Shown: in pieces, positions 1-64,000 of the stretch
Layout: each line of letters opens with the position of its first letter
Position numbering within the stretch: the stretch's first letter is position 1
From: a virus
Strand: one strand, 5' to 3'
IMG/VR virus record: IMGVR_UViG_3300005683_000019
Coordinates: 65,622-129,621 of that record
Length of the DNA: 64,000 nucleotides
The notes under the pieces: model-generated
Told to the model about the DNA's origin: nothing
Database searches by the model: none
What the model saw: the letters and a program-made list of their open reading frames with translations, nothing else
Program-made: the position numbers and the translations under genes

Positions 1-1
1 A

Positions 2-307
2 ATCTTTAATTGATTTTACGAACCCGCCGTCAATCAATCTGTTTCTATTATACTTGACTTCTTTGTCATGGTTTCCATTAATGAAATGTTTAGTACCATT
101 TAGCCTAGATAGGATCTTTTCTATTTTATCAATCTTTGCGAACGCAAAATCTCCAAGATGATACACGGTATCTGTGGGCGCTACCTGCACGTTCCAATTT
201 TTGATCATTTTTTCAGTCATGTCGTCCACATCAATGAATGGACGATTAGAGTATTGAATAATTTTTTTGTGGTGCCAATGGCAATCGCTTGTAAAATGTA
301 TAGTCAT
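2..307 (-). CDS. Calcineurin-like metallophosphoesterase, runs off window start
   Basis: Hand translation, not in ORF track: MTIHFTSDCHWHH...YHLGDF...INGNHD (DxH, GD, GNHD motifs). Confidence 0.85.
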   Translation of the reverse strand, partial: MTIHFTSDCHWHHKKIIQYSNRPFIDVDDMTEKMIKNWNVQVAPTDTVYHLGDFAFAKIDKIEKILSRLNGTKHFINGNHDKEVKYNRNRLIDGGFVKSIKD

Positions 308-471
308 ATGAATACCATAAATGTTGTTATGACTAGGATGATAGCACAGATTCTAACCCAAAAGAACCATGTGGAATCCAGTAAATGTAAATCTTTGTGT
401 AGACCGACGTAATATAACCCCCAAACGGAGCAACATACTATTACGGTGAATATTAGTAAAATCAATGACAT
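304..471 (-). CDS. Small membrane protein, 55 aa
   Basis: Hand translation MSLILLIFTVIVCCSVWGLYY...; two hydrophobic stretches; overlaps next start. Confidence 0.4.
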   Translation of the reverse strand: MSLILLIFTVIVCCSVWGLYYVGLHKDLHLLDSTWFFWVRICAIILVITTFMVFI

Positions 472-475
472 AGAA

Positions 476-505
476 AAAGCCCGGTGTAGTGATACACCGG
501 GCTTT
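476..505 (-). terminator. Intrinsic terminator
   Basis: 13-bp stem AAAGCCCGGTGTA/TACACCGGGCTTT, 4-nt loop, T-run, after vWA gene. Confidence 0.8.
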
Positions 506-519
506 GCTCCTTTATTATA

Positions 520-1539
520 TTAGTCTTTAACGAAAACAGATGTACCCTTTTCAATCTTGCGATTTACTGAGGTAGACTGCACAAACACTCGCCAATCGCC
601 ATGATCACCGGGAGTTAACTTAAAGCGACCATCTGGAAGACCAAGAATATGACGCGCTTCTGCGCCGCCATACTTCTTACCATCCTTTGCGACAGTGTTT
701 ACAATAACAATATCTTTACCTTCTTGAATCAGTTCAGGCTTGACCAATTCATAATATGCATTACCCTTTACATAAGGGCGATTGGTAACATTTTCAACGA
801 AATCACGAATCTGGATGGGGCCACTTTGACACGGATAGAGCTTTCCAGACACTTCCACGAGTGTTCCTTTGACAGTGCTCTTTGAGAGAGTGGAAAGATC
901 AGTCTTCGCATAGAAATTGACGGAACGAGTTGCGCCGGTGCTACGTGAAGAAACGTAGCTATCATAACCCCTTGTAAAACTATCAAGTGATTCTTCGAGG
1001 CCGCGCGAACTACCCGCTTTCCAAATTTCAATGTTGTCAGCATCAAAGCCGAGATTCTTCGCAAAGAAAACCCCATTGGCATCTGGCACCTGAACGGCGA
1101 TTGTCCAGCGATCATTCAACCGCTTAAGAATTGTCTTAAGATCTGCAACAGAAGTCTTAGACCGATTTTCTTCACCGTCTGTGATGACGTTCAACAGATA
1201 CGCGTGATCTTCTGTTTCCTTATGCTTGACCTGTAGATTAAGACCGTCACGAACTGCCTTGAGAATGCCATCGATAAGCGCAGTCAATCCACCGGTCTTA
1301 AAACTGACGCGAGATAGATCAGCATCTTCGATTGGCACGTCTACACACACCGCTTGAACAGTGTCCGCAAACATATACAGCGAGAAATATGTTTCTTGAT
1401 TCATTGTACGTGCGCTATTCTGCATCGCCTTGAGTGAACCTTCAATTAGCGAGCGCATTTTACCTTCATATGAAGACATTGAGCCTGACATATCAAGCAC
1501 GTATGCGACGTGATTAACCAACTTCTTTTCTTTAGACAT
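520..1539 (-). CDS. von Willebrand factor A domain protein
   Basis: MIDAS motif VLDMSGSM, GGLTALIDG, ITDGEEN. Confidence 0.85.
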   Translation of the reverse strand: MSKEKKLVNHVAYVLDMSGSMSSYEGKMRSLIEGSLKAMQNSARTMNQETYFSLYMFADTVQAVCVDVPIEDADLSRVSFKTGGLTALIDGILKAVRDGLNLQVKHKETEDHAYLLNVITDGEENRSKTSVADLKTILKRLNDRWTIAVQVPDANGVFFAKNLGFDADNIEIWKAGSSRGLEESLDSFTRGYDSYVSSRSTGATRSVNFYAKTDLSTLSKSTVKGTLVEVSGKLYPCQSGPIQIRDFVENVTNRPYVKGNAYYELVKPELIQEGKDIVIVNTVAKDGKKYGGAEARHILGLPDGRFKLTPGDHGDWRVFVQSTSVNRKIEKGTSVFVKD

Positions 1540-1554
1540 TTTTGTTTTCCTTTA

Positions 1555-2358
1555 TTAAGCGTTATATGCTTCAATGAGATACAGAATTTCTTCAACAATC
1601 GAATCGAACTTTACCGGAGCCATCCTGACCGCATCCTTAATGTCGTCACGCGTGATAGACTTCTTTGCGACAACGATTTTTTCAAACTTGGATGAATCCA
1701 GAGAGAACGTCTTAAGACCGATTGATTTTGAATTGAGTTGCTTCTCAATCAAGTTTTCGACAAGCACCGGTGCACCACTATTGACAGTCTTATAAACGCC
1801 TTCCTGGCGCACTGTGCGCCCAATTTCGATACACATGAGATTGATGGTTGCGGCGATTGGATATCCGTCAAATAGATTCGGATGTTTAATGCCGTCAACA
1901 GTTCGACCCTCAAGATTGACCTTGACACCCTTGCAGACTGTAATATTATTACGATCATGGCCTTGGCGAGCAGCGTCAGAGCGATCCCCTTCAAGAGTCT
2001 TCTTCATAGAGGCAATCAGTCGATTCTTACGATCATTGAAAAGATCTTCTGCAACCTTCGCATCTAGGGAAGATAGCTTTGAATCATTCGACTTTTCGAT
2101 GAATTCCTTTACATCGGAGTAAGAAACACTCTCAAGCGCAGCAATCTTTCGCTTATACAATGCTTCGACGGAAATTCGAGTAATGACTTGAACATCCATG
2201 ATGGGCGAAACAGAATAACCGCTGGTCGGCCTGTAGCCATAGATAGTGCCAATGCCGCCAGCGTTCAGTTCCTTTAGAACATCGAGGGTATCGGATTGCT
2301 CCTTGGAACACCAGAACTTTTCACCTGCATCAGTTGTATACAGCACATTATTAGCCAT
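1555..2358 (-). CDS. Hypothetical protein
   Basis: 267-aa ORF with AAGGA RBS, in operon. Confidence 0.75.
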   Translation of the reverse strand: MANNVLYTTDAGEKFWCSKEQSDTLDVLKELNAGGIGTIYGYRPTSGYSVSPIMDVQVITRISVEALYKRKIAALESVSYSDVKEFIEKSNDSKLSSLDAKVAEDLFNDRKNRLIASMKKTLEGDRSDAARQGHDRNNITVCKGVKVNLEGRTVDGIKHPNLFDGYPIAATINLMCIEIGRTVRQEGVYKTVNSGAPVLVENLIEKQLNSKSIGLKTFSLDSSKFEKIVVAKKSITRDDIKDAVRMAPVKFDSIVEEILYLIEAYNA

Positions 2359-2407
2359 GTTTTTTCCTTAGTAGATTGGAAGATTCTACTACATTGGTTG
2401 TAGAAGG

Positions 2408-2977
2408 TCAAGCGCGAATGAAATTTGTTACATTTTTTGGGAGGATATGTTTAACCGCTCTGTAATATAAGATTGAATCATCGTATAGGTTGAAGGTTAC
2501 ATCCTTTTTATGACCTTCTATATTAACCCAATTAAAGAAATCATCCCACATTTCTTTACCAAGTCCTCTACCCCTCAGTTTTGTCTGAACCCAAAAACAC
2601 GCTTCTCGATTTATGTTATTTGACCCACTGTGCCTCGCAACAGTATACCATGCGACAGGGTGGTCATTAATTAGATAGACTTTGATTATATCAATCTGAT
2701 TGTCATCCATTGTAAAGATCTCATACATCAATCCATCGATAATTTTATGATGCATGTTGCCCAATGCCCGTTTATACTTGTTCGGAATTTCCTTCCAAGT
2801 TTTGTAAGTCATTGTTTTCACAAGAGATTTGTCGATCATCGGTTTGCGTTTCTGCATCATAGATAAATTTATAGCGCCCTCTTGATTGGTCCTGAACAAT
2901 CTGTCCAGAACATCCAGGACGTAATGCAGGAGAAAGTAATACCACGTCTGAAAGAGGGATTTTAAATATTGTACCAT
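2408..2977 (-). CDS. GNAT-family acetyltransferase-like protein (start may be 2839)
   Basis: FWVQTKLRGRGLGKEM resembles GNAT motif A (R-G-x-G-x-G). Confidence 0.55.
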   Translation of the reverse strand: MVQYLKSLFQTWYYFLLHYVLDVLDRLFRTNQEGAINLSMMQKRKPMIDKSLVKTMTYKTWKEIPNKYKRALGNMHHKIIDGLMYEIFTMDDNQIDIIKVYLINDHPVAWYTVARHSGSNNINREACFWVQTKLRGRGLGKEMWDDFFNWVNIEGHKKDVTFNLYDDSILYYRAVKHILPKNVTNFIRA

Positions 2978-3035
2978 CGTCTTCGTTCCTAAATAATCCG
3001 GTTTCTTTGAATTTAATTACATAAGTGACGCGCAT

Positions 3036-3224
3036 TTAACGCCTCTTGACAATTTTAGACAATTCTTTCATTTCCTGCATCCACTGTTTGGCTCGTTGGC
3101 GCCTTAGATAGATTCGCCATTCAAAGATTCCAGCTATGATAGCAAAAACTATCAATCCAATGATAGCGTCCATTTTTGTTGCAATGAAAGGTTCCATGGT
3201 TAGTTCTTTATGATCGTGCCGCAC
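3036..3224 (-). CDS. Small membrane protein
   Basis: One hydrophobic helix followed by a basic tail. Confidence 0.5.
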   Translation of the reverse strand: MRHDHKELTMEPFIATKMDAIIGLIVFAIIAGIFEWRIYLRRQRAKQWMQEMKELSKIVKRR

Positions 3225-3390
3225 TTCTTTTCTTTCTCAAGATGAGAATATTCTTCAATATTATTGTTGTATTACTCACTTTTTCATCCTCTCACAGTGG
3301 ATGATCCATCATAACACATATGAAAGGCTTGACACAAGCCTTAGTTTGATTGTATTGTCCTTGCCATGTTCAACAACGACATGACACATC

Positions 3391-3741
3391 ATGTGTGCCC
3401 CGCCCGCTCTACTCCATACGTACAAACCCAAGAATCTTCCGTGGACTGCTCCGCCAACCGCTCTTCTGTATGCATATCAAAACGCCCGGTGTTTTTATTG
3501 TAACAAATATATCGAGTATATTGCTCATTCAGGTGGCGCTAAGGAAGAGAAGGGCTATACTATCGACCATCTGTTCCCGCGTAGCAAGGGATTCCGTAAG
3601 GCGGGTAATTCAGTGCTCGCGTGTCGTCGATGTAATGAGATCAAGGGAAACCGCTGGCCTACTGTTAAGGAAATCACAAAAGCCAGTGAACTATACACCA
3701 TGATGCAACGCACTTTCATTTTGGAGATGAACAATGAGTAA
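3391..3741 (+). CDS. HNH endonuclease (small, McrA-like)
   Basis: CFYC...TIDHLFPRSKG...NSVLACRRCNEIKG. Confidence 0.85.
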   Translation: MCAPPALLHTYKPKNLPWTAPPTALLYAYQNARCFYCNKYIEYIAHSGGAKEEKGYTIDHLFPRSKGFRKAGNSVLACRRCNEIKGNRWPTVKEITKASELYTMMQRTFILEMNNE

Positions 3742-4204
3742 AGGTTACAGTACCCATTATTCAAATAGCATGGACCCTGTAGCTTTGTCACAGATTGCTG
3801 TCAAATTTGCAAAAGATTTGCTGCACCTATTCCCTCGTAGCAACTTCGTGCTATGCTATAGTGGAATGAGTGGAATTTCTTCTGCCACAATTCTTGGTTT
3901 GAAGCTGCAAGAGATTGACCGGCTTGCCGGAATGATGTATGTACGTAAGTACAATGAGAAGTCGCATGGTCAGCAGGTGGAAAGACACTCGTTCGATCTG
4001 AAAAATAAATTCCGTGGCATCCGACCCATTTTCGTAGATGATTTCATTTGTGACGGGGATACACTTAGGTACGTTGTAAGCAAAGTTCGCGAAACCGAAG
4101 AAGATTGCTGGCCTAGCCAGAGTAACTTCCCAAAAGAAAAATGGTGGTGTGCTCTTTTTGAACCTGAAATGGTGATAGAAAAATATGTTGGAAGCGACGA
4201 GTGA
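3734..4204 (+). CDS. Type I phosphoribosyltransferase-like protein
   Basis: PRPP-binding loop IFVDDFICDGDTL; GMSG loop; YVRK. Confidence 0.7.
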   Translation: MSKGYSTHYSNSMDPVALSQIAVKFAKDLLHLFPRSNFVLCYSGMSGISSATILGLKLQEIDRLAGMMYVRKYNEKSHGQQVERHSFDLKNKFRGIRPIFVDDFICDGDTLRYVVSKVRETEEDCWPSQSNFPKEKWWCALFEPEMVIEKYVGSDE

Positions 4205-4311
4205 AAAATTACGAATTGAGATTCCACTTAAGATGTGCTATCTTGATCCAGAACATGCGCAAGAATGTAAGCGCAATCTCAGAAACGATTTAGAAAACAT
4301 GGACTTAGAAG

Positions 4312-4497
4312 ATGACGCTGGGTGATATTATTGTTTTTTTCGAAACAATTCTACTCTCGATTTATGAATTGTTCAGGTCGATTGTGGTAACATATGGAAT
4401 CATTGTGATTGTGGTTCTGGGCACCCTTGCGGTTCTCTATCCATTTGCACTATTATTCAAACTACTGATTAACTCTGTTGACACGTTGATGGACTAG
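4312..4497 (+). CDS. Small membrane protein
   Basis: Hydrophobic 61-aa ORF. Confidence 0.5.
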   Translation: MTLGDIIVFFETILLSIYELFRSIVVTYGIIVIVVLGTLAVLYPFALLFKLLINSVDTLMD

Positions 4498-4578
4498 GAG
4501 TATAAAAATGGGATACACTACAGAATTTTATGGAAAGCTTCCATAAAATCTCCATCAATAAAAAAATATTTATGGAAG

Positions 4579-4617
4579 TATAAATAAGTTGACAGTCATC
4601 TATACAGACTGTAGACT
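4579..4617 (+). promoter_or_regulatory. TATAAATA box plus sigma70 promoter for tRNA-Arg
   Basis: TATAAATA followed by TTGACA-17bp-TAGACT. Confidence 0.7.
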
Positions 4618-4629
4618 AAGACAAAATAT

Positions 4630-4705
4630 GCGCCTGTGGCTCGAAAGGATAGGCTACGGTCTTCTAAACCGATATATGCGGGTTCGAATCCTGCCGGGCG
4701 CGCCA
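4630..4705 (+). tRNA. tRNA-Arg(TCT)
   Basis: Cloverleaf, loop CT-TCT-AA, TTCGAAT, CCA. Confidence 0.9.
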
Positions 4706-4729
4706 ATTCAAACGCACCTAGTGATAATA

Positions 4730-4936
4730 ATGACCTATAAAAAGCCATGCAATTTCAAGCTGGGCGAAGAAATTCGCGTACTAGGTACTGTTGACTTCTT
4801 CATTGTCAAGGGTATAGAAGCAAAAACTGCGAGCAACAAGTATCAGTATCATCTGCTCTACTGTGAAAATGATGAAGGTGTGAAGAAAACGTTCAAGGAA
4901 TGGGAAGTTATTACGAATGAACCAAATTCTGACTAA
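4730..4936 (+). CDS. Hypothetical protein
   Basis: ATG after tRNA; upstream ORF extension overlaps the tRNA and is discounted. Confidence 0.6.
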   Translation: MTYKKPCNFKLGEEIRVLGTVDFFIVKGIEAKTASNKYQYHLLYCENDEGVKKTFKEWEVITNEPNSD

Positions 4937-5444
4937 AGAAGTTGTAGAGAACTTTTACAACTATAATGCCCCAATTGATGATAAGATCACGTTGGAAAAA
5001 ACTCTTCATGGTAAGACTTTGAAAGATATCCTACGCTTCTCTAAGGAAGAACATGAAGAGTGTCACGGGCATGTGCAGATTTTGTTTCCAAACATTGCTC
5101 CGAGCAAAATGAACCCGTTCGCTCCTGTAATTAAAGACTTTTCAGTGTTTGATGGTGTATACCGATCAATTATTGTAGATACAGTCTTTACTTTCTGCAA
5201 GAATTATGGCTTTGATCCAACATATTACTGCGATGGTTGTAATGTTGACTCTATGAGAATCGCGACATGGCTTCGTGGCGGAAATCATAATGTACTGCGC
5301 ATGTCACGTATCATGAACTTCTTGAAAGGTGTCAATTTTAACATTGAATTTGAAACAATGCGCAACATTCTTTTACATGAAATTGATGCACTTGGCAGAA
5401 GCAAGGAACTCGCGTATACTACATACATCTGGAGGAATCTGTGA
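4917..5444 (+). CDS. OGFr_N (opioid growth factor receptor-like) domain protein
   Basis: EECHGHVQILFP...SKMNPFAP...WLRGGNHNVLRMSRIM matches OGFr conserved-region motifs. Confidence 0.7.
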   Translation: MNQILTKEVVENFYNYNAPIDDKITLEKTLHGKTLKDILRFSKEEHEECHGHVQILFPNIAPSKMNPFAPVIKDFSVFDGVYRSIIVDTVFTFCKNYGFDPTYYCDGCNVDSMRIATWLRGGNHNVLRMSRIMNFLKGVNFNIEFETMRNILLHEIDALGRSKELAYTTYIWRNL

Positions 5445-5538
5445 TGGAAACTGTTAAACTGATTGTGTCAGCGATTGTGATGATTATTTTTATCATCCCA
5501 TTTTGGTGGACAGTTGTAATTTGATATATACAATATAT

Positions 5539-5622
5539 GGGCTTGTGGTGTAATGGCAGCCGCGCTACGCTTAGAACGTAGTCCCTTTTGGGGTGTCAGT
5601 TCGAGTCTGACCAAGCCCACCA
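5539..5622 (+). tRNA. tRNA-Leu(TAG)
   Basis: GGGCTTG/CAAGCCC acceptor, CTACG-CTTAGAA-CGTAG, variable arm, CCA. Confidence 0.9.
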
Positions 5623-5785
5623 AATTTTGGAGATTGTTGTTGCCAGTAGAATCGAAAATTTTTGTATTATTCTGGCTAACGACAATGACATTGATGGTAA
5701 TCAAGCCATTGTTGGCAATTTGTAACATTTTAATTGCTCTTTTTGTTATAACATCTTGGCTGAGAAATCAAGACGGCGAAGATGA

Positions 5786-5814
5786 TTGACAACGAAAGCA
5801 AGTGTTGTTAGTAT
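5786..5814 (+). promoter_or_regulatory. Sigma70 promoter
   Basis: TTGACA-17bp-TAGTAT, 8 nt before the tRNA-like RNA. Confidence 0.7.
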
Positions 5815-5822
5815 GAACTCAT

Positions 5823-5958
5823 GGTTGGATGGCGAAAAGAGAGAAAGATGTCCTCATCGGCGATGGCGATGTTTTTCAGGTAGACGCTACGGGTAGCACC
5901 CTAGGGATTGTGATGCTGCAATAATCTCGTCCAAGTTCAAATCTTGGTCCGACCACCA
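5823..5958 (+). ncRNA. Leu-like tRNA-shaped RNA with D-loop hairpin insert and abnormal anticodon arm
   Basis: GGTTGGA/TCCGACC-A-CCA, T-arm CCAAG-TTCAAAT-CTTGG, GGTAGACGC D motif, about 40-nt hairpin in D-loop. Confidence 0.6.
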
Positions 5959-6152
5959 TTTTTCCACAGTAATCGTTTAAACTGTGGCCGTAATCGACGC
6001 GTTGAATGTCGATCCTATAGCGGTGATGGTGAATGCCGTCTTCTCTGAAATATGGTACATATTTCTAGTCACGCTCTTGGCTATATGACGAACGACATGT
6101 TAAGTCATTTAAGTAAAAACGAAACATGAGCAAGAATGATATATAGAATTAT

Positions 6153-6242
6153 GGGAGACGAAAGTAAGGACCATCTGGTGTAGTCGCTTGGCTGTAAACC
6201 AAGTCCCCACGGGGCAAGGCGTTCGATTCGACCCGTTTCCCA
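6153..6242 (+). tRNA. Atypical tRNA-Tyr(GTA), 8/4 type
   Basis: CTTGG-CTGTAAA-CCAAG; 8-bp acceptor GGGAGACG/CGTTTCCC; 4-bp T-stem with bulged A; no encoded CCA. Confidence 0.7.
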
Positions 6243-6250
6243 ATAATTTT

Positions 6251-6467
6251 GAGGTCTTAGCTAAGTAGGTATTTTAAATCTTTACTGATTTAAAAGGCAG
6301 TCGGAGACTTCACAGTTGATCCGATAGAGGCATGTAGTTGGCCGTTGTCAGTGAAAATTTCACTTGACACAAACCCGAAGTTATGTCATTATTGGCATTG
6401 ATTTTGGGAACTATAGCATCGGTGTGAAGAACCGACAGCGCCGGTTCAATTCCGGCAGACCTCACCA
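6251..6467 (+). tRNA. tRNA-Phe(GAA) interrupted by 142-nt D-loop insert (6272-6413)
   Basis: Removing insert gives GAGGTCT TA GCTA AGTAGGTA TAGC A TCGGT GTGAAGA ACCGA CAGC GCCGG TTCAATT CCGGC AGACCTC A CCA. Confidence 0.85.
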
Positions 6468-6678
6468 AGTTTAAAATGTTTATAAACCGAAGAAAGTGGG
6501 TTATCTTATATGATAGCTAGGCCGGTTGTAGAGAGCCTAAAAAGTGTATGATACTGACATGCAAATAAGTGTCATGGCTAGACAAGAATCTAGATCGCAA
6601 CCAACACTACAAGTAAAATTGGAAGTGTGTCGATAGCGAAATATCGACGTCCCATTTTCATAAATTGTTTATAGATAT

Positions 6679-6754
6679 GGCTCGTTAACTCAGTTGGTAG
6701 AGTGTCGCTCCTACAAAGCGAATGTCGTAGGTTCGAACCCTACACGAGCCACCA
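6679..6754 (+). tRNA. tRNA-Val(TAC)
   Basis: Cloverleaf, loop CC-TAC-AA (C33), CCA. Confidence 0.85.
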
Positions 6755-6905
6755 AATTAACATAGAACTTAACAAATAATTAAAACTCTGGCAGGTAGCG
6801 TACCTTACGCCAAAAGTAAAAAAACGTATCAGGGAGTAGAGTTCTCCCAAGCCGTGAAGTTCTATGTTATTCTACTTCTTGACAAATAGAACAAGGATTA
6901 TTTTA

Positions 6906-7481
6906 ATGAATTTCAGGGATACGATGCAGGATTGTTTCTATAGATACCCAAGTTTGTTTCCTCATCCATTGAGCGTGGCGGTCCATCTATTTTTCGTCAT
7001 TGGTAATGGTTATGAATGGGTTGATGGAGAACTGATTGCTTCAAAAAAGAAGCAACCAGCTAAGAGTTTTACACGTCATAAACGTAAAGCTCATATTATT
7101 GAGCTTTCATCGCGCGATGAACTAATCTTGCCGGAATCTGAGAAAAAGGTATTAGAACTACACAACTTTAAGAGACATGAAGATTTTAAAGTCTTCAAGA
7201 AGCTCATTCCGAAAATGTTGGACGTGCCGTGTACAACTGTCCCCGGAATTCCTTTTCCAAAAGATTTTTGTTACTATACGATTAACATTTCGACTCTTGC
7301 TAGCCTGTATACCTTTCCAAGTAATATTAAACCAGATTGGGCGAAAGCATTGAAAGATGCATTGCATTGGGGTATTTGGAACTTGGAGTCATATAAAAGG
7401 GAGCGTTCAAAGGAAAATGTAGGAGAATCCATGGATAGATTGCTTACTACCTTAAAACGCTTGCGCGAACTAACAGGTTGA
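6906..7481 (+). CDS. Hypothetical protein
   Basis: ORF; start moved to MNFRD after AAGGA. Confidence 0.7.
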   Translation: MNFRDTMQDCFYRYPSLFPHPLSVAVHLFFVIGNGYEWVDGELIASKKKQPAKSFTRHKRKAHIIELSSRDELILPESEKKVLELHNFKRHEDFKVFKKLIPKMLDVPCTTVPGIPFPKDFCYYTINISTLASLYTFPSNIKPDWAKALKDALHWGIWNLESYKRERSKENVGESMDRLLTTLKRLRELTG

Positions 7482-7518
7482 CTCGGAGTAACAGATTAGG
7501 TATAGTCATTACACATAA

Positions 7519-7608
7519 GGGACGGTCGTCAAGTTGGCCGAAGACACCGGACTTTTAATCCGACAGGGGGAACCCTCACCGTAGGTTCGAATCCTACTCG
7601 TCCCACCA
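7519..7608 (+). tRNA. tRNA with Lys anticodon (TTT) and long variable arm
   Basis: Loop CT-TTT-AA, variable hairpin AGGG-GGAA-CCCT, class-II-like D-loop, A-CCA. Confidence 0.8.
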
Positions 7609-7634
7609 ATAAATCTGATTCTAGGCATACTAAA

Positions 7635-7904
7635 ATGCATAATGAATACGCAACGCTAGAAGACTTGACTGAAGCTACAAACATTGTTAATATTGCATAC
7701 CAAATCATCAGAATGCACAAAACTATTTTGCGTCAGAAGCAACAAATCATCGAACTTGAAGAATACCGCAAGAATTATATTGAATTGCTGAACAATTCTG
7801 TCGAGCACGGTGATAAGATGATGCATAATATGGTACAGATTCTTATGATCGATGGGGTAAGCGAAGCTATCCTGAATAATGGCCAAACCAAGGATTTCCC
7901 ATGA
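7635..7904 (+). CDS. Hypothetical coiled-coil protein
   Basis: 89-aa ORF. Confidence 0.65.
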   Translation: MHNEYATLEDLTEATNIVNIAYQIIRMHKTILRQKQQIIELEEYRKNYIELLNNSVEHGDKMMHNMVQILMIDGVSEAILNNGQTKDFP

Positions 7905-8185
7905 TCAACGATCCCCTAACGGCAGACATCAATACAGTTCTCGATGATATTATGCGCAGAATTGGCCCAATATCATATCCAGAAGATGAACCTGTGGTTA
8001 GATCGGCTTCCCAATCTCTTTTGGAACGCGGGTGGCTTCCAAGTGAAATTGTCGAATATCAGAAATATTGTGAATCGGTTGACAAATTGATTGACGAAGA
8101 TGTAGCATTGGCACGAATGCAGACGATCATAGATCGTGTTTGCAAGCGTGCGCCAACACTAAATAAAACTAATATGGTAGTCTAG
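7901..8185 (+). CDS. Hypothetical protein
   Basis: Overlaps upstream stop; 94 aa. Confidence 0.65.
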   Translation: MINDPLTADINTVLDDIMRRIGPISYPEDEPVVRSASQSLLERGWLPSEIVEYQKYCESVDKLIDEDVALARMQTIIDRVCKRAPTLNKTNMVV

Positions 8186-8211
8186 CTCTCGGGGAGAGCA
8201 ACACCGTTACA
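8176..8211 (+). tRNA. 5' half of split tRNA (partner at 9092-9146)
   Basis: GGTAGTC TA GCTC TCGGGGA GAGC A ACACC; both strands pair with the 3' half. Confidence 0.75.
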
Positions 8212-8213
8212 CT

Positions 8214-8288
8214 CCTAGTTTGCCTGTCGGTTGAAAGGTCACACCTGATAAGTGTGTATAGTCCGTTAGACTCGGATAACTAGGACCA
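8214..8288 (+). tRNA. tRNA-Ile(GAT), atypical T-loop TTAGACT
   Basis: CCTAGTT/AACTAGG-A-CCA; CACAC-CTGATAA-GTGTG. Confidence 0.75.
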
Positions 8289-8332
8289 ATAAAAAACGAA
8301 CCTTTTTATACACTTTCCATAAATATGGATAT

Positions 8333-9076
8333 ATGAAGGTTCGTTTATTTATGTCTAAATCGTATGAATATGTAAAAAATTGGCGCAAGAGAGTAAAAAC
8401 AATAATAATAGCCTCAATGGGAGGGTCATGCCAGATTTGTCTTTATGCAAAGACTCCAAATGCGTTAGAACTGCACCACATAGATCCTACTAAAAAAGAA
8501 ATATCGTTTAGTTCTAAAACTATTTCATGGAATTCTATGTGTGATGAATTACCAAAATGTATTTTATTATGCGCAAATTGTCACAGAGAAGTCCATGCGG
8601 GAATTGCGGATATTCCGACTGAATATCATGAATTTGATATATCTATTGCAAATACACTAAAACAGGAAATGCTTAACTTCTCTAAAAATAAAAAAATTCC
8701 TCGTTCAAAGTCAGAAATTAAAATGTGCATACAGGAACGTAGGAATTCATTATTAAATAATCCGATAGATTTTTCAAAAAAGGGGTGGCTTGTTGAATTA
8801 TCAAATCTTTGGGGTATACAACCCTCTTCTGCAAAGAAATGGCTTAAAATTCATTATAATGATGTATTTTGCGATGAATTATCAGTGTATAATGACAGAA
8901 AATCTGTTATACACGCCAGCGACATAGCTTTCCACGAGAGAGGCTGGTCAGTTAAACTAGGTAAATTACTAGGAATCTCTCCCGCAAAAGCCGCCATGTG
9001 GATGCGAAAAAATATGCCGGATTTTTATTATTCTGATAACGTTATTAAACATAAAAACAAACTCAAAACACATTGA
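8333..9076 (+). CDS. HNH homing endonuclease
   Basis: CQIC...LELHHIDP...CILLCANCHREVH; C-terminal helical repeats. Confidence 0.85.
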   Translation: MKVRLFMSKSYEYVKNWRKRVKTIIIASMGGSCQICLYAKTPNALELHHIDPTKKEISFSSKTISWNSMCDELPKCILLCANCHREVHAGIADIPTEYHEFDISIANTLKQEMLNFSKNKKIPRSKSEIKMCIQERRNSLLNNPIDFSKKGWLVELSNLWGIQPSSAKKWLKIHYNDVFCDELSVYNDRKSVIHASDIAFHERGWSVKLGKLLGISPAKAAMWMRKNMPDFYYSDNVIKHKNKLKTH

Positions 9077-9091
9077 CACTCTGACTTTACC

Positions 9092-9146
9092 CTGATAAGG
9101 TGTGGCGGAAACGCTAAGGTGAGTTCGAGTCTCACGGCTACCACCA
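9092..9146 (+). tRNA. 3' half of split tRNA (long variable arm)
   Basis: CTGATAA GGTGT GGCG-GAAA-CGCT AAG GTGAG TTCGAGT CTCAC GGCTACC A CCA; no local 5' half. Confidence 0.75.
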
Positions 9147-9175
9147 TAAACTTCAAACATTAAGAGATTATACAT

Positions 9176-9499
9176 ATGAATTTCATTGTTGCTATTTTGA
9201 TGTTTTTGTTCATTGCACTGCCACTTTCTTTCTATAACGGTGTTGTAATTGCGGACGCTTGGAATTGGTTTATCAAAGACTATTTCAATTTGAACACCAT
9301 TTCCAGCTTGCAGGCTTGGGGACTTTTTTTGTGCGCTGGATGCTTCAGAATCTATAAGAGCTTATCCGATGCATTAAATAATCAAACTGCAGATGGTAGG
9401 GATACGCTGGAGAATGCATTTATCCTACAACTTTCATATGCTTTTTCGCTTGTACTCGCGCATGTATGTCTTTGGTTCATTCATACTCTTTTCTTTTAA
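9176..9499 (+). CDS. Membrane protein
   Basis: Three hydrophobic segments. Confidence 0.65.
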   Translation: MNFIVAILMFLFIALPLSFYNGVVIADAWNWFIKDYFNLNTISSLQAWGLFLCAGCFRIYKSLSDALNNQTADGRDTLENAFILQLSYAFSLVLAHVCLWFIHTLFF

Positions 9500-9503
9500 T
9501 AAT

Positions 9504-9677
9504 ATGAGCAGATCATTTAATAATAGAAAAACTCGACGTGACGATTATTGGTCTAGGCGCGGTGAAGGAATCAATCCGAGTATTCCGGGTAAATTCACAA
9601 AAAGGCGCACTTCTAAGAAAGAGCGCGCGTCACAGAAGAAAGAAACGCGCGATATTGGATTCGCTGACAATGACTAA
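9504..9677 (+). CDS. Small highly basic protein, 57 aa
   Basis: MSRSFNNRKTRRDDYWSRRG...KRRTSKKER. Confidence 0.6.
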   Translation: MSRSFNNRKTRRDDYWSRRGEGINPSIPGKFTKRRTSKKERASQKKETRDIGFADND

Positions 9678-9975
9678 CTATTATGAATGTCACATTACCT
9701 TAATCGGTGAAGAATCGACCATTCGACCTAAAGTGGAAGAAATCGGCTGGATTTTCTCTTGCATTAGAGATGATATTTGTCTGGGCGAAGGTATTAAGTG
9801 TTATGCGACTATGCACTATTCCGTTAGTCGGTACTCGTTCGAAAAGGTCGTAGATCTATTAGAAGAATTTGCGGATCAACTTAGAGCACAGGCTTGCAAT
9901 GTGATTCGCACTAAGGTAGAGTTAGTTCTGTACGACTCACGTCAAAAAGATTGCAGAGAGAGAATCAAACTGTGA
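9670..9975 (+). CDS. Hypothetical protein
   Basis: MTNYYECHITL start overlapping previous stop. Confidence 0.65.
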   Translation: MTNYYECHITLIGEESTIRPKVEEIGWIFSCIRDDICLGEGIKCYATMHYSVSRYSFEKVVDLLEEFADQLRAQACNVIRTKVELVLYDSRQKDCRERIKL

Positions 9976-10364
9976 ATAAAAATTACAGAGTCACTTGCGA
10001 TATTAATGGTTATATGCATGAAGTTCGCATTTTTAAAGATGACGTCATTCTTGACGCAAATGTGAACGTCTTAGACGGTAAGAAATATGTCTATGGCAGA
10101 TCAAGAAACCAGTGTGCATGGGTGTATGTTCCATTCGCGCTTTGTGTTGAAGTGAAAAAAGGGAAAGAAGTGGAAGAAGTTCTGTATACTGTGATTTACG
10201 ATGATGAGGTATTCGCATCTGGCATAAAAAAGAGCGGACTCAAGAAAACAATTGAAAAGTTATACGATAATTACGACGACACCGACTATGATCTGATTAA
10301 GATTCTGCAAGAAACTAACATTAAAGTAGAAGTTGTTAAGACAATTAAAATTGTTGGTCTGTGA
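9972..10364 (+). CDS. Hypothetical protein
   Basis: GTG start coupled to upstream stop. Confidence 0.6.
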   Translation: MNKNYRVTCDINGYMHEVRIFKDDVILDANVNVLDGKKYVYGRSRNQCAWVYVPFALCVEVKKGKEVEEVLYTVIYDDEVFASGIKKSGLKKTIEKLYDNYDDTDYDLIKILQETNIKVEVVKTIKIVGL

Positions 10365-10467
10365 CACTTGACAAGCAAGTTGCAACCACCTATCATGGTT
10401 AAAGATAGCGGAGTGATTCAACGATAAGGTGGACATAGGGGCTCACGAATCAAAAGAAAAAAGACGC

Positions 10468-10496
10468 TTGACAAGAAAAAATGAAGTAGGTAAGAT
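10468..10496 (+). promoter_or_regulatory. Sigma70 promoter of the giant ncRNA
   Basis: TTGACA-17bp-TAAGAT. Confidence 0.75.
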
Positions 10497-10502
10497 ACAC
10501 AC

Positions 10503-11417
10503 CATGCAAGACGGGAACCACTGACGAGATCTCCCGAAAAATGATCGAAAGCTCTACACTAAATAGAGCTATGGTTTAGCACTCTAGGGACGAAAGGAAC
10601 TAGTGACCGGATAGAGTATCGCGAGATGCTTAAAGATTGGCAGCCTCCCTAGCCAATCACCAGAAATGGCCCATCTAAACAATGGTACATATCTCCACTG
10701 GAAACAGTGGTCTGATCTAAAAAATCAGATAGATTGAAGATGTAGTGGGACAGACAGAATATCTGGCTAACTGTGGGATATCTGTAGCTCCGCAAGAGTC
10801 TACCACATGCAAATACATTGAAAATCGAAGATGAATACCAAGGTATGAGGTTCGAGCTTTAGCGGGCAAGGGCGCATACGAAGATGTATAAGGTTATGGA
10901 AGCTTTGTGCACCATAAAGGTATACAACAGTGTGAGTAGTCTTAGCGGATGAAAGTACAGGAGGCGTGTGGTATATCGTATAATAAAGTTATACGATGTC
11001 ACGGTGACACGCGTCTTAGGAGGTTACAACTTGGCCTATTGGTTGGGCATTAGTCTTTTAACACTAACGTAAGGTGGTTCGACTCCATCAGTTCATAAAA
11101 ACGCAAAGTTGTCACCGGCTGTAATTGAAAATAGCGTAACACTTGACACTTCGGTGAATCAAGTCAATATAAAGCTCGCAAAGCGATATATTGTTCAAGG
11201 AAAGTTGCACGTAAGGGGTAGCTCCCTGTACTGCTCGCAAGGTAGGCGGTAGACGGAACTTGGAATAGATTACAGTGACACTAGAATTGCCACTAGTATA
11301 AAAAGGCCGCTATGGTTGATACTTCCAAGGTGGAAGTGGATAAGGGAAGAACTTTAAGATTAAGCACCTTAGAGATAATGTCCCGAAAGGCAACCGCATC
11401 ATGCTCTAATCTCAGGC
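10503..11417 (+). ncRNA. Giant structured ncRNA, GOLLD-like
   Basis: About 915 nt without ORF, many hairpins with GNRA/GCAA loops, own promoter, tRNA-cluster context; GTGAGTAGTC, GCTCGCAA, GGGTAGCTCC and terminal TAATCTCAG match my recollection of GOLLD (no covariance search run). Confidence 0.65.
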
Positions 11418-11548
11418 TTGACTAATAGATTTCTTAATGTTGCCAAGGATATGTTTCATACGATTCCTTTTGAGTTCTCCTTGTTATAGCACGCCATTCT
11501 TGGCAACATTAAGAAATTTAGATTGACACAAACACTAAATAGATTTAA

Positions 11549-11623
11549 CGGTCTTTGGGTCATTGGTTGACCACCAGTTTTGGGTACTGGATTAAGTGTG
11601 TTCGATTCACACAGGACCGACCA
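11549..11623 (+). tRNA. tRNA-Pro(TGG)
   Basis: CCAGT-TTTGGGT-ACTGG, CGGTCTT/AGGACCG, CCA. Confidence 0.9.
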
Positions 11624-11655
11624 AACATAAATATAGATATTATGGGGGAACCAAA

Positions 11656-12168
11656 ATGTCTATAACTTGGAAAGAAATTGACTTGTTTGATAAGCTTTAC
11701 TCTGTCTCGGACACAGGCTTATTAAGAAATAATAAAACGAATAAAATTCTGAAGCAAACAATACATAAAACTGGTTATTATTGTGTAACAGTAAAACCAT
11801 ATGGTAGAAACGGTAAGCAAAAATGTTTTAGAGTGCATAGAGAGGTCGCTCTAGCATTCCTTCCGAAAAGCGAAGAACATACCCAAGTTAACCACAAAGA
11901 TGGAAACAAAACGAACAATCATGTATCCAATTTAGAATGGTGTACGGGCAGTGAAAACATCTTGCATGCCATTAAAACTGGATTAATGAAAGTTCGTAGG
12001 GGTTCAGATGTTAGATGTTCAAAACTAAATGTAGAACTAATTAAAAAAATTAGACAAGAGTATAAAGAAACAAAAATAACACTAAGAGAATTAGGTAAAA
12101 AATACGGTGTAGCTCACAACACATTGTGTAATGCAATAAATAAAGTAAATTGGAAAAATGTAGAATAA
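11656..12168 (+). CDS. NUMOD4-HNH homing endonuclease
   Basis: WKEID...YSVSDTGLLR; VHREVALAF...VNHKDGNKTNNHVSNLEW; C-terminal HTH. Confidence 0.9.
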   Translation: MSITWKEIDLFDKLYSVSDTGLLRNNKTNKILKQTIHKTGYYCVTVKPYGRNGKQKCFRVHREVALAFLPKSEEHTQVNHKDGNKTNNHVSNLEWCTGSENILHAIKTGLMKVRRGSDVRCSKLNVELIKKIRQEYKETKITLRELGKKYGVAHNTLCNAINKVNWKNVE

Positions 12169-12252
12169 GTTTTCTAGCCGCTGTCTTTGGATTATCTTAA
12201 TATTATCAAAGAAAAAAAGCCAAGACGTTTTTTGCTAGATTATAAAATAAGT

Positions 12253-12327
12253 GGCTAGGTGGCAGACCGGCGATGCAAACGACTGCAACTCGTTAACAAG
12301 TGGGTTCAATTCCTACTCTAGCCTCCA
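12253..12327 (+). tRNA. tRNA-Cys(GCA)
   Basis: AACGA-CTGCAAC-TCGTT, U73, CCA. Confidence 0.9.
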
Positions 12328-12332
12328 AAATC

Positions 12333-12423
12333 GGAAGAATGGGTGAGCGGCTTAAACCATCATCTTGGAAAGGTGAAGCTCTCTCGCAGAGAGCCGTGAG
12401 TTCGAATCTCACTTCTTCCTCCA
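12333..12423 (+). tRNA. tRNA-Ser(GGA)
   Basis: TCATC-TTGGAAA-GGTGA, long variable arm, T-CCA. Confidence 0.9.
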
Positions 12424-12454
12424 GTTACAGGTAATCAACCGTAGTTATAGGGTT

Positions 12455-12534
12455 ATCGCATTGGAAGCGCTGTGTCCTTGGTTCGAATCCAAGTCACCCG
12501 AAAATGACGGGTGGTACGCCAGTTGGTAGAGCGG
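12455..12534 (+). other. Permuted-order tRNA-Pro(TGG) halves or two remnants
   Basis: Anticodon arm, T-arm and TCACCCG come first; after AAAATGA come CGGGTGG and the D-arm. Confidence 0.5.
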
Positions 12535-12581
12535 GTAAAATATCCTTGACATTTTTGTTGATTAGTTGTATTCTAAATAGT

Positions 12582-12670
12582 GGAAGGTGAAGCTGCAAGG
12601 TGTGGCCACTGTCTTGAAAACAGATGGAGCCAGAGATGGCTTGGATTTCGAGTATACCCGCCTTCCTCCA
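12582..12670 (+). tRNA. Atypical tRNA-Ser(TGA), 8/4 type
   Basis: Loop CT-TGA-AA; 8-bp acceptor GGAAGGTG/CGCCTTCC; 4-bp T-stem with bulged A; preceded by TTGACA-17-TATTCT. Confidence 0.75.
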
Positions 12671-12685
12671 ATTTTAGAGAACATC

Positions 12686-12997
12686 ATGAAAACATTCCTA
12701 TTCGCAATATTCTTAACCTTCTTAACCTTCTTAACATTATCTCCAGCAATGCCTGGAGATTTTTCTATTTCTTACTATGATAATGGGACTCATCTGTCAT
12801 ATAGACAGCGCCATAGTGCGTATGTAGAATGGCAACTTGAAATGCACCGACGAGATAGAGCGCATAGTTACAATAGGGACCGATATTACTTCGACTACAG
12901 ACGTTACCAATTTAGACAAAGAAACTTCTGTAATTGGGTCTGGGTAAAAGACCAATATGGTGAATGGTATAGAATTTGTTATAAGGGATTCAGATGA
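12686..12997 (+). CDS. Secreted Arg/Tyr-rich protein
   Basis: Signal-peptide-like MKTFLFAIFLTFLTFLTLSPA. Confidence 0.65.
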   Translation: MKTFLFAIFLTFLTFLTLSPAMPGDFSISYYDNGTHLSYRQRHSAYVEWQLEMHRRDRAHSYNRDRYYFDYRRYQFRQRNFCNWVWVKDQYGEWYRICYKGFR

Positions 12998-13152
12998 ACG
13001 ATACAACAAAAGAAATGGTGGACGCGCTTGCGCGTGCTCTTTCCGAGTCATTTCAACAATACTCTGATGATACGGGAATCCCACTTCATTTAGTAATAAA
13101 TGACTTCAATAAAGGTTTGCGCATTGGTCCAGAAGTGGAAATAAATGAATGA
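12994..13152 (+). CDS. Small hypothetical protein, 52 aa
   Basis: Hand translation; overlaps neighbours at ATGA junctions. Confidence 0.55.
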   Translation: MNDTTKEMVDALARALSESFQQYSDDTGIPLHLVINDFNKGLRIGPEVEINE

Positions 13153-13403
13153 AAACAATAACTTACGCAATCATGTGCCTTTTCCTATCCGCTTGTATAA
13201 GCGACTATACAGAAGTTGATGGGTGGGTGGTAAATAGTTCGTATGATTTCTGTTCTACGCGCGGCGGCGTGACTCAATTGCGCACTAATGGTAGTGCGGT
13301 AGGTCCATTGGGCGGATATCAAGAAGCACATGAGGTAGTTTGCGCGAACGGAGAAACATTTTTACTCTTTAATAAACGTGTTAAATTAGCGGAGAAGATG
13401 TGA
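13149..13403 (+). CDS. Putative lipoprotein
   Basis: Lipobox-like LSAC after hydrophobic leader. Confidence 0.6.
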   Translation: MKTITYAIMCLFLSACISDYTEVDGWVVNSSYDFCSTRGGVTQLRTNGSAVGPLGGYQEAHEVVCANGETFLLFNKRVKLAEKM

Positions 13404-13774
13404 TGTTCAAAATTATTACTGCAATCCTTGTTATTATATCTCTGATTGGATGGGCTACATATCCGAACCATTTCGATGGTTATGAAACCAAAGAAGTCAA
13501 AGTTCTAGAAAAGTATGGACAACTTGATGTGACTAAGCGCAATCTACACACTGATTTTATTATAGTTTACAGTGTTGACTCATCGAATCTTATTCATTCA
13601 ACTAAAGTATCTCCAGCGACATTTTATGTAGCAAAAATCGGTGAGAAAATCAATCTACAGGTTCCAATAGCCAAAAATAATTGGGAAATATTCTTTCTTA
13701 TCAATGATTTTATTCTAATAATGGGCCTGTTAGCATATGGTATAGTCATATTTTTTGAACAGCTCGTGTCCTAA
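13400..13774 (+). CDS. Membrane protein
   Basis: N- and C-terminal TM helices. Confidence 0.65.
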   Translation: MMFKIITAILVIISLIGWATYPNHFDGYETKEVKVLEKYGQLDVTKRNLHTDFIIVYSVDSSNLIHSTKVSPATFYVAKIGEKINLQVPIAKNNWEIFFLINDFILIMGLLAYGIVIFFEQLVS

Positions 13775-13807
13775 TGAGGTCAGAAATGGAAATTTTAGCA
13801 GATCCTG

Positions 13808-13846
13808 TTGACAAACCAAAAAATAGTGTGTAGACTTCACATAAAT
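13808..13846 (+). promoter_or_regulatory. Sigma70 promoter plus CATAAATA box
   Basis: TTGACA-17bp-TAGACT then CATAAATA, before tRNA-Arg. Confidence 0.7.
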
Positions 13847-13854
13847 ACAAACAT

Positions 13855-13930
13855 ATGCCTGTAATTTCAATGGAAGAATCAATTGCTACGAACAATTGAC
13901 GTGCGGGTTCGACTCCTGTCAGGCATGCCA
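13855..13930 (+). tRNA. tRNA-Arg(ACG)
   Basis: AATTG-CTACGAA-CAATT, G-CCA. Confidence 0.9.
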
Positions 13931-13938
13931 AAAATTAT

Positions 13939-14020
13939 AGCGTCTGAGACATATGGCTGAGTCAGCATCCTTTGAAGTTGTGGGGGAAACCCTTACTAGG
14001 TTCGAATCCTAGAGACGCTG
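13939..14020 (+). tRNA. tRNA with Gln anticodon (TTG) and long variable arm
   Basis: AGCGTCT/AGACGCT-G, loop CT-TTG-AA, GGGG-GAAA-CCCT arm; no encoded CCA. Confidence 0.7.
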
Positions 14021-14698
14021 GAAAGTTCGTTGAAAAGCGCCGGATAATATTTCCGGCGCATATGTTTTTAACCATTTATTTATTTTCTGTGGTTTCTTAT
14101 TCAATAGAATTGATAATTCTGTCACCCATCCATATTTCGAAAAATCAATATTACAATTCTTTAAAAGCTCTAAATCTTTTCTTACTTTTTCTGTCAATCT
14201 TCCTTTTTTTAAGTTAGAAACAAACCATTGTACTTTTTCGGGTTTCTTCTTATAGCTATTTTTTCCACAAAATGTTGTTGTCTGTGCATGACAATTTCTG
14301 CATAGCAATCTTAAGTTTTCTAAACGGTGATCCGTTGGTATACCATTAATATGATCTAAATCTAACGGAATCGGTAAATCATTCCATTGTGACAATTGGC
14401 ACCTTTGACATCTATGTTCAAAAATACCCTCTTTTATTAGTCTCACTCTTAGATGGGATGTCGAATATAAAGGATGTTTACCTATCAAAATATCTTTAAT
14501 ATCTATAGGCGCTGACTGATTTATATTAGTATCTACTTGGAAATGAGATATATCTATATCATATAATTTTATATAATAATTCAAGATTTTATATGAATAA
14601 CTACTTTTTGGGTGCATATTTAAAAGCTTGAAACATTCAATTTTGGATTTACTTGTTTTTACTACATTTTGTAACACGTCTTTTTCTATTTGATTCAT
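14009..14698 (-). CDS. HNH homing endonuclease
   Basis: CQRC...LDLDHINGIPTDHRLENLRLLCRNCH; start moved to MNQIEK (AGAAGG RBS, CATAAATA upstream). Confidence 0.85.
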   Translation of the reverse strand: MNQIEKDVLQNVVKTSKSKIECFKLLNMHPKSSYSYKILNYYIKLYDIDISHFQVDTNINQSAPIDIKDILIGKHPLYSTSHLRVRLIKEGIFEHRCQRCQLSQWNDLPIPLDLDHINGIPTDHRLENLRLLCRNCHAQTTTFCGKNSYKKKPEKVQWFVSNLKKGRLTEKVRKDLELLKNCNIDFSKYGWVTELSILLNKKPQKINKWLKTYAPEILSGAFQRTFQRL

Positions 14699-14819
14699 TG
14701 GAACCTTCTGTAATTTATAGATGTATTTATGCGCTTGGTTCCATTTTGTACTTGACATATGGATCAGAGTAACGTAGAGTGTCGCAAATGCCAAACAATT
14801 AGCTAAACGGGTGAAAAAT

Positions 14820-15056
14820 ATGCCAACCGAAATGGATCTAGTATCATGGTCTAAAATGATCGGAAAGACGGTTTCAAAGCGCAGAGCTTCTGCAGGCAGA
14901 GAACCGAAACCCTTCAAATCTGGCTTTAAGGTTAACACTGTCAAAGGTTTGATTTTTCACCCACAATTAAATGTGCCCGCATTTACATTTGAAGAAGACG
15001 ATTCATATGTAGAGTGTCGCAAATGTATATTGATTGATTTGGAGAATTGTAAATGA
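14820..15056 (+). CDS. Hypothetical protein
   Basis: ORF ending in coupled stop/start. Confidence 0.6.
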   Translation: MPTEMDLVSWSKMIGKTVSKRRASAGREPKPFKSGFKVNTVKGLIFHPQLNVPAFTFEEDDSYVECRKCILIDLENCK

Positions 15057-15175
15057 AATACTTAGCTATTGTTGGAGTTTGGGCCACAGTTGTTGCAATT
15101 GCATATATTGCTCCACACACAATAGGTTCGGCATTGATTTGCGCTTTAATTGCAACATTTGTTATAGCGGAATAA
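15053..15175 (+). CDS. Small membrane peptide, 40 aa
   Basis: GGAG RBS; MKYLAIVGVWATVVAIAYIAPHTIGSALICALIATFVIAE. Confidence 0.55.
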   Translation: MKYLAIVGVWATVVAIAYIAPHTIGSALICALIATFVIAE

Positions 15176-15298
15176 ACTGCTATGGATCGATAGTTCACAA
15201 GTGTAAAGGCTATGCATTTTTGAACTCCAAATTCAAAGGACGGGGATCGTTACCTCGGCGGTCTGCCAAACAAGGTTCAAATCCTCGATGGCCTGCCA
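15174..15298 (+). tRNA. Atypical tRNA-Trp(CCA) with enlarged D region and a second 3' end
   Basis: TTGAA-CTCCAAA-TTCAA; T-arm CGGGG-ATCGTTA-CCTCG; G-CCA at 15268, second T-loop and G-CCA at 15298. Confidence 0.55.
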
Positions 15299-15454
15299 AA
15301 AAATATGCATTTAATTATAGGATTAGTAATTTTATTGATTCCAATACTGATACCATTGACTTTGTTCTTGGCCTTCAGTATAGTTGCCACATTCTTTATG
15401 GCACCATCATTAATATTACTAATAATGATCTTCATAATTGTATTAAAGGAATAA

Positions 15455-15594
15455 GTCTCTTTGGCCGAGTGGTCTATGGCAGCAGGCTGTGGGTGTAGAG
15501 TTATAGGCTCTTTTCAGTTCAAATCTGAAATCACCAAAAGTAACCTGCCGTTGCGAAAGCACAATCGTTGGTTCGAATCCAACAGGGGACTCCA
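15455..15594 (+). tRNA. His-like tRNA (GTG) with 50-nt anticodon-loop intron and long variable arm
   Basis: GTCTCTT/AGGGGAC-T-CCA, D-arm GCCG/TGGC, stem GCAGG/CCTGC interrupted at 15493-15542. Confidence 0.75.
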
Positions 15595-15612
15595 ATTTAT
15601 CAGGATAATATA

Positions 15613-15957
15613 ATGTTAACTCTGCATACAAATGGTCATGGACTTTGGTCTAACGAGGCTAAGAGTGTAGAAATCGTAGAGATCGAATTGCTCTGGCATA
15701 GCGAATGTATACCAGAACTTAGAGTATATTTTGACGCTGATTCTTGGGACGTGGAAGAAGACGGACTGATCTATACAGATCCACTATTCGAAACCGAATT
15801 GCAAGAATTTTTACATGATTGTGGTTTTGAAGACGTAAAAAGTGTTAATGGATCTGAACAAGGCATGCAGGGACGCTATTATGTATCACTTGATACATCT
15901 GAAGCCTTTGCAGAAAGCTATGATCAGAGTACAGTCGATCAACGAATGAAGTGGTAA
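15613..15957 (+). CDS. Hypothetical acidic protein
   Basis: AGGA RBS; upstream ORF extension overlaps tRNA. Confidence 0.7.
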   Translation: MLTLHTNGHGLWSNEAKSVEIVEIELLWHSECIPELRVYFDADSWDVEEDGLIYTDPLFETELQEFLHDCGFEDVKSVNGSEQGMQGRYYVSLDTSEAFAESYDQSTVDQRMKW

Positions 15958-16013
15958 GAGCGCGGGCGGTATCATCAATTCAGAATGTGGGAACTATTCT
16001 TTAGAGATTAAAT

Positions 16014-16334
16014 ATGGCTAAGAAAGCAAAAACAGACGTCGAAACATTTTTAGAAGACGTCTTACATGCAGAAAAGGTTTCTCCAATTTATAGAAACGAA
16101 TTTAGCAAAAATAGTTATATTATTGGCTGCGCGCCACTATATGATGTTAGAGTTGTACCTAAAAACACTGTATATGATACGATTGTGTCTATGCTCGAAG
16201 AAGCATATAATCGCGGTAAAAATGATGGTGTAATCCAAGGCGAAATGTACTTACAAAAGAAATTAAGAGGACTCTTAGGGTTATCTGAAACCAGAACGGA
16301 CGGACACAGCAGAACTGTAGTAATTGATGATTGA
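16014..16334 (+). CDS. Hypothetical protein
   Basis: 106-aa ORF. Confidence 0.65.
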   Translation: MAKKAKTDVETFLEDVLHAEKVSPIYRNEFSKNSYIIGCAPLYDVRVVPKNTVYDTIVSMLEEAYNRGKNDGVIQGEMYLQKKLRGLLGLSETRTDGHSRTVVIDD

Positions 16335-16370
16335 CACGCCGAAAAAACTGATGTAGACTTCGCATAAATA
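16331..16370 (+). promoter_or_regulatory. Sigma70 promoter plus CATAAATA box
   Basis: TTGACA-17bp-TAGACT then CATAAATA. Confidence 0.7.
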
Positions 16371-16379
16371 GAAACATAC

Positions 16380-16416
16380 GCAGGTATCGTCTAACTGGAT
16401 TAGGATACCTGCACCA
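16380..16416 (+). ncRNA. 37-nt tRNA minihelix ending A-CCA
   Basis: GCAGGTATC...GATACCTGC-ACCA with D-loop-like interior. Confidence 0.5.
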
Positions 16417-16666
16417 AATACTCGCCTACTCAGCGAGTCAGGGTGATGCACCGACGCATCAAGGTTCATACATTTGCCCTAAATACCTAATAAAAATGTA
16501 TCCCCAACCTCGGTGGTAAAGGTTATCATTATTGTAGATTGATATAAAATAACTACAACGGGTTGTATATGACGTAACCATATATCCACTACGCTTATAG
16601 TGGTCTATTCTGTGCAACCAGATAGAAAAGGTTAGAGTGACCATAAGCAAGAATTTAGTAATATGT

Positions 16667-16744
16667 GGGGCCATAGTTCAGATTTGGGAGAACGTCTGAT
16701 TTGCGATCAGAAGGTCGTCGGTTCGACCCCGACTGGCTCCACCA
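16667..16744 (+). tRNA. tRNA-Ala(TGC)
   Basis: G3:U70, TCTGA-TTTGCGA-TCAGA, CCA. Confidence 0.95.
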
Positions 16745-16796
16745 TAGAGATTCGAAAATTTAGCCTCCATGATAAATATCCTAAAAAGGAATTATT

Positions 16797-17639
16797 ATGT
16801 GGACTTGTAAATACTGTAATACAACTTTTCATGAGTTTAAAACTTCGCAAAAAGCTAACCATACTAGATGGTGCGATAGAAATCCAAACGCAATTGAAAT
16901 CAGAAAAAATGCTGCTGCGCAGGAAGCGGCAGCTAAAACATTTAATGAGAAGCTCGGCGAATTTAAAGAATATAGTGTAAATTGCTTTAAATGCGATTCT
17001 TCAATAATTGTTAAAGAAAGAACTAAACAACATCCATTAAAAGAATCATATTTCTGCAGTAGAAAATGCGCAAATTCGCACCAAGTATCAGATACAACTA
17101 AGAATAAGATTAAACAAAGTGTTGATAGATTTTTTGAAGCAACTAAAGACGAAAGATTAGCCGCTAATAAAAAATACTCGAAAATTTGTAAAACCTGTAA
17201 TTGCGAGTTTGAATTAACTTATCTATCACGAAAGAGATCTTATTGTTCTGAAAAATGTAAAAAGAATAGAATATTACCATCAAAAACAAACAAAAGAACA
17301 AATGAGTCACTCCAAGAATACAGAAGACTTTGCGCGTTCAAATTCAATCTGGCAGATTATCCGAATGAATTTGATTTTGATTTAATTAGAGAGTATGGTT
17401 GGTACAAACCTAAAAATAAAGGCAATAATTTGAATGGTGTTAGTAGAGATCATTTAATCTCTGTTAGATATGGATTTGATAATAAAATAGATCCAAAGAT
17501 TCTATCACACCCGGCAAATTGTAAATTGATGCAACATAACAATAACGTTTCTAAGTACACAACTTGTGAATTATCCTTAGAACAATTATTAGAAAGAATA
17601 GATCAATGGAACGAAAAATACCCATTGACAAAAGACTAA
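16797..17639 (+). CDS. Zn-finger-rich HNH-like homing endonuclease
   Basis: Several CxxC and YCS/FCSxxC motifs; SRDH...HPANC...HNNNVSK. Confidence 0.75.
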   Translation: MWTCKYCNTTFHEFKTSQKANHTRWCDRNPNAIEIRKNAAAQEAAAKTFNEKLGEFKEYSVNCFKCDSSIIVKERTKQHPLKESYFCSRKCANSHQVSDTTKNKIKQSVDRFFEATKDERLAANKKYSKICKTCNCEFELTYLSRKRSYCSEKCKKNRILPSKTNKRTNESLQEYRRLCAFKFNLADYPNEFDFDLIREYGWYKPKNKGNNLNGVSRDHLISVRYGFDNKIDPKILSHPANCKLMQHNNNVSKYTTCELSLEQLLERIDQWNEKYPLTKD

Positions 17640-17653
17640 ATAACAAGTAGACT
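17625..17653 (+). promoter_or_regulatory. Sigma70 promoter
   Basis: TTGACA-17bp-TAGACT. Confidence 0.7.
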
Positions 17654-17891
17654 GTCAAAAATGACAAGTTCCCTGTCAGCTAACAGGGGCAGTTTGAAGA
17701 ATACTGTAAAAATCTTCAAGTTACTTACGCTTAGGTAAGTCGTGCGCTCATCATGTGAACCTGAGCCGGTAGCCTTCGTGTAAGTCCGTGTCGCGAGCAA
17801 AAAAAGTCACGAACGTAATTGAGCAATAACGGTTGTTTGCTTTAGTTTCAGCCTTAAACTATAAGACTAGCAATCATAGGCAAGAATTCAT

Positions 17892-17966
17892 GGAATCGTA
17901 GCTTAACGGTAAAGCACATGCCTGTCACGCATGAAGACACGGGTTCGATCCCCGCCGATTCCGCCA
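17892..17966 (+). tRNA. tRNA-Asp(GTC)
   Basis: CATGC-CTGTCAC-GCATG, G-CCA. Confidence 0.95.
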
Positions 17967-17988
17967 TTAACATTATCAAATCCATAAA

Positions 17989-18405
17989 ATGAATAAAATG
18001 AATAAAATTACTCTAATGGTTGATTTTGCGGTTGACTCCATTTTCTTCTCATATGAAGACGAAGGAGAGTCGTTCAATTCTGTTAACATGGACTATTCGT
18101 CACTGTCACAGTATCTGAAAAATAATACCGAAGAAGATTTCAACTTGTTGAAAAAGGCGTCGGAAGATTTGATAAAAGCATTCTATCTAGCAGAATGGTT
18201 AGTCGATCTCGCCCATATTTACAATAAGACCGTTGACAATTATTTCAATTATTTACTTGAACAGTTTGCAAAAAAGTTTTACTATATGTTCAATGATGAT
18301 GTAGAACTTTATGTCATCGATAGTAACGAACGCCATTCCCGTCGCCTTGTGTCAAGGACACAATATGAAAATCACACTAAAACCATCCAGTTTAATCTTT
18401 CCTAA
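17989..18405 (+). CDS. Hypothetical protein
   Basis: 138-aa ORF. Confidence 0.6.
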   Translation: MNKMNKITLMVDFAVDSIFFSYEDEGESFNSVNMDYSSLSQYLKNNTEEDFNLLKKASEDLIKAFYLAEWLVDLAHIYNKTVDNYFNYLLEQFAKKFYYMFNDDVELYVIDSNERHSRRLVSRTQYENHTKTIQFNLS

Positions 18406-18679
18406 ACTACGAGGATTTGATTATTTCACATTGGATCTGAAGGAAAATCGGTTGTGTGGGTTTTATGACGATGGATTTGCGAATGGCAATTATTTTCAAA
18501 CATTCGCAATCTCAAATACCACTCGATCACGTTCTATTTGGTCATTTGATAAAAGATATGGTGTCACATTAACTGATGATTATGGCCTTATGTGCTTTAA
18601 GGCGCAGTTGAATAAGCGTACAGTAGCACAAATTTTAGAATTTCTCAATGAAAACAAGACGTTACAAGATTCCGCGTGA
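18365..18679 (+). CDS. Hypothetical protein
   Basis: Start MKITLK with AAGGA upstream. Confidence 0.6.
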   Translation: MKITLKPSSLIFPKLRGFDYFTLDLKENRLCGFYDDGFANGNYFQTFAISNTTRSRSIWSFDKRYGVTLTDDYGLMCFKAQLNKRTVAQILEFLNENKTLQDSA

Positions 18680-18735
18680 TGCACCTTGTACATGTTACTA
18701 TTGTACTGATGATGTAATTGGTTATAGAGAAAAGA

Positions 18736-19029
18736 ATGAATACATTCAATAAATATATTGATGATAGTATGCGGAACAGACTAATAGAAAGTCTACATGC
18801 CATGAAGTTAGAAAAATGGGAAGAAAAGGCTGTTATTGACTTTTTCTATACCGGAGCGTATGATCCTACTCATGTAGACACGATCAAGCGTATTGGTTTT
18901 GCACTCATCAAGAATGAATTTGACAAAGTTTCAAACATTTTCTCAAAAACTATAAATAGCCTTGAGATGATGAATGAAACAAGGAATGTTTCATGTAAAA
19001 CTTACACAAAAAGGTTTGACGCGGGGTAA
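18736..19029 (+). CDS. Hypothetical protein
   Basis: ORF between tRNA blocks. Confidence 0.55.
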   Translation: MNTFNKYIDDSMRNRLIESLHAMKLEKWEEKAVIDFFYTGAYDPTHVDTIKRIGFALIKNEFDKVSNIFSKTINSLEMMNETRNVSCKTYTKRFDAG

Positions 19030-19095
19030 TTTCAAAGGCAGAAGTGCAGTCTCATAAGCTGCTATGTGGATGTTCGAATCATCCCTCCGCTACCA
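19020..19095 (+). tRNA. tRNA-Met(CAT)
   Basis: GCAGT-CTCATAA-GCTGC; C1:U72 mismatch but no triple G-C anticodon stem, so subtype uncertain. Confidence 0.8.
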
Positions 19096-19103
19096 AAATA
19101 AAT

Positions 19104-19178
19104 GCGGGTGTGGTATAGAGGTGGTGCCCCGGTCCTCCAAACCGGAGAACGCGGGATCGTTCCCCGCCACCCGCTCCA
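19104..19178 (+). tRNA. tRNA-Gly(TCC)
   Basis: GCG/CGC-U73 Gly identity, loop CC-TCC-AA, T-loop ATCGTTC. Confidence 0.85.
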
Positions 19179-19185
19179 AGATTAA

Positions 19186-19257
19186 GCGACTGTGGCACAT
19201 TGGTTGTGTGTTTCGTTGCCAACGAAAATTAAGGTGGTTCGATCCCACCCGGTCGCT
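19186..19257 (+). tRNA. tRNA-Gly(GCC)
   Basis: TTTCG-TTGCCAA-CGAAA, U73, followed by CAA. Confidence 0.85.
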
Positions 19258-19270
19258 CAAGATGTACAAT

Positions 19271-19348
19271 GGTAGACGTAGCTCAATTGCGTAGAGCATT
19301 TCCCTGTGAAGGAAACCGTTGCGAGTTCAAGTCTCGTCGTCTACCCCA
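19271..19348 (+). tRNA. tRNA-His(GTG), canonical G-1:C73
   Basis: TTTCC-CTGTGAA-GGAAA. Confidence 0.95.
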
Positions 19349-19359
19349 AAATTAGTTGT

Positions 19360-19447
19360 GCCGCCTTGCCAGAGTGGTTTGAATGGACCTGATTCGTAAT
19401 CAGGCGACGTAAGTCCATCGCAGGTTCGAATCCTGTGGGCGGCTCCA
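19360..19447 (+). tRNA. tRNA-Thr(CGT) with long variable arm
   Basis: CCTGA-TTCGTAA-TCAGG, GAC-GTAA-GTC arm, C2-G71. Confidence 0.85.
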
Positions 19448-19466
19448 ACTTACTTAATTCTGTAAA

Positions 19467-19757
19467 ATGAAAATCATTGTATCAAATCATGCGAAGAAAA
19501 GGTTCATAGAAAGGTTTAGACTTCATTACAATCGTTCATGGTTTATCAACAATAGAGTAGAAGAACTAATCATAAAACTCTTTGATAAGTCCTATAGAAG
19601 TCTTGACTTTGATCAAACCCCATTCTATCGCAATAAATTATCCACAAAGCATGGTAGACCTGTTTGCATCTTCAAAGTAGATGATGTAATATTTGCATGT
19701 ACGATCACAGATAATATTTGTTTTCTATTAACTTGTATGAGGAAAGATTGGTCATGA
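19467..19757 (+). CDS. Hypothetical protein
   Basis: 96-aa ORF, SNHAKKRFIER. Confidence 0.6.
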   Translation: MKIIVSNHAKKRFIERFRLHYNRSWFINNRVEELIIKLFDKSYRSLDFDQTPFYRNKLSTKHGRPVCIFKVDDVIFACTITDNICFLLTCMRKDWS

Positions 19758-19969
19758 TGCTCTTGGAGTACGTAAAATATACCAAACTATTAAAGAGGAT
19801 TCACCGTATTGGGACTGCGGTTCAGACGATGAACGTATCACGGTAGAATTGCGTTTATGCGGTGAATTGATCAGCTCCGATTCTGTAACTATTTGATAAC
19901 ACCATTGACAACCTGAGTCTAACGACATATAGTGACTCCTCCAACGCAATAACATAAAACGGAGGCATC

Positions 19970-20602
19970 ATGTTCGATAAGCTCTTGCTTCGCGCCATTG
20001 TTGTAATGCTTGGCGTAACACAGTGTGGTTTCTTGATTCTTCTTTCCGGTCATAATCTTCATATCGAAAAAAGGATCGAAGGACTGCCCAAGCCGCAAAT
20101 GATCACCGCGAGTGAACTTGAAGAGATTCGTGGTAAGGTTGTAACGGAAACAAAGATTGAGCAGATTGAAAAGGTTAGTTTTATCGATTCTGATCAATTT
20201 GAGTGCTTGGTCAAGAACATTTATTGGGAAGCTCGCAATCAGCCCGTCTCAGGTAAGGAAGGGATCGCAGTTGTGACACTTGAGCGTTCTCGGCGCGAGG
20301 GTTGGCCAGATAATATCTGTGATGTTGTAAAAGAAAAGCGGAAGAATAAAAAGGGTCGTTGGGTTTGTCAATTCTCTTGGATGTGTGACGGTAAGTCTGA
20401 TGAACCGACACTAGAATCAAAAGAAGAACTGGCGACTTGGAAGCGTGCAAACGAAATCGCAGAGCGCGCATTGATGGGACGTGTAAATCCTGTTATTGTA
20501 GGTGCCACGCATTTTCATGCGGATTATGTTAACCCGCCGTGGGCGTCTAAACTCCAACGATTGGCTAAAATTGGCGACCATATCTTTTATAAGGAAATCT
20601 AA
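19970..20602 (+). CDS. Cell wall hydrolase, SleB/Hydrolase_2 family
   Basis: CLVKNIYWEARNQ...CQFSW...GATHFHA...IGDHIFY; N-terminal TM. Confidence 0.9.
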   Translation: MFDKLLLRAIVVMLGVTQCGFLILLSGHNLHIEKRIEGLPKPQMITASELEEIRGKVVTETKIEQIEKVSFIDSDQFECLVKNIYWEARNQPVSGKEGIAVVTLERSRREGWPDNICDVVKEKRKNKKGRWVCQFSWMCDGKSDEPTLESKEELATWKRANEIAERALMGRVNPVIVGATHFHADYVNPPWASKLQRLAKIGDHIFYKEI

Positions 20603-20841
20603 TGAAATTAATTCTGACGAGTAAGAAGGACATTCAACAGGAACTCACTAAAGCAGAAAAGGGCGCATCCTTTTTGAGTATTGATAGTGGTTGCGAAACG
20701 TACCTGATTAAAGACGAAGACCTTTCCAAATTCGTTGAAGGTAAGTTGCGACAAGGTTTCCAGTGTGCTATCTTTAACCCGGTCGAATTACAACGGCCAA
20801 AAACCATTATCGAAACTATTCCATGGAATAATGTATGTTAA
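20602..20841 (+). CDS. Hypothetical protein
   Basis: Coupled ORF. Confidence 0.6.
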   Translation: MKLILTSKKDIQQELTKAEKGASFLSIDSGCETYLIKDEDLSKFVEGKLRQGFQCAIFNPVELQRPKTIIETIPWNNVC

Positions 20842-21179
20842 CTACACGTCAAATCTTTGATAAAGCAAAATCCCATCTTCTAACACAGCGGGCAAAGGCT
20901 GTTAATGAAGATGGTGAATGCGCATATCGCACTAACAACGGTCTACAGTGCGCAGTTGGTTGCCTGATTGAACGTAGTGAATATCGTAAGGAAATGGAAG
21001 GTCTTACGTTTGACGAACTTGACCAAGTTCGTATGGCGTTCAAAAACTTCGACTTGGGCAATCGTGAACATTACGCCCTGTTGGGCCGTTTGCAACACAT
21101 TCACGATCTATATCAAGTAGATGTTTGGGAAGATAAATTAAATGAACTCGAAAATGATTTTTTCGGAAACGCAAACTAA
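20835..21179 (+). CDS. Hypothetical phage protein
   Basis: CAYR...CAVGCLI...LQHIHD motif. Confidence 0.7.
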   Translation: MLTTRQIFDKAKSHLLTQRAKAVNEDGECAYRTNNGLQCAVGCLIERSEYRKEMEGLTFDELDQVRMAFKNFDLGNREHYALLGRLQHIHDLYQVDVWEDKLNELENDFFGNAN

Positions 21180-21208
21180 ACATAAAAATAAAACAGGAAA
21201 TAAAATAT

Positions 21209-21418
21209 ATGAATAACAAGAAGACAATTCTTAAGCGTACCTTTTGGGCATTTTTTAACCATGGTGCGCCTCCGTTTCGCTTCGACCCGAACCAGCGCAA
21301 GCCGTATTATAACGGTGAGCAGGAAACGCTTGGAGCGATTCACAAGGAATTAGCTCGACAGGCTAATAGTCCGTCAGTCTTCATTCTGAACGAACACGGC
21401 GAAGAAGTAATTCTCTAA
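21209..21418 (+). CDS. Hypothetical protein
   Basis: AGGA RBS, 69 aa. Confidence 0.55.
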   Translation: MNNKKTILKRTFWAFFNHGAPPFRFDPNQRKPYYNGEQETLGAIHKELARQANSPSVFILNEHGEEVIL

Positions 21419-21488
21419 AAACGAGGCGGTTGACAAAGCTCCGGTTGAAGTGGTATTATAAAACCACATTCAACCGGAGCTTTCTTCT

Positions 21489-21935
21489 ATGTCTACCTTC
21501 TCTAAAGCCCTCCAGATCGCCACAGAAGCGCATTTTAATACTTATGACAAGGGTGGCCACTCCTACATCTTACACCCGCTCAGAATCGCAATGCGGCTGC
21601 GCACGCATGATGAAGAACTTATGTCCATTGCGGTGATGCATGACACGATTGAAGATAGTGCGGTGACGTTCGAAGATTTGGCCAATTTTGGTTTTAGCGA
21701 ACGGGTTATCAATGCTTTGCGCCTTCTGACTCATCAGAAAGGTCAATCATATGACCAGTATATTGACGCCATGCGCGGTAATATTGATGCGCTTAAAATC
21801 AAGCGCGAAGATCTTCGCGATAACTCTGATATCACTCGTCTGAAAGGAGTTACGGAAAAAGATATTAGACGCATGGAAAAATACCAGCGGTCTTTCATGA
21901 GGGTAGAACAGTTCATCAAGGAACTGGAAAAATGA
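21489..21935 (+). CDS. HD-domain hydrolase, SpoT/Mesh1-like
   Basis: ATEAH...DKGG..YILHP...AVMHDTIED. Confidence 0.85.
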   Translation: MSTFSKALQIATEAHFNTYDKGGHSYILHPLRIAMRLRTHDEELMSIAVMHDTIEDSAVTFEDLANFGFSERVINALRLLTHQKGQSYDQYIDAMRGNIDALKIKREDLRDNSDITRLKGVTEKDIRRMEKYQRSFMRVEQFIKELEK

Positions 21936-22096
21936 AATCAAAAACAAGATTCATGGTAGTGCTTGACTGTCACCTTAAGAACGATGATGATTCAGCCTGG
22001 TTTGAGTCATTAGAAGCCTCAGGGTGGACTATGATTGAAATCACTGATATGGGGTATTTGTTCAAGTCAGATATATAAAATAATCAGGAGAATCAT

Positions 22097-22291
22097 ATGA
22101 ACGAACAACGCGCAGACATTTTATCATTATTTAATATTGATCGTCACGAAATCTTCGCGGCGGCTAATTCACGAATTATGTTAGTAGATAATAAATATGC
22201 GCCTTGCGGCGAAGTGTATTTTAAAAATAATCGCTTTGGCGTTCGTTTTGGCGACTATCATCATTCCTCTTACTATAAAGTGCTATCATGA
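22097..22291 (+). CDS. Hypothetical protein
   Basis: AGGAG RBS. Confidence 0.6.
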   Translation: MNEQRADILSLFNIDRHEIFAAANSRIMLVDNKYAPCGEVYFKNNRFGVRFGDYHHSSYYKVLS

Positions 22292-22404
22292 GAAACCCTG
22301 TCACTAAAAATATGTTGAAACTTAAACGCACGATGAAACATCGTGACCGAAAGAACGACTATACGCGAAAAGAGAAGCATAAGAAAAACAAGAACTTAGA
22401 TTGA
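22288..22404 (+). CDS. 38-aa basic peptide with ArfA-like YxRKxKH motif
   Basis: MRNPVTKNMLKLKRTMKHRDRKNDYTRKEKHKKNKNLD; ATGA-coupled. Confidence 0.6.
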   Translation: MRNPVTKNMLKLKRTMKHRDRKNDYTRKEKHKKNKNLD

Positions 22405-22457
22405 TTACTCTATCTTCTTCTGGCTAAATACACATCCTAACTTTGAGGATATTTAAT

Positions 22458-22556
22458 ATGAAGAAAATGATAGAAACAATTGATACATGGCTCCCGCCAA
22501 TCGTCGCAGTTGCGCTTGGTAGTTTTATTATGATTACAATGTTAAGCGCTATCTAA
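22458..22556 (+). CDS. 32-aa membrane peptide
   Basis: GAGG RBS; one TM helix. Confidence 0.55.
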   Translation: MKKMIETIDTWLPPIVAVALGSFIMITMLSAI

Positions 22557-22567
22557 GATGTAATCAC

Positions 22568-22606
22568 TTGCCCCGCCATCGTAGTTATGATACGATGGCG
22601 GGGCAA
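22568..22606. repeat. 16-bp perfect GC-rich inverted repeat
   Basis: TTGCCCCGCCATCGTA-7nt-TACGATGGCGGGGCAA. Confidence 0.8.
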
Positions 22607-22627
22607 ATCATTTATGGAGTTTGAAAA

Positions 22628-23203
22628 ATGTCAGGCTGGTCATTCCCAGAATTCGTTAATAATTTTAAGCGCAAGCTAAAATTCGATACTTCTAGTGACA
22701 AGAAAAAGGCCGCTACTTTCTTTACACTAAAGACTAGCGCGCAACTGGAACAAGAGAATAATGCGCGCGAAGAACAAGCAAAATTGAGCGAGCGAAATGT
22801 TGAATGGTATATCAATAGATATTTTGGCTATCACATGACCAATACCCGCAAGGCTATTGAAATGGATCAACTGATTCCACAAGCATTCAAAGAATTGTTT
22901 GAAAGGTCGCCCGTAAGATCTGCCGATATCAACCAGAGCCGATGCACATTTGGTATTAAACTCAGCGATACGCTTGAAATTGGGTTACAAGTATGCGCGT
23001 ATCCATATTTCTATCCGGATGAAGAAATTGAACACATGATGATCCCACATGACATCATGTATACGATTGAATATCATTACAGCGATAAGGGCGACATGGA
23101 CTATCATAAGACTGTTGGACCTAAGACTTTCAGCGAATTGATTGAAACGGAAATCCCACCTTGGTTTAAGGAACACTTGAATGCAGAATTCGCACACTCC
23201 TGA
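22628..23203 (+). CDS. Hypothetical protein
   Basis: GGAG RBS, 191 aa. Confidence 0.7.
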   Translation: MSGWSFPEFVNNFKRKLKFDTSSDKKKAATFFTLKTSAQLEQENNAREEQAKLSERNVEWYINRYFGYHMTNTRKAIEMDQLIPQAFKELFERSPVRSADINQSRCTFGIKLSDTLEIGLQVCAYPYFYPDEEIEHMMIPHDIMYTIEYHYSDKGDMDYHKTVGPKTFSELIETEIPPWFKEHLNAEFAHS

Positions 23204-23287
23204 AGAAAAGTTCATCGCCAGTGTAATAAATCTTTATTGGCTTAAAAAGCCAATTCAAGAAATTTTTGTACAACTGCTATAAATAGA

Positions 23288-23500
23288 TTTGTATCTAAAG
23301 ATACAAATCTTCCTAATCAAATAAGTGGAATCTCCACAAGAGGGAAGAAGTTGTAAGTAAAAGCAGTCGGAGACTTCACGGTTGATCCGATAGAGGCATG
23401 TAGTTGGCCGTTGCCAGTGAAATTGTCACTAGACACAAACCAGAAGTTATGTCATTATTGACATTGATTTCAGGAACTATAAAAAGTACCAAAAAGAAAG
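23288..23500 (+). ncRNA. Stand-alone structured RNA sharing a 119-nt core with the tRNA-Phe insert
   Basis: 23363-23481 equals 6297-6415 with 9 substitutions by hand alignment; TATAAATA upstream, terminator downstream. Confidence 0.75.
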
Positions 23501-23526
23501 AAAAGGCGGCCTAGGCCGCCTTTTCT
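23499..23526. terminator. Bidirectional intrinsic terminator
   Basis: Palindrome AGAAAAGGCGGCCTAGGCCGCCTTTTCT at convergent junction. Confidence 0.85.
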
Positions 23527-23545
23527 CATTCAATGAATCCTTCGT

Positions 23546-23818
23546 TTAGCATGGCGCGTCTCCATTTTCTAGAATATTGACACCTGCAATATTCTCATGT
23601 GCCAGAAATTTCTTAAACTCACTTGCGTATGCAGTAATCTGTACTACCCCGATGATCGGAAACACCTTGTAAGAAAATACATCGAAATTATTGAAATAGT
23701 TCTCTGCGAAGATCTTCTTGTCTTCATCAGAAGTTAAATGATTTCGATCTAAGATAATATTAGCTGACACAACATTATCGTCAACTGCCAGTGCTGCTGT
23801 AAGTGTTTCTTTATTCAT
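23546..23818 (-). CDS. Hypothetical protein
   Basis: AAGGA RBS, 90 aa. Confidence 0.65.
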   Translation of the reverse strand: MNKETLTAALAVDDNVVSANIILDRNHLTSDEDKKIFAENYFNNFDVFSYKVFPIIGVVQITAYASEFKKFLAHENIAGVNILENGDAPC

Positions 23819-23829
23819 TAGTTTTCCTT

Positions 23830-24342
23830 TTAAGTTTTATTAACCCAGCCATAATCGAAGATGATTGGCCGTAGTTCCCCATTTTCCATAATAAGCGCGC
23901 AATTATGGCCATAATCTACATCGATATCTCCAATGTTATACTTGTCTTTCAACCGTTCAATAATACTCTTGTGTTTAGGCTTGATAGTGAAAGTTCCTCT
24001 TAAATCATGAAGCGCGTGAACAATCAAGCTTCGACCATCAAAGTATAGCGGCTTAGTAAACCACTTCCTATCCCGTTTGTGGATTTTGTTATACGTGTCA
24101 TACTCACCTTTCGATTGATAAATGGCATTAGGCGTGATATAACCGCACACTGTCGCAAATTTATAGCGACTATCCACCTTTACGATAAAATCCTTTCCAA
24201 AGAATTTCCAACGTGTTCCACATCCATCTGAACCATAATTGTCGGCTCGATACCTAACGCCATTTACAATAATCCTACAACCGCTTAAATGCTTGATCTC
24301 TTTTACATCTGCCCAGGAGATTGATTTAAGAGATACGCTCAT
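23830..24342 (-). CDS. Protein-kinase-like fold protein
   Basis: Gly loop GCGTR, FIVK, GDI..HN, IFDYG. Confidence 0.55.
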   Translation of the reverse strand: MSVSLKSISWADVKEIKHLSGCRIIVNGVRYRADNYGSDGCGTRWKFFGKDFIVKVDSRYKFATVCGYITPNAIYQSKGEYDTYNKIHKRDRKWFTKPLYFDGRSLIVHALHDLRGTFTIKPKHKSIIERLKDKYNIGDIDVDYGHNCALIMENGELRPIIFDYGWVNKT

Positions 24343-24733
24343 ATGCAAAACCTTCCTTCGTGGTATAGAAAACATGTTTGATGCCAGCGGATTCTAGTGC
24401 TGGCATGCATGAAATGCAAGGACGACTGTTGGCGATGTTACCATGCTTGTCTTGTCGATACAGAAAGATTTCGCATCCGGTCAAATCAAAGCGGCCGGAT
24501 TTAATCAATGCGTCCACTTCCGCATGCATACAAGCATTCGGAGCGTAGTAGTTCGACTTGCGGTCGTTGCGGTGCTGAATGGTATGAGATTTAGTTTTAT
24601 TAAATCCACGGGAAACGATGAAGTTTCCGCAGACGATGACACATCCCATCGGCTTTTCATGATTGGATTCTTTAGAAGTCAGCTTGGCTTTTTCATAGTA
24701 GCGAAGCTGGCGAGCAGTAGGTTTAATGTTCAT
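24326..24733 (-). CDS. Zinc-dependent cytidine/adenosine deaminase family protein
   Basis: HAE and PCISC motifs. Confidence 0.85.
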   Translation of the reverse strand: MNIKPTARQLRYYEKAKLTSKESNHEKPMGCVIVCGNFIVSRGFNKTKSHTIQHRNDRKSNYYAPNACMHAEVDALIKSGRFDLTGCEIFLYRQDKHGNIANSRPCISCMPALESAGIKHVFYTTKEGFAYERIS

Positions 24734-24792
24734 GTGATGGATTCTAGATGATACAAAAGAAAAAGGGAAGCAGTTAGCTTCCCTTGTTCATG

Positions 24793-25566
24793 TTATGTTA
24801 ATTTCTTCTGAGATGACTCGTATATATCAAATATTTTTTGCACGTTCTTTCTGTCGCGTGTAAACACGTTAACTGCGCCAGATTTTTTGTGAACTTTGGT
24901 ATAATGTATGCCAAGTCTGTCCAATGAAGAAGTATAAAGATTTATGATATCCATCGATTTGTTTGTAAATTGATATGATGGTAGATCTGTTTTCGAGCCA
25001 TCTTCTTTTATTCTATTACTGGCATTGAAGAGACATCCATCGGTATCAATCAATCCTTTAATAAAGCAATCTGTATGTTCTTCCACTAATTCAGTCTGCC
25101 AATCTGTTAACAGTATATTCCTATCATGCTTTTTCCCTTGACCATGTTGTGGAAAGTATTGATCTAAAGATTTATTGTATACTGTTATTGTATACATGTT
25201 ATATGACGGATGTTTGATACTATTGACTTTATTTTGGTTGAACAATATATTCAGCGAACGTATTTGGTCATCAATGATTGAAGGATGAGCAGAACCGCTG
25301 AATATTTCGAGTTTCTTTGTGCGTGGAAACTGACTAATACAACCATCACCCAAATAACAACCAAGAATATAAACGTAATGGGGTGCGCAGTTTTTACATA
25401 TGTTTATGATATCTTCTTTAGTTGTTGATATTGTTCTTGTGCCAGTTGTAAAATTATTCTGCTTCCAATAAAAGACTGTTGATTCCCCAACGCCAAGTTC
25501 TTTTGCAATTTGACGCAGTGACGCGCCATCTGATATTCTATTTTTTGTGTACTCAAATCTATCCAT
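24793..25566 (-). CDS. HTH plus double-motif LAGLIDADG homing endonuclease
   Basis: LRQIAKELGV; LGCYLGDGC and IKGLIDTDGC. Confidence 0.8.
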   Translation of the reverse strand: MDRFEYTKNRISDGASLRQIAKELGVGESTVFYWKQNNFTTGTRTISTTKEDIINICKNCAPHYVYILGCYLGDGCISQFPRTKKLEIFSGSAHPSIIDDQIRSLNILFNQNKVNSIKHPSYNMYTITVYNKSLDQYFPQHGQGKKHDRNILLTDWQTELVEEHTDCFIKGLIDTDGCLFNASNRIKEDGSKTDLPSYQFTNKSMDIINLYTSSLDRLGIHYTKVHKKSGAVNVFTRDRKNVQKIFDIYESSQKKLT

Positions 25567-25616
25567 AAATACTCCCGTTTTGAAGTATTTATTCGGTTGT
25601 TCGAAATGGTATATAA

Positions 25617-25704
25617 TGGTGGGGTTGGCGGGACTCGGACCCGCACGCCCTTTCAGGCAATTGATTTTGAATCAATGGCGTCTACCAAATTCCGCCACAA
25701 CCCC
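25617..25704 (-). tRNA. tRNA-Leu(CAA)
   Basis: ATTGA-TTCAAAA-TCAAT, variable arm, T-loop TCCGAGT, CCA. Confidence 0.9.
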
Positions 25705-25745
25705 GGTTTATTTTCTTATTTATAACTTTACACATGTTCAATATA

Positions 25746-25821
25746 TGGTGGGTCGAGCGGGGTTCGAACCCGCGACTTGCGACTTAAAAGGACGCTACTC
25801 TACCTGCTGAGTTACCGACCC
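25746..25821 (-). tRNA. tRNA-Lys(TTT), canonical
   Basis: Cloverleaf, CT-TTT-AA, CCA. Confidence 0.9.
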
Positions 25822-25970
25822 ATAAATTTTGGAGAGATTCATTTTTCGACAGAGTACATCATATCTCTCGGAAAGTACCGCTCTGCCGCCATAAGACACT
25901 CTCAACAAAGTTATCTTATGCTTACCGTCTTGTGATGCACAAGGAATGCATGTTGAAACGGTATTATCAT

Positions 25971-26093
25971 TTATACTTTAGTGTTACACTCTACAACCTT
26001 GAATGTCTTGCCAGAGATGATATCAGAAGGACTCTGAACCACAACTGTCTCATTTGTTTCTGTATACACAATTTTCAAAGGAAAGTAAGACAT
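25971..26093 (-). CDS. 40-aa hypothetical protein
   Basis: AGAGG RBS; MSYFPLKIVYTETNETVVVQSP... Confidence 0.5.
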   Translation of the reverse strand: MSYFPLKIVYTETNETVVVQSPSDIISGKTFKVVECNTKV

Positions 26094-26109
26094 GTATAAC
26101 CTCTATTTA

Positions 26110-26185
26110 GTGTCAGTGTCCGTCTTGGATTCGAACCAAGATTATCCCCCTCAAAATGGGGATAGATTACTTATCGTACCGGGCT
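26110..26185 (-). pseudogene. Degenerate tRNA, probably Gln
   Basis: Intact T-arm CTTGG-TTCGAAT-CCAAG, anticodon hairpin with TTTTGA, mismatched acceptor, no D-stem or CCA. Confidence 0.45.
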
Positions 26186-26191
26186 AATTAT

Positions 26192-26848
26192 TTATGCAAT
26201 TTTCTTAACTGGAGTTCCAACGTATGTTCCAGCTTCAGTTATGCTCTTCACAACTCCCGCATTTAATCCTATCACAGCATCATCGCAAATGTCAATCTTC
26301 TCTTTGATGCTGGCATTTGTTCCAATGTAAACTCTCTTGCCGATGTTACAATTTCCAGAAATCTTCGCACCGGGTGCCGTTGTCACAAAGTCTCCGAGAA
26401 CTGTATCATGCCCTACCGTGGTTTGCAAGTTCAAATGAACGTGGTTACCAATACTTACATTCGTTGTAACAATTGTCCCAGGACAGATGATTGACCCTCG
26501 GCCCACTTGAGGGTGAAATCCTGAATAGAATTCATCTGTAGCGATCAGTGTTACATAATTAAACTCTGGATGCGCTTCAACAATTTTTTGTCTTGCCTTT
26601 GGATCACCGATAGCGACCACTACATCTTCAACCTTTGGATTCAATTCACTGAGTGGTTTAATTGTAACTGTTCTAAAATGGGATTTACCGAGAAGAGGAA
26701 TAGTTTTTTGTGAAGAATAAAACTCATCACTAACATACGCGTTAACATGTGCGTAGCCGATCAAGTATGACAAAACTTCTCTTGCGAATCCACCTGCGCC
26801 GATAACTGAAACAGACGGCTTGATTCCTCTTGCGTATAGAATTTTCAA
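26192..26848 (-). CDS. Sugar O/N-acetyltransferase, NeuD/PglD family
   Basis: IGAGGFARE, VAIGDP, HD catalytic site, hexapeptide repeats, GTPVK. Confidence 0.9.
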   Translation of the reverse strand: MKILYARGIKPSVSVIGAGGFAREVLSYLIGYAHVNAYVSDEFYSSQKTIPLLGKSHFRTVTIKPLSELNPKVEDVVVAIGDPKARQKIVEAHPEFNYVTLIATDEFYSGFHPQVGRGSIICPGTIVTTNVSIGNHVHLNLQTTVGHDTVLGDFVTTAPGAKISGNCNIGKRVYIGTNASIKEKIDICDDAVIGLNAGVVKSITEAGTYVGTPVKKIA

Positions 26849-26849
26849 A

Positions 26850-27068
26850 TCATCTTACTCCAATTTCCGGCAACTTCTCAAGTACGAAATTCACGCCACT
26901 AACTTCGTAAGTTGGATAACGATCATAATCGTCTTCCTTACTGGCGAGGGTGAAATCAAGTCGCTTAACCTTATATCCCTTTGGAACATTAGCTAATACG
27001 TAATCTGAGACTACTTTCGTAAGCTCGACCTTGCTTAAAGTTCCAGTGATTTCCCAATTCACGTTCAT
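26850..27068 (-). CDS. Hypothetical protein
   Basis: Coupled ORF. Confidence 0.6.
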   Translation of the reverse strand: MNVNWEITGTLSKVELTKVVSDYVLANVPKGYKVKRLDFTLASKEDDYDRYPTYEVSGVNFVLEKLPEIGVR

Positions 27069-27069
27069 T

Positions 27070-27342
27070 TTACACCTCTCGATACACTTGCACCCATACA
27101 GGGGGGAGTCCAACAGACAGATTTACGGTAATATCAAATCCATTGTCGCCATAAATGTCGTCGCGGGTCAACCGATAACCATAACGGCTAACACTGGTAG
27201 AACCACTTTCAACCGCTCTTCGCATATCATTCTCAATTTCATTACGAAGCTCATCTGGTGTCAGACGTTCTGCTGATGGATTCGCATTGCGTAGAAATTC
27301 TATAGCCAAATCCATATCGTTTCGATCATAATTAATTTCCAT
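27070..27342 (-). CDS. Hypothetical protein
   Basis: AAGGA RBS. Confidence 0.65.
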   Translation of the reverse strand: MEINYDRNDMDLAIEFLRNANPSAERLTPDELRNEIENDMRRAVESGSTSVSRYGYRLTRDDIYGDNGFDITVNLSVGLPPVWVQVYREV

Positions 27343-27366
27343 ACTTTTTCCTTTTAGTTTTATACG

Positions 27367-27549
27367 TTACTTACAAGTCCAAACCGTGCCGTCTGGATGA
27401 TACTTCACCGTGGCACCGGATGCAAACTGCAAGTATGTGACACCGTCAACACATTGTTCTGAATAGCCGGTCCAATTAGCTTCAATGCGACCGACTTGAC
27501 CGCAGCCAGTTAGCATAATAGCCATTACAACAAAAATGATCTTCTTCAT
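27367..27549 (-). CDS. Small lipoprotein
   Basis: Lipobox LTGC. Confidence 0.7.
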   Translation of the reverse strand: MKKIIFVVMAIMLTGCGQVGRIEANWTGYSEQCVDGVTYLQFASGATVKYHPDGTVWTCK

Positions 27550-27956
27550 GAGAGTGCCTTAGTTTGTTCTTTATTATGTTGAATCGATGAAATCTTTCGA
27601 TTATCATATGGTAGTTCAGTCAACGTCATCTTTAGTAGATAACGCTTAGAATCAACACGACTCATCATTTTATCGCTTAGGTAATATCCGATACAATTTG
27701 CGGTCAATGCGTAATTCTCTGGATCTGACAGTTTCAAACCATAAACAACCTTTTCAATTTCAATGACTTCAGGTTCTTTTGGCTTAACACGGTAACATTC
27801 CGGACTATGCGACAGATCAGTATATACTAAATTAAGCCATTGACCTTTGAGCGTGTCATATAATTGGATTGTTTTCCCCTCCTTGATCGCATCAATGATG
27901 TGCGCGTGTGTTACAAGCGCCGATGATGGAATATACTCTGATAATTCTGTTGGCAT
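27546..27956 (-). CDS. Hypothetical protein
   Basis: 136-aa ORF. Confidence 0.6.
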   Translation of the reverse strand: MPTELSEYIPSSALVTHAHIIDAIKEGKTIQLYDTLKGQWLNLVYTDLSHSPECYRVKPKEPEVIEIEKVVYGLKLSDPENYALTANCIGYYLSDKMMSRVDSKRYLLKMTLTELPYDNRKISSIQHNKEQTKALS

Positions 27957-27960
27957 TATG

Positions 27961-28728
27961 TTAGTTCCAATTCAATTTTAAGCAATTCTGACAAATTACA
28001 ACACTGTCTTTTAAAGCGTCTGAATATTCTTTGTCAAAGTGTATAGTATTCTTTCTCTTAACACCTTCGGGTAATATAATACACAAAGAACCTTTGTATG
28101 TATTGTACCCACAATTTTCACAACAATCTTTTCCAGTCGCTTCAAGATGTAATTGTTTTGACAAATTCCAGCGTTCTGAATTATCTTTAATTTTGTTAGT
28201 GTACCCGGATTCTTCTACGATTTCGTGATGAATCTCATGGTGACAATTGTGGCATACTAAGATGCACTTGTCTAGTTCTGGCTTTATTGTTAAAAACGAA
28301 GCACTTCGATACTCTGAAATATTGAAATCTTTCTCTTTTGGGTCTAAATGGTGAAACGCGTATTGCGCGAGTTCAAATTTACCATGACATCTAGAACATT
28401 TCCCACCCATATAGTTGACACAGGTTTCTTTCAATAAATCTTCTGCTTGCATCGAATGCTTTATCAGGCACGGCTTACAAGTTGGATTATATCCATCTCT
28501 ATCTTTTCTTTTATAAAACTCTTCAATAGGCTTTTCCGCATTGCACATCCGGCAAACTTTCTTTCCGTTGACAATTGGATTCAATTCCCTGCCACCGCCT
28601 CTTCCTGAAGTTTTTAGATTATGTGTCTTTAGTATTGTCTTTATTTTAGCCGGCGTACTATTGAAATGCTTTGCTAATTCGTTTATTGACTTACCATCGG
28701 CGACTAATTTTTTCAGTTCTTCTAACAT
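27961..28728 (-). CDS. HNH homing endonuclease
   Basis: CRMC...CKPC; CSRC...FHHLDP...CILVCHNCHHEIH. Confidence 0.85.
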   Translation of the reverse strand: MLEELKKLVADGKSINELAKHFNSTPAKIKTILKTHNLKTSGRGGGRELNPIVNGKKVCRMCNAEKPIEEFYKRKDRDGYNPTCKPCLIKHSMQAEDLLKETCVNYMGGKCSRCHGKFELAQYAFHHLDPKEKDFNISEYRSASFLTIKPELDKCILVCHNCHHEIHHEIVEESGYTNKIKDNSERWNLSKQLHLEATGKDCCENCGYNTYKGSLCIILPEGVKRKNTIHFDKEYSDALKDSVVICQNCLKLNWN

Positions 28729-28792
28729 TTACTTTCTCCTAGTATGTTATTTCTATTTATAGGAGAAACAAAAAAGTGTAAAAGTGTTGATT

Positions 28793-28868
28793 TGGTGGGC
28801 ACAACTGGATTCGAACCAGTGACCGGACGATTATGAGTCGTCTGCTCTACCGACTGAGCTATATGCCC
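28793..28868 (-). tRNA. tRNA-Ile2(CAT), lysidine type
   Basis: AGAGCAGACGACTCATAATCGTCCGGTC closely resembles bacterial Ile2; G1-C72, A73. Confidence 0.75.
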
Positions 28869-28946
28869 GTCCACTTCAATCTTCACTACATGAATCGTAC
28901 TCTACACACTTCCAAAACCGTTTGCAAGCACTTCTTTTCTCATCGA

Positions 28947-29237
28947 CTAATACTTAATCGTACCACGAAAATCCCATGTTGTTACACCCTTTTCTTTTGA
29001 CTGTAAGACATATACAGTCTTCGCTTTATATCGACCTTCGGTTATATCCTTATCCGTCACACGCTCATTCATTTCCCATTCACACGCATTTTTATAGTGG
29101 CGTTTGATATTAGCGATACGCTCTTCTGGTAACTGATATTGCCAGTCTTGCCTAGCAACACATTCGTTAATCCGAATCATTTCTAGGTGATAATTAAATT
29201 CATGGCGGCAATACGATTTTTGTAGGTATGTTTCCAA
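28947..29237 (-). CDS. Hypothetical protein
   Basis: TTG-start ORF. Confidence 0.5.
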   Translation of the reverse strand: METYLQKSYCRHEFNYHLEMIRINECVARQDWQYQLPEERIANIKRHYKNACEWEMNERVTDKDITEGRYKAKTVYVLQSKEKGVTTWDFRGTIKY

Positions 29238-29277
29238 TCCAACTTATCTATAATAATAGCAATTAATTTATCCATGA

Positions 29278-29550
29278 TTACCCCCATTGGTTTGCCATTG
29301 CTTGTGCGATGCCCTCATACGTCCTAGAACGCTCTTTCCAGCGATATTCGCTTGGAGGTAGACGGTTCTGGCCGGAATCAGTCTGATTGCCCCAGCGAGG
29401 CTTTCCGTCGATCATACGGGCACCTACCATTTGTGTTGGTACTAAAGGTACAAGGTTCTTGAGCCATAAGCAAGTCTGTTTGCTGGCGTCATGTCCAAAT
29501 TGATACGGTTGAATCTTTTGATCGAATTTACGAATCCTTGTAGAAATACA
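29278..29550 (-). pseudogene. C-terminal remnant of a widespread phage DNA-methylase-like protein
   Basis: CISTRIRK..QPYQFGHDASK.TCLWLK...RSRTYEGIAQAMANQWG; no in-frame ATG upstream. Confidence 0.7.
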
Positions 29551-29686
29551 TTGGATGCCAGTGAGGCTCGTACCATTCAGGATCGTCCTTGTTAGCAGGA
29601 CACTCCATCCAATAGTATAGATTTTGATTGTCTCTCGCGTCTAGCACTCCGAGCAATGTAAACACTGGCCATATTTGTCTGTCCAT
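29528..29686 (-). CDS. 52-aa hypothetical protein
   Basis: Hand translation, GGAG RBS. Confidence 0.45.
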   Translation of the reverse strand: MDRQIWPVFTLLGVLDARDNQNLYYWMECPANKDDPEWYEPHWHPMYFYKDS

Positions 29687-29862
29687 TACCTATCTCCAGC
29701 GATGTACCTATTAAAGTATTCCAGACTTTCTTCGTCTTGTCCAGACCAATCGTCATCGCTTTCGTAACAATCATCTAACTGCTTGATTTGATTCATGAAT
29801 TCAATGGAATCGGGATGATCATGTGGCAGATGTTCGATATCAGCGTAGGTGAGCTTTTTCAT
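29686..29862 (-). CDS. 58-aa acidic hypothetical protein
   Basis: Hand translation MKKLTYADIEHL... Confidence 0.5.
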   Translation of the reverse strand: MKKLTYADIEHLPHDHPDSIEFMNQIKQLDDCYESDDDWSGQDEESLEYFNRYIAGDR

Positions 29863-30171
29863 TGGTTAGTTCCGATGAGATAGAAGACGTTCATTGTGTA
29901 CAAGTATACGCCAACTGCCGCCAAAATGGTGGCAGTGGTTACAATTTTACAAAAGAGCTTCACTTGCGCGGCTTCCCGTGACGATTCAATAACTTATGCG
30001 CAATTTCACGTCGTGCATTACTGAGCTTTCGACGCTGCTCCGCGATCTTGAGACAATGTGCAACACTCTTAGGAGTTTCATACTCCGGATACACATCCTT
30101 CAGCTTATCCTTACCGCTATTTTCATTATCCATTTTATTATTCCTTATTCATTTTTAGTTGAGTTAAAAGA

Positions 30172-30417
30172 TTAGGCGCTTGCCTGTTCCATAATTGAAA
30201 GAAGTTCAGATACTACACTATATGCCGCTCCAATGCCATCGTTTGAAATGTCACGATCAATGAAGCCGACACCGCCATCTTTGAATGGAACTAAATTAAT
30301 CCATTCAATTGTCGAGAAAATTGTGGCCTGTTCTTCGGTGCAGGCCACAAACATAACATAATCATCTGAATGTTCAAGACCAAACTTTTCCACATTCGGA
30401 TATAATTCAATAATCAT
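30172..30417 (-). CDS. Hypothetical protein
   Basis: Coupled ORF. Confidence 0.6.
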   Translation of the reverse strand: MIIELYPNVEKFGLEHSDDYVMFVACTEEQATIFSTIEWINLVPFKDGGVGFIDRDISNDGIGAAYSVVSELLSIMEQASA

Positions 30418-30851
30418 TCGAACACCGTAATTGTTTTTTGCTGTGGGTGGACTTCACGAAAATTTAGATAGTGTTTAGTGTCGCCCCAAGGATTCCACGG
30501 ATAGATACTACCATAGGAGTTAGTGTAAGCATCAAAAGAAATGTAAAAATCGAGGAAAGAAATCACAATACTAGCGGTGCCATTGCTACCCTGTGAAATA
30601 TAGCCATTTTTGGCTGCCGCAAGAATTGGATTTTCATTTTTTAAGACGTGAATGTTAAAATGTTTTCGAAAATCGACCAGTAGATCATTCATATCCGGGT
30701 CAAGTAATCCAATGATAATACTAGAAACATAATGTTCTTGATCATCTGAATAATCATCTAACGAATAATCATCGGCCAGTAGTTCACGAATATCTTCGTG
30801 TTCCGTTAGATATTCTTTAATCACGTTAATAAACTTTTCCACGTTATTCAT
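30414..30851 (-). CDS. Hypothetical protein
   Basis: Ends REVHPQQKTITVFE. Confidence 0.65.
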   Translation of the reverse strand: MNNVEKFINVIKEYLTEHEDIRELLADDYSLDDYSDDQEHYVSSIIIGLLDPDMNDLLVDFRKHFNIHVLKNENPILAAAKNGYISQGSNGTASIVISFLDFYISFDAYTNSYGSIYPWNPWGDTKHYLNFREVHPQQKTITVFE

Positions 30852-31092
30852 TTGTGCTATCCTTTAATTTATTAATTGCACGTTGAACACATGCATCGAT
30901 ATATTGTTCTAATACTTGCTCTGCGGATGTCCTTGCCCTATCAACCGCATCAATATAGTCAGAACCGTGCCAATCCCATGAATACCCGTTATATTTCTCG
31001 CGGGCCGCATCATGTATACTCTGCGCATTAGCATAGTCTGCCATGGCAGACATAACAGCGTCAATTGATAAAATTTGTGATCCCATTGTCAT
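30844..31092 (-). CDS. Hypothetical protein
   Basis: Coupled ORF. Confidence 0.6.
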   Translation of the reverse strand: MTMGSQILSIDAVMSAMADYANAQSIHDAAREKYNGYSWDWHGSDYIDAVDRARTSAEQVLEQYIDACVQRAINKLKDSTNE

Positions 31093-32198
31093 TCATCCTC
31101 ATTATGAATTTCGTTAATACCAAACGCTCGATAGTTTTTCATCATCCATTCCTTCAAACCAATATCCTTTCCGAGATATAAATTCATTCCAAGAGAGAAC
31201 ATATCTCCTAGTTCCTTCTGACCCTTGATCGCAAAATCCTTACGAATCAATGACTTATTGTCGTCATAGAACTTCTGAAGGAGCGCAGAACGATGATTAT
31301 ACTCTCGACGAACCAGAGCTTCCATGCTTGAAATTTGACTGAGTGCCAATTCGTCGTCATGGAACATTGAACGAAGGTCGTCAGAAGTCTCAAACAAACA
31401 TGCTTGAAATAGCGCCTTAGGATTGTTCACACTATCTTTCATACGATGAGCGATACAATATGAAGTTGTCTTGACTTTGCAGACACGACCATCTCGAAAC
31501 ACTACCACGAATCCTTCAATACCAGTCATCTCAAGGATTTCTTCATAAGTTCGACGAACGGTATCATACGCCACTACATACTCTTGTAGACGAATTTCAC
31601 ACTCGTCAGGATAATAAGTTTGACCATTACGATTGTCGCGAATATTCAGAATGCACAGTGAATGTTCTTTATACCCAATAACAATACGATTGGACGGCCC
31701 GGTCCACTCAAAATTTACAGTGTAACCAGCGTATACATTATTTCGAATGAGTGTCAGGAAGCGTTCATTTTCAGGACGCAAAATCCAGTTATACGCGTCG
31801 ATGGCCTGTTGGGAAGTGAATGAAGTCTTAGACTTGAAACGAAAACCATGCGGCATCGTATGGTCTTTGACTGTCGAAATCAAAGATCCATCTACCTTAT
31901 CCATATAAAGAACCGCTTGTGAAAAATCCAAGTCCATGACCATCGGGTTTTCATACGCGTTGAAAAACTTGGCTGGCGGCATCGAAACCAACTCAGTTGG
32001 AATGTAACCATTCATCAAAAATGTATGACCGCGACATTCCAGTGCATTTGGCTTACAGAAATCAGTGTATGACGCTAGACGATAAGTGAACACGCGGAAC
32101 ACCTTACCATCTACATTTTGATCGACATAATAAAAAGCCTCTGACTGATTGCAGAGGTTCATGAGATCGTTGTACAAATTTTGCTGGAAGGTATTCAT
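31089..32198 (-). CDS. rnlA: RNA ligase 1 (T4 RnlA-like)
   Basis: ECRG, PPAKFFN, motif I KVDGSL, FEW, EGFVV, KVKT..Y. Confidence 0.9.
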   Translation of the reverse strand: MNTFQQNLYNDLMNLCNQSEAFYYVDQNVDGKVFRVFTYRLASYTDFCKPNALECRGHTFLMNGYIPTELVSMPPAKFFNAYENPMVMDLDFSQAVLYMDKVDGSLISTVKDHTMPHGFRFKSKTSFTSQQAIDAYNWILRPENERFLTLIRNNVYAGYTVNFEWTGPSNRIVIGYKEHSLCILNIRDNRNGQTYYPDECEIRLQEYVVAYDTVRRTYEEILEMTGIEGFVVVFRDGRVCKVKTTSYCIAHRMKDSVNNPKALFQACLFETSDDLRSMFHDDELALSQISSMEALVRREYNHRSALLQKFYDDNKSLIRKDFAIKGQKELGDMFSLGMNLYLGKDIGLKEWMMKNYRAFGINEIHNEDE

Positions 32199-32211
32199 TT
32201 CTATAGTGAAA

Positions 32212-32243
32212 CTGCCGTAGGTGTTATGTATCCTACGGCAGTC
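32212..32243 (-). terminator. Hairpin upstream of rnlA
   Basis: ACTGCCGTAGG-10nt-CCTACGGCAGT. Confidence 0.6.
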
Positions 32244-32277
32244 TTTATCCTATGTCAAGGCTAGAATTGTAAATTTC

Positions 32278-32832
32278 TTAGTCGTAGATCACAACTTCTA
32301 CGGTCTTCGGGGTGACTTCACGCATGCTAGATAGAAAACACTCCCAATAATAACCGTCATATGATGAATATGAATAGGTACACTTGAAATACTTATTATC
32401 GAGCATGAAGATAACTTCACAATCCCCTGTACCGCCCTCGCCTCCACCCTCTTGTTGGATGCATGACGTCGGAGCAAGCGGAGCGCCACGGGCACGCGCT
32501 GCATGACTACGAGCAATCCTCCTGGCAGCGTCCACAGAACCGGGGCCAGCCGCGTGGTGCACGATGGCACCATTGTCGAGAAATCGGCCTCCTGCATGTT
32601 GGCAATCAAGCCGTTTAGAAATGTCCTCCATGGTCCGGCACCCCCATAGGCGGACCACCTCTACGCCACCAGATAGCCCGAGGTCAGCATGGCCGCACCT
32701 TGCGTCACAGGTTGCGCAGCTTTCGTGACGCTCCCCGTTCTTTGAAAGCACGCCAGCGCCTTGCTGCACACACCGGCCGTTCAGCGCGCGCACAAGCGCC
32801 TGCTGAATCGCAATAGCCGGGACGCCGCTCAT
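32278..32832 (-). CDS. Chimeric ORF: GC-rich N-terminus fused to native AT-rich C-terminus
   Basis: Sharp composition switch near 32425; C-terminus ends REVTPKTVEVVIYD. Confidence 0.4.
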   Translation of the reverse strand: MSGVPAIAIQQALVRALNGRCVQQGAGVLSKNGERHESCATCDARCGHADLGLSGGVEVVRLWGCRTMEDISKRLDCQHAGGRFLDNGAIVHHAAGPGSVDAARRIARSHAARARGAPLAPTSCIQQEGGGEGGTGDCEVIFMLDNKYFKCTYSYSSYDGYYWECFLSSMREVTPKTVEVVIYD

Positions 32833-33059
32833 GCGGCGGCCCGCCGCATGTATTGGAGTGCGTAGCCCTTGCTGGAAAGATTAATGTTGGCTTCCATGTA
32901 TGCCAGGTCATTGATTGCCTGGTGGTCACGCCCGAACACAACGAAAGATCCCAGCCACTCGCCGGTGTGTGCCGAAAGTTCAACCAGCGCGCGGCAAACC
33001 GACCGGCCGTTGACGATGGTGTTCGGAAGCATTTCGATGGTGGCGGTGGCGTTGTTCAT
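32829..33059 (-). CDS. Hypothetical protein of GC-rich insert
   Basis: MNNATATIEMLP..., high-GC codon usage. Confidence 0.6.
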   Translation of the reverse strand: MNNATATIEMLPNTIVNGRSVCRALVELSAHTGEWLGSFVVFGRDHQAINDLAYMEANINLSSKGYALQYMRRAAA

Positions 33060-33070
33060 TTTTGTTGGCT

Positions 33071-33128
33071 CCGTGCTGGTGTGGGTGAATCCGTGCTGGT
33101 GTGGGTGAATCATATATCCGGATATATG
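33071..33128. repeat. 20-bp tandem repeat plus 18-bp palindrome
   Basis: CCGTGCTGGTGTGGGTGAAT twice, then CATATATCCGGATATATG. Confidence 0.9.
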
Positions 33129-33255
33129 TCCGCGCAACTACCGTTCGTCTGCTATTTCTAGCCGCTACCATAGTCTAATTTGATGTAAGAGGTCTGGCCT
33201 GTTGCGCGCTAACCATGCTGGCCAATTTTCTGCCAATTCTTCCAACATCAATCTT

Positions 33256-33861
33256 TCACTGAGTTTTATTTAAATATTTATATTTTTTCCGAATAACTGT
33301 TTTAAGACCGGGATTAACGTGGTACAGGTGCTGTACGATATTAGCACGCATGTAGTTGCGCATCAGGGACAAATCCTTGTTGCATTCGTCTTCTACGGGA
33401 TCTAAGTTATTGTTTTTACAGTAGTTTATAAAAGTTTGCTTCTCTGTTGTAAGAAATGGGCGAATAATATTACCGCTTTCAACTGGAATCAGCTTACCTT
33501 CGCCGTGGAGCGAAGACCACACCCACGTCTCTACCGCATCATCTAAATGATGTCCAGTAATAATCTTTTGATCGAAAGAGCGCAAGAACCTGTATCTGGC
33601 CCTACGCCAAACGTCTTCGATTGATCTACCTTTAGGGATATCGCCGCTGAAACTATCAACTACGATTTTCATATGTAGTAAGTCAGCGAGATGGCAACAT
33701 TTATATTCAATCTCTGGAGAATATTCATCCATGTGATTGAAATGGTACAATGTTACGTTTTTCTTGCCCATTTTCAAGAAATGTGCAATCGCTAAAGAAT
33801 CGACCCCGCCACTGAAGGCGAGGCCGATATCATTAGGAATCTTAGTTAGGATTTTGAACAT
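33256..33861 (-). CDS. tilS: tRNA(Ile)-lysidine synthetase-like, catalytic domain only
   Basis: SGGVDS PP-loop, HFNH, RRARY, TGHHLDD.VET, IRPFL, RNYMR. Confidence 0.85.
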   Translation of the reverse strand: MFKILTKIPNDIGLAFSGGVDSLAIAHFLKMGKKNVTLYHFNHMDEYSPEIEYKCCHLADLLHMKIVVDSFSGDIPKGRSIEDVWRRARYRFLRSFDQKIITGHHLDDAVETWVWSSLHGEGKLIPVESGNIIRPFLTTEKQTFINYCKNNNLDPVEDECNKDLSLMRNYMRANIVQHLYHVNPGLKTVIRKKYKYLNKTQ

Positions 33862-34123
33862 TGTTTCCTGTAAAGAATTTTTCTACTTGCTCATCCGTAT
33901 AGAAGCGTTCAAGTGTAATGCCATGTTTTTGACACGCCCACTGCACTTCATCTGGTTCGTCACATTTCACAATATAGCGGTCGCGCTCGATTATACTAAA
34001 TCCGTTTTCATCGTGTGAACATTCTAAAATTTCTTCCAGATTCATTTCTTGAATATGATCTTCCATATCATACGGAATTAGAACTTCTAAAGTAATTATA
34101 ACTTTCTTCAAGCCAATTTTCAT
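33842..34123 (-). CDS. Hypothetical protein
   Basis: Coupled ORF. Confidence 0.6.
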   Translation of the reverse strand: MKIGLKKVIITLEVLIPYDMEDHIQEMNLEEILECSHDENGFSIIERDRYIVKCDEPDEVQWACQKHGITLERFYTDEQVEKFFTGNNVQNPN

Positions 34124-35106
34124 TACACTTCCTCGTACACTGCGATAGTTTTTGTAACTGGCTTAACTGGAATAAGCCATTCAGAACATTCATAACTGAT
34201 ACTGTTACCTAAACGATCAGTCATGTCATACGCTTTATAAAACTGACCGGATTCATCTTGGTGAACATATTCTACTATGGCATGCCCCGTCTTGCAATGG
34301 ACAGTAGTTAGTTCGCCATCAATAATAAATGATGGAATTTCCTTTCCAGTAGCAGTTAGAAAGTTATTGAAGAACTTACGATCAAAGTTATTCAGATACC
34401 ATGAAAGATTATCAAGAATGAACTGAGACGCCCAATTCTTTGTGAGATTAGTGATTGTTTTCTGAACTGCGTACAAATACGCAAGAGCCGGATGAATTTT
34501 TCCATCACTAGGAATTACCCAACGCTCAAGGGCAATTACACACATTTCTTCACGAAACATGTTCAACTTCGATTCAAAAGGTAGCTCGTCAAATTTAGCA
34601 CGGTCAATCATGACTTCCGCGTTATCCGACAGCGCAAATGTATACAATGGTGGGTTAGGACTCGCCACGACTTCATGAAGCCAGTCGTGATCATATTTCT
34701 TTACAACGGCATCATTGAAAAAATCATCCTTTGAACGATCAAGAGATAGACGACTCTTATAGCCATGAGTCTTCTTCCAAAAATCTTTAAAAGCATAATA
34801 CAATTCATCAATCCTGTACGCTCCGTGACGCTCCAACATAATTACATCGATAGCGTGTTTAAACCAAAAGATATCCCACTCAAGATGCGATTCCTTGATC
34901 GTGTAAAGAGCACACTTGGACACATGATACAGGTTTTCATCGAGCTTAATGCAATACTTCAAAAGAAGATTGAACAAATCAGGCGGCAATGCATGGCTAT
35001 CACCATTGGGGCGTTTGTCACCCTCAATATAAAAATAGTCCAAATCATTGACTTTAATATAAAAACCCATCAGATTAAGTGCGCTGCTACCAATCAAGAT
35101 TTTCAT
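34123..35106 (-). CDS. Phage nucleotidyltransferase-like protein
   Basis: MKILIGSSAL...NDLDY (GS..DxD); start corrected. Confidence 0.65.
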   Translation of the reverse strand: MKILIGSSALNLMGFYIKVNDLDYFYIEGDKRPNGDSHALPPDLFNLLLKYCIKLDENLYHVSKCALYTIKESHLEWDIFWFKHAIDVIMLERHGAYRIDELYYAFKDFWKKTHGYKSRLSLDRSKDDFFNDAVVKKYDHDWLHEVVASPNPPLYTFALSDNAEVMIDRAKFDELPFESKLNMFREEMCVIALERWVIPSDGKIHPALAYLYAVQKTITNLTKNWASQFILDNLSWYLNNFDRKFFNNFLTATGKEIPSFIIDGELTTVHCKTGHAIVEYVHQDESGQFYKAYDMTDRLGNSISYECSEWLIPVKPVTKTIAVYEEV

Positions 35107-35107
35107 T

Positions 35108-35290
35108 TTACCAATCCTTTTCGGACCCGTCGCCATATTCTTCGTTCTGAAGCTCTTCAATTTCGTCTTCCAAGTCGAAGATTTCGTCTTCCAGACGTTC
35201 AACAAGCTCTTCATCACCATCATTACGCGCCGCAACAAGCTCGCGACTCTTCTGCGCCAGACGGGTCTGGAGATTGATTAGATTGCTCAT
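35108..35290 (-). CDS. Acidic coiled-coil hypothetical protein
   Basis: Start MSNL. Confidence 0.55.
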   Translation of the reverse strand: MSNLINLQTRLAQKSRELVAARNDGDEELVERLEDEIFDLEDEIEELQNEEYGDGSEKDW

Positions 35291-35396
35291 TTTGTTACTT
35301 TGAAACCTCTCTGTGGTTGGTGTAACCATACTACAAAAAAGAAGGGGTGCCGTCAAGCACCCCTTTAATGTTACACCAGTCATGTTTATTGTTTGT

Positions 35397-35891
35397 TTAG
35401 TTGCATCCGACCGGTGGTACTACTACTGTAAATGGTTGTAATGTATCTCTAGAGAACGTGTAGTTCCCATTTAAAGCCGCAGTGGACGACACTATATTAA
35501 CGACTAGGTATTGGTTTAACGCGTCATATGACACCAATTTAGCAGTTCCGGCAAATGAAAAACCGGAATATATATTATAGCTAGTGCCTAACACGAAGCC
35601 TGTATTGGTAGAATCTACATTTCCAAATGAGCCATGGAAAACCGTGGTCGTAGTTCTAGGTAGAGACAATACTCCTCTGATGGCTTTTCCGCAAGTAGAA
35701 GGAGCGCCCATTCCAGACGCGGAATAGGTTCCAATATTAAGTGTAAGTCTAAGTGCACCAGGCCCTATCCAATTACCTGACACTGATTCGCTCACAGTTA
35801 ATGGTACTGATGGGTATGTGCTATACGACTGTTTTGCTTCTAAATTAATAGAAGATAAAGCTAAAATGGCTGCAAATATGTATTTCTTCAT
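35397..35891 (-). CDS. Secreted beta-rich protein
   Basis: Signal peptide MKKYIFAAILALSSINLEA; GGAG RBS; TATAAATA upstream. Confidence 0.7.
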   Translation of the reverse strand: MKKYIFAAILALSSINLEAKQSYSTYPSVPLTVSESVSGNWIGPGALRLTLNIGTYSASGMGAPSTCGKAIRGVLSLPRTTTTVFHGSFGNVDSTNTGFVLGTSYNIYSGFSFAGTAKLVSYDALNQYLVVNIVSSTAALNGNYTFSRDTLQPFTVVVPPVGCN

Positions 35892-36164
35892 AAAAATATA
35901 CTCCGTGTATATTTCTATTTATAAAGATTCCGACCACACGCCCATTTTAAATGGGTCGCACTGAACAAACAATGAAAGGGCTTAAGCCCTTTCATTGTTT
36001 GTGAGCAATTGTAAACAAAGTTGTGCTAACGCTTGGTTAACTGTTAACCCACCATTAAGACAAGACACCATTAGCGAAGAATTTTCTTTTGAAGAAAAAG
36101 CGGGGAGATTTAACTCCCCGCCCATCATGACTCTAAACGAATCATTTAGATGCCTAACGTACAC

Positions 36165-37181
36165 TTACTTAACCCAAGTGTACGTTTCGCCGTCCCAAAT
36201 GCGACCTACAGTGCGTGCACTAACATCATATAGGCGCCCGACTGCGGCCTTTGAATTTCGCCCATCATTTGCTTCACGAATGGCACGAACCGTAGCCGGG
36301 TGTAAATCGCCGGGACCAGTAACTTCGATTTCATCTTCTTCTTCGATAGAAACTTCATCCTCTTCATCTTCATCCGAAGGCTGGTCATCCCAAAAATTAA
36401 TTTCTTCGTTTGAAATGAAGTTAGCCTTGATACGTTCATCCCATTCGATTTCACGAAGTACCGTATACTTCCATGCGCGTCCCTTGGAATTATTGTAGTC
36501 ATATGGGATGGAAATAACGTCTGCGGGATCGATTTCGAGAACAACTAGACGATCTCCCCTATCTGCGGCACCGTAACTACCGTTCAAAACGTAATTCAAT
36601 GAAGCAAAATGCAAACCTCTAGAACAGGTATTGTCTCGATGCGGGTCAACTTCATCCGGCGATTCCAGTGACACAAGTGCACCAATACTATTATCCATAG
36701 TACCAGTATACTTATCCTTGTAATCGCTACGGATCATCTTATAAGCTAGAAACTTGCCATCTTCTGTGATCGGGCACTCACCATTCTCTAAAAACAGGTA
36801 AAGCTCATCCTGAAACGACTCAGAGTATAGCGAACTATTCTTATCCATGCGAGGATTCGCCGCAACACGATTCAAGAATCGCAGCAGTGGCAGAAAGCCA
36901 AAACCTTCCGAGAACATCGTAGCAACGCGGACGGCAAGCGCCCCGGCTAGTGGCGAGCCATCGAAATACAGGCTTCCATCGACGATTTCGGCGCGACCTT
37001 CCGTAACACTCGCAATGTAATCGCGAATGTTTAAAACCTTTTTGAAGGTTGCTTCATCTGCATTATCTCGAATCGCAGCCTTTAAATCTGCGAAGTTGGG
37101 AGCAGATGCTGGAACCATGTAGGTGTAACCATCAATATAAACTGTGATGGCGGTCTTTCCATAAAGAAAAGGAACTGGCAT
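36165..37181 (-). CDS. rIIB: rIIB-like protein
   Basis: ELYLFLE...PITEDG.FLAYK...CSRGLH...DPADVISIP.DY..KGR; C-terminal HTH. Confidence 0.85.
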   Translation of the reverse strand: MPVPFLYGKTAITVYIDGYTYMVPASAPNFADLKAAIRDNADEATFKKVLNIRDYIASVTEGRAEIVDGSLYFDGSPLAGALAVRVATMFSEGFGFLPLLRFLNRVAANPRMDKNSSLYSESFQDELYLFLENGECPITEDGKFLAYKMIRSDYKDKYTGTMDNSIGALVSLESPDEVDPHRDNTCSRGLHFASLNYVLNGSYGAADRGDRLVVLEIDPADVISIPYDYNNSKGRAWKYTVLREIEWDERIKANFISNEEINFWDDQPSDEDEEDEVSIEEEDEIEVTGPGDLHPATVRAIREANDGRNSKAAVGRLYDVSARTVGRIWDGETYTWVK

Positions 37182-37235
37182 TGTGTTTCTCCTGTTGGGT
37201 AGTTTTGTTTATTGTAACTGTGTTTTTGACAACCG

Positions 37236-39395
37236 TCAAGTGATGAATTTCTTGACGGCATCAAAATTTAAAACATCTGTGATATCAATTTTATCACCAT
37301 TTTTTTCATCGATCATTTCAATATATTCCTTTAATCCGGGTAGATCATCGTTTAAATCATATGAATTGATCGAACGAAGTAATGGATAATTAGTATGTAA
37401 TTTTTCATTCACTTTGATCATTGTAGCACGAAGCTCATAATGAAGTGAACGAAAACATTCGCCATAAATTACTCTCCACGCTCCACTATCTTTTATAGTG
37501 CCAGCCACTTTAGTAGCGCCAAAGTGCTGAATGAGTTCTTTCTCGATATTACTAATATGTCCATTGATATCATAATGGCTATAGTAAAATGAAGCTATTG
37601 ACGCGGACGCCGCTGACCGGATTCCATCTACGACTTGATAATACTTTGAAAACACCAGATTGTCATCATATAGCTTCTGATAATCAAACGTGTCAAGATA
37701 TTTTTCAAAATCTGACCATTCATCATCATCCTTTAACTTTGCTGCTGACTTCTCGGGGAACACATGAATAAATGTCACGTCGTCCTTGATTATTCCAGCC
37801 GCCTTGTATAACGTATATTTTTCCAGCTTCGCGATGGCATGGACATCTCCTCTATGCGAGCTTAAATAATAACCCGGCTCAATATCTGCTTTATCCGTAA
37901 TACGCTTGGCGCCGCCCATATCGCGTAGCAATTGATTAAAAATACGACGGGTGACGTCTACACGATACCCCTCAGTTGTGAGATATGAGTAATTCTTTTC
38001 AGATTTCACCGGCTCAAATTCAGACAAGAGTTTGAACCCTATCTGATGGGTATTGAATAGCGCCTTTAAATCATCGATCTTTTCATAATCGATTGTGATT
38101 AAACCAGTGCCGCTCGGTACATTCTGTAAGCGCCTCTTAATGAATTTACAATTGTCAATGAGAATGACAGGAAATTCATCATCCTTAAATGAATTTGTAG
38201 CAGACTTGCCATATCTATACGTATTTGTAAATGAGACGGGTGTATTGAGTTCATCCGTCAGTTTTTGAGAAGAAACATAAAATGTAATGCTTCCGTAAAG
38301 ATTAACTTCCCAGATTCCAAAATCATACGAACTTAAATCGACCTTTCCGACAAGATTTCGGATATTATTATGATTGGTCTTAAGATAATTCTTACGCTCT
38401 TCTACTGTGCTACACACCGCCATGTTATCATGGAACGATTTTACCATTGATTCATACAGACCATCCAACGCCTTTTCAAAAGCGGGGAATGTACGCTTTT
38501 CATCATATGAAAGTGTTTCGCGGGAGGGCGTTACCGACACTTCACCAATATCAAAATCAAACCTAATGAAAATGCCATACTGATTGCGAAGATGACTCAG
38601 AAGCGTGGCATGCTTGGGAAACCGCTTAATCAAGAGTTCAAAGTTAATCTGATAGCCGACTGGACCCATAACCGCATAGATACCAGAATACACATTGTTC
38701 GCGTCAGAGTAAATCTTAACTCGATTATGCTCCGAGGTTAATTTAGTCGGATGATTTTCCCAAACAAAACCACCATAATCACCGCCGACGACGTTCGGAC
38801 GAACACTAAAAAACTTCAATTGATTCTGAATTGCAGTCTTAAAGTTAGATCGGTCATATTGATCGTTAACTGGTAGGATGATTTCTACACCATTTTGTTC
38901 GCTAGTTTGCTTAGATCCAATCTTTGAGCAGCACGGCAGCCCGTCTTCGTCCTTATGCATTGCATAAGAGGTTTCTGTACCATCCTTTCGAGACACTACT
39001 GTAAATGATTCGGTATAGGAAAACGGAGTCTTTGCGCCAAGACCGAATGCACCAACGGTATCATTGCTCTGTTCTTTTGTGGAAGCAAAAAGAACCGTAA
39101 AGACGCGCTTAACAGTATCCTCATCCATTCCGATGCCATAATCCTTAACGGAAAAATATGGCTCGAAAACACTTGGAAGGTGAATAGAAAAAGGAATATC
39201 CGCCTTCCCAGCTTCAATATGCGAATCCAATGCATTACAAGACAATTCTCGAACGATTGAACCGATTTTGTCCTGATACAAAGAGCTTGACAATGTTTCA
39301 AAAGCCTTTGCATTGGCTTCCATCATAAATTGCCAGCTTTGGTTCTTATTGATATTGGAGACTACACCATCATACGTTTTTTCGGTCAGAATCAT
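37236..39395 (-). CDS. rIIA: rIIA-like protein (GHKL ATPase N-terminus)
   Basis: LYQDKIGSIVRELSCNALDSH, VKDYGIGM, GAFGLGAKTPFSY; adjacent to rIIB. Confidence 0.9.
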   Translation of the reverse strand: MILTEKTYDGVVSNINKNQSWQFMMEANAKAFETLSSSLYQDKIGSIVRELSCNALDSHIEAGKADIPFSIHLPSVFEPYFSVKDYGIGMDEDTVKRVFTVLFASTKEQSNDTVGAFGLGAKTPFSYTESFTVVSRKDGTETSYAMHKDEDGLPCCSKIGSKQTSEQNGVEIILPVNDQYDRSNFKTAIQNQLKFFSVRPNVVGGDYGGFVWENHPTKLTSEHNRVKIYSDANNVYSGIYAVMGPVGYQINFELLIKRFPKHATLLSHLRNQYGIFIRFDFDIGEVSVTPSRETLSYDEKRTFPAFEKALDGLYESMVKSFHDNMAVCSTVEERKNYLKTNHNNIRNLVGKVDLSSYDFGIWEVNLYGSITFYVSSQKLTDELNTPVSFTNTYRYGKSATNSFKDDEFPVILIDNCKFIKRRLQNVPSGTGLITIDYEKIDDLKALFNTHQIGFKLLSEFEPVKSEKNYSYLTTEGYRVDVTRRIFNQLLRDMGGAKRITDKADIEPGYYLSSHRGDVHAIAKLEKYTLYKAAGIIKDDVTFIHVFPEKSAAKLKDDDEWSDFEKYLDTFDYQKLYDDNLVFSKYYQVVDGIRSAASASIASFYYSHYDINGHISNIEKELIQHFGATKVAGTIKDSGAWRVIYGECFRSLHYELRATMIKVNEKLHTNYPLLRSINSYDLNDDLPGLKEYIEMIDEKNGDKIDITDVLNFDAVKKFIT

Positions 39396-39488
39396 TATTT
39401 TTTTCCCATGTCTTCAATGTGTCTACTATAACGCAAAACGGGGACAGTTGCTAGTTGCCCCCGTTTTTGTGTTCATGTTGCGTTTATG

Positions 39489-39902
39489 TTATGTAGTGGG
39501 TGCAGAAGATGTAGCCACAGCCTTAGGCTTCGCCTTCGTCTTTCCAGTTGCGGCATTGTGAACAACGTGGTAATACGTGTTCGCGGTGTCCGTGGCCACA
39601 CCTGCCGCGATGAATTGCTTGACTAATTCTGAACGCGGGGCATTGGGGTTCTTCTCGTACAAACCGCGACAAATGTTCAGCCCTGAATCGACCTTGCGCG
39701 GGCGACCCGGACGCTTCGGGCCGGTGACAGTGGCGGGAGCATTGCTTGCTGCTGACGTAGATGCGGATGCTACTGCGGCAGAAGTGGTGTCTTCGACGGA
39801 AGTCGTGGAGGAGACCGCAGTAGAAGTGTCTTCAGTGGAGGAATTTGAAGCGGAAGTATCTTCAACAACGACATCATTTGAAACTGTTTCGGTTGTGTTC
39901 AT
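39489..39902 (-). CDS. Ser/Thr/Ala low-complexity protein with AT-hook-like KRPGRPRK and helical C-terminus
   Basis: Composition; AAGGA RBS. Confidence 0.65.
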   Translation of the reverse strand: MNTTETVSNDVVVEDTSASNSSTEDTSTAVSSTTSVEDTTSAAVASASTSAASNAPATVTGPKRPGRPRKVDSGLNICRGLYEKNPNAPRSELVKQFIAAGVATDTANTYYHVVHNAATGKTKAKPKAVATSSAPTT

Positions 39903-40138
39903 AATTTATATCCTTAGTGTTTTTAGTTGGTTTGTGGTGATCCACGATTGTTAGGTTACTGCGGTTTCATTGTGTTGTCAACTACTATTTTTGTATGTTC
40001 TATTGTTTTAATGTCCATCGAGCTAATATAATTGGAGAATTATAATTATGTTCGAATCTGTCATAGAAATGTTCATACATCCATTCACCATGACTTACGT
40101 CCAAAATCATTTGATATACTTCTCTAACGGAAGTCATT

Positions 40139-40873
40139 TTATGCGCCTAATTTATAATCTAATTGTTTAACAAACCCACTCGCATCGCGACGAGCCTTGC
40201 CCTTCGCTGTCAATAGAATAAACTTACCGGAGCCGTCAATAAAACGAACGTCACTTTCATCGCCATCAATGGCGTCACGACCAGAAAATGTTTTAGGCTT
40301 TTTTGCATTGCGTTTAATATTGACTACAACGGCAACATTCATTCCCATATCTAAGGCTTTCAATGCGTCTTCGTCATTATTTTCGGAGAGAGAAAAAGTT
40401 AAGTGGTAATTACTGATTAGCCGTGCAGACTTCCTATTGACTACCTTAGTATATTCATAAAATTGGACGCCTGGAAATAGTTCAAAGATATTGTGCCGCG
40501 AATCGCCCACACTAAATTTAATTTTTTCCCAAGCAATATCAGAAGTTCCGTTAAGACGGACCACTGGAGTAAGATTACCCCAAGACGCTTTTCTAATAAG
40601 AGCTTCAATATCTTTGGTTAGTTCGTCCATAAAATTCTGCCGGTCTTCAAAGAAGCGTTTAGTCTTCTTGATACGAGCCTGTTGGACTCTATTATAAATC
40701 CCGCGTCCTGCCGTATTAAGGCAGGCGGCTTTACACCCATCGGTCGCTTTTGGGCACGTTTGATAGCCAGCCAACTCCGCAGGAGCTAGATACAACACGC
40801 CTGTTAGATACCCCAGCTTTTCACCCTTATATGTTTTTGCATCTGCGGATACGGAAAGCAGCTTGAATGCCAT
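40139..40873 (-). CDS. Gp88-like phage protein (Cys-containing)
   Basis: LYLAPA..CP.A..GC...CL..AGRG, RLNGTSDI.W, FYEYTK, YHLTFS, DGD.SD.RF. Confidence 0.65.
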   Translation of the reverse strand: MAFKLLSVSADAKTYKGEKLGYLTGVLYLAPAELAGYQTCPKATDGCKAACLNTAGRGIYNRVQQARIKKTKRFFEDRQNFMDELTKDIEALIRKASWGNLTPVVRLNGTSDIAWEKIKFSVGDSRHNIFELFPGVQFYEYTKVVNRKSARLISNYHLTFSLSENNDEDALKALDMGMNVAVVVNIKRNAKKPKTFSGRDAIDGDESDVRFIDGSGKFILLTAKGKARRDASGFVKQLDYKLGA

Positions 40874-40938
40874 TTGAAATATCCTTGTTAAAGATATTAT
40901 TATATCATTGATACATGAACGTAGACTGAACCAAATTA

Positions 40939-41139
40939 TCAATCTCTATATTGTTCAATATCGTCGCTGTGATCATCACTGTCGTAATGTCCAGTAAATA
41001 GCGCACAGATTAATGACAAAAAGAAAAACAGAATATGGAATCCGTAATGGAAGTTCAGACCTACTGATCCTAAGAAAGCAATCATGAAGATGAAAGTAAA
41101 ACAGAGCCAAAAGTAAAATTTATTCATAATGAGCAACAA
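40939..41139 (-). CDS. Small membrane protein
   Basis: Two TM segments. Confidence 0.5.
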   Translation of the reverse strand: MLLIMNKFYFWLCFTFIFMIAFLGSVGLNFHYGFHILFFFLSLICALFTGHYDSDDHSDDIEQYRD

Positions 41140-41546
41140 CTATATTGATTAAAAAACAAAGTGGAGCGCCTGTGTCGAATTGAATCGTTGTATTTAACGG
41201 CATAATCAGTATCTAGTTTAGCACGAAGCAAACTGGAGATATTCTTCGGCATTGACTTTGATCTTAAAATTGTACGAATGTTCATGAATTCCTCATGCCG
41301 CAACCACTTATGATTAGCAAGTTTCATGCTATAACGAAACATTTCGATTTCATAAGACTGGTCTACGAACAGATAAGACTTACCTTCAGCTTCAATCCAT
41401 ATCATATCAGTCATTCTATCATAAACAATAATAGAGCGGCCTGGGAACATCACCCATTCTTGCTCCACTAGAGATTTTTCTCTAATAAGATATTTTAACA
41501 AGTATAACTTAAATGGTAAAATCTTAAATCTATTTTTATTGTTCAT
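41124..41546 (-). CDS. Hypothetical protein
   Basis: Coupled ORF. Confidence 0.6.
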   Translation of the reverse strand: MNNKNRFKILPFKLYLLKYLIREKSLVEQEWVMFPGRSIIVYDRMTDMIWIEAEGKSYLFVDQSYEIEMFRYSMKLANHKWLRHEEFMNIRTILRSKSMPKNISSLLRAKLDTDYAVKYNDSIRHRRSTLFFNQYSCCSL

Positions 41547-41833
41547 GATTCGCCACCATTAAGAATTTTTGCATAATAATGTGCGTCAGCGTTTGCTATC
41601 GCATCTATGCGGGTGTCAAAATATGGACCGTAATAAGTTTTAGCATTCAAGTGTTTATCGAAATAAGTGTAAACAAACCTATATTGCGGATCACTATAAT
41701 AGTTTGTTTTAACCTCAATAACATAACCTCTCTTACGAAGACGATCATTAGTCTTTTGAGTTGTCAGTATATCAGCAAGTAACATTCCAGACACAAATGA
41801 AACTATACCAGTAATTGTGAGTTCAATTAACAT
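41543..41833 (-). CDS. Hypothetical protein with N-terminal TM
   Basis: Coupled ORF. Confidence 0.6.
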   Translation of the reverse strand: MLIELTITGIVSFVSGMLLADILTTQKTNDRLRKRGYVIEVKTNYYSDPQYRFVYTYFDKHLNAKTYYGPYFDTRIDAIANADAHYYAKILNGGES

Positions 41834-41927
41834 TATGTTTTTTCAGTATTACGAATATAGGAAACATCTTCATCTTGGCCATACGCCTGAACATGATCGT
41901 AATAGTCCTTAAATTTTGAATAAATCT

Positions 41928-42263
41928 TCATACACGTCTATTCCAATTATCAATGGCTTCGTATGGAGTTGTGCCTAAAACCCGCGCATCGCAACCGCCT
42001 GCAGAGAACGAACAACCGGCCTGCCACAAGTCTCTAGACCTGCCGACAGGATAGATTGTATCTGGATCATATGGGTCAGGATGATGCCCGCAAAATGGAC
42101 ATTCTTTGAATTCTCTATGAGACAATTTGACGTCGAAGCATTCGCCTTCGCGTTTCAAGGTGTTCATAATAATTTCTTCGATTTCTAGCTTGACATCATG
42201 GATAGGACATTCGATACGGTCCATAATATCTTCTAAAGCAGCACGAAACCATAAAATTTTCAT
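41928..42263 (-). CDS. Lar-like zinc-ribbon protein (restriction alleviation family)
   Basis: KECPFCG...C...GGC.A......AIDNWNRR. Confidence 0.6.
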   Translation of the reverse strand: MKILWFRAALEDIMDRIECPIHDVKLEIEEIIMNTLKREGECFDVKLSHREFKECPFCGHHPDPYDPDTIYPVGRSRDLWQAGCSFSAGGCDARVLGTTPYEAIDNWNRRV

Positions 42264-42264
42264 C

Positions 42265-42447
42265 TCAAAAATGTTCCACTTGACGGACAAAGTAATACTT
42301 GGAAGAAAATTCTCCAGTTGGTTTTCTATTAAAAATCGACACGCAAGCCAACTTCCAACCGCCACACCCCCGCTCCTGCAATAGCTTATATTCCGCGTCT
42401 TCATCATACGGCTCTAGTGCTACGGTATCGTATTCAATCGCACTCAT
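42265..42447 (-). CDS. Hypothetical protein
   Basis: AGAG RBS, 60 aa. Confidence 0.5.
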   Translation of the reverse strand: MSAIEYDTVALEPYDEDAEYKLLQERGCGGWKLACVSIFNRKPTGEFSSKYYFVRQVEHF

Positions 42448-42614
42448 GTTATTTCTCTTTTGACAATCATTTCAAGGATGTAATAACTATACAGTAGTGT
42501 AAGGGTGATTGCAAGAACTATGTTTAGATATGGAACAAAACTAAAAATTTCCTACCAGCCTTAAACGCTTGCATCACTTCAATCATTTCATCAATAGATT
42601 TATTAGACATAATT

Positions 42615-43028
42615 TTATCCTACCACCTCACCGAGTACCACTTCAACGATTTCCCAGCAAACATTTGGGGCTTTGGGTTGCACGTTCATCTTGTATGTCT
42701 CTAACCTATCATAAGTACCTAATGTAGCACCAAGTAAAGAATTGCATCCGCAAGGATATCCACCAGACGGTACATCAATGTGAATGAATTGTCCAGAAGT
42801 TATTCCGTTACAATCCCCGCGCTGCACAATAACATAAGTACCATTCATTTCTTCCACCCAATAACAAAGAGACGCCCAATCCCAAACAGGCTCGCCGAGA
42901 CGATCTTTGATATTCAGTCGAATTACATTTTCATGATCAGAATACCTCGAATCCGAGCGGCAGCAAATGGTTCTACCATCCAGATATGCCTGCATAATGT
43001 CAATCTTTTCTTTCGTAGTTAGTTCCAT
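42615..43028 (-). CDS. Hypothetical protein
   Basis: AAGGA RBS. Confidence 0.65.
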   Translation of the reverse strand: MELTTKEKIDIMQAYLDGRTICCRSDSRYSDHENVIRLNIKDRLGEPVWDWASLCYWVEEMNGTYVIVQRGDCNGITSGQFIHIDVPSGGYPCGCNSLLGATLGTYDRLETYKMNVQPKAPNVCWEIVEVVLGEVVG

Positions 43029-43037
43029 AAATAATCC

Positions 43038-43949
43038 TTAAAGGATTTCCGCCCGTTTCACACGAATCTTACCTTCTTGGCAAGCAATGATATCATCAAT
43101 GTGGACGCGCGCTACTAGCATTCTCTGTTTTGTCTCGTCTTCTATTGGCCAATATTCGTTTGTAGAGAAATGCAGTCCTGATGCACATGATTTGGTTGGA
43201 TCTGAATCGTACTCTTTTGCTTCCACTAGACCACTTTGCGGATAGACAAATGTATTGTCGTGCTCGGATGTGTAATCAATATTTACACGCTTGTAGACAT
43301 AAATGTATCCACTAGCAGTTGGATTTACACCTAGCGAGCACCTAAGCAGATCGACTAATGTATATTTTGTACAATAGCCAAATCTAATCCATTGTCGTTC
43401 GCATATCCGCGCACTTCCATGGACATGTGCACTTCCATAGACCTGCGCACCACCAAAGACACGTGCATTGTCATAGACCCGTGCACTTCCATGGACCCGC
43501 GCATTGCCAAAGACATGTGCACTTCCATAGACATGTGCATTGTCATAGACCCGTGCATTACCATAGACCTGCGCACCACCAAAGACACGTGCACTTCCAT
43601 AGACATGTGCACTTCCATGGACCTGCGCATTGCCAAAGACATGTGCACTTCCATAGACCCGTGCATTGTCATAGACCCGTGCACTACCATAGACCTGAAC
43701 ATTACCATGGACCACTGCATCACCATAGACCAGTGCACTTCCATGGACCTGCGCATTGCCAAAGACATGTGCACTTCCATAGACCTGCGCAGCACCGTAG
43801 ACCCAGCAATTTCCGTCATGCGACAAATTATCTTCGGCGGCTACAAATCCACCTAAATCCCCGGCTTTTACGTCTGAGAAATCTTTTAGTGCCCTGATTC
43901 TAAACAGAAGTGTGTTTTCTTGTGGTACTAATTCGAATTTTTTGTTCAT
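43038..43949 (-). CDS. Hexapeptide-repeat (left-handed beta-helix-like) protein, paralog A
   Basis: Repeats of A(H/Q/R)V(Y/F/H)G(S/N); C-terminal CASGLHF domain. Confidence 0.8.
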   Translation of the reverse strand: MNKKFELVPQENTLLFRIRALKDFSDVKAGDLGGFVAAEDNLSHDGNCWVYGAAQVYGSAHVFGNAQVHGSALVYGDAVVHGNVQVYGSARVYDNARVYGSAHVFGNAQVHGSAHVYGSARVFGGAQVYGNARVYDNAHVYGSAHVFGNARVHGSARVYDNARVFGGAQVYGSAHVHGSARICERQWIRFGYCTKYTLVDLLRCSLGVNPTASGYIYVYKRVNIDYTSEHDNTFVYPQSGLVEAKEYDSDPTKSCASGLHFSTNEYWPIEDETKQRMLVARVHIDDIIACQEGKIRVKRAEIL

Positions 43950-44019
43950 TTGATTATTAGCTCGATTGGTTATACTTACTCATCATAGCACTTTTCCGAC
44001 CAGAGTCAATGAAAAAATC

Positions 44020-44925
44020 TTTAGTTCCCTAGGGCCAAACCTAATACATTAGGAAAAGCTAATATACAGTTTCCTTATAAATCAATGACTTAGCAAAAAT
44101 GGCCAGGATTCGGGCGCGCATATTCTCCCAACCACGCACCCATTTTAATACTTTTGGGCTGAATAATGCCTGAATTTTGAAAAAAGTCTTTAGTTCCCTA
44201 GGGCCAAAGTGAACCTGGAAATTGACGATTCCTTATAAATCAATGACTTAGCAAAAATGGATTTCTTTAGTTCCCTAGGGCCAAAGTGAACCCAAAGCTT
44301 CCGACCACGCACCCATTTTAATACATGGACACTTAACCGCGCCTGAACAGTTACGGGTAATGTTATTTAAACGGTTTCTGAATTAACATAAAAAACCGAT
44401 GGATGGTACTTGCATGTAGCATAATTCTTTGCTAAGATAGGGATGCGGCAAGTCTGTTTTAAAGAAAGTGGAGGTAACCGTATAACAAAATTATCAGAAA
44501 AATCAATTATTTACAGCATTTTGTATAAATATAAACATACGCTGAACGTTTATGCTGCGTTCAGCTAAGGGTATTGACAACCATGGAGGTTTTATGTTAT
44601 ACTAAAGGGTTTTTTGGCACATTTTGTAGACCATTTTGGTCAGATTGTGACGATTTTTGACAATTTTGAGGAATGGTTTAGAAAAAATCCTTATAAATCA
44701 ATGACTTACGTGCGGATTATACCAATGATTTTCTAAAATTTTCTGAACAACATCCTAACATAAATTGTAACCAAAAATCTTTCCAAAAATACTCAACAAA
44801 AAAATCAAACAAAATCAATAGTTTACATTTTTGATGAAAAAAGTATGTCTAAATTGATTTTTATATACCATTCAAGCTACTACCTTAAAATATTCTTAGT
44901 AAATTCCCCTAAAATCAACACTTTA
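44020..44925. repeat. Noncoding repeat and IHF-box region, putative origin or packaging site
   Basis: Six WATCAANNNNTTR matches, TTTAGTTCCCTAGGGCCAAA three times, CCTTATAAATCAATGACTTA three times. Confidence 0.7.
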
Positions 44926-45092
44926 CACTTTACAAACATCATTCTCACCCCTCCTTAGGTTCCTAAAATATACACATCCGAAAACCTATCCGAAAATCTT
45001 ACCAATATTTTTTACTACTTTTTACCACTTTTTCTACATAACTTATTGATATACCTCAACCAGCCATTGTGACGCTCAGTGTCAATAAACCA

Positions 45093-45122
45093 AGAAACCC
45101 TAACGCTAGCGTTAGGGTTTCT
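45093..45122. terminator. Palindromic terminator
   Basis: AGAAACCCTAACGCTAGCGTTAGGGTTTCT. Confidence 0.8.
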
Positions 45123-45212
45123 GTATATGCCCTCTTATATTTCATTGGTGTGGCTTTTTTATACCACTCTCTTACTATTAATACATTACTGTAACTATAG
45201 ACAAAAATAAAA

Positions 45213-46220
45213 TTACGATTTTGATCTTTGGCTTCTATTAATAATATAGGCTTTCTTTACTCTGATCTTTCCCTCTTGACAAGCGATAATATCGTCTATA
45301 TGTACTTCCGCAAGTAACATTCTCTGTTTTGTCTCGTCTTTTATTGGCCAGTATTCATTTGTAGAGAAATGTAGACCTGCATCACAAGAAACGGCTGGAT
45401 CGGGGTTATACTCTTTTGCTTCTACCAAACCTTCCTTCGGATAAACAAATGTATTGTCGTGCTCTGATGTATAATCAATGTTCACTCGCTTATAGACATA
45501 AATGTATCCGTCTTCTGTTGGATGGACGCCTAAAGAACATCTAAGTAAATCCACTAAGCTATTTTTTGTGTAATGGCCGAATTTGATGTGTTGTTTTTGG
45601 TTGACGTGGGCTTCTTTATATACTTGAACCGATCCATACACTCGCGCATGGTTATAGACTTGTGCATTCCCGGACACTTGCGCGCCACCAGAAATCAGTG
45701 CTGAGTCATAGACTTGTGCATTCCCGGACACTTGCGCGTCTCCAGATACGTGCACGTAATCTTTTATTTTAGCATTTCCTGAAATGATTGCGTACTTGGT
45801 GATTTTAGCATTTCCACTGACCAGTGTATTTCCATAGACCCGTGTATTTCCATAGACTTGTGCATTGTTATAGACCCGCGCATTGTTATAGATCAGTGCA
45901 TTGTCATAGATCAGTGCATTGTTATGGACCTGCGCATTGTCATAGATCAGTGCATTGTCATAGATCAGTGCATTGTTATAGACCCGCGCATTGTCATAGA
46001 TCAGTGCATTGTTATAGACCCGCGCATTGTCATAGATCAGTGCATTGTTATAGACCCGCGCATTGTCATAAATCCAACAGGTGCCATCGTGGGACAAGTT
46101 CTGTTCTTTTTCAACAAATCCGCCTAAATCACCGGCTTTTACTTTTGCGAAATCTCGCAGTGCTCTGATTCTAAAAAGATGCGTGCCTTCTTGTGGTACT
46201 AATTCGAATTTCTTATTCAT
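45213..46220 (-). CDS. Hexapeptide-repeat protein, paralog B
   Basis: Same N- and C-termini as 43038 gene; repeats A(R/L)(V/I)Y(N/D)N. Confidence 0.8.
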   Translation of the reverse strand: MNKKFELVPQEGTHLFRIRALRDFAKVKAGDLGGFVEKEQNLSHDGTCWIYDNARVYNNALIYDNARVYNNALIYDNARVYNNALIYDNALIYDNAQVHNNALIYDNALIYNNARVYNNAQVYGNTRVYGNTLVSGNAKITKYAIISGNAKIKDYVHVSGDAQVSGNAQVYDSALISGGAQVSGNAQVYNHARVYGSVQVYKEAHVNQKQHIKFGHYTKNSLVDLLRCSLGVHPTEDGYIYVYKRVNIDYTSEHDNTFVYPKEGLVEAKEYNPDPAVSCDAGLHFSTNEYWPIKDETKQRMLLAEVHIDDIIACQEGKIRVKKAYIINRSQRSKS

Positions 46221-46271
46221 TTATGGTTTCTATCTGTGTTTTGATGACTATATGAGAACATCTGATCTGTG

Positions 46272-46637
46272 TCAACCCTCTGTTTTAACACTATATTTAA
46301 TTCCCCATTCAACGAAATAATGGTAATCGTTTGCCTCTATAAACTTTTTACAAAAACTTAAACGCGAATCATCAAATATCATCATGACTTCGATGTCATC
46401 ACCTTTAAAAGTTAATATTATGTTGCCGTTTGATACTCTTTTTACATGAATTGTTTTAAACCCATTATATGGCGAATCTAATAACTCCCCATTCTCACTC
46501 ACATTATTAAAAAGAGTTGGTTCGTCATAAATTGTAATATGCAATAATTTTGCAGCTTGAATGCAATAATTAAAATATTTCTGCGTTGATACGCCATGAT
46601 TGGCTAAAAAACTTTTTAGGTTCATAAAATTCTCCAA
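46272..46637 (-). CDS. Hypothetical protein
   Basis: GGAG RBS. Confidence 0.6.
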   Translation of the reverse strand: MENFMNLKSFLANHGVSTQKYFNYCIQAAKLLHITIYDEPTLFNNVSENGELLDSPYNGFKTIHVKRVSNGNIILTFKGDDIEVMMIFDDSRLSFCKKFIEANDYHYFVEWGIKYSVKTEG

Positions 46638-46643
46638 ATATTT

Positions 46644-47225
46644 CTATACTATTTTTTCTTGTATCACATCGTACCTATCGGATTGTATCAAAAGAACACC
46701 ACTATCTCTATTATATGTGTGATATATTTCTTCGATTAATGGAACAGTAACTATTTTATCATTCACTATTATAGTTCGCTCTAAAATATCATAATTGGTT
46801 TTTGTTTGGTATAGAAGAATTTTATTGTCATTGTCTGTGATGTAATACGATTTTGATGTGTTTCCATCCGGAAAATTGATGTGAACATCGTAAGTATTTG
46901 CAATAATATTATATAATTCTATTGTTTGGTTTATATCATTCGTTACTATGGTGACAATTTCCAATTTTTCATCTAAGAAGAACGCACTAATGTCCTGTTT
47001 ATTTTTACCATTCCAAATAAAACTATTAATTAGATACCCTTCATTGTCTTTATTTTTTACATCATGGTAAATGCGTAAATCTCCATATGTAAAACTAAAT
47101 TTTGTGACATGTGTATTAGACGTGTTGCATTCTATAAAACCGTCATCTAAGAAATCGCATGGTTGTTTAGAAAAACGTTTAATAGCGCCAATAACAGCAT
47201 CTAATATATTTTTACTCGTCTTCAT
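46644..47225 (-). CDS. Hypothetical protein
   Basis: GAGG RBS. Confidence 0.65.
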   Translation of the reverse strand: MKTSKNILDAVIGAIKRFSKQPCDFLDDGFIECNTSNTHVTKFSFTYGDLRIYHDVKNKDNEGYLINSFIWNGKNKQDISAFFLDEKLEIVTIVTNDINQTIELYNIIANTYDVHINFPDGNTSKSYYITDNDNKILLYQTKTNYDILERTIIVNDKIVTVPLIEEIYHTYNRDSGVLLIQSDRYDVIQEKIV

Positions 47226-47247
47226 TTACATCCTCTTTCTGAACTGT

Positions 47248-48078
47248 TTAAGTCTCTGATTGATTTGGAATTTCATTCATCCTTAATTTTAAAAATTTGC
47301 CGCAGTTGGACATAGCTTCTATATTATACATTGCCCCATTATAATGGATTTGTAATTTTTCACCTTTGACTATTTCAACTGTTATTTCTTCCAAGTTTTT
47401 AATAGCTTTATGTAATTTTACTTCTGTGCATCTGATGTCAAAAATGGTATTTTCAGTTTTAAGATGATTTAAAATGCTATCCTCTGGAGCGTTTGTAATT
47501 TTTAGCCACTCTAATTTGGTGAATTGCGAACCATTTAAAAAATAACGTTCGTCAACTTGTAATTTATCGGCACCATCTTCATCTTTATAAAAGGAGTAAT
47601 TTTTAGAGGCCACACCAAACTTATTATGTAATTTTCCTAATAATGTATAGCTGGTAAGTACATCTATAGCGTCTCCATTTATTTCCACTTTTATATTTGG
47701 TACGATAAGATCGTATCCTTCATTATCATTCTTCTGGAAGAATGAGTTTTTTCGGTATGACTTCTTATTGTAGCAGACTGGAACTACCTTAATTACCGTT
47801 TCATTTTTTAAATATTCAACCGTCAGATAAAAATTATCAAATGTGATCACATATAAACAGTTCTTAGCTATATGATAAGTCACATGGCCTGTCACATCAA
47901 CCGGCATATTATATTGTATTTTAAATGTATCTAAATATTGTTGAATTTTATTCAATAATGAATTGATATGAGTGAAATCGCTTATTATATCAAATGTAGT
48001 AAAATTTGTGACATGATAGTTATAATAAGAATATGACTCAGATACTATATCTTTTAATTGATTTAAAGTTAAGTTCAT
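47248..48078 (-). CDS. Hypothetical protein
   Basis: 276 aa; LGKLHNKFGVA...ERYFLNG resembles a WG-repeat. Confidence 0.65.
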   Translation of the reverse strand: MNLTLNQLKDIVSESYSYYNYHVTNFTTFDIISDFTHINSLLNKIQQYLDTFKIQYNMPVDVTGHVTYHIAKNCLYVITFDNFYLTVEYLKNETVIKVVPVCYNKKSYRKNSFFQKNDNEGYDLIVPNIKVEINGDAIDVLTSYTLLGKLHNKFGVASKNYSFYKDEDGADKLQVDERYFLNGSQFTKLEWLKITNAPEDSILNHLKTENTIFDIRCTEVKLHKAIKNLEEITVEIVKGEKLQIHYNGAMYNIEAMSNCGKFLKLRMNEIPNQSET

Positions 48079-48139
48079 ATGTTTTGCCCATGGTGTCTTT
48101 TCATGGTAAGCTTCTAAATATCTGAAGTCAAGGATTCAT

Positions 48140-48766
48140 ATGAAACTAATAGCAACTAGTGACACCCATTTCGTTATACCGCATAATATAATTCCAGAGG
48201 GAGATGTATTCATTCATGCCGGGGATTTATTATATGGAAACATTGAGAAAGAATGGTATGATAACATAGAATGGATCGCCCAGCTACCTCATAAAACTAA
48301 ACTATATACCCCCGGCAATCATGATCACTATGTTTGGGAACATCCACAACGCGCTATAAAAGAGTTAAATGACCGGGGTATTACCTTGCTAGGGTATCCG
48401 GGTAATCCGGTCACAGAAGTCGACGGAATTCGTTTTCTTGGCATACCTTTTGTGACTGGTTTAATGGGATGGTCTTTTAACGCGACAGAATCTTTCATAC
48501 AAAATTATGTTGAAGATGTCTATAAAAACACTGAAAAAATAGATATAGTAGTAGCACATTCTCCACCATATGGGATAATGGATTATGGTTACGGTGTAAT
48601 GTATTTTAATAGTCTGTTAGAAAAATATAAACCGGAATTATTCATATGCGGGCATGTTCACGAGGGTTATGGAATATTCGATTATGGGCACGGGCATGTC
48701 ATAAATGTTTCAATGTGCGATGAGCGATATAATATTAAAAACGCGCCGATGATTATAGATATATGA
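48140..48766 (+). CDS. Calcineurin-like metallophosphoesterase
   Basis: SDTH, HAGDL, GNHD, HSPP, GHVHE. Confidence 0.9.
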   Translation: MKLIATSDTHFVIPHNIIPEGDVFIHAGDLLYGNIEKEWYDNIEWIAQLPHKTKLYTPGNHDHYVWEHPQRAIKELNDRGITLLGYPGNPVTEVDGIRFLGIPFVTGLMGWSFNATESFIQNYVEDVYKNTEKIDIVVAHSPPYGIMDYGYGVMYFNSLLEKYKPELFICGHVHEGYGIFDYGHGHVINVSMCDERYNIKNAPMIIDI

Positions 48767-48957
48767 ATTTAATTTTTAACATATCACTGCTCACATCTAT
48801 CGTAGTAACGATGGTTAGCATATTTGCTATTGTATATTCTAACTTTGACGCACTTACTATTCCAATAATGCTTAATTCTGCGATTATGTGGTTAACCGTT
48901 TTTCAACTATATCTTATAAAGGAAAAATATGATAGCAATAATAAAAATAAAAAATGA
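48763..48957 (+). CDS. Small membrane protein
   Basis: Two TM segments. Confidence 0.5.
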   Translation: MNLIFNISLLTSIVVTMVSIFAIVYSNFDALTIPIMLNSAIMWLTVFQLYLIKEKYDSNNKNKK

Positions 48958-49120
48958 CACCCCAGATAGAATTATAATCCCACTGGACACCTATCAATCC
49001 GTCCAGAACGTAATTACATTGGTACTAGAATATATAAATATTGGAAAAAAAATAAGTTTTCATGTATATGAAGATGACGATTTCTTTGAATTAGAAAACA
49101 CAATGAAATGCGAAGAATAA
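48929..49120 (+). CDS. Hypothetical protein
   Basis: AAGGA RBS. Confidence 0.5.
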   Translation: MIAIIKIKNDTPDRIIIPLDTYQSVQNVITLVLEYINIGKKISFHVYEDDDFFELENTMKCEE

Positions 49121-49314
49121 AATTGTGGTTTGCTTTTATTATAGTTTTTTATATTTCAATATTCATGTATATTGGATTTAATATATTATTAAATTTTCAA
49201 TTAACTAATAATATAATTTTTACAATTTCCTCATGCGCATTTTTATTATCATTAACAGTTTTTGTTATATATGAAATAATATCACTTTATAAAAGATTTA
49301 ACAATTCACCTTAA
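49108..49314 (+). CDS. Small membrane protein
   Basis: Two TM segments. Confidence 0.5.
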   Translation: MRRIKLWFAFIIVFYISIFMYIGFNILLNFQLTNNIIFTISSCAFLLSLTVFVIYEIISLYKRFNNSP

Positions 49315-49756
49315 TATACGGTTTATCTGGAAAATACCCAAGCAGATGACAATCTAACTTTATAGGGTCGACTATGTTACCAACTTTATCTTTTATAAAT
49401 CCATCTTGGTCCACCGTCCACCCTAAATCTAATAGAAATTGTTTAAATGCCTTGTCATGATTATTTTTTTCTAAGAATACTTTAGATTTGAACAATTCAA
49501 AAGATTTTAAATAACTATTATCCAATTTAAATGTCATTTCTTCAACATTTTGTTGAACAAATGAATCCATAATTATCCTTGATGATGCTAGTTTGTCATC
49601 CGATAATGACAAAATTTCATTATAAGTATTATTTTGTAATACTGGCGTCGTCGTTGTGGTATTAAGCATAACAACTGACCCTAATATTATAACTGAAGCT
49701 ATCAACCAAATGGCGCCCGAAATTGAATGCTTAACTTTAGCTTTTGTCATTAACAT
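49298..49756 (-). CDS. Membrane-anchored hypothetical protein
   Basis: N-terminal TM; GGAG RBS. Confidence 0.6.
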   Translation of the reverse strand: MLMTKAKVKHSISGAIWLIASVIILGSVVMLNTTTTTPVLQNNTYNEILSLSDDKLASSRIIMDSFVQQNVEEMTFKLDNSYLKSFELFKSKVFLEKNNHDKAFKQFLLDLGWTVDQDGFIKDKVGNIVDPIKLDCHLLGYFPDKPYIKVNC

Positions 49757-49819
49757 TATTCAATTATATCTCCATTTCAAAATATTTATGGATAAATAAG
49801 TGATCTGTTTTGGATTATT

Positions 49820-50113
49820 ATGAAAAAAATTATTTTTATTTTTATGTGTATGATGTTAACCGCTTGTAAAGAAACGTATGACATAGACTTTAACAAGCCG
49901 GTGGAAATTTGTATTAACCAATACGATAAGAAAGATTTTATTTTATTTCACTCTGAAGATAAATCTAGTTTTGTATCGCAAAGTGTAGGTGTGACTCAAT
50001 TCACGTTTATCGACTATAAACAAGATAGACGTATGCTGAATGAATATGAAATGGAATATTATAATTGTCAAACTGTTGTATCTAAAGAACATTTAATGAG
50101 TATTATACAATGA
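49820..50113 (+). CDS. Putative lipoprotein
   Basis: Lipobox LTAC. Confidence 0.65.
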   Translation: MKKIIFIFMCMMLTACKETYDIDFNKPVEICINQYDKKDFILFHSEDKSSFVSQSVGVTQFTFIDYKQDRRMLNEYEMEYYNCQTVVSKEHLMSIIQ

Positions 50114-51783
50114 AAGTAAGTTTCAAAAACGGGATAGTACAAATACCAACAGAGAAATTTCTCGTAAAGAATGGTAATAATATAGGAATAAACTGTAAAG
50201 ACGGCCCACTTGTATTAACGTTCTCGGATGGTAATAGAGATTACCTATATTTTATAACTGAAACAATTAAAAATGCATGGACTTTAAAATTTAATAAGTT
50301 AAAGGACTCATACTTATACATAGATATTAACAAAAAAACTGGTAATATATCTTACGGTTACACTACGCTTAAGCCAGCTTCATCGAACGGTTTACCTAAT
50401 ACCGCTGAGACTGGACAACACATTTTTGACTACAAGAATAAAAAATTATGGGCTAAGAATCCAAGTATTAAATCTTGGCAACATGTACTAAGAGTATTTT
50501 TAGGGGTTTTCAGAAAAGATTCCATTTTGATATCGAATGTAGTCGGTTCAAATTTTAACTTAACATTTGCAAATAATTCAGGTGAAATATTGTATTTTGA
50601 AAATGCCCCCGTTACAAATATAAATGGTCAATTTATAACTACAGAAACTCTAGTCACCGATGGTGTTATGAACTATGAAAAAATAAGCTCACCATTGACC
50701 AGATTTAAAGCAGCACAAGATATACCACAATTTTATTGTGTTAGCAAGAGAGATAATGATTATGACTACTTGACAATAGCAACAGATGGGAAAAACTGCA
50801 TTGGATTAGCAAGACACTCTGGAAAAACTGATAATTTTATTATACATGTTGATAGAGGTGAGTTATATAATGAAAAGTGGAATTGGAAGGAGTCTCCTGG
50901 AACTCCCCTTTATGTTGGTAAATACGGTGAAGTTTCAACTACACCATATAAATATGTGATACAGGAAATAGGCTTCATAATAGACAATAAAACAATTTTT
51001 TTAGATATAAAACCGCAATTATTTTTAACCTTTCCTAAGATTACTCCGACCCCGACAAAAACAGTCATAACAACAAGCGCGCCTACGATCACTCCAACAA
51101 TTACTCCGACTACAACAAAAACACCTACGGCAACACCGACGCCGACGACTACACCTACGCCGACAAAAACTAGTACAATTACTCCGACTGTCACTACAAC
51201 GATTACACCTACGCCGACAAAAACTAGTACAATTACTCCGACTGTCACACCTAGTGTTACTGTAACTAGAACGATTACACCTACTATAACAAATACGGTT
51301 ACACCAACAGTTTCTATGTTATCCGATACACCAGTTCCAACACCGGAACCGACACCAACAGTTACTCCGACGCTGCCACCCCCATTTTCTAGAGTCAATG
51401 TAATTTACAATTTTATTGGATCAGAACCATTTGAATTGTATGACAATTTATGTACAATCAACACTGGTTTTACATATGCTGATATCACAAGTGGTTCTGC
51501 AGATGTGTATGATGGTAATAATGGTTGCGGGTTTAATTACTACACGAATGATTGTTCGGTTGTATATGGCGTAGATCCAGGTTCTGAACTACCTAATTAT
51601 ACCAGTTCATTTAGCATATCTCCGCAATCATTAGCAATTTCAGGAGGAAAACCTGAAATTGACATATCCATATTAAACCCTCCAGCAGAAGGCGGCTCTA
51701 CAGGGGGGATTATCTACACCATAGAAATAGATACTAATTTGGGCAGTTTTACTTGGAAAATTGTATATAACTCATGCGTATGA
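50110..51783 (+). CDS. Probable virion decoration/fibre protein with long Pro/Thr-rich linker
   Basis: About 120-aa TPT-rich tract; decoration-like segment WNW...GTPLYVGKYG. Confidence 0.65.
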   Translation: MKVSFKNGIVQIPTEKFLVKNGNNIGINCKDGPLVLTFSDGNRDYLYFITETIKNAWTLKFNKLKDSYLYIDINKKTGNISYGYTTLKPASSNGLPNTAETGQHIFDYKNKKLWAKNPSIKSWQHVLRVFLGVFRKDSILISNVVGSNFNLTFANNSGEILYFENAPVTNINGQFITTETLVTDGVMNYEKISSPLTRFKAAQDIPQFYCVSKRDNDYDYLTIATDGKNCIGLARHSGKTDNFIIHVDRGELYNEKWNWKESPGTPLYVGKYGEVSTTPYKYVIQEIGFIIDNKTIFLDIKPQLFLTFPKITPTPTKTVITTSAPTITPTITPTTTKTPTATPTPTTTPTPTKTSTITPTVTTTITPTPTKTSTITPTVTPSVTVTRTITPTITNTVTPTVSMLSDTPVPTPEPTPTVTPTLPPPFSRVNVIYNFIGSEPFELYDNLCTINTGFTYADITSGSADVYDGNNGCGFNYYTNDCSVVYGVDPGSELPNYTSSFSISPQSLAISGGKPEIDISILNPPAEGGSTGGIIYTIEIDTNLGSFTWKIVYNSCV

Positions 51784-51795
51784 TAAATAATTGAT

Positions 51796-52068
51796 ATGAA
51801 AATTAAAGATATTACTGAAAGTTTAAAAGATGAGAATAGAAATTTAAACACTGCGCCATCTTCACCCGAAAATGGACAAATGTCTACTGCGCAGGCTGCA
51901 AAATTTCTAGGAGTTACTATGGGTCGTATTCGACAACTTATACGCGATGGCAAATTATCGTCAGATGAACCTGAAAAGGGCAGACGCGACCATAAAATTA
52001 AAGCAAAAGACGTAAAAGATTTTAAAAAGAATAGAAAACCGGGTAGACCGAGTGGAGAAAACACATGA
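51796..52068 (+). CDS. Excisionase/MerR-like HTH protein
   Basis: MSTAQAAKFLGVTMGRIRQLIRDGKL; RKPGRP. Confidence 0.75.
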   Translation: MKIKDITESLKDENRNLNTAPSSPENGQMSTAQAAKFLGVTMGRIRQLIRDGKLSSDEPEKGRRDHKIKAKDVKDFKKNRKPGRPSGENT

Positions 52069-52286
52069 TAAGAGTTATTACCGATTTCGGTACTATAAAT
52101 GTCGACCCATCATCATTATCATTTCTAAACATCAATGCTGACATTGATTCTATGAAATATGAAGTAACTTTTTATTTCAAAGATACTAATAATTCATTAA
52201 ACACCAGCTTTTCAACAGTGGAAGAAGTTGTTAAACTATTGAAGTCTATTGAGTTACAAAAACCTTCAAAAATAATTAAAAAATAA
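52065..52286 (+). CDS. Hypothetical protein
   Basis: Coupled ORF. Confidence 0.55.
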   Translation: MIRVITDFGTINVDPSSLSFLNINADIDSMKYEVTFYFKDTNNSLNTSFSTVEEVVKLLKSIELQKPSKIIKK

Positions 52287-52299
52287 TAGGAGACATTAT

Positions 52300-52536
52300 A
52301 TGAAGATTGAAGTCTATTCCAAGGACGGTTGTCCTTATTGCGTGCGTGCAAAAAATCTATTAAGTATTAAAGGTATGAACTACACCGAATTTAGATTAGG
52401 CGAAAATGGCGTGGATAAAGATTTTATTCAAAAGAAAGCGGGTAAGTCTGTAAATACAGTACCGCAAATATTCATCAACGACCAACATATTGGTGGATTT
52501 ACAGATCTTGAAAAATATCTTAAGGAGGCTAGATGA
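52300..52536 (+). CDS. grx: Glutaredoxin
   Basis: CPYC, TVPQIF, IGGF. Confidence 0.95.
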   Translation: MKIEVYSKDGCPYCVRAKNLLSIKGMNYTEFRLGENGVDKDFIQKKAGKSVNTVPQIFINDQHIGGFTDLEKYLKEAR

Positions 52537-52814
52537 GTTCCACATTTATCGCCGGTTTATGTTTTTTTACCTTTGTGGTTTATGCTGTCTACACTAAATT
52601 AAATAGAAAGAAATTCATTCCATCAGAAGTTATAATAGGAAACAGGAAATATTATAACCCTGAAGATAGAGTATACATAAATGTTTTGGATTTTGATGGT
52701 GTTTATGTATACTTTACAATAGAAGACGAATCTGAATTGGCAGAACAACAGGTGTTGACGAAAGAAGCATTTTTGGATAAATTCATCAAAATTCCATCCA
52801 GACTAAATGATTAA
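52533..52814 (+). CDS. Membrane-anchored hypothetical protein
   Basis: N-terminal TM. Confidence 0.6.
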   Translation: MSSTFIAGLCFFTFVVYAVYTKLNRKKFIPSEVIIGNRKYYNPEDRVYINVLDFDGVYVYFTIEDESELAEQQVLTKEAFLDKFIKIPSRLND

Positions 52815-53282
52815 ATGATTAAATATATAAAAAAAGATGTAACAACAATCACTGAAAATTGTATTATAGCTCACGGCGTGAACTGCTTGGGCGTTATGGG
52901 CTCCGGAATTGCTCTGGCCATTAAAAATAAATGGCCAGAGGTATTTACGGTTTATTCAAATTATCTTAATTCATTACAAAAAAAGCAATTGGCGCTTGGT
53001 CGTGTTAAATTCTATACACCAGTTTCTGGACCTATAATTGCCAACTGTTTCACACAAGTTAATACTGCTAGCTTCAAAGGCGAAAGAGTTGCCGATGTAG
53101 ATGCTATCCGTCTATGCTTATATACGTGTGCAAAACTCGCAGAGGGGCATGAGCTAGATTTATATCTACCAAGAATTGGTTGCGGTCTAGGAGGTCTTTC
53201 TTGGGAAAACGAGGTGGAGCCCATAGTTCAACAGATTTCAAAAGACTTTAATTATATAAATATATTTGTTTGCGATATTTAA
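52815..53282 (+). CDS. Macro domain protein (ADP-ribose hydrolase-like)
   Basis: HGVNCLGVMGSGIA; PRIGCGLGGLSW. Confidence 0.9.
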   Translation: MIKYIKKDVTTITENCIIAHGVNCLGVMGSGIALAIKNKWPEVFTVYSNYLNSLQKKQLALGRVKFYTPVSGPIIANCFTQVNTASFKGERVADVDAIRLCLYTCAKLAEGHELDLYLPRIGCGLGGLSWENEVEPIVQQISKDFNYINIFVCDI

Positions 53283-55156
53283 GTTAAATGCCATGGACGG
53301 CTTTTAATTCCACAATATTCATCAAATGCCGCGCCAATATCTAATTGAATTAAATTTTTATCTTTAAAATCATGTATCAATCTCTTGGCAGCAAAAGAAC
53401 AACAGTACAATAATATTGTGCCGTCTTTAACACATGTTTGTATGTTTGTAAATAACTCATCATATTGGTTCCATACTTTATCAGTAGTGATAATGTGTTT
53501 AAAATTTAAATGGCTATTTAAACTTTTTAAATATTCTGGACCAACAATTATAACATCTTTATCTTTTAGGACATTCAGAAACTTATCAAGTTCTCCTGTT
53601 ATGGACCATCTGGCGAACAATCCGCCATCAAATATATCCAGGTCTTTTATATATTCGTAAATATTTTTACTTATAGCGGGCTTCTTGAATACTTCGGTTG
53701 ATATTCCTATGGGATAATCTATTTCGCTAAGTATTGGTTTTATCTTCGTATCTACGAAATTTTGCCCATCTTTATCCCATTTTACGGAATGTATTTTATA
53801 CAGATTATTATCTTTTATGTATAATAATGATATCCATTCTCCATCATTATATCTAGCCAAAGTTAATTTTTTCCCATCTTTAATTGAACCAAAAATTAGA
53901 TCTGTAATATCATCACAGACATCTATAACATTAGATTGTTCTATAAGATTAGTTCTATTGTGCAGGATATTAAAAATTTTATTATCTATTATACTCGCCG
54001 GACATATCTGACGATAGATATTTATTTTTTCCATATTGATTGAAGAATTAAGAAAATCAAAAATTTTCTGTTGCTGATTTTCATATGAAAACATTTTAAA
54101 AGAATGTTTTTGTATATTACTAGACATGACTTGCAATAAATTACGATCATCGTGTAATTTTTTTATATGTCTAATAATATTCCTATAATCATCTTTTTCC
54201 ACTATGAACAATGAATTTTCAGGGTATTGCATGTACTTATTAGTGTCATGCACATCGGTAGTAATTAATACTGCACCTTCTAGTGCTGCCTCTATACCAA
54301 GAGGCCAGCCGTTGAAAGCCTTTCCATCTTCAAGATTTAAAACAATATCTATTTTATCCCTATAGAATTTCTGCAATTGTTTTATTGGCATTGGTTCTAT
54401 AGGAATAATGTTCTTAGAATGTTTACAATTTCCTATTCCTATGAACTCAATATTATCACTTGGATACATCTCTTTATATTTTTCAGCTATTAGTTTAAAT
54501 AATGGGGCGCCCTTTCTATCTGGAGATCCTAAGTTACTAAAAGCTATTTTAATCGTTTGATTATTTTTTTTCTTTAAATGTGGAATATCATTTTTTTGTA
54601 ATTGCGTGCTACCTAATACTTCTATATTATTTCTATGATTTATATCTTGTAGCCATTTTGTTGTTATCGGATTAGTTGAAATAATTCTAGTGGCTTTATC
54701 CATTCCTTGTAAATCGCCCTTTGCGGCTAATCCTCCGCCTGGGTACAAATGTATAAATTGTTTATTTTTAGGCACTTGAAAACTTTCATTAAATTTCTTA
54801 TACATTGACAAAAATATATGATATATTATATTATATTTTTTTATATCAAATGTTGTCTGTTTTGTGAATAGATAAGAAAAATTATTATTTGTATTAAACT
54901 TTGTACCATCAATTATTTTATTGTATTTATTTAAGTAATTGAATTTACTATCAAATATAATTATATTATAATTGTTTAGTCGAAATTCCTCTTCTGTATC
55001 TTCATAATCTACATCATATTGCACACCAGCATAACTGTTAATTTTGTGGACTAAAAAATCTGTAGAGTATTCATTTATAAATGATTTACATTCTTCAGTT
55101 CTCCATTTTGCATATTTACTAGGGAACAATATATCAGTTATTAGGATCATATTCAT
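53279..55156 (-). CDS. Two-domain glycosyltransferase (GT-B-like plus GT-D-like)
   Basis: RKG..L, GWPLGIEAALEG.VLITT; C-terminal ARYNDGE...LDIGAAFD. Confidence 0.7.
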   Translation of the reverse strand: MNMILITDILFPSKYAKWRTEECKSFINEYSTDFLVHKINSYAGVQYDVDYEDTEEEFRLNNYNIIIFDSKFNYLNKYNKIIDGTKFNTNNNFSYLFTKQTTFDIKKYNIIYHIFLSMYKKFNESFQVPKNKQFIHLYPGGGLAAKGDLQGMDKATRIISTNPITTKWLQDINHRNNIEVLGSTQLQKNDIPHLKKKNNQTIKIAFSNLGSPDRKGAPLFKLIAEKYKEMYPSDNIEFIGIGNCKHSKNIIPIEPMPIKQLQKFYRDKIDIVLNLEDGKAFNGWPLGIEAALEGAVLITTDVHDTNKYMQYPENSLFIVEKDDYRNIIRHIKKLHDDRNLLQVMSSNIQKHSFKMFSYENQQQKIFDFLNSSINMEKINIYRQICPASIIDNKIFNILHNRTNLIEQSNVIDVCDDITDLIFGSIKDGKKLTLARYNDGEWISLLYIKDNNLYKIHSVKWDKDGQNFVDTKIKPILSEIDYPIGISTEVFKKPAISKNIYEYIKDLDIFDGGLFARWSITGELDKFLNVLKDKDVIIVGPEYLKSLNSHLNFKHIITTDKVWNQYDELFTNIQTCVKDGTILLYCCSFAAKRLIHDFKDKNLIQLDIGAAFDEYCGIKSRPWHLT

Positions 55157-56144
55157 TAACTATTTTAATCATATATTCTATTTGCTCGTCTGTCATTGTA
55201 TCATATATTGGCAGATTTATAATTTTGTCATAAAGATTCATTGAAAGTGGAAGTGGCAATAACGGCTTATAATACTTATTAGCTTCTATACTATTATCTC
55301 TAAAATAATCCACTTGTATATTGCTGTTAAACACTAATGGTATATTACCATAAAAAACGCCATCACTGTAGTTAAATATATTAATATTTTTGTTACATAT
55401 TCCACTTAATATATGATTTTGTATTTGCAGATGCTTTGAAATGGAATAATTATCTATATGTTGTAATATTAATGCTGCTGATACATCTGACATTTTAAAA
55501 TTAGAAGAATTTATCTTAAATTGTTTTTCTAGATTAAATCCAAATCCTATTATACGCTGTATTTCATTGTACATGTATTCATCCAACACTATAAACCCAC
55601 CTTCGCCGAAACCCAAGGTTTTAGTATGATGTAAGGAAGAAAACGATATATCGCCCATTAAACATATATTTTTTCCAAAATTATCAATGCTCATAAAAGA
55701 TGAAGCATTATCATATATTGTAAATTTATTCGAGTGTACGTTAGAAACTAATGTTCCGAATAGATTTGTTAGTATTACCCCAAAAAACGGTTCAGAATCA
55801 AAATCGTGGTTAAAACCGTATGTATTTTCATCTATATCAAATATTTCTGTGTTAGAATAATTTACAACGCATGATGGAAATGTAAAAGCTGGCGTTGCCC
55901 ACTTTACGATTTTACCATGTATCTCATTAAGATAGAACATTATCGCATGAAGGGCTGTTGTACCGTTATTAACACATAAGACTTTTTTCCCAATGGGTAA
56001 GTTTATCATTTCTGATAAACGATCTTCTAATATCTTTTTAACTGGCCCATTGTTTGTAAAATGATTTGCATTAGATGAATAATTTAAATATTTTTCAACT
56101 TTATTATAATCTATTCTTTTATTTTGTATGTAATTAATTTTCAT
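55134..56144 (-). CDS. DegT/DnrJ/EryC1/StrS PLP sugar aminotransferase
   Basis: NNGTTAL, YDNASS, SLHHTKTLGFGEGG, NFKMSD. Confidence 0.9.
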   Translation of the reverse strand: MKINYIQNKRIDYNKVEKYLNYSSNANHFTNNGPVKKILEDRLSEMINLPIGKKVLCVNNGTTALHAIMFYLNEIHGKIVKWATPAFTFPSCVVNYSNTEIFDIDENTYGFNHDFDSEPFFGVILTNLFGTLVSNVHSNKFTIYDNASSFMSIDNFGKNICLMGDISFSSLHHTKTLGFGEGGFIVLDEYMYNEIQRIIGFGFNLEKQFKINSSNFKMSDVSAALILQHIDNYSISKHLQIQNHILSGICNKNINIFNYSDGVFYGNIPLVFNSNIQVDYFRDNSIEANKYYKPLLPLPLSMNLYDKIINLPIYDTMTDEQIEYMIKIVNEYDPNN

Positions 56145-56895
56145 CTATTAGACAATGTCCTTGTATATTATCCCTATTAAACCAACTACGACTCTTGATG
56201 CCGGACCATGCATCTAATGTTGCGCCCATATCTATAGCTATTTTACTATAGTCATTTTTTAATATAACACCCAAATCTTTTGCAGTTAAACTTACACCAT
56301 ATAATACTATTTTTTGTTTTATATTTTTTATCTCTTGTAAAAGATCAATTCTGTTATTATTAACTAATGTGGTAGTAACATCACAACGCAGTATATCTGA
56401 TAATTTATTGCAATTAATTGATATATTTGGAGTTATTATATTTATTGGCTCTCCATTTATTATATTCGATAAATTATGAGGATCGCCTAATAGTTTTCCG
56501 CGAGTGATTTGATGATCGCATATCATATTTCGCGTCGTTAAACTATTAACATATGATTTCTTTATGGACCATGTAGTTGGTGAGCAATTTATTTTTTGAC
56601 ACACTTCATTATTCTTATCAATTATACCTATAATATCAGAATATTTTATCGCATTATCAATCTGTTCTTTACATTTTAATCTAAATGTATTGTAGTCTTT
56701 TTCCTTTATATCCCACAATCTGCATATTTTCTTGACCAAAAATTCCGGAGCATTGTCATTTAAAATATATATTTCTCCATCTCCTATTCTAGAGAGCGAA
56801 AATGGAATTGATTTTTTGATGCGTGTTTTCATTATTTCTACTGTATCTGATTCTGTTAAATTTGGTTCAATATATTGGTCTGAATGGACATGCAT
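56134..56895 (-). CDS. GT-D-fold-like glycosyltransferase
   Basis: SLSRIGDGE; AIDMGATLDAW. Confidence 0.7.
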   Translation of the reverse strand: MHVHSDQYIEPNLTESDTVEIMKTRIKKSIPFSLSRIGDGEIYILNDNAPEFLVKKICRLWDIKEKDYNTFRLKCKEQIDNAIKYSDIIGIIDKNNEVCQKINCSPTTWSIKKSYVNSLTTRNMICDHQITRGKLLGDPHNLSNIINGEPINIITPNISINCNKLSDILRCDVTTTLVNNNRIDLLQEIKNIKQKIVLYGVSLTAKDLGVILKNDYSKIAIDMGATLDAWSGIKSRSWFNRDNIQGHCLIDEN

Positions 56896-57646
56896 TATAC
56901 AATTTCTTTAAATCTATATTTATGTCATATTGTTCAAAACTAGCCAATATATCTTTTATGTTAGTTTGTTGCTCAATCTTATAACTATTACAATGCTCTC
57001 GACCAACAGAGGAGAAATAATCTCTAAACTTAAACCCGCCGCCTATTACTTTATCGGAATATTCTAACCATTTTGACGGAACACCATATGCATCTGCGGC
57101 AATTAAACCGTGCAATGAACTAGAAGCAATCATTTCACATTCTAGTATTCTATCTATAACATTGTTTATACCAGATAATATATCTATAACCTGAACCTCT
57201 TTTGATTTATTATGTTTAAACCATTCATTATTTTTATCTATATAATGGGGGATTATTCCCAATTTATATTTTTTTCTGATGTTTTCAGGTTTATAATATT
57301 TTGGATATAATAACGCCGGATCTCCGTAAATTTCCGGGCAATCAAATCCCTGTGATAATATTATATCTCGTGTTAATTTACCTCTAACTGCACATATATT
57401 TTTAGGTTTTTGTTTTAGTTGTCTGGAGCCTGAAAGAAAACCAGCCCCCCATATAATAGAAGATGCATCTGCTCTCTGTAGTATGCTACCTATGCAAATA
57501 TATTTTTCAATAGAATTCCCATGATTTATCCAAACTACTCTTTTTTTCGAGATTTTTTCTATCAAAATCTTGTTAAGCGCATCGCCCCAATTATTTCGTT
57601 CAGCCGAATTCACCGGATTGAACCAGAAAGCATTAATAGTATTCAT
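56867..57646 (-). CDS. Polysaccharide pyruvyl transferase family protein
   Basis: NWGD, GSIL, AVRG.LT, GDPALL, SSSLHGLIAADAYGVP. Confidence 0.9.
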   Translation of the reverse strand: MNTINAFWFNPVNSAERNNWGDALNKILIEKISKKRVVWINHGNSIEKYICIGSILQRADASSIIWGAGFLSGSRQLKQKPKNICAVRGKLTRDIILSQGFDCPEIYGDPALLYPKYYKPENIRKKYKLGIIPHYIDKNNEWFKHNKSKEVQVIDILSGINNVIDRILECEMIASSSLHGLIAADAYGVPSKWLEYSDKVIGGGFKFRDYFSSVGREHCNSYKIEQQTNIKDILASFEQYDINIDLKKLYNACPFRPIY

Positions 57647-57653
57647 ATATTCC

Positions 57654-58535
57654 TTACATTACAAGAATTTTACCATACGCACTATTGCAGAGAGAATCAA
57701 ACCAATAATGTAACGTGTGTGAAAGTGCATTTAATATATCATTGGCGGTTTCTTCATCTTGAAGATTAAGAAATCCCCTTCCAAACTTTAATCTCGTCGG
57801 CGCTCGGTTGAATTGTATTCTACCGGTGACTATATATTGGGCAAACAATTCATTTAGTATTTCAAACCATTCGCGTATCTTTCCATCTCTAGCGGATTTA
57901 AACGTGCACACTTGGCTGCCGATTTGTTTAAATAATAATTGTTTTTGTCTATCATTAAGATTAAGATATTGTTGCGCATTAGTATCTGAAATATGTTTGC
58001 TAAACGTCTGTGTTTGTATGCCATAACATTCAATCAAATCATTAAAAGCTTCTCTTAGACTATTTCCAGCCTCTCTATATTCTTGAAATTGTGCATGCGT
58101 TTGGCCATATCTCGTATAATCATTTTTAGAAAGTGCATGCGCAATTCTGTGAGATATTATCCACGGTGTCATCGGAACTCCCTGCTCGCCTTTATTATTC
58201 GTGAATATTACATTTATCGCATCTTCTTCTAACTTATTAAAAATATAATTATAAATTTCATCTCCGAGATTTTGTTTAACCCAATTTAAAGATACAACCC
58301 CAATTTCGGTATGCCGGTTAGCTTCTTTCGAATTAATAAAATACAAATTTAAATTATGCTCGGTCTTTCCAAGTTTTTGTTTTGTATTATTGATAGATTT
58401 AGGCGAAGTAATTATTGCCCTGTCGCGCTTTTTAAATGAATGGGATTTACTAAAATCGCCAAATGTTTTATAGTCAGTTACAGGAGCTTCTGTCAAATAT
58501 TCTATAAATGATTTCATAGTATTATATGTTGACAA
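57654..58535 (-). CDS. Hypothetical protein, possibly internal head protein
   Basis: N-terminal MKSFIEYLTEA. Confidence 0.65.
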   Translation of the reverse strand: MSTYNTMKSFIEYLTEAPVTDYKTFGDFSKSHSFKKRDRAIITSPKSINNTKQKLGKTEHNLNLYFINSKEANRHTEIGVVSLNWVKQNLGDEIYNYIFNKLEEDAINVIFTNNKGEQGVPMTPWIISHRIAHALSKNDYTRYGQTHAQFQEYREAGNSLREAFNDLIECYGIQTQTFSKHISDTNAQQYLNLNDRQKQLLFKQIGSQVCTFKSARDGKIREWFEILNELFAQYIVTGRIQFNRAPTRLKFGRGFLNLQDEETANDILNALSHTLHYWFDSLCNSAYGKILVM

Positions 58536-58891
58536 TTCATTTCGACTTTAATTTGAAGTGACTCATAATTTGAATATGATGACTCCGAGGTTACACATTT
58601 AATTTTTGCGTTATGTATATAAAATATTCTAGCGGGATTTAAATCATTATCCAAATATTTAATTTCAATGTTAAGATCACTATTTAATATTGAATTAATC
58701 GCTTCTAAGACCAACCCTTTATTATCGATTTCGAAGTCAGCATATACTTTTGAATCTTTTTCTTGTTTTTTTAATGCCACGCTTATGATTTGTAATGATA
58801 AAATTTCCGCATATTCTTCCTGGATATTCTTTATTGAAAATCTAAATTTATGTGAAAAAATTGGTGGTATTATGCTTGACGTACTGTCCAT
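58514..58891 (-). CDS. Tail-tube-like fold protein
   Basis: PPIFSHKFRF...IKYLD pattern; weak. Confidence 0.4.
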   Translation of the reverse strand: MDSTSSIIPPIFSHKFRFSIKNIQEEYAEILSLQIISVALKKQEKDSKVYADFEIDNKGLVLEAINSILNSDLNIEIKYLDNDLNPARIFYIHNAKIKCVTSESSYSNYESLQIKVEMNCQHIIL

Positions 58892-58904
58892 ATAGTTACT
58901 CGTT

Positions 58905-59384
58905 TTAAATATTTATAGATCTTGATATGGATTTAAATGAATATGTTAATTTATGTGTAACTAACGCAGAAATCGCATAATTACCAGATGTTCTATTTAA
59001 TATCAATTCACAATCGTTCAATTTTGTTACTGACAATATTCCTGCATCGCCGTCTAGATATTTTATAATAAAACTTCCACGGTTAATTTTTGGGATCAAT
59101 GACAAAACTTTATTTGTAACATCTTCTTCTATTTCTAAAGTGAATAAATTGCTAAATTGTGATACAAAACATTCTTGAATATTAAAATTTGTAACTTGAT
59201 TTTTAAATATTACTTTTTCTTTTTCGTCCAATACATCATTTATAATATCTATACAGAATCGATTACTTGTTTTTGGATGAAGAATGCCTCCATATAATTC
59301 AACCTCTTTTTTTCTTCTATCTTGCATAGATTTTTGGATTTTTGTTAATTCTTCGGCTATGATATTCTCTGATATGTATGACAT
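58905..59384 (-). CDS. Tail-tube-like fold protein
   Basis: NRFCI...QV...IKYLDGD...L.DC; apparent paralog of neighbour. Confidence 0.45.
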   Translation of the reverse strand: MSYISENIIAEELTKIQKSMQDRRKKEVELYGGILHPKTSNRFCIDIINDVLDEKEKVIFKNQVTNFNIQECFVSQFSNLFTLEIEEDVTNKVLSLIPKINRGSFIIKYLDGDAGILSVTKLNDCELILNRTSGNYAISALVTHKLTYSFKSISRSINI

Positions 59385-59473
59385 GTTTACATCCTTTTTG
59401 GCATATTTATGGTTGACGGTTGATGTAAAACCGGGTATGGTCGATGTTTGTGGAATCCGAAATAGGATCTCTT

Positions 59474-59617
59474 ATGATCGAAGAAAACAATATAATTCTA
59501 GAATTAGATGAGCAAGAATTCCTTTATCTTGCGCGCAAAGCTCATGAAAAAGATATAACATTAAATAAACTAATAGAAGAAATTATAATAAGGTACATGA
59601 ATGAAAAAGCTCAATGA
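59474..59617 (+). CDS. 47-aa ribbon-helix-helix-like protein
   Basis: LARKAHEKDITLNKLIEEII. Confidence 0.55.
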   Translation: MIEENNIILELDEQEFLYLARKAHEKDITLNKLIEEIIIRYMNEKAQ

Positions 59618-60104
59618 AAATTATACAATATATCTTGACGCCGATGGCGTACTATGCGATTTTGAAAAAAAGGTATCAGAAATAAATGGACTACCTTTTC
59701 ATAAAATTTCGCGCGGTAAGTTATGGTCTTCAATAGAAAAATATGACAAAGAAGTAGAACCTTTCTTTGAAAATCTGGAAAAAATGCCTGACGCCGATGA
59801 ATTGCTAAATTTTGTAAATAACAATTTTATCAATATTTTCATATTAACTGCATGCGGCAATACTCCCAAGAACGCCGCACAGCAGAAGAGAAATTGGTTT
59901 AGAAAGAATTATCCTAATCTTATAGTGAAGACTGTGCAGGATAGCAAAGATAAAGCTAAATTTGCTAATTCTAACTCTATATTGGTGGATGATAGATCTA
60001 AATCTATTGATCCTTGGAAAAGTGCGGGTGGTATAGGCATTTTACATACATCTGCAAGAAATTCTATTGAAGAAATAAACATGCTGTTAGATCTATGTAT
60101 CTAA
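59601..60104 (+). CDS. HAD-family 5'(3')-deoxyribonucleotidase
   Basis: LDADGVLCDF; ILTA; LVDD. Confidence 0.85.
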   Translation: MKKLNENYTIYLDADGVLCDFEKKVSEINGLPFHKISRGKLWSSIEKYDKEVEPFFENLEKMPDADELLNFVNNNFINIFILTACGNTPKNAAQQKRNWFRKNYPNLIVKTVQDSKDKAKFANSNSILVDDRSKSIDPWKSAGGIGILHTSARNSIEEINMLLDLCI

Positions 60105-60118
60105 CAGCATTTTTAAAC

Positions 60119-61249
60119 TTAAACTGTATTAATTGTGATATTTAATACTTCACCGACGCTTAAATTAACATTATATGGTTTTGGCGTAGAACATTCTTTA
60201 AACCCATCAAACCCTGCACCAAATCTATAACCATAAAGTCTTATTTCGCCATCTCCCGTCGATGGGGTAGATATACTTTCTGCTAAAGTTATAGTGGTGA
60301 TATCTGAAACAGTATCATATGACTGACCAGATATTCTATATTCTACCACATCATTTATATCTGGATTAAAATGCCAAACTCTTCTCGGTGCTATAAGTCC
60401 AGTGCGCAATTGAATTGACCCATGGACAGTGCCGTTCAAATGGTTGAATATATTATTGTTTCTTATTTCTATTTCTGTGTCGCCATTTACCAAGGTAACT
60501 GTTTTGACTTGATAAACGCCATTATTTTTATTTGGACTTGATACATTTATATAACCAGATATCAATGTCGTATTAAGCTCGTCATTTACTATTATTTCCG
60601 TCCGATTTGTTGATGGATTGTATCTAACTATTGAGGTGGCATATACGCCGTCATTGTATCTGCTTCCACTGACTCTAAAATCTTTTTTAGATTGTATTTC
60701 CGACACTTTATTTCCACTAATAAAAAAACTATTTTCAGTTATATCTACTATATTTAAAGTAAAATAAGGCACTACCAAAAATAATTTATGCGTTTGAAAC
60801 GTAGAAACATGATCTCCCTCTAATGTTATTTTAGAGGATGATGGGATATTTTTAATCTGAATTCTTCTATCAAAAGTGTGATCGCCTGCTACTTGAATTT
60901 CATCTGCGGAATCATTAATATTTAAAATTGTCTCATTTACCAATAAATCAGAATTATCAAATATAAGACCGTATCCGCCTATACATTCGAATAAATCACA
61001 ACATTCAACTGCGTCAAAACCACATTCTTCATCCCATATCAGACCGAATCCGACTGGTCCACATAAGGCTCTATTCTTTTTAGTTATATCTATAGTATGG
61101 TTTTCATCAACGGTTATTGTAATATATTCATTAAATCTATACTTCTCCACAACTTCCAACAGTTTTGTGTGATATGGTTTTACTTCCAAGAAATATTTTA
61201 TTAATGCATCTATTGGTTTAACTAAACCGGGTCGCAATTCACAAGTCAT
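60119..61249 (-). CDS. Probable virion structural protein
   Basis: LIKYFLEVKPYHTKL motif; beta-rich. Confidence 0.55.
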   Translation of the reverse strand: MTCELRPGLVKPIDALIKYFLEVKPYHTKLLEVVEKYRFNEYITITVDENHTIDITKKNRALCGPVGFGLIWDEECGFDAVECCDLFECIGGYGLIFDNSDLLVNETILNINDSADEIQVAGDHTFDRRIQIKNIPSSSKITLEGDHVSTFQTHKLFLVVPYFTLNIVDITENSFFISGNKVSEIQSKKDFRVSGSRYNDGVYATSIVRYNPSTNRTEIIVNDELNTTLISGYINVSSPNKNNGVYQVKTVTLVNGDTEIEIRNNNIFNHLNGTVHGSIQLRTGLIAPRRVWHFNPDINDVVEYRISGQSYDTVSDITTITLAESISTPSTGDGEIRLYGYRFGAGFDGFKECSTPKPYNVNLSVGEVLNITINTV

Positions 61250-61278
61250 TTATTGTCCAAATTATGAATTATTTATAG

Positions 61279-61497
61279 TTATGCGACTGTCTTTTCTGGG
61301 GGTGGAGCCTCGTCTACCATATTCTGCAATCTATTTAATTCTTCTACTAAGAGTTCTAGTGATTGCCTAGTCGTCAATGCCATTGTTCTTAGTGTTGCGT
61401 CGCCAATTCGTTCTAATGGAAAATTTCTTAAAAAATCAAGAATATTTGAATCGTGTTTATAATAATCTCTAACTTCTTGAAGAGAAATAATTTTCAT
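61279..61497 (-). CDS. Hypothetical protein
   Basis: Coupled ORF. Confidence 0.55.
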   Translation of the reverse strand: MKIISLQEVRDYYKHDSNILDFLRNFPLERIGDATLRTMALTTRQSLELLVEELNRLQNMVDEAPPPEKTVA

Positions 61498-61682
61498 TTC
61501 GAGTCCTTTTTATGTTTATCCGCTGTATCTGTTATGATTATGCCAACTTTTTCTAAAAAATCCGAGTGAAATGATTTACGCGGTTTAAGCTTTTTCTTTC
61601 GAAGCATATGTGCTGTTTCGGTTAAAAACAATATTTGTTCATCTAGCACTTCAGGGTCGGAGATTTTTTCTAATTTCTTCAT
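61494..61682 (-). CDS. Hypothetical protein
   Basis: 62-aa ORF. Confidence 0.5.
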   Translation of the reverse strand: MKKLEKISDPEVLDEQILFLTETAHMLRKKKLKPRKSFHSDFLEKVGIIITDTADKHKKDSK

Positions 61683-61702
61683 GGATAATCCAAATTATGT
61701 TT

Positions 61703-62695
61703 TTATTTATTCATTATTTGGAAATTTACATAAGCTTCTCCTGCTGTCATGGTGGAGTCTACGACTAATCTACTAGTATATAGTATACCATTTTTTATTA
61801 CGGAGTCCGTTATATCTTTAACGTCGTCATCATATCTAGGATAACATATGTTCCATCCATGTGAAATCCCTATATCTACCATTCTATCGGAAGTACCTGA
61901 TTTATCTGACACTAATATTTTAATTTTTTTACATTTAGATAACAATTCTATTTGTTCATTTGTTATATGATTCTCCATTAGCGCCACACCTTTAAGATGA
62001 AAGGCGTCATAGAAGCCTTCCGTCACATACAAGAATTTATTAGAATCATACAACCTATCCATAAAATACATGGAACCAAGTCTTGGTCTATCAACCGATA
62101 CATATTTTTTTCCAATTCCTAATAAGTCTCTAGACTGATAATATATCATTTTATTGTCATGATAAGCAGGTATTATTAATCTATTTTTCATGAATTTTGC
62201 TTTTGCATTTTCATCTACCGAATCTGCGGATTTTCCACTGGACAAATAAAATGTATAATCTGAAATCGCTATAGCTTTGGATGCCAGATGATCTAATGCA
62301 ACATTGTATAGAGGATGACTGTAAGCCTCTGACAATTTTATAAAATGGTCAGGTTCTTGTATATAATTGAAATATACTTTTGTTTTTTTGGGCAGAGCAT
62401 CTGTTTTACATAAAAAATTATTTAAGTGAATAATTTTATTAATAGGTATATTGAAACTTGAAAGGATTTCTTTCGCCTTCTTCCCTATAATATAAGGCGG
62501 TTCCAAGCGAAGACTTACGCCACAATTAAAACAATGGTATGATGCGGTATCGTCGTCTAAGTTCCATGCTCCTCTTGGTCCTTTTGTCCTACTGCCATCG
62601 CCACAGTATTCACAATAAACTTTCCTCCACCCTTTAGATGATGGAGATCTGAAGTGAACTGAATCTGATATGATGTCTTCTAAAGTTTCATTCAT
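61703..62695 (-). CDS. DNA primase, T4 gp61-like
   Basis: CEYCGD...HCFNCG zinc finger; TOPRIM VTEG.YDA, SDK, KDITD. Confidence 0.85.
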   Translation of the reverse strand: MNETLEDIISDSVHFRSPSSKGWRKVYCEYCGDGSRTKGPRGAWNLDDDTASYHCFNCGVSLRLEPPYIIGKKAKEILSSFNIPINKIIHLNNFLCKTDALPKKTKVYFNYIQEPDHFIKLSEAYSHPLYNVALDHLASKAIAISDYTFYLSSGKSADSVDENAKAKFMKNRLIIPAYHDNKMIYYQSRDLLGIGKKYVSVDRPRLGSMYFMDRLYDSNKFLYVTEGFYDAFHLKGVALMENHITNEQIELLSKCKKIKILVSDKSGTSDRMVDIGISHGWNICYPRYDDDVKDITDSVIKNGILYTSRLVVDSTMTAGEAYVNFQIMNK

Positions 62696-62730
62696 GAAGA
62701 CATCATATCACTCTTAGTCACTGAATACAA

Positions 62731-63393
62731 TCATTTTTTCTTTTTTGACTTACTATCTAAAGCTGTAAGTTTTTCTTCTTCTTTTTGTATGTTTGCTTGA
62801 CGCTCTTCAAGAATTTTATTGCGGTGATTTAATCTTTCTAGTACGTCGTCGCTATCTAGCCAAATATCTTTACCTTCAAGAACATCTTTTATTTCCGAGT
62901 CTTCTAAAAATCCTGCATATAGATCGTAAGTAAGCTCTTGGAACCAGTCCTTTGCGTGAAGAACTCGCGCCCATATTTCATTTCCTTTTCCTATAACGCC
63001 TTCAGAATAATTATGTATCATAAAACTACAATGATCATTGATAATATATTCATGTCCTGCTAGAAATATTAGAGTGGCCGCCGAACATACTTGTCCATCG
63101 ATAGACGTTACTACAGTGGCCCTAGATGACTTTATAGCATTAATAATTTGTATAGTGATATTTAAATCACCACCTGGACAATTCAAGTAAATTATAACTC
63201 TATCATGCTCTTCTGCTGTTTTCAATGTGTTGATTAAATCAAGGTATGCTCTATAATCTTCTATCTCTGAATTTATATAAAAATGATATATGTTGACTGG
63301 AATTGTCTGTTTAAAACATTTTATTGAAACTGGATCTTGCTGTGGAAACATTATTACTTCATGTGATGCCGGAAAGTCATTTTTCTTCGTCAT
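62731..63393 (-). CDS. ClpP-like serine protease
   Basis: IYLNCPGG, CSAATLIFLAG, MIHNYS; start corrected to MTKK. Confidence 0.85.
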   Translation of the reverse strand: MTKKNDFPASHEVIMFPQQDPVSIKCFKQTIPVNIYHFYINSEIEDYRAYLDLINTLKTAEEHDRVIIYLNCPGGDLNITIQIINAIKSSRATVVTSIDGQVCSAATLIFLAGHEYIINDHCSFMIHNYSEGVIGKGNEIWARVLHAKDWFQELTYDLYAGFLEDSEIKDVLEGKDIWLDSDDVLERLNHRNKILEERQANIQKEEEKLTALDSKSKKKK

Positions 63394-63447
63394 TATTTTT
63401 TCCCTTTTGACCAACGTATTTATTACAGAATCAGAAAGATGCAAAAG

Positions 63448-63477
63448 AAAAATGGCAGCCAAAAGCTGCCATTTTTT
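63448..63477 (-). terminator. tmRNA terminator
   Basis: AAAAATGGCAGC-loop-GCTGCCATTTTT. Confidence 0.75.
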
Positions 63478-63743
63478 AATCAATTGGATAATAAGGATGA
63501 TCAGTCCCCAATGGTTCATGCCGCTAGGGCAGTTTCACCATAAAATGCGTCATTGCTTGCATTTATATTTTTTATGCTGATTAGGTCAGTCATCTATCCA
63601 GTTGTCCATTTGTTTACTCTTCTTCCCGTCGAAGCCTTGCCGACCCATCAACAGAAAACTTAATACACAAATTTTCTCTTGGTGGATCGGACGGGAATCG
63701 AACCCGTGTCCGCGAAGCCTTTCGACTTACTTCATACAACCAT
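63478..63743 (-). ncRNA. ssrA: Two-piece (circularly permuted) tmRNA
   Basis: Acceptor piece ...GGACACGGGTTCGATTCCCGTCCGATCC-ACCA precedes coding piece GGGTCGG...TTCGACGGG; G3:U70; tag ASNDAFYGETALAA-stop at 63516-63560. Confidence 0.9.
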
Positions 63744-63747
63744 ATTT

Positions 63748-63954
63748 TTATTTATAACTATTAATCTTATCTTCTAAACGTGCCATTTTTAACTGAATTT
63801 GTTCATAAACTTTATCATAACCAAAAATTGTAGCCATTTGTTCCATCATGATGATCACATCTGATATTTCACTAATCCAATCTTCGACAGTATCCCTATT
63901 TTGAGCTTTTCTTCCCACTAAAGTTAGAAACTCTCCACATTCTCCAACCGCCAT
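63748..63954 (-). CDS. MazG-like nucleotide pyrophosphohydrolase (5' end uncertain)
   Basis: ECGE...EISDV; homology-like text WGVADQIN continues upstream to an in-frame TAA. Confidence 0.6.
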   Translation of the reverse strand: MAVGECGEFLTLVGRKAQNRDTVEDWISEISDVIIMMEQMATIFGYDKVYEQIQLKMARLEDKINSYK

Positions 63955-64000
63955 ATTTATTTGATCCGCTACTCCCCACGTATTTTAAATCTTTATTAAT

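What the first reader, a model, noticed from the sequence alone, without database searches (positions are those of the whole stretch)
6251..6467. tRNA-Phe with a 142-nt structured D-loop insert that also exists as a free-standing gene
Removing 6272-6413 restores a perfect 75-nt tRNA-Phe(GAA). The boundary is ambiguous by a TAT direct repeat (positions 19/20 to 22/23). The core of the insert (6297-6415) recurs at 23363-23481 with 9 substitutions in 119 nt. Several changes preserve helices (ATGTCA pairing with TGGCAT or TGACAT) or fall in loops. GGAGACTT and GAAGTTATGTC superficially resemble the group I R and S elements. However, the insert is too short, lacks P4-P6 and lacks the G-C guanosine site, and it has no group II ends or clear BHB. 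It is the only Phe tRNA in the window. This is a candidate new mobile or self-excising RNA element.
Basis: partly seen in the sequence, partly recalled or inferred. Interest (0 to 1): 0.9.

Follow-up and report, generated by a model that had tools for sequence, protein, structure and literature searches.

The report
Miniature IS607 transposon inside phage tRNA-Phe
The 142-base insert that splits the phage's tRNA-Phe gene is not a new self-splicing RNA but a protein-less remnant of an IS607-type DNA transposon whose "structured core" is the guide-RNA (omega RNA) scaffold of the TnpB nuclease; related phages in other sewage samples carry the same tRNA gene without it.

Summary
tRNA-Phe(GAA) at 6251-6467 is split in its D loop by 142 nt bounded by a TAT repeat. 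The core recurs at 23358-23480 (9 changes in 119 nt) and a third time outside the window.

The interpretation does not hold. In a complete 306-kb phage, the same core is the last ~35 codons of a tnpB gene plus the transposon right end. That gene lies next to an IS607-family serine recombinase. This position defines a TnpB omega RNA (reRNA). A covariance model finds the same fold at the 3' ends of distant tnpB genes in phages, bacteria and archaea, with strong covariation.

The first ~27 nt of the insert match the left end of the full element. The TAT ambiguity fits serine-recombinase crossover at a shared core dinucleotide.

Contigs from three independent wastewater/activated-sludge DNA metagenomes join 6269 to 6412. 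They skip exactly these 142 nt and leave an intact tRNA-Phe gene, so this is a DNA insertion polymorphism.

There is no group I, group II or BHB signature. The 129.6-kb record holds no tnpA or tnpB, so the copies are orphans.

Verdict: a new member of a known kind (a PATE-like mini-IS607 carrying an omega RNA). Interest is modest.

The parts
6251..6269 (+). tRNA-Phe(GAA) 5' part: acceptor 5' strand, D-stem 5' strand and D loop up to G18 G19.
   Evidence: contigs of other metagenomes run through here and join to 6412.
6270..6272 (+). Left TAT. It is one of two copies, shared by target and element, and holds the inferred TA crossover core. With the preceding GG it gives GGTAT, the inferred TAM / target motif.
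   Evidence: joint ambiguous by 3 letters. The same GTAT stands left of the left end in G001 and at the contig end.
6273..6296 (+). Left-end (LE) remnant of the IS607-type element. It carries the shared motif AAATCTTTAYTG. It joins the tnpB tail at an AAAAG microhomology.
   Evidence: Alignment A4 with the LE of the full element in G001 and of copy c2; motif scan.
6297..6401 (+). Remnant of the last 35 codons of tnpB (..AVGDFTVDPIEACSW..HYWH, stop TGA at 6399-6401). It overlaps the 5' two-thirds of the omega RNA scaffold.
   Evidence: tblastn of G001 TnpB gives 82% identity to residues 318-355; ORF in L004.
6293..6414 (+). Omega RNA (reRNA) scaffold = right end (RE) of the element. It has four well-supported helices (1, 3, 4, 5) plus a short, weakly supported one. 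The closing helix pairs UGUAGUU with AACUAUA. It ends ..GGGAACTAT.
   Evidence: CM R1 scores 151 bits. The same fold occurs at the 3' ends of distant tnpB genes with covariation.
6415..6434 (+). Inferred guide segment of the omega RNA. It is the first ~16-20 nt of the 3' flank, i.e. the tRNA-Phe D-stem 3' strand plus the anticodon stem-loop.
   Evidence: Inferred from the known TnpB/omega RNA architecture (PMC10711439, PMC10055086). The copies diverge completely right after ..ACTAT.
6415..6467 (+). tRNA-Phe 3' part: D-stem 3' strand, anticodon arm with GAA, T arm, acceptor 3' strand and encoded CCA.
23224..23480 (+). Copy c2, a ~257-nt protein-less mini-element in an intergenic spacer. Its longer LE starts at 23226 with ATAAATCTTTATTGG and holds TATAAATA at 23278-23285. 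The omega RNA scaffold is 23358-23480. The left junction reads GTGT instead of GTAT.
   Evidence: (17/17 LE match to G001, E 3.6e-5).
23481..23526 (+). 3' flank of c2: inferred guide (23481-~23500), then an intrinsic terminator hairpin GGCGGCC/GGCCGCC with a T run (23501-23526).
   Evidence: sequence. The terminator-type sRNA hits all sit on this hairpin.
63980..64000 (+). Probable fourth left end: G TAT|TTTAAATCTTTATTAAT at the very end of the contig. The record stops 17 nt into it.
   Evidence: 16 of 16 identical to the c1 junction GTATTTTAAATCTTTA. Caveat: the same AT-rich 20-mer has 7 chance-like hits across IMG/VR.

Best explanation
The 142-nt insert is a miniature, non-autonomous derivative of an IS607-family insertion sequence. 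It keeps about 27 nt of left end, fused through an AAAAG microhomology to the last 35 codons of tnpB plus the right end. That second part is exactly the segment that encodes the TnpB omega RNA scaffold.

The element (or its full-length parent, later deleted internally) integrated into the D-loop coding part of a T4-like phage's tRNA-Phe gene. Integration was by serine-recombinase crossover at a TA core within GGTAT. This leaves no target duplication and produces the TAT ambiguity.

Shown here:
- homology of the core to the tnpB 3' end and right end;
- a conserved, covarying RNA fold at that position in distant tnpB genes;
- left-end homology to the full element;
- an empty site in related phages at the DNA level;
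- no tnpA or tnpB in the 129.6 kb held.

Inferred:
- The interrupted gene no longer yields tRNA-Phe.
- The insert is transcribed in the sense direction with the tRNA cluster, giving an omega RNA whose guide is the tRNA-Phe sequence 3' of the insert.
- With a TnpB supplied in trans, this RNA would direct cleavage of intact tRNA-Phe alleles (GGTAT followed by AGCATCGG..). Those alleles would be repaired from the occupied copy, which is homing.
- With TnpA supplied in trans, the insert could excise scarlessly and restore the tRNA gene.
For: 1; a near-identical core in IMGVR_UViG_3300013288_000004 directly follows the ..DVNGAYNIMRKA motif.
2; the ORF that runs into the core is TnpB (OrfB_IS605 4e-22, Cas12f1-like TNB 4e-12, NF040570 guided_TnpB 167 bits against a cut-off of 100). 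The overlapping upstream ORF is an IS607 transposase (NF033518 183.5 bits against a cut-off of 110; Resolvase 1.2e-18).
3; the three copies in G000 match only TnpB residues ~314-355 (81-82% for c1 and c3).
4. CM R1 hits 13 further loci of tnpB relatives, always overlapping the end of the TnpB match (9 of them at E<0.1, 4 at E 0.08-1.5 and some only partial). These include phage loci L022, L023 and L025, Chloroflexi loci L074 and L075, Paenibacillus L091, Mitsuokella L073 and an archaeon L077.
5; 96% and 91.5% of cells are paired, against 32-45% when partners are slid. 23 and 35 of 40 pairs show double changes. 0 of 500 shuffles reach the observed values.
6; the c1 left part, the c2 left part and the G001 LE align (GGTAT / T.T.AATCTTTAYTG..TTA.AAG).
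7; one contig in each of X3, X4 and X10 (three studies) joins 6269 to 6412, skipping 142 nt with a 3-nt ambiguity. Each has 255 nt or more on both sides. One is a 17-kb contig about 97% identical to the window.
8., table 7: in X3 a contig carries the same core (2 differences) preceded by GGATGTAAATGGAGCTTATAATATTTTGAG, which I translate as DVNGAYNIL... A version with a tnpB 3' end therefore circulates in the same kind of habitat.
9; no TNB or Resolvase domain anywhere in G000.
10. Literature: IS607 elements have no inverted repeats and no TSD, recombine at a matching dinucleotide, excise scarlessly, and their TAM includes that dinucleotide (PMC10711439; 10.1101/2023.11.20.567912). ORF-less PATE-like elements that still encode omega RNAs are described for IS605 (PMC10055086).
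Against: - No RNA data here show that the omega RNA is made or that tRNA-Phe is lost.
- No TnpB or TnpA is present in the held 60% of the genome, so activity in trans is conjecture.
- The TA core and GTAT TAM rest on only four junctions. One of them (c2) reads GTGT, and one (the contig end) is not verified.
- Described IS607 elements use GG cores.
- Only 27 nt of left end remain in c1, which may be too little for TnpA. The insert could then be an immobile deletion remnant.
- The pair counts were made on alignments fitted to the model, which favours the structure.
Confidence: 0.88

Rival explanations
1. One reading: the insert is a new self-splicing or otherwise self-excising RNA (a ribozyme-type intron) that is removed from the pre-tRNA, so tRNA-Phe stays functional. 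The other copies would be free-standing genes of the same RNA.
For: The fold is stable (z = -6.45 for the whole pre-tRNA) and the helices covary. Removal restores a perfect tRNA. It is the only tRNA-Phe found in the window. The phage encodes a T4 Rnl1-type RNA ligase (phrog_562, 4e-95).
Against: - The core is homologous to the coding 3' end of tnpB plus the right end of an IS607 element, and the covariation is accounted for by the omega RNA.
- Presence or absence is at the DNA level.
- There is no hit to group I, group II or any self-cleaving ribozyme family, even at E up to 10.
- At 142 nt, with about 27 nt of that being transposon left end, there is no room for a group I core.
- The junctions cannot form a bulge-helix-bulge in any of the four registers. 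I checked this by hand: the central 4-nt strands would be GUAG/GGAA or UAGG/GAAC, which do not pair.
Confidence: 0.03
2. Domesticated guide-RNA genes: the three TnpB-less copies are kept by the phage as a small array of guides. These would be used by a TnpB or a nuclease-dead TnpB-like protein encoded elsewhere (in the missing 40% of the genome, the host, or a co-infecting phage). Their purpose would be competition between phages or gene regulation rather than transposon maintenance.
For: - Three copies keep the full scaffold at 92-97% identity while everything else of the element is gone.
- c2 retains a TATAAATA box and is followed by a terminator.
- c3 has an extended -10-like TGATATAAT box just upstream.
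- TnpB relatives exapted by phages as RNA-guided regulators are known (10.1101/2023.11.30.569447).
Against: - c1 and c2 retain transposon left ends and sit at TAM-like sites, as plain insertions do.
- The guides are simply the local flanks.
- No effector gene is seen.
- The occupied tRNA-Phe allele was seen only in the source study, whereas three other studies assemble the empty allele. This looks like a recent insertion, not a fixed function.
Confidence: 0.08
3. Assembly artefact: a repeat-induced chimera placed the core inside the tRNA gene.
For: The core is a three-copy repeat in this genome. The record is a metagenome assembly that ends inside another possible copy.
Against: - The junctions fall exactly at a TAT shared with the target and restore a perfect tRNA.
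- The insert has its own left-end segment, which differs from those of the other copies.
- Two runs of the source study hold 95-98% of the sampled 31-mers of 5900-6900.
Confidence: 0.01

Closest known systems
IS607-family insertion sequences with TnpB and omega RNA/reRNA (e.g. ISXfa1, PMC10711439; C. botulinum IS607-type elements, 10.1101/2023.11.20.567912)
   Same: - The full-length relative has a serine-recombinase TnpA followed by TnpB, with the guide-RNA scaffold overlapping the tnpB 3' end and running to the right end.
- No inverted repeats and no target duplication.
- An identical short core at both junctions and in the empty site.
- A TAM-like motif that includes the core.
- A scarless empty site.
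   Different: - The copy in the tRNA has lost both genes: 142 nt against about 1.9 kb.
- The inferred core is TA within GTAT rather than GG within GGG or TGGG.
- The host is a T4-like phage, and the left end carries a T4-type late-promoter box.
- The closest cellular TnpB found is only about 43% identical.
PATE-like protein-less IS200/IS605 derivatives that still encode omega RNAs (Meers et al., PMC10055086)
   Same: A minimal non-autonomous element made only of the ends, with the right end encoding a guide RNA that needs TnpB, and TnpA for movement, in trans.
   Different: Those elements belong to the Y1-transposase (single-strand, hairpin-end) IS605 family. This one derives from a serine-recombinase IS607 element. 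Its left end shows a conserved sequence motif, not a conserved hairpin.
IStrons (group I intron + IS605/IS607 + TnpB)
   Same: A transposon of the same family interrupts a gene, and the omega RNA lies at the 3' end of the insert.
   Different: IStrons carry a complete group I intron at the 5' side that splices the element out of the RNA. Here the 5' side is about 27 nt of left end, and no group I signature exists.
Homing endonucleases of T-even phages that act on the tRNA gene region (T4 SegB, cited in PMC13565253)
   Same: A selfish element in the tRNA cluster of a T4-like phage. It is polymorphic between related phages and is expected to spread during co-infection by cleavage of the vacant allele.
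   Different: SegB is a protein-only endonuclease gene that lies between tRNA genes. Here, recognition would be RNA-guided, and the element lies inside a tRNA gene.

Membership tests
IS607-family transposon (non-autonomous derivative) | Serine-recombinase TnpA (transpos_IS607) encoded in the element or in a full-length relative with the same ends | tested here: met
   The full element in G001 scores NF033518 183.5 bits (cut-off 110) and Resolvase 1.2e-18. The gene is absent from the 142-nt copy and from all of G000, hence 'non-autonomous'.
IS607-family transposon (non-autonomous derivative) | Left and right ends homologous to those of the autonomous element | tested here: met
   RE: 91% over 123 nt. 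LE: alignment A4 for c1; a 17/17 match, E 3.6e-5, for c2.
IS607-family transposon (non-autonomous derivative) | No target-site duplication and no inverted repeats; the same short core at both junctions and in the vacant site | tested here: met
   TAT stands at 6270-6272 and 6412-6414. The empty-site contigs have a single TAT and the joint is ambiguous by 3. The G001 junctions read GGTAT|T.. and ..AACTAT|A.
IS607-family transposon (non-autonomous derivative) | Presence/absence polymorphism at the DNA level | tested here: met
   Contigs of three DNA metagenomes from three studies skip exactly the 142 nt.
IS607-family transposon (non-autonomous derivative) | Excision and integration catalysed by TnpA | not testable with these tools
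   Needs a transposition assay. It is open whether 27 nt of LE suffice.
TnpB omega RNA / reRNA | Encoded at the 3' end of tnpB, overlapping the ORF end and reaching the transposon right end | tested here: met
   (G001). R1 hits overlap the ends of the TnpB matches in L022, L023, L025, L073, L074, L075, L077 and L091.
TnpB omega RNA / reRNA | Conserved secondary structure supported by covariation | tested here: met
   Helices 1, 3, 4 and 5 are 92-98% paired, 35 of 40 pairs show double changes, and both the slide and shuffle controls are far lower. Caveat: the alignments were fitted to the model.
TnpB omega RNA / reRNA | Variable guide immediately 3' of the scaffold, equal to the flank of the insertion; a TAM 5' of the matching sequence in the vacant site | tested here: met
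   The copies diverge completely after ..ACTAT. The vacant tRNA-Phe allele reads GGTAT followed by the flank. The same GTAT stands left of the G001 element and of the contig-end LE. This is sequence logic only.
TnpB omega RNA / reRNA | Expressed, bound by TnpB, and able to direct DNA cleavage | not testable with these tools
   No raw RNA reads were available. Contigs cannot show RNA ends.
Group I / group II self-splicing intron | Conserved catalytic core detectable by the Rfam models | tested here: not met
   cmscan at E up to 10 over 6150-6520 and 23300-23560 gives no intron or ribozyme family. At 142 nt, including about 27 nt of transposon end, the insert is too short.
Archaeal-type BHB tRNA intron | Two 3-nt bulges holding the splice sites, separated by a 4-bp helix and abutting an exon helix | tested here: not met
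   Hand check on the sequence, for the registers compatible with the D stem: the central strands GUAG/GGAA or UAGG/GAAC cannot pair.

The most novel reading that the evidence does not exclude
The 142-nt insert may be a working 'guide-only' gene-drive cassette of T4-like phages. It would be transcribed with the tRNA cluster. Its omega RNA would load a TnpB made by a full-length copy in the same or a co-infecting genome and cut the intact tRNA-Phe allele (GGTAT + AGCATCGG..) of competing relatives. Those alleles would then be converted or excluded. The cassette would also remain mobilisable by a serine recombinase with only about 27 nt of left end and a TA (not GG) core. If so, it would be the smallest functional IS607 derivative and a natural case of RNA-guided homing between viruses.
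Probability: 0.2. Interest if true: 0.6.

Novelty: new member of a known kind. Interest (0 to 1): 0.3.

Why it matters
This removes a tempting false lead. A covarying, structured, Rfam-less RNA inside a tRNA looked like a new ribozyme-type intron, but it is explained by a known system.

What remains of value is modest but real:
- An omega RNA family of a phage-borne IS607 lineage that Rfam does not yet hold.
- A protein-less 142-nt IS607 derivative. Such minimal forms are described for IS605, and I found no description for IS607 in the papers searched.
- An inferred TA/GTAT target instead of the GG-type cores studied so far.
- A natural occupied/vacant polymorphism of a phage tRNA gene across wastewater metagenomes. 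This could be used to study RNA-guided homing between co-infecting phages.

It also warns that some 'interrupted tRNAs' in phage tRNA clusters are plain transposon hits.

Tried and rejected
- The INPHARED phage collection gave no match to 6251-6467 by blastn.
- Exact-pattern scans for the 5' part of the core gave three chance hits in unrelated coding DNA (L005-L007).
- A scan of viral contigs for the uninterrupted tRNA-Phe junction found nothing. The vacant allele was found only by laying contigs of sequencing runs.
- A search for relatives through the neighbouring ORF 6864-7481 gave one weak hit.
- The metagenome scan with a 24-nt core word returned only a relative of G000 with copy c3 and a relative of G001 with the full element. 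The genome scan with the same word returned nothing. Their parent records could not be searched.
- A scan for the 20-nt left-end word gave 7 AT-rich hits with no omega RNA nearby. I take these as chance. They also temper the weight of the contig-end left end.
- RNA-labelled run X15 (probably DNA) has contigs on both flanks of the insert and none over 6288-6435. This is only a gap in cover and shows nothing.
- The hairpin TTTAAATC/GATTTAAA in the c1 left end is not conserved in c2 or G001. I therefore read the left end as a protein-binding sequence, not an RNA or DNA hairpin.
- G001's own tRNA-Phe is unrelated in sequence, so it is no vacant-site control.
- PDB sequence search with the TnpB gave only an AI-designed nuclease at 1e-6.
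- I considered a Y1-transposase IS605/PATE origin and rejected it, because the linked transposase is a serine recombinase.

Full report
**What is in the sequence.** The window is the second half of a 129,621-nt IMG/VR virus record, estimated about 60% complete. It has T4-like traits: RIIA and a T4 Rnl1-type RNA ligase, about 20 tRNA genes, a GOLLD RNA and a permuted tmRNA.

At 6251-6467 the two parts of a tRNA-Phe(GAA) gene are separated by 142 nt. Cutting out 6272-6413 gives a 75-nt sequence that ARAGORN folds into a clean tRNA-Phe. TAT stands at both borders (6270-6272 and 6412-6414), so four registers are equivalent. The interrupted gene is not called by ARAGORN or by Rfam at gathering level.

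The 3' ~122 nt of the insert recur at 23358-23480 (92%; 9 changes in the 119-nt core). They recur again at G000:C1:21558-21679 on the minus strand (97%). No Rfam family explains them, even at E up to 10.

**What the core is.** An exact-word scan of IMG/VR found one further copy, in a complete 306,759-nt phage with terminal repeats (G001). There the core is not free-standing. It follows ..NADVNGAYNIMRKA, and the ORF reads on through the core (..AVGDVKIDPIEACSWPLSVKISLDTKPKLCHYWH).

- That ORF (409 aa) is a TnpB: OrfB_IS605 5e-22, Cas12f1-like TNB 5e-12, NF040570 'guided_TnpB' 167 bits with a cut-off of 100.
- The ORF overlapping its start by 4 nt (188 aa) is an IS607-family serine transposase: NF033518 183.5 bits with a cut-off of 110; Resolvase 1.2e-18.

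A structured RNA that overlaps the end of tnpB and runs to the transposon's right end defines the omega RNA (reRNA) of TnpB (PMC10711439, PMC10055086). In the window's genome the three copies match only TnpB residues ~314-355. No TNB or Resolvase domain exists anywhere in the 129.6 kb.

**Covariation.** A covariance model built from the four close copies (R1) was run on the loci of TnpB relatives. These loci came from viral contigs (36-49% protein identity) and from bacterial and archaeal genomes (up to 43%). It hits the plus strand at the end of the TnpB match in L022, L023 and L025 (phages), L074 and L075 (Chloroflexi), L091, L103, L092 and L117 (Paenibacillus), L073 and L109 (Mitsuokella), and L076 and L077 (Asgard archaea); the weakest (L092, L117, L076) are short partial matches at E 0.06-1.5.

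On these alignments 96% (6 sequences) and 91.5% (19 distinct sequences) of cells are paired, against 32-45% when the 3' partners are slid. 23 and 35 of the 40 pairs show double changes. None of 500 shuffles reaches the observed values.

The alignments were fitted to the model, which favours the structure. Even so, the margin is large, and helices 1, 3, 4 and 5 are each supported.

**What the rest of the insert is.** The first ~27 nt of the insert (after TAT: TTTAAATCTTTACTGATTTAAAAG) align with two other sequences:
- the sequence 98 nt upstream of tnpA in G001 (after GGTAT: TATGAATCTTTATTGAATTAGAAG);
- the sequence at 23226-23250 upstream of copy c2 (ATAAATCTTTATTGGCTTAAAAAG).

c2 shares a further 17/17 identical stretch with the G001 left end (CTATAAATAGATTTGTA; E 3.6e-5).

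- c1 is therefore left end (about 27 nt) plus tnpB tail and right end, joined where both parents read AAAAG.
- c2 is a longer left end (about 75 nt or more, with a TATAAATA box at 23278-23285) plus degenerate filler plus the same right end. It lies in a spacer between two convergent ORFs and is followed by a terminator.

The hairpin seen in the c1 left end is not conserved in the other two, so the shared feature is a sequence motif. A similar word, TCWTTATTGR, stands in the right end in the same orientation (my reading).

**Junction logic.** The left junctions read:
- GGTAT|TTTAAATC (c1);
- GGTAT|TATGAATC (G001);
- AGTGT|AATAAATC (c2);
- CGTAT|TTTAAATC (contig end; see below).

All right ends read ..GRAACTAT, followed by unrelated flanks.

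IS607 elements have no inverted repeats and make no duplication. They recombine between identical dinucleotides in the element ends and the target, they excise scarlessly, and their TnpB's TAM contains that dinucleotide. ISXfa1 uses GG/GGG and the C. botulinum elements use TGGG (PMC10711439; 10.1101/2023.11.20.567912).

I infer a TA core within a GTAT target/TAM. The right end reads ACTAT, which differs from GGTAT at the two 5' positions. That difference could spare the occupied site from self-cleavage. These points rest on four junctions and are inference.

**The decisive test: is the insert absent at the DNA level?** Twenty public runs from 15 studies hold at least part of 5900-6900; the 13 that hold half of its words or more are bioreactor sludge, activated sludge or wastewater. 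I laid Logan contigs of four runs on 5400-7600. In each of the three DNA runs (X3, X4, X10; different studies), one contig of a close relative joins 6269 to 6412. For example, a 17,107-nt contig in X4 shows about 3% differences. Each contig skips exactly 142 nt, with 3 ambiguous letters and at least 255 nt on both sides. Intact tRNA-Phe alleles therefore exist as DNA, and the insert is an insertion polymorphism.

In X3 a separate low-depth contig carries the core (2 differences in 122 nt). It is preceded by 30 letters that I translate as DVNGAYNIL.., so a version still attached to a tnpB 3' end circulates in the same kind of habitat.

**How it most likely works.**

Shown:
- The insert is a protein-less IS607-type mini-element.
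- Its core is an omega RNA scaffold.
- The tRNA gene exists both occupied and vacant.

Inferred:
- The occupied gene no longer gives tRNA-Phe. The break is after G18 G19 in the D loop, and nothing in the sequence provides for RNA excision.
- The element is transcribed in the sense direction with the tRNA cluster. This gives an omega RNA whose guide is AGCAUCGGUGUGAAGA.., the tRNA-Phe sequence just 3' of the insert.
- With TnpB in trans, this RNA would cut vacant alleles next to GGTAT. Recombination with an occupied genome during co-infection would copy the element in, as shown for IS605 and IS607 in bacteria (PMC10055086; 10.1101/2023.11.20.567912). This is analogous to SegB-type marker exclusion in the T4 tRNA region (cited in PMC13565253).
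- With TnpA in trans, the element could excise scarlessly.

It is open whether c1 moved as a mini-element or arose by deletion in place. It is also open whether 27 nt of left end can still be recognised.

**Rivals.**
- A self-splicing or self-cleaving RNA is very unlikely (about 3%). The core is homologous to a coding tail plus a transposon end, the polymorphism is at the DNA level, there is no intron or ribozyme model hit, there is no room for a catalytic core, and no BHB can be drawn.
- A domesticated set of guide RNAs is possible but unsupported (about 8%).
- An assembly artefact is very unlikely (about 1%).

**Comparison and novelty.**
- It works like, and is a member of, the IS607/TnpB-omega RNA system.
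- In form it parallels the PATE-like ORF-less IS605 derivatives.
- It is not an IStron, because it has no group I part.

New here:
- this omega RNA lineage, which is absent from Rfam;
- the very small size;
- the inferred TA/GTAT site;
- the phage-adapted left end with a T4-type late-promoter box;
- the location inside a phage tRNA gene, with both alleles present in nature.

I rate it as a new member of a known kind, with interest 0.3.

**Earlier notes of this scan.**
- One note describes c2 as a free-standing transcription unit with a TATAAATA box. I confirm the box and the terminator but read the unit as a second mini-transposon.
- One proposes that all interrupted tRNAs of the window form an Rnl1-dependent maturation system. 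The ligase is there, but this insert does not need that idea.
- The other interrupted tRNAs are not hit by the omega RNA model or by the left-end motif, so they are separate questions.

Noticed in passing
window 63980-64000 (end of the contig): G TAT|TTTAAATCTTTATTAAT is 16/16 identical to the junction and left end of the tRNA-Phe insert. The record stops 17 nt into it. A further copy, possibly the full-length tnpA-tnpB element, may lie just beyond the assembly. The same AT-rich 20-mer also has chance-like hits in IMG/VR.
   Followed up: partly
G000:C1:21558-21679 minus strand (L002:1498-1626, outside the window): This third copy of the scaffold (97%) reaches further into tnpB (..YNILRKA) and has a TGATATAAT box just upstream. 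It has no clear left end. The word AACTAT+TTTTCTACTTTT upstream repeats its own right-end junction AACTAT+GTTC+TTTTTCTACTTTT, which is unexplained. A 38-codon hydrophobic ORF lies just upstream, preceded by GGTATTAT.
   Followed up: partly
window 23278-23285 and L014 ~5795-5802 (minus strand): The left end of the IS607-type element carries TATAAATA, the T4-type late-promoter consensus, about 25 nt before the tnpA start in the full element. The transposon seems adapted to late transcription of T4-like phages.
   Followed up: no
window 15455-15591: A tRNA with a ~50-nt insert in the anticodon loop and a long, class-II-like variable arm. The anticodon is ambiguous (ARAGORN says Asn GTT with an intron; His, Thr and Tyr readings are also possible). 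It is too short for a group I intron and is not related to the IS607 element.
   Followed up: partly
window 10961-11418: GOLLD RNA (Rfam RF02032, 201.8 bits) with an embedded tRNA-like domain at 11028-11093.
   Followed up: no
window 63446-63787 minus strand: A phage-encoded permuted (two-piece) tmRNA with tag ASNDAFYGETALAA (Rfam RF04321, 118 bits; also called by ARAGORN).
   Followed up: no
window 7519-7608, 13938-14021, 19360-19447: tRNA-Lys (90 nt), tRNA-Gln (84 nt) and tRNA-Thr (88 nt) are unusually long for their types. I did not examine them.
   Followed up: no
window 6160-6239: A tRNA-shaped stretch just upstream of tRNA-Phe. It scores only weakly (tRNA-Sec model 19.8 bits, E 0.18) and ARAGORN does not call it.
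   Followed up: no

Follow-up and report, generated by a model that had tools for sequence, protein, structure and literature searches.

A tRNA-derived module lies in the variable linker of a GOLLD RNA encoded by a virus. It has probably been kept for its fold and may serve in the lumen of the GOLLD cage as a tethered mimic of a tRNA body, accessory to the cage. The module keeps three tRNA arms (D, anticodon, and T) and the nucleotides that form the elbow, namely G18, G19, and those of the T loop; the acceptor stem is lost. This core sits on a predicted linker-closing helix of 11 bp, whose 3' strand is conserved GOLLD sequence, so that the module would stay covalently within the ~915-nt RNA. 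Judged by its sequence, it should be neither excisable by RNase P or RNase Z in the manner of a normal tRNA nor chargeable. As the published cage structures suggest, the lumen of the GOLLD multimer would hold one L-shaped module per subunit, and the module may offer a handle for a factor that binds the tRNA shape. This last step is the weakest and is a conjecture. Sister GOLLDs lack the module, so it is accessory and is not required for the cage.

The GOLLD locus and its tRNA-like module

The source is a 129.6-kb IMG/VR virus record that is estimated to be ~60% complete, and the 64,000-nt stretch of it that was analyzed is referred to as the window. The Rfam GOLLD family, RF02032, matches the window at 10961-11418 with 201.8 bits (gathering score 150; E 1.8e-55) over model positions 1-416, which places the locus in the family. 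The whole GOLLD RNA spans 10503-11418 (+) and is composed of a variable 5' domain followed by the Rfam-modelled part. A promoter-like site (TTGACA, a 17-nt spacer, and TAAGAT) at 10468-10496 (+), upstream of the RNA, scores 10/12 in a consensus scan. It is a pattern match only, and the putative transcription start, and with it the 5' boundary of the RNA, is placed near 10503 on this basis. No ORF of at least 60 aa was found within 10437-11595. Together with the promoter-like site, this fits a non-coding transcript of ~915 nt. The variable linker is preceded by a conserved GOLLD hairpin at 10961-11019 (+), whose alignment to positions 1-62 of the Rfam model has a high posterior probability.

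The surroundings are those of a GOLLD in a phage or prophage with a tRNA array. ARAGORN detects 20 tRNAs and a tmRNA in the window, which form a dense tRNA island. The tmRNA gene is permuted (two-piece) and lies at 63425-63787 (-), where the Rfam model tmRNA_permuted scores 118 bits and the tag predicted by ARAGORN is ASNDAFYGETALAA. Xanthomonas phage XacN1 also has a permuted tmRNA gene (L002 11-430), which lies ~1 kb upstream of its GOLLD match. At 15455-15591 of the window, an Rfam tRNA match extends over 137 nt (37.7 bits), the mark of an interrupted tRNA. Directly after the GOLLD 3' end, and before a tRNA-Pro promoter-like region, is a 25-nt inverted repeat whose arms (11426-11450 and 11496-11520) are 92% complementary and separated by 45 nt. 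The GOLLD of metagenome contig L115 has a comparable long inverted repeat downstream, and the element may act as a terminator or a processing hairpin that has been conserved together with the GOLLD. In the L011 phage, the 3' end of the GOLLD is followed after ~100 nt by a match to the manA RNA (L117 1198-1401, -), which falls below threshold (43.9 bits; gathering score 55.2; E 2e-8).

The tRNA-like module occupies 11028-11093 (+), inside the linker that the GOLLD model leaves unaligned and unstructured, which is the position of nested tRNAs. Its match to the Rfam tRNA model RF00005 scores 34.1 bits (gathering score 29) as a local alignment to positions 4-67 of 71. The E-value is 0.0024 when the 64-kb window is searched against all families and 7e-6 for a 201-nt stretch, and the match is beyond chance. 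ARAGORN, which requires a full acceptor stem, did not include the module among its tRNAs in the window. The 111-nt stretch does not stand out in folding energy (z = -1.13; 26 of 200 shuffles fold as well), and the support for the module is the covariance model and the homologs, not thermodynamics.

Three arms of the cloverleaf are present, as the first-pass annotation had described them from the letters of the sequence, including the 8-nt anticodon loop. The D arm (11034-11048, +) has the 4-bp stem GCCT/GGGC and the loop ATTGGTT, which carries G18 and G19. The anticodon arm (11050-11067, +) has a 5-bp stem and the loop CTTTTAAC at 11055-11062. U33 is present in this loop, which has 8 nt instead of 7, and the Rfam tRNA alignment places one extra base in it. 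The T arm (11073-11089, +) has a 5-bp stem, pair probabilities of ~0.95, and the canonical loop TTCGACT. The nucleotides that give a tRNA its L shape (U8, A14, G18, G19, T54, T55, C56, and A58) are all found in the module and in three orthologs. The acceptor end is different. There is no 7-bp stem with a discriminator and CCA; positions 1-72 to 3-70 are mismatched, and four pairs at most are possible. These are the AACT/AGTT pairs noticed at the outset, 11028-11031 with 11090-11093. The 3' side then continues straight into conserved GOLLD sequence, and the lack of CCA reported earlier is borne out. Without a usable acceptor stem or CCA, and with an 8-nt loop, the module is indeed no normal tRNA.

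The linker is closed by a helix between GGTTACAACTT at 11022-11032 (+) and AAGTTGTCACC at 11106-11116 (+), paired at 10 of 11 positions; the 3' strand is part of the conserved GOLLD sequence. This is the helix from which the unit had been said to hang. The 3' strand of the acceptor remnant, AGTT at 11090-11093 (+), competes with 11107-11110 of the closing helix for AACT at 11028-11031. In the thermodynamic model, pair probabilities are 0.67-1.0 for the closing helix, and the ensemble probability of the acceptor remnant is ~0. Enforcing the four acceptor pairs gives -17.5 kcal/mol, compared with -25.9 kcal/mol for the fold with the closing helix, a cost of 8.4 kcal/mol. Formation of the 4-bp remnant is therefore disfavored, and the closing helix wins the shared letters.

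The same helix is predicted in four module-bearing orthologs and in the tRNA-less XacN1 and X1. RNAalifold keeps nine of its pairs, one with both sides changed. In XacN1, Xanthomonas phages X1 and BUDD, and Stenotrophomonas phages RAS14 and CM1, the helix is capped by a plain loop. Between the module and the 3' strand is an A-rich spacer (11094-11105, +), part of the conserved GOLLD motif with which the linker ends. The spacer covers upper-case positions of the Rfam consensus and is also found in XacN1, RAS14, and X1, all without a tRNA. Because the helix is shared with relatives that carry no tRNA, the module can be described as a three-arm cloverleaf core that caps a helix native to the GOLLD linker.

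Conservation of the fold among GOLLD linkers

In a tree of the GOLLD 3' core, the window groups with L052, L182, and L274 in one clade (support 0.935) that is sister to XacN1. L052 is a 307-kb phage, whose module sequence is identical to that carried by metagenome contig L115; L182 is a 153-kb phage, and L274 is a contig binned with a Rhodoferax MAG. Every member carries the module at one shared point between shared flanks. Their acceptors are similarly reduced, with four possible pairs in the window and 3, 3-4, and 0-1 pairs in the three orthologs. The Rfam tRNA matches in the clade are local (4-67, 5-66, and 5-66), and the L052 copy is below threshold. The copies in L052 and L182 have a 4-bp T stem and a bulged T stem, respectively, and these defects could equally be read as slow decay.

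The four orthologs were segmented into arms by hand, and pairs were counted on this segmentation. Standard pairing holds in 55 of the 56 stem cells, and both sides have changed in 10 of the 14 stem pairs; with four orthologs, two of them closely paired, these changes represent few independent events. None of 5000 column shuffles reached the observed pairing (mean 39.5, sd 2.7). All four D-arm pairs are kept through changes on both sides, and T-arm positions 50-64 and 51-63 covary. The anticodon stem covaries as well, and its loop is conserved neither in sequence nor in size. On an unguided MAFFT alignment, RNAalifold independently yields the closing helix and the D arm, and the other arms in part; nine of its pairs are compensated.

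Divergence is considerable over the same comparisons. Identity between the window and L052 is 67% in the module and 85% in the core; the corresponding values are 57% and 75% for L182 and 58% and 73% for L274. Branch lengths of the GOLLD core within the clade are 0.2-0.3 substitutions per site. The module diverges faster than the core, so the preserved pairing is not simply the result of slow divergence. U8, A14, G18, G19, and the T-loop consensus TTCRA are invariant in all four modules. The anticodon loops are CTTTTAAC, CCTTATA, ATCTAAA, and CCTCTAA, with 7 or 8 nt and U33 in two of four. These alignments show selection that appears to have kept the fold of the module, and not its anticodon, across the four-member subclade. 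Separate capture of a different tRNA by each of the four GOLLDs would make the covariation trivial. L182 shares its anticodon stem and T loop with the unit in L036, which has 5/7 acceptor pairs, and this suggests that the truncated form arose from a nested tRNA that was more complete.

A wider set of GOLLDs was assembled by pattern scans and a profile of the GOLLD 3' core, which gave 111 cores and 93 distinct linkers. Nine of the 93 linkers (~10%) contain a tRNA-like unit. Two further units, L060 and L036 (identical to L107), came from an earlier scan, for a total of eleven tabulated. None of the eleven has a perfectly paired 7-bp acceptor stem, and their anticodon loops are all different. The loop has 8 nt in three (the window, L036, and L212), and U33 is missing in three. 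Units from other clades (L060, L036, L305, and L279) match the full Rfam tRNA model, positions 1-71, with 47-55 bits. These four units, and those of L182 and L274, have the same linker position as the module in the window. In the other clades, 5-6 of 7 acceptor pairs are present, and the units of L165 and L168 end in ACCA. Nested units are patchy in their distribution: they are absent from L011 and present in L036, absent from L131 and present in L165 and L168, and absent from XacN1 and RAS14.

The first pattern scan for the GOLLD core gave no matches. A 16-mer of the GOLLD 3' end hit 110 loci, of which only ~9 are GOLLDs, and a flank-to-flank pattern returned 117 new loci and no GOLLD. A pattern scan of viral and metagenome sequences found only L052 and L115. 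The combination of the linker motif and a CCGG tail matched L004 alone, and L004 was discarded as a chance match in coding sequence. An exact T-arm match in L003 was rejected as an ortholog because it belongs to a free-standing tRNA-Tyr upstream of another GOLLD. Among 151 sampled genomes of the order of the Rhodoferax MAG, a GOLLD was found in one, the MAG itself. The cultured phages of the phage collection yielded tRNA-less relatives only and no truncated module.

L165 and L168 are close GOLLDs whose nested tRNAs have identical acceptor stems, D stems, and encoded ACCA, with the anticodons GAT and GTT, respectively; by sequence, the anticodon appears to have been switched through few point changes. 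A unit at L119 1830-1901 (-), identical in L036 and L107, has the 8-nt loop ATTGATAA and a near-complete acceptor and is reported by ARAGORN as tRNA-??? (tgat). The nested tRNA in the L212 linker likewise has an 8-nt loop, ATGGTTAA, and a near-complete acceptor. The two loops look like Ile(GAT) and Asn(GTT) loops, respectively, with one base added 5' of the anticodon.

These data bear on whether the module is a decaying relic, that is, a once-complete nested tRNA that is eroding and of no use to the phage. The patchiness of nested units among close GOLLD relatives would suit such erosion, as would the truncated acceptor, the irregular loops (8 nt, or C33/G33), and the sub-threshold score of the L052 copy. 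A mycobacterial pseudo-tRNA without detectable separate expression (PMC6582537) is a further parallel. Neutral decay should nevertheless have broken the stems. Near-complete pairing with 10 compensated pairs has instead survived while module identity fell to 57-67%, and the elbow nucleotides are invariant. A relic is thus unlikely, though it retains some plausibility.

The module might alternatively be a processing signal, comparable to tRNA punctuation: RNase P, RNase Z, or some other tRNA-processing enzyme would recognize the tRNA shape and split the GOLLD precursor where its 5' and 3' domains meet. The position is suggestive, exactly between two independent GOLLD domains (PMC12286853), and the isolated 3' domain can multimerize (PMC12990946). 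The units of other clades, with 5-6 of 7 acceptor pairs and, in two cases, ACCA, could be substrates of RNase P or RNase Z. In the clade of the window, however, only 0-4 acceptor pairs are left, and the closing helix occupies the 5' strand of the acceptor, so the helix that RNase P measures is absent. Relatives without a tRNA manage without such a signal. We regard this role as very unlikely.

The lysine-like anticodon loop

The first-pass annotation had called the module tRNA-Lys-like and suggested that a multimer could display many Lys anticodon loops as a decoy. The likeness consists of seven loop letters: the first seven equal the canonical tRNA-Lys(UUU) loop. The module was also considered as a copy of a phage tRNA-Lys gene, which was rejected because its best local similarity is to tRNA-Gly(GCC) and tRNA-Pro. 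That similarity runs through generic D-loop and T-arm letters, and the body is less like either of the phage's tRNA-Lys genes than like its tRNA-Gly and tRNA-Pro, a point that also weighs against a Lys decoy.

A decoy of this kind would present many Lys-type loops on the multimer and soak up or distract an anticodon nuclease such as PrrC, RloC, or the PARIS effector AriB. The phage itself is a plausible party to a conflict over tRNA-Lys, given the two real tRNA-Lys(UUU) genes in the window, the Rnl2-type RNA ligase domain elsewhere in the genome, and the documented phage tRNAs that counter such nucleases. Phage tRNA variants that neutralize tRNA-Lys nucleases have been described (PMC11464382, PMC10264068), and the match of the first seven letters and the variability of loops among nested units, which could reflect an arms race, would agree with a decoy. 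Comparison of the nested domains across homologs, which the annotation had proposed as a check, gives the Lys-specific version no support. The Lys-like loop occurs only in the window copy; the orthologs have CCTTATA, ATCTAAA, and CCTCTAA, and two of the three have lost U33. The loop has 8 nt and not 7, and the many nested units without U33 would be poor mimics. The linker would also be expected inside a closed cage and not displayed on its outside. PrrC-type nucleases read modifications at the wobble position and at position 37. Any modifications read by the nuclease would need to be installed on an RNA without an acceptor. A Lys decoy is accordingly a highly improbable function for the module.

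A search for an Rnl1-type ligase gave no match, and the control genomes were equally silent. One of the tRNA-Lys(UUU) genes, at 25746-25821 (-) of the window, looks canonical with the exception of an apparent U-U mismatch in the anticodon stem, which may be relevant to evasion of anticodon nucleases.

Release of the module by unusual processing for use in decoding, whether as tRNA-Lys or, in view of its 8-nt loop, as a four-base (+1 frameshift) decoder, is scarcely credible: a score above the Rfam tRNA threshold, canonical elbow nucleotides, and the recurrence of 8-nt loops in nested units with near-complete acceptors (L036/L107 and L212) speak for it, but the module has no 7-bp acceptor, discriminator, or CCA, its 3' side enters conserved GOLLD sequence directly, its anticodon is not conserved among orthologs, and two ordinary tRNA-Lys(UUU) genes are already present in the window.

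Significance and comparison with known systems

Closed cages are known for the env-38 and Streptococcus agalactiae GOLLDs (PMC12286853, PMC12990946). The premise of the first-pass annotation that the giant RNA oligomerizes agrees with the published 12- to 14-mer cages (PMC12286853, PMC12990946). The 5' and 3' domains of GOLLD are structurally independent (PMC12286853), and the isolated 3' domain still multimerizes (PMC12990946). The variable linker corresponds to J13/15 (PMC12990946), it lies inside the cage, and tRNAs occur in it (PMC12286853). By homology, we infer that the GOLLD in the window would form a cage of this type and that its linker would face the lumen.

The annotation had also mentioned tRNAs nested in some GOLLDs, correctly, since these are published (PMC12286853, PMC12990946, PMC6582537), and the arrangement is therefore not novel. 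GOLLD-nested tRNAs go back to Weinberg et al. 2009, as cited in PMC6582537. A tRNA-Phe in J13/15 of a Mycolicibacterium GOLLD points inward, and "inhibited storage" has been proposed for it (review PMC12990946). In Mycobacterium aubagnense, the GOLLD contains a pseudo-tRNA gene, and Northern blots revealed no separate RNA (Behra et al. 2019, PMC6582537).

Nested tRNAs are one of the few clues to the function of GOLLD despite the solved cage structures. The published hypotheses, cargo tRNA and "inhibited storage," assume a real tRNA that awaits release. A module that would be neither releasable nor chargeable, with its fold kept under apparent selection and its anticodon free to drift, argues that the cage uses the shape of a tRNA body and not a decoding tRNA. 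A bolder extension of the tethered-mimic reading, itself distinctly doubtful, is that the GOLLD cage acts as an RNA-only trap in which non-chargeable tRNA bodies serve as lumen bait and sequester a host factor that recognizes the tRNA shape. Candidate targets would be an anticodon nuclease, a tRNA-modifying enzyme, or a tRNA-processing enzyme, and the fast-changing loop would track the target. If true, this would be the first function for GOLLD. A natural experiment is offered by the module-bearing window, L052, L182, and L274 on one side and the cultured, module-less XacN1, RAS14, and CM1 on the other. The gain is incremental, as the module is a well-preserved example of an already published arrangement. 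What is added is an acceptor-less core conserved throughout a clade, a closing helix common to tRNA-less relatives, and free drift of the anticodon loop.

The closest known systems are the published nested tRNAs (Kretsch et al. 2025, PMC12286853; PMC12990946). The module shares with them the RNA family, a place in the linker with the conserved hairpin on one side and the first pseudoknot strand of the 3' domain on the other, the tRNA-island and phage context, and an expected lumen-facing orientation. It differs in that the acceptor is essentially gone and a closing helix is present instead, in its 8-nt loop, and in a fold that is conserved while the anticodon drifts. Acceptor loss, an 8-nt loop, and a drifting anticodon are not described in PMC12286853, PMC12990946, or PMC6582537, where nested tRNAs are mentioned briefly. 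The M. aubagnense pseudo-tRNA is also a tRNA-like unit in a GOLLD that was judged to be no working tRNA gene. It belongs to an actinobacterial tRNA-array lineage, and it is likened to the module from its published description.

In tmRNA, too, a tRNA-like domain is embedded in a larger RNA and reuses part of the tRNA fold. There, the acceptor and T arms are retained and the molecule is charged. The module described here keeps the D, anticodon, and T arms without the acceptor and so represents the opposite half. Finally, nuclease-evading phage tRNAs (PMC10264068), among them the T5 tRNA-Lys that acts against PARIS (PMC11464382), resemble the module in their tRNA-island context, Lys(UUU)-type letters, and irregular loops. 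Those tRNAs are free, complete, and chargeable, and they replace the cleaved host tRNA (PMC10264068, PMC11464382), whereas the module is tethered and acceptor-less and its likeness to tRNA-Lys is not conserved.

Follow-up and report, generated by a model that had tools for sequence, protein, structure and literature searches.

A probable IS607-derived mini-element with a TnpB omega-RNA scaffold in a large phage genome

Described guide-only elements and the present locus

In TnpB transposons, the omega RNA is encoded across the 3′ end of tnpB to the right end (RE) of the element, and the adjoining right flank is used as the guide (10.1101/2023.11.20.567912; PMC10055086). In IS607 elements, the TAM and the end of the scaffold have a core dinucleotide in common (10.1101/2023.11.20.567912). 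Standalone omega RNAs and PATE-like elements that need TnpB in trans are already known: ORF-less PATE-like elements of IS200/IS605-type transposons have been described (Meers 2023, PMC10055086), and standalone omega RNAs act in trans, as far as the summary of Altae-Tran 2021 in PMC10691335 relates.

Here we describe a locus at ~23225–23480 of a 64,000-nt window, the whole stretch of DNA analysed, which spans bases 65622–129621 of the phage record IMGVR_UViG_3300005683_000019 (G000; 129,621 bp; estimated to be 60% complete). Alignments make it very probable that the locus is an internally deleted, ORF-less mini-element derived from an IS607-family transposon. With the same high confidence, this free copy appears to retain a left end (LE), a promoter-like TATAAATA box, a dead tnpA start and an RE with a TnpB omega-RNA scaffold. 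It measures 256 nt and contains zero genes, compared with 1.9 kb and two intact genes in a full-length relative (L010) from another phage. As in an ORF-less IS607 derivative, an LE and an RE homologous to those of the relative, the RE with a common terminus, enclose no gene. The components of an autonomous IS607 element, a serine-recombinase TnpA with an N-terminal HTH and a tnpB, are absent at the locus and present in L010.

The element resembles PATE-like elements and standalone omega RNAs in having transposon ends without protein genes, an intact scaffold that ends at the RE, several copies per genome and a reliance on TnpB or TnpA supplied in trans. What sets it apart from PATE-like elements is, first, the IS607-type parent with its serine recombinase, theirs being IS605 with a Y1 transposase. 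It also has a scaffold family uncatalogued in Rfam, a late-promoter-like box in the LE and one copy inserted in a tRNA D-loop; the host is a large phage, and the effector was not found in 129.6 kb of its genome.

Further likenesses are seen with the C. botulinum CboIStron (10.1101/2023.11.20.567912), whose omega RNA likewise extends over the 3′ end of tnpB and stops at the RE. The copy in the tRNA D-loop resembles CboIStron and other IS607 elements of the TnpA(serine)–TnpB type in lacking inverted repeats and a target duplication. The scaffold end CTAT and the left flank GTAT differ at one position, as do UCGG and TGGG (TAM) in CboIStron. From four junctions we infer a core dinucleotide of AT here, rather than the GG of CboIStron. 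CboIStron has a group I intron, whereas the present element has none, and the free copy has lost both genes. With IStrons in general (PMC4227781), the elements described here share a TnpB-type origin and, in one copy, a sense orientation inside a gene with a functional RNA product. Unlike IStrons, they lack a ribozyme core, so removal at the RNA level is not predicted, and only DNA excision by TnpA would restore the interrupted gene, a tRNA-Phe.

The shared core and the 3′ end of tnpB

The first-pass annotation had described the locus as a free-standing relative of an insert in this tRNA-Phe gene, and the alignment bears it out: the core (23359–23481) is 91.9% identical over 123 nt to the insert (6293–6415; E = 6e-47). 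The core has no match in Rfam, either at the gathering threshold across the whole window or at the locus with the E limit relaxed to 10; hits admitted under that limit fall on the terminator or in the AT-rich 5′ portion, outside the scaffold. A pattern scan of IMG/VR with the core led to a complete 306,759-bp phage with terminal repeats (G001, IMGVR_UViG_3300013288_000004; loci L005 and L010). Another locus from the viral-contig scan, L006, was discarded as a chance match inside a coding region.

In L010, the final 37 codons of a 409-aa ORF lie within the core, which terminates 13 nt past the stop codon. This ORF is a TnpB (NF040570, guided_TnpB, 167 bits; Pfam OrfB_IS605 and Cas12f1-like TNB), and the gene upstream of and overlapping it encodes an IS607 serine transposase (NF033518, 183 bits with a cut-off of 110; Pfam Resolvase). 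The full-length element occupies L010:1683–3581, with tnpA at 1776–2342 and tnpB at 2339–3568. The copies in the present phage are 86–91% identical to the last 125 nt of this element (over 123–137 nt), the free-copy and L010 scaffolds being 86% identical, and the copies and L010 share one terminus, ...GGAACTAT.

Covariance models, built first on four close copies and next on six sequences, place their matches exactly at the tnpB 3′ end in L017, L019, L020, L023 and L022/L027, with a weak match in L024. TnpB proteins at these loci are 36–50% identical to that of L010; L017 also carries a serine-recombinase TnpA, and the RE terminus ACTAT is kept in L017 and L019. In an alignment of nine sequences, fitted to the model and so favourable to structure, 94.6% of cells are paired; sliding the partners lowers this to 32–45%. 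In the same fitted alignment, 23 of the 36 pairs change on both sides, a level reached by 0 of 500 shuffles. Owing to this covariation and to the position of the core at the tnpB 3′ end in L010 and at least six further viral loci, we assign the core, by sequence comparison, as the omega-RNA scaffold and right end of a phage-borne IS607 clade. An omega-RNA scaffold family without an Rfam match is thereby added and tied to the IS607 TnpBs of a phage-borne clade. A tempting misreading also falls away: the structured RNA shared in this tRNA-rich region of the phage is a guide-RNA module of a transposon and not a tRNA-maturation system.

The L010 element is the closest relative found, with a homologous LE that includes the TATAAATA box, a homologous RE and scaffold, and a left-flank GGTAT as at the tRNA-Phe copy. 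Its host phage is only distantly related to the present one (28% identity for a neighbouring protein) and contains one full element and zero mini-copies. In a metagenome scan, the only occurrences were on contigs of these two phages, which come from the neighbouring ENA analyses ERZ761584 and ERZ761590.

By eye, the L010 TnpB (L010:2339–3568) keeps the RuvC D/E/D motifs (SVDIG, IGEN, NADVN). A zinc finger with CxxC pairs is usual in TnpB; the L010 protein has no such pairs at that position. A PDB search with it returned no close solved relative, only an AI-designed nuclease (E = 1e-6). In L022 and L027, weak omega-RNA model matches also occur upstream of tnpB, at 1968–2052 (+) and 1545–1658 (−) (E = 0.013 and 0.15); by the model, these may be further ORF-less scaffold copies.

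Architecture of the free copy and its siblings

Homology to the full-length transposon begins at ~23225, ~55 nt upstream of the start given in the first-pass annotation. The LE (23225–23320, +; start accurate to ~2 nt) aligns with L010:1683–1790 through the former tnpA start, with a local alignment score of 70 compared with 23.5 ± 4.2 for shuffles (0 of 1,000 as high; z ~11). It contains the T4-late-promoter-like TATAAATA box (23278–23285, +), whose promoter function is putative, inside a 17-nt stretch that is identical in L010 and stands there 22 nt before the tnpA ATG. An LE hairpin with an 11-bp stem spans 23285–23310 (+; 23285–23295 with 23300–23310); at the hairpin position, L010 has a shorter, 6-bp inverted repeat that spans the tnpA ribosome-binding region. 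In the alignment, an ATA at 23321–23323 (+) falls opposite the L010 tnpA ATG, as expected of a dead start codon.

The linker that follows (23324–23356, +) includes a GTGGA/TCCAC hairpin (23326–23330 with 23334–23338). Similarity of 23297–23356 to the L010 element is at chance level (score 29; shuffles 27.9 ± 3.3), and a tblastn extension of the match to TnpB residue 288 was discounted because the linker has no significant similarity to L010. The scaffold, which is also the RE, spans 23357–23480 (+) and ends in AACTAT. Its five predicted helices pair 23366–23371 with 23386–23391, 23372–23375 with 23380–23383, 23395–23397 with 23407–23409, 23412–23420 with 23426–23435, and 23440–23454 with 23459–23474. 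What is left of tnpB corresponds to its last 38–68 codon equivalents only and contains stops. The 18-nt right flank (23481–23498, +) lies, by its placement relative to the RE, in the guide position of a TnpB omega RNA, and a bidirectional intrinsic terminator, a perfect 28-nt palindrome, occupies 23499–23526.

The individual features of the first-pass annotation are thus all present at the coordinates checked: the TATAAATA box, the 11-bp inverted repeat, GTGGA/TCCAC, the shared core and the 28-nt terminator. It was also right that the unit holds no tRNA and no ORF, as ARAGORN returned zero tRNA at the locus and the longest ORFs inside the unit encode 36–39 aa without homology. A recombinase-binding motif common to LE and RE, suspected by eye, did not rise above shuffles, and blastn of the locus and its flanks gave no match among GenBank phages.

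The terminator had been read as the element's own. The flanking genes, neither with a Pfam match, are convergent (22628–23203, +, and 23546–23818, −), and the spacer between them is ~86 nt once the element is subtracted, with the terminator inside it. Since an element-free spacer would hold a bidirectional terminator, the terminator belongs to the neighbouring genes and not to the element. A transcript leaving the RE would also stop there, 18–45 nt beyond the scaffold.

The window contains 14 copies of TATAAATA, where 8.8 ± 2.8 would be expected; a count of 14 was reached in 4 of 100 shuffles. Other copies in the window stand 12–35 nt upstream of tRNA-Leu and several ORF starts. These positions, upstream of tRNA-Leu(CAA) and ORFs, are consistent with a T4-like late promoter in this phage and make a promoter role at the locus plausible. 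The locus documents an IS607 left end with a phage late-promoter-like box. Among the boxes on the minus strand (25717–25724, 28754–28761 and 35916–35923) is the one 12 nt upstream of tRNA-Leu(CAA); the others lie 25–32 nt before ORF starts with ribosome-binding sites.

The insert in tRNA-Phe(GAA) lies in the D-loop at 6273–6414 (+), is 142 nt long and has the same orientation as the tRNA. It is made up of a 25-nt piece of LE, which scores 38 compared with 18 ± 3 in shuffles, and the scaffold, the two meeting at an AAAAG microhomology. With 6273–6414 removed in silico, the remaining 75 nt form a canonical tRNA-Phe(GAA), its D-arm reading GCTA/AGTAGGTA/TAGC. The junctions have AT on both sides, with no target duplication and no inverted repeat, and the left flank ends in GGTAT here as at the L010 and L017 insertions. 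On these alignments, we read the insert as a second mini-element, inserted at GGTAT in the D-loop, and as a clean example of a 142-nt guide-only element in a tRNA D-loop. That GGTAT makes tRNA D-loops general targets was rejected; among the window tRNAs, only tRNA-Phe has GGTAT there. Viral contigs yielded no tRNA-Phe site free of the insert, and G001 no tRNA-Phe 3′ half. No insertion-free allele of any copy was found (GenBank phages for the free copy; viral contigs; G001).

Elsewhere in the record, outside the window, a third copy occupies G000:C1:21557–21681 (−) and is unrelated to any tRNA. It shares 96.7% identity with the tRNA-Phe copy and 92.6% with the free copy, and comprises the RE only; an LE search scored 23, at chance level. 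It keeps ~25 more nt of the tnpB 3′ end. Because the copies keep different lengths of LE and tnpB, the 'swappable 5′ domains' of a modular core proposed in the first-pass annotation are, by the LE alignments, differing internal-deletion breakpoints. Its suggestion that the free copy was the donor of the D-loop copy stands in so far as both derive from one mobile element; their relative age cannot be read from the sequences.

The third copy (L002:1500–1700, equivalent to G000:C1 ~21557–21760, −) sits between 13-nt direct repeats, TTTTTCTACTTTT. One repeat follows an upstream AACTAT and the other begins 4 nt past the copy's own AACTAT. Target duplications are not expected of IS607 elements. The tnpB codons that this copy keeps also provide an extended −10-like box, TGATATAAT, ~7 nt before the scaffold.

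Proposed activity and competing readings

Neither protein nor family searches found tnpA or tnpB in the 129.6 kb of G000, ~60% of the genome; control families gave matches. Any activity would therefore need proteins in trans. As an explanation of the locus as a whole, we favour, with moderate confidence, a mini-element that serves as guide and homing module for a TnpB supplied in trans. Transcription would start from the element's own TATAAATA box, or by read-through of the upstream gene, or both. The transcript would comprise the scaffold and the 18-nt flank as guide, stopping at the terminator of the neighbours. A cognate TnpB from elsewhere, encoded in the missing 40% of the genome or by a co-infecting phage such as the 306-kb one, would bind this RNA and cut insertion-free alleles carrying a TAM of approximately GGTAT, inferred by analogy, followed by the flank sequence. 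Recombination would then copy the element back in, amounting to homing or retention, and copies with an LE as well as an RE could be mobilised by a TnpA acting in trans. Given a compatible TnpB, such modules would be RNA-guided homing elements between phage genomes. These steps are less certain than the identity of the element. A search of G000 and G001 for other targets of the 18-nt flank gave nothing above control, in keeping with a selfish element and not with a guide that has been re-aimed. We take the element to be selfish and see no link between it and tRNA maturation. A counterpoint to function is that the free copy contains the helix-weakening mispairs C.A (helix 4) and A.A (helix 5).

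The main rival accepts the same identity and takes the three copies for inert, decaying leftovers of old IS607 insertions, with no compatible TnpA or TnpB and with a functionless RNA. The two mispairs of the free copy speak for it, as do the mutated tnpA start, the third copy without an LE, the absence of tnpA and tnpB from the 129.6-kb record and a guide-position flank without another target. Against it, the five helices survive in 3 of 3 copies, which are 92–97% identical among themselves, and the differences fall mostly in loops and bulges or preserve pairing. Moreover, the tRNA-Phe insertion is precise, 40% of the genome is unseen, and a full element exists in a phage assembled in the neighbouring ENA records ERZ761584 and ERZ761590. 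We regard the relic as a possibility to be taken seriously, yet not the probable one.

A more elaborate scenario, which we think unlikely, extends homing to competition between phages. TnpB from the unseen part of the genome or from a co-infecting giant phage would load the scaffolds and cut rivals at uninterrupted alleles, including an intact tRNA-Phe, and the insertions would spread by recombination in mixed infection. Such competition would be like marker exclusion by homing endonucleases, but RNA-guided and split between genomes.

Domestication is less likely still, and we give it little credence. Here, the locus would be a stand-alone guide-RNA gene serving the phage itself, by directing against a host or rival target either TnpB or a TnpB-like repressor without nuclease activity. 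A promoter-like box and a terminator that starts 18 nt past the scaffold, a typical guide length, would suit such a gene; standalone omega RNAs work in trans (PMC10691335), and TnpB-derived repressors are known (PMC10705468). The guide, however, is merely the local flank, as in any transposon copy, with no other match in G000 or G001 above control. The convergent neighbours account for the terminator, and no effector gene was found in G000.

The first-pass annotation had proposed a trans-acting RNA that helps to mature or splice interrupted tRNAs, with the core as a ribozyme or RNA-processing guide. One copy does lie in a tRNA, and that annotation listed several odd tRNAs and an RNA ligase gene in the window. 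But the core is accounted for base by base as the tnpB 3′ end and RE of an IS607-type TnpB transposon, a search with E as lax as 10 matched it to no ribozyme or intron family, the other interrupted tRNAs have no sequence in common with it, and the third copy is unconnected with any tRNA; we consider the proposal barely credible. Equally remote is a self-splicing intron, IStron-like or of another type, the free copy then being an RNA derived from it: IS607/IS605 elements fused to group I introns do splice out of host genes (PMC4227781; 10.1101/2023.11.20.567912) and the tRNA-Phe insert runs in the direction of the tRNA, but group I and II models gave no match, whether at gathering score across the window or, for the locus, at E values up to 10, and the ~95 nt from LE to tnpA in L010 and the 25 nt of LE in the tRNA-Phe insert are both too short for an intron core.

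The window holds further structured RNAs and mobile sequences. A GOLLD RNA (Rfam RF02032, 201.8 bits) lies at 10961–11418 (+) in the phage tRNA cluster, with an embedded tRNA-like match at 11028–11093. A permuted two-piece tmRNA was found at 63425–63787 (−), with the tag ASNDAFYGETALAA (ARAGORN; Rfam tmRNA_permuted/beta_tmRNA). At 15455–15591 (+), an Rfam tRNA match spans 137 nt and marks an interrupted tRNA. The stretch 15487–15615 is 76% identical to part of the 306-kb phage (L029:6702–6814), so this tRNA interruption is common to two distantly related phages. Finally, a free-standing ORF at 24793–25566 (−), 1.3 kb from the locus, has LAGLIDADG_3 and HTH domains and adjoins tRNA-Leu and tRNA-Lys; it probably encodes a homing endonuclease, another mobile-element gene.

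What the first reader, a model, noticed from the sequence alone, without database searches (positions are those of the whole stretch)
31089..32198. Overall hypothesis: an interrupted-tRNA maturation and decoy system using Rnl1
One window holds three D-region insertions, two anticodon-loop interruptions, a permuted tRNA candidate, a minihelix, a nested tRNA mimic, a duplicated structured RNA and a T4-type RNA ligase. In T4, Rnl1 with Pnkp repairs cleaved tRNA-Lys. Here it could also join programmed breaks, with the two metallophosphoesterases as candidate end-healing enzymes. No Pnkp or splicing endonuclease is recognisable in the window.
Basis: inference. Interest (0 to 1): 0.75.

Follow-up and report, generated by a model that had tools for sequence, protein, structure and literature searches.

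The report
Phage ligase and discontinuous tRNA genes
A large uncultured phage carries a genuine T4-type RNA ligase and several tRNA genes that are interrupted or circularly rearranged in ways conserved in related phages, which suggests, without proving it, that a bacterial virus cuts and rejoins its own tRNAs, as is otherwise known only from archaea and eukaryotes.

Summary
The ORF at 31089-32198 (-) is a genuine T4-type RNA ligase 1. It passes the curated RnlA model and aligns to T4 Rnl1 structures at E 1e-59.

The "one system" idea lumps unlike things:
- The tRNA-Phe D-loop insert and its duplicate are copies of a TnpB guide-RNA mini-transposon.
- The split tRNA-Ile is broken by an HNH cassette that carries its own tRNA-Ile.
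- The tRNA inside GOLLD is a known feature.
- The 136-nt tRNA-like RNA and the minihelix have no counterpart in relatives.

Two items are real, conserved, discontinuous tRNA genes:
- A 50-nt insert between anticodon positions 35 and 36 of tRNA-Asn recurs in two complete 307-315 kb relatives and four metagenome contigs, with compensatory changes. It folds as a miniature tRNA top half, and its ends match where RNase P and tRNA 3' processing would cut.
- The permuted tRNA-Pro recurs in one relative, with 5 of 7 acceptor pairs changed on both sides.

Relatives also carry hairpin introns in tRNA-Lys and tRNA-Trp.

No EndA, T4-type Pnkp, RtcB or RNase III is encoded.

Rnl1 sealing of 3'-OH/5'-P breaks made by host RNases is the most likely single mechanism, at about 0.4, and is wholly inferred. 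Healing by the phosphoesterases and the decoy idea are unsupported.

The parts
31089..32198 (-). T4-type RNA ligase 1 (RnlA), 369 aa, with nucleotidyltransferase motifs and the C-terminal tRNA-specificity domain
   Evidence: NCBIfam TIGR02308 at 272 bits against a cut-off of 242. PF20819 at E 7e-20. phrog_562 at E 4e-95. PDB 2c5u/5tt6/9do4 at E 1e-59, with KxDGS aligned. The lysines of motifs I and V are invariant in 17 homologues.
15455..15490 (+). 5' exon of the interrupted tRNA (positions 1-35, ends with anticodon nucleotides G34 U35)
   Evidence: ARAGORN with introns. Rfam tRNA hit 15455-15591. The junction is fixed by an intron-less orthologue.
15491..15540 (+). 50-nt intron-like insert. 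It has a closing stem, a D-loop-like element and a T-arm-like hairpin, so it resembles a miniature tRNA top half.
   Evidence: Conserved in G001 (two copies), G002 and loci L087, L089, L094 and L095. Covariation shows 93% of cells paired, 21 pairs changed on both sides and 0 of 500 shuffles reaching this. The fold is kept in the MFE structure.
15541..15594 (+). 3' exon of the interrupted tRNA (position 36 to CCA), with a long variable arm
12449..12548 (+). Circularly permuted tRNA-Pro(UGG). The order is leader, anticodon hairpin, T arm, acceptor 3' strand, 7-nt linker, acceptor 5' strand, D arm, trailer. The junction lies between positions 28 and 29.
   Evidence: De-permuted forms are called tRNA-Pro by ARAGORN. 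A homologous permuted gene lies at G001 20894-20993, with 5 of 7 acceptor pairs changed on both sides and all still pairing. C1-G72 and A73 fit proline identity (read from the sequence; identity rule from general knowledge).
6251..6467 (+). tRNA-Phe(GAA) gene split in the D-loop by a mobile repeat. The element core is about 6293-6415.
   Evidence: The repeat has copies at 92-97% identity in the genome and one at 91% in G002, directly abutting a TnpB ORF. ARAGORN misreads the gene as Ser with a 120-nt intron.
23359..23481 (+). Free-standing copy of the same repeat (the 'duplicated structured RNA')
   Evidence: blastn gives 92% identity over 123 nt.
8176..9146 (+). Ancestral long-variable-arm tRNA-Ile(GAU), split after position 31 by an 886-nt cassette (8206-9091). 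The cassette carries tRNA-Ile 8214-8288 and an HNH ORF 8333-9076.
   Evidence: The joined halves give an 85-nt tRNA-Ile, and the acceptor stem is identical to G001 tRNA-Ile 90050. HNH domain. No group I intron hit.
10961..11418 (+). GOLLD RNA with an embedded tRNA-like unit at 11028-11093
   Evidence: Rfam RF02032 at 201.8 bits, and RF00005 at 34.1 bits inside it. tRNAs in the GOLLD linker are described in bioRxiv 10.1101/2024.12.08.627333.
5823..5958 (+). 136-nt tRNA-like RNA with a good acceptor stem, T arm and CCA. It has a hairpin in the D-loop and no usable anticodon loop. Status unknown.
   Evidence: Fold. No Rfam hit, no ARAGORN call, and no counterpart in G001/G002.
16380..16416 (+). 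9-bp hairpin ending in ACCA (the 'minihelix'). Status unknown.
   Evidence: Sequence read. No counterpart in relatives.
48140..48766 (+). Calcineurin-type metallophosphoesterase, 208 aa
   Evidence: PF00149 at 53 bits and phrog_1649.
33256..33861 (-). PP-loop ATPase equal to the N-terminal domain of tRNA lysidine synthetase TilS, next to Rnl1 and conserved there in relatives
   Evidence: TIGR02432 at 105 bits against a cut-off of 93.6. PF01171. 70-75% identity in L004/L005.

Best explanation
There is no single maturation-and-decoy system.

Shown:
- The window is the tRNA island of a roughly 300-kb jumbo phage, with an orthodox T4-type Rnl1.
- The island is riddled with selfish DNA. A TnpB guide-RNA mini-element sits in tRNA-Phe, an HNH cassette sits in tRNA-Ile, and there are at least three further homing-endonuclease genes.
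- Two genes are discontinuous in a conserved way that is constrained by RNA structure.
- The first is a tRNA with anticodon GUU, interrupted between positions 35 and 36 by a 50-nt insert that folds like the top half of a tRNA.
- The second is a circularly permuted tRNA-Pro.
- Relatives also have AU-rich hairpin inserts at the same place in tRNA-Trp and in tRNA-Lys.

Inferred:
- The inserts are introns removed by host RNA-processing enzymes.
- RNase P would cut at the 5' end of the mini-tRNA. Its first nucleotide sits 12 stacked pairs from the T-like loop, with U at -1 and G at +1.
- A tRNA 3'-end activity would cut four nucleotides past the stem.
- An RNase III-type cut with a 2-nt 3' overhang would remove the hairpins.
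- All of these leave 3'-OH and 5'-phosphate in an open anticodon loop. That is the natural substrate of Rnl1 and needs no Pnkp.
- Rnl1, kept for repair of nuclease damage, would also seal these programmed breaks, and its presence would let such inserts persist.
- The permuted tRNA needs either end-joining inside a helix, which is more an Rnl2-type job, or works as two pieces like the phage's permuted tmRNA.
For: Rnl1 identity.

Asn insert:
- It is conserved in G001 (two copies in different tRNA bodies), G002 and four metagenome loci.
- Covariation: 93% of cells paired, 21 pairs with double changes, 0 of 500 shuffles reach this. The insert's closing stem and T-like hairpin both covary.
- In all six distinct variants the 3' strand from the T-like loop to the insert's end is 16 nt, that is 5 + 7 + 4 as in a tRNA (sequences).
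- Intron-less orthologue L089 c823-894 has the loop CTGTTAA exactly where G001 48532-48654 has the insert.
- In G001's 38-tRNA set all 20 amino acids are covered, and Asn only by insert-bearing genes.

Hairpin introns in relatives:
- Removing 26 nt from G001 35367-35479 gives an 87-nt tRNA that matches its intron-less neighbour at all but one position, with no gaps.
- The Lys orthologues keep a compensatory acceptor pair.
- The Trp junction, fixed by intron-less Trp genes, gives a 2-nt 3' overhang.

Permuted tRNA: conserved, with 5 of 7 acceptor pairs doubly changed.

Enzymes: no EndA, RtcB, RNase III, PNK3P or bifunctional Pnkp, even in the two complete relatives.

All three insert-bearing genomes have Rnl1.

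T4 Rnl1 joins 3'-OH/5'-P tRNA halves (PMC3400036).
Against: - No expression or end-mapping data exist. Every cleavage step is inferred from geometry.
- Rnl1 homologues occur in at least 1705 phage records, and there is no reason to expect these inserts there. Of these only RAS14 and Xoo-sp13 were tested: both are Rnl1-positive and lack the insert, and RAS14 has ordinary Asn, Trp and Lys tRNAs. Its presence is therefore fully explained by repair.
- The insert-bearing genomes are one clade, so co-occurrence is not independent evidence.
- They also encode one to four other RNA-ligase-family proteins.
- The mini-tRNA lacks a CCA-like tail, and its cleavage site is buried in a helix.
- No known enzyme is shown to make the 3' cut.
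- Three metagenome contigs carry an intron-less tRNA-Asn beside the insert-bearing gene. The window's copy has a long variable arm and U73, which is untypical for Asn. It may therefore not be needed as a decoder.
- Rnl1 lies 15 kb or more from these genes.
Confidence: 0.4

Rival explanations
1. Rnl1 does only what it does in T4, which is to reseal tRNAs cut by host anticodon nucleases. The discontinuous tRNA genes are matured by other enzymes, such as the Rnl2-family ligases of these phages, an unrecognised phage nuclease, or host RtcB.
For: - Rnl1 plus kinase and phosphoesterases is the usual jumbo-phage repair kit (PMC7824862).
- Rnl1 is widespread and there is no reason to expect such inserts in most of the phages that carry it; the two cultured relatives tested lack the insert.
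- Further RNA ligases include G000 28604-29911 and its orthologues.
- A stand-alone PNK-like kinase exists in G001 and G002.
- The permuted tRNA's junction is a nick in a helix.
Against: The breaks left by removing the Asn, Trp and Lys inserts lie in the single-stranded anticodon loop, the documented preference of Rnl1. No phosphatase partner of a Pnkp was found. No RtcB is phage-encoded.
Confidence: 0.3
2. The insert-bearing and permuted genes are never converted into ordinary tRNAs. They act as they are, for instance as decoys or inhibitors of host anticodon nucleases or tRNA-modifying enzymes, or as two-piece RNAs like the permuted tmRNA.
For: - The insert-bearing Asn-type gene coexists with an intron-less tRNA-Asn in three contigs.
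- Its body in the window has a long variable arm and U73.
- The insert's sequence, not only its structure, is conserved around the junction.
- The phage already uses a permuted two-piece tmRNA.
Against: - Exact removal restores canonical 7-nt loops matching Asn, Trp and Lys.
- G001 and G002 have no other tRNA-Asn, and G002 has no other tRNA-Trp.
- The permuted gene carries proline identity marks.
Confidence: 0.15
3. All interruptions are debris of selfish DNA in a tRNA island, and the interrupted genes are dead.
For: - The TnpB-type repeat sits in tRNA-Phe.
- An HNH cassette sits in tRNA-Ile.
- Four or more homing-endonuclease genes lie in the island.
- The Asn insert shows presence/absence polymorphism between close relatives.
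Against: Compensatory changes occur in the exons and in the inserts across phages whose Rnl1 and neighbouring proteins are mostly about 40-75% identical. Dead genes would not keep pairing.
Confidence: 0.07
4. One reading: Rnl1 plus two metallophosphoesterases heal and seal all the interrupted genes, while the minihelix, the GOLLD tRNA and the duplicated RNA serve as decoys.
For: All the listed sequences exist. Calcineurin-type phosphoesterases can heal RNA ends in some bacterial Pnkp proteins (general knowledge; PMC7824862).
Against: - The parts are heterogeneous and mostly explained otherwise.
- Only one such esterase is in the window.
- The inferred cuts need no healing.
- The minihelix and the 136-nt RNA are not conserved.
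Confidence: 0.05

Closest known systems
T4 tRNA repair (Pnkp + Rnl1 against the PrrC anticodon nuclease)
   Same: The ligase is an equivalog-level member of the T4 RnlA family, with the tRNA-specificity domain. The predicted substrate is a broken anticodon loop.
   Different: No bifunctional Pnkp is present, even in complete relatives. The breaks proposed here are programmed, lie at 35|36, and would already carry 3'-OH/5'-P ends.
Enzymatic tRNA splicing of archaea and eukaryotes (EndA endonuclease, bulge-helix-bulge motif, RtcB or Trl1 ligase)
   Same: Short protein-dependent introns sit in the anticodon loop, and exact removal restores a 7-nt loop.
   Different: - There is no EndA homologue.
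- The position is 35|36, not 37|38.
- The pairing register that fits all variants has one 3-nt bulge, not two.
- The expected end chemistry is the opposite.
- The host is a bacterial virus.
[quoted passage not shown]
   Same: The 3' part precedes the 5' part. A short linker without CCA joins the acceptor strands, and leader and trailer pair with each other.
   Different: The junction lies inside the anticodon stem (28|29). There is no bulge-helix-bulge motif and no EndA. It is found in phages.
Self-splicing group I introns in bacterial and phage genes, including bacterial tRNA genes
   Same: The anticodon loop of a bacterial-type tRNA is interrupted.
   Different: The inserts are 26-51 nt, far below group I size, and have no Rfam hit. 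The insert folds as a tRNA-like three-way junction.
tRNA-like processing signals (mitochondrial tRNA punctuation, MALAT1 mascRNA; own knowledge)
   Same: A tRNA-shaped element would direct RNase P and tRNA 3'-end enzymes to cut a longer RNA.
   Different: Here the element sits inside another tRNA's anticodon loop, and the flanks would have to be rejoined.
Two-piece (permuted) tmRNA
   Same: The gene order is permuted, and one is present in this window and in G002. It offers a ligation-free precedent for the permuted tRNA.
   Different: It is a tmRNA, not a decoding tRNA. Its pieces stay separate.

Membership tests
T4 RnlA (Rnl1) RNA ligase family | Scores above the curated family cut-off over the full length | tested here: met
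   TIGR02308 at 272 bits against 242.25, residues 6-345. phrog_562 at E 4e-95.
T4 RnlA (Rnl1) RNA ligase family | Adenylylation lysine in motif I (KxDGS) and the lysines of motif V | tested here: met
   KVDGS aligns with T4 KEDGS. K101, D103, G104, K241 and K243 are invariant in 17 homologues.
T4 RnlA (Rnl1) RNA ligase family | C-terminal domain that confers tRNA specificity | tested here: met
   PF20819 at E 7e-20, residues 254-359.
T4 RnlA (Rnl1) RNA ligase family | ATP-dependent joining of 3'-OH and 5'-phosphate RNA ends | not testable with these tools
   Needs an enzyme assay.
T4-type tRNA repair pathway (Pnkp + Rnl1) | Bifunctional polynucleotide kinase-phosphatase encoded by the phage | tested here: not met
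   No ORF combines a Walker A motif with DxDGT in G000, G001 or G002. No PNK3P domain. There is only a stand-alone 161-170 aa PNK-like kinase in G001 and G002. G000 is about 60% complete.
Archaeal/eukaryal enzymatic tRNA introns | Splicing endonuclease (EndA family) | tested here: not met
   PF01974 is absent from all three genomes at E <= 1, and the controls ring.
Archaeal/eukaryal enzymatic tRNA introns | Canonical position 37|38 and a bulge-helix-bulge motif | tested here: not met
   The junction is 35|36 by comparison with intron-less orthologues. The register kept by all variants has one 3-nt bulge and two G.A mismatches.
Group I self-splicing intron | Conserved catalytic core, usually over 200 nt | tested here: not met
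   The inserts are 26-51 nt. No Rfam intron or ribozyme hit at E <= 1 in 3000-30000.
RNase P substrate (tRNA-like top half) | Twelve stacked pairs from the T loop to the cleavage site, and a T-loop motif | tested here: met
   In six distinct variants the 3' strand has 12 nt from the T-like loop to the partner of the first insert nucleotide, despite different stem sequences. The stems covary.
RNase P substrate (tRNA-like top half) | U at -1 and G at +1, and a 3' RCCA tail | tested here: inconclusive
   U35 and G are invariant at the junction, but the tail is A plus AAG, not CCA, and is paired with the anticodon-loop nucleotides.
RNase P substrate (tRNA-like top half) | Actual cleavage by RNase P | not testable with these tools
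   Needs an in vitro assay or end mapping.
Circularly permuted tRNA gene | All tRNA parts are present in the order 3' part, linker, 5' part, and give a valid tRNA when de-permuted | tested here: met
   ARAGORN calls tRNA-Pro(tgg) for many junction choices.
Circularly permuted tRNA gene | The arrangement is conserved, with structure-preserving changes | tested here: met
   G001 20894-20993: 5 of 7 acceptor pairs changed on both sides, and all pair. Only two genomes carry it; G002 and RAS14 lack it.
Circularly permuted tRNA gene | A circular or rejoined RNA intermediate and a mature contiguous tRNA | not testable with these tools
   Needs RNA data.
GOLLD RNA | Rfam model above its gathering score | tested here: met
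   RF02032 at 201.8 bits against 150.
TnpB/omega-RNA derived mini-element (the tRNA-Phe insert) | Homology to the sequence at the 3' end of a tnpB gene, and multiple copies | tested here: met
   Three copies in G000. The G002 copy at 146964-147086 abuts a TnpB ORF ending near 147092.

The most novel reading that the evidence does not exclude
A clade of jumbo phages runs a protein-enzyme tRNA splicing pathway built from repair and housekeeping parts. Introns shaped as a miniature tRNA or as a hairpin are cut out of the anticodon loop by host RNase P plus tRNA 3'-end enzymes, or by RNase III. The 3'-OH/5'-P ends are sealed by phage Rnl1 without any healing step. The same phages also keep circularly permuted tRNA genes that need end-joining. 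This would be the first non-self-splicing tRNA introns and the first permuted tRNA genes in the bacterial world, and a second physiological role for Rnl1.
Probability: 0.35. Interest if true: 0.9.

Novelty: new variant of a known kind. Interest (0 to 1): 0.78.

Why it matters

Conserved, covarying short introns at 35|36 and a permuted tRNA in phages would break that rule.

If the geometry-based mechanism holds, it shows how a repair ligase can make a genome tolerant to intron invasion. It would also give Rnl1 a role beyond counter-defence.

In addition, it would supply a natural "tRNA-shaped intron" that could serve as a programmable RNase P-dependent excision module.

The claims can be tested directly with simple in vitro assays and by searching sequencing reads for the predicted junctions.

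Tried and rejected
- Archaeal-type splicing: no EndA, and the junction is not 37|38.
- Group I intron or known ribozymes: no Rfam hit.
- T4-type Pnkp, PNK3P, RtcB and phage RNase III: absent.
- HD protein 21489-21935 as a healing enzyme: it resembles SpoT-type hydrolases.
- AAA protein next to the second RNA ligase as a kinase: it is a generic AAA ATPase.
- Wider distribution of the Asn insert: the IMG/VR pattern scans gave only G001 and G002, plus 35 chance hits. The prokaryote genome scan gave 13 chance hits. The metagenome scan gave four true loci among 22.
- Permuted-tRNA pattern scan: G001 plus one chance hit.
- Co-occurrence test: four more distant contigs have neither Rnl1 nor the insert, but are mostly fragments.
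- ARAGORN 'introns' of 871, 531, 226 and 75 nt in the relatives are poor structures and were discarded. The first two were inspected; the 75-nt one was seen.
- Genome 54231-54332 and RAS14 c296018-296151 remain unclear.
- megablast of the Rnl1 region against phage records: no match.
Full report
**What the window is**

The window is the second half of a 129.6-kb linear IMG/VR virus record that CheckV rates at about 60% complete.
- It holds 20 ordinary tRNA genes, a permuted tmRNA and a GOLLD RNA.
- No near-identical phage record exists.
- Two complete relatives with terminal repeats were found through Rnl1. G001 is 315 kb and G002 is 307 kb. Their Rnl1 is 64-66% identical, and the neighbourhood (rIIA, rIIB, a TilS-like gene, Rnl1) is syntenic.
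- I read both relatives in full.
- The cultured jumbo phages Stenotrophomonas RAS14 and Xanthomonas Xoo-sp13 are more distant, with Rnl1 at 45-47% identity, again next to rIIA/rIIB.

**The ligase**

ORF 31089-32198 (-) is a T4 RnlA-family ligase.
- It passes NCBI's equivalog model, at 272 bits against a cut-off of 242.
- It matches the T4 Rnl1 C-terminal domain and phrog_562.
- It aligns over 344 residues with the T4 Rnl1 crystal structures at E 1e-59, with the KxDGS lysine in place.
- The catalytic lysines are invariant among 17 close homologues.
- At least 1705 phage records encode a homologue, so the gene as such is ordinary.

**Items that are real but otherwise explained**

- ARAGORN misreads the gene at 6251-6467 as tRNA-Ser with a 120-nt intron. 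It is a tRNA-Phe split in the D-loop by a roughly 123-nt element.
- That element has two more copies in this genome, one of which is the "duplicated structured RNA" at 23359-23481. A fourth copy in G002 directly abuts a TnpB ORF. This agrees with earlier notes of this scan that it is a TnpB guide-RNA mini-transposon, that is, a DNA-level insertion.
- The halves 8176-8205 and 9092-9146 join into a valid tRNA-Ile(GAU) with the same acceptor stem as G001's tRNA-Ile. They are separated by a cassette carrying another tRNA-Ile and an HNH gene. No group I core is detectable there.
- The tRNA-like unit inside GOLLD is a described feature of GOLLD linker regions.
- The island also holds NUMOD4-HNH, HNH and LAGLIDADG genes.
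- The 136-nt tRNA-like RNA (5823-5958) and the ACCA-ended hairpin (16380-16416) get no Rfam or ARAGORN support and have no counterpart in the relatives. Their status stays open.

**The tRNA-Asn insert is a conserved, structured element**

- The 50-nt insert (15491-15540) recurs at the same place, between CTGT and TAA of the anticodon loop. It occurs in two adjacent genes with different tRNA bodies in G001, in one gene in G002, and in four metagenome loci, two of which are clearly divergent.
- On a seven-sequence alignment, 93% of cells pair and 21 of 29 pairs have changes on both sides. No shuffle out of 500 reaches this, and sliding the partner columns destroys it. The insert's closing stem and its T-like hairpin covary.
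- The single-sequence fold keeps the cloverleaf plus the insert's three-way junction.
- A covariance model of the insert finds it only in G000, G001 and G002, and not in RAS14 or Xoo-sp13.
- An intron-less orthologue in locus L089 carries the canonical loop CTGTTAA exactly where G001 carries the insert. The insert therefore lies between positions 35 and 36, and its exact removal yields anticodon GUU.
- In G001, whose 38 tRNAs cover all 20 amino acids, Asn is covered only by insert-bearing genes. The same holds for G002 and for the part of G000 that we have.

**Shape of the insert (read directly from the sequences)**

- It consists of a closing stem, a short D-loop-like element ending in AGG in the window and the closer variants (the motif sits mid-element in the divergent L087 and L094), and a hairpin with a 7-nt TTCRAAT loop. 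This is a tRNA top half without an anticodon arm.
- In all six distinct variants the 3' strand runs 12 nt from that loop to the partner of the insert's first nucleotide, then 4 more nt to the insert's end. That is the 5 + 7 + 4 arithmetic of T stem, acceptor stem and NCCA. It holds although the stems differ in sequence and split.
- The nucleotide before the insert is always U and the first insert nucleotide is always G.
- From established knowledge of bacterial RNase P (12-bp acceptor/T stack, T-loop recognition, preference for U-1/G+1, products with 3'-OH and 5'-phosphate), this is where RNase P would cut.
- The 3' boundary corresponds to the end of a tRNA's CCA. I cannot name the enzyme that would cut there.

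**Relatives carry a second intron type**

- Four genes in G001 and G002, and one in L089, have AU-rich hairpins of 26-33 nt continuing the anticodon stem.
- Removing 26 nt from G001 35367-35479 gives an 87-nt tRNA that matches its intron-less neighbour tRNA-Lys at all but one position, with no gaps. The anticodon becomes CUU.
- The orthologous pair G001 100663 and G002 c89367 keeps a compensatory change in acceptor pair 6:67.
- G002 c141158 is the best match to G001's tRNA-Trp and is syntenic with it. Intron-less Trp genes have the loop CTCCAAA. This fixes the intron between positions 35 and 36 and places the two cuts two base pairs apart with 3' overhangs, which is the RNase III signature (RNase III chemistry from general knowledge).

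**The permuted tRNA is real**

- Window 12449-12548 holds, in order: leader, anticodon hairpin, T arm, acceptor 3' strand, a 7-nt linker without CCA, acceptor 5' strand, D arm and trailer. De-permuted versions are called tRNA-Pro(UGG).
- A structural scan found the same arrangement at G001 20894-20993, with conserved leader and trailer.
- Between the two genes, 5 of 7 acceptor pairs are changed on both sides and all seven still pair. The junction-flanking pairs 27-28/42-43 also compensate.
- The window's copy has C1-G72 and A73, the bacterial proline marks. G001's copy has a different anticodon loop and acceptor stem, so it is probably another specificity.
- The junction lies between positions 28 and 29, inside the anticodon stem.
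- G002 and RAS14 lack such a gene.
- G001, but not G002, encodes a CCA-adding-type enzyme.

**Enzymes**

- None of the three genomes encodes EndA, RtcB, RNase III, a PNK3P phosphatase or a kinase-phosphatase fusion.
- G001 and G002 have a stand-alone 161-170 aa kinase related to the kinase half of Pnkp, next to a dCMP deaminase.
- The window has one calcineurin-type esterase (48140-48766). A second lies outside it.
- All three genomes hold further RNA-ligase-family genes. One is conserved and sits beside an AAA ATPase, at G000 28604-29911.
- This matches the known jumbo-phage RNA-repair repertoire (PMC7824862).

**Co-occurrence**

| Rnl1 | Asn insert | Genomes |
|---|---|---|
| Present | Present | G000, G001, G002 |
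| Present | Absent | RAS14 and Xoo-sp13; expected but not checked for the other Rnl1-encoding records |
| Absent | Absent | Four distant contigs, mostly fragments |
| Absent | Present | None seen |

This is compatible with Rnl1 being necessary but not sufficient. However, the positive cases are one clade, so it is weak evidence.

**Most likely mechanism, and what is shown**

Shown:
- the ligase family;
- the conservation and covariation of the Asn insert, the hairpin inserts and the permuted tRNA;
- the exact junctions;
- the absence of archaeal-type splicing and of T4-type healing enzymes.

Inferred:
- host RNase P, a 3'-end activity and RNase III excise the inserts;
- the resulting 3'-OH/5'-P anticodon-loop breaks are sealed by Rnl1 (substrate preference per PMC3400036);
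- a resident repair ligase is what lets such inserts persist.

I put this at about 0.4. The main rivals are another ligase doing the job (0.3) and the RNAs acting unspliced or in two pieces (0.15).

**Comparison and novelty**

- The ligase itself is already known.
- The discontinuous genes resemble archaeal and eukaryal tRNA introns and the permuted tRNA genes of C. merolae. They fail the defining tests of those systems: no EndA, no bulge-helix-bulge motif, and a different position.
- They are also not group I introns.
- Four full-text searches found no report of such introns or of permuted tRNAs in phages or bacteria.
- I rate this a new variant of a known kind. The RNase P-guided excision would be categorically new if shown.

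**Limits**

- Everything rests on three related genomes and four short metagenome loci, and there is no RNA data.
- G000 is incomplete.
- Earlier notes of this scan had already flagged most parts of this same window.
- The conservation in relatives, the corrected junction, the mini-tRNA geometry, the hairpin introns and the second permuted gene are new here.

Noticed in passing
window 32400-33200: About 800 bp at 58-62% GC in a 37-40% GC genome, wedged between Rnl1 and the TilS-like gene. The ORFs there have no Pfam hit. It looks like a foreign insert.
   Followed up: partly
window 33256-33861 (-): A stand-alone N-terminal domain of tRNA lysidine synthetase TilS (above the curated cut-off) sits next to Rnl1 and is conserved there in both relatives. 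The phage has two CAT-anticodon tRNAs, one of which could be its substrate.
   Followed up: partly
window 7519-7608, 13938-14021, 19360-19447, 15541-15594; G001 34337-34423: Long variable arms occur on Lys, Gln, Thr, Ile and the Asn-type tRNA. The variable-arm hairpin with a GAAA loop is nearly the same sequence in the Lys and Asn-type genes, which suggests a shared recognition module.
   Followed up: no
G001 76266-76343; G002 c111535-111607; RAS14 c306328-306403 and c302428-302502: Relatives carry suppressor-type tRNAs: anticodon CTA in G001, G002 and RAS14, and also TTA in RAS14. This hints at stop-codon read-through or recoding in this phage group.
   Followed up: no
window 63425-63772 (-); G002 c188755-189099: A permuted two-piece tmRNA is encoded by the phage and by G002, with related tag peptides.
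   Followed up: no
window 21489-21935 (+): A 148-aa HD-domain protein is closest to the hydrolase domain of RelA/SpoT proteins and is 76% identical in G002. It is possibly a phage (p)ppGpp hydrolase.
   Followed up: partly
window 11596-12168, 14009-14944 (-), 16797-17639, 24793-25566 (-): Four further homing-endonuclease-type genes (NUMOD4-HNH, HNH, HNH, LAGLIDADG) are scattered among the tRNA genes.
   Followed up: partly
genome 28604-29911 (-) and 27264-28511 (-), outside the window (L098:8604-9911, 7264-8511): A second RNA ligase (PF09414 plus an OB fold, phrog_968) is paired with an AAA ATPase. The pair is conserved in G001 and G002.
   Followed up: partly
genome 54231-54332 (outside the window); RAS14 c296018-296151: Two more oversize tRNA-like genes with good acceptor, D and T arms but an unclear anticodon region. 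They are not explained.
   Followed up: partly
G001 c131852-132208: A CCA-adding-type nucleotidyltransferase is present in G001, which has the permuted tRNA, and absent from G002, which lacks it. With only two genomes this is anecdotal.
   Followed up: no
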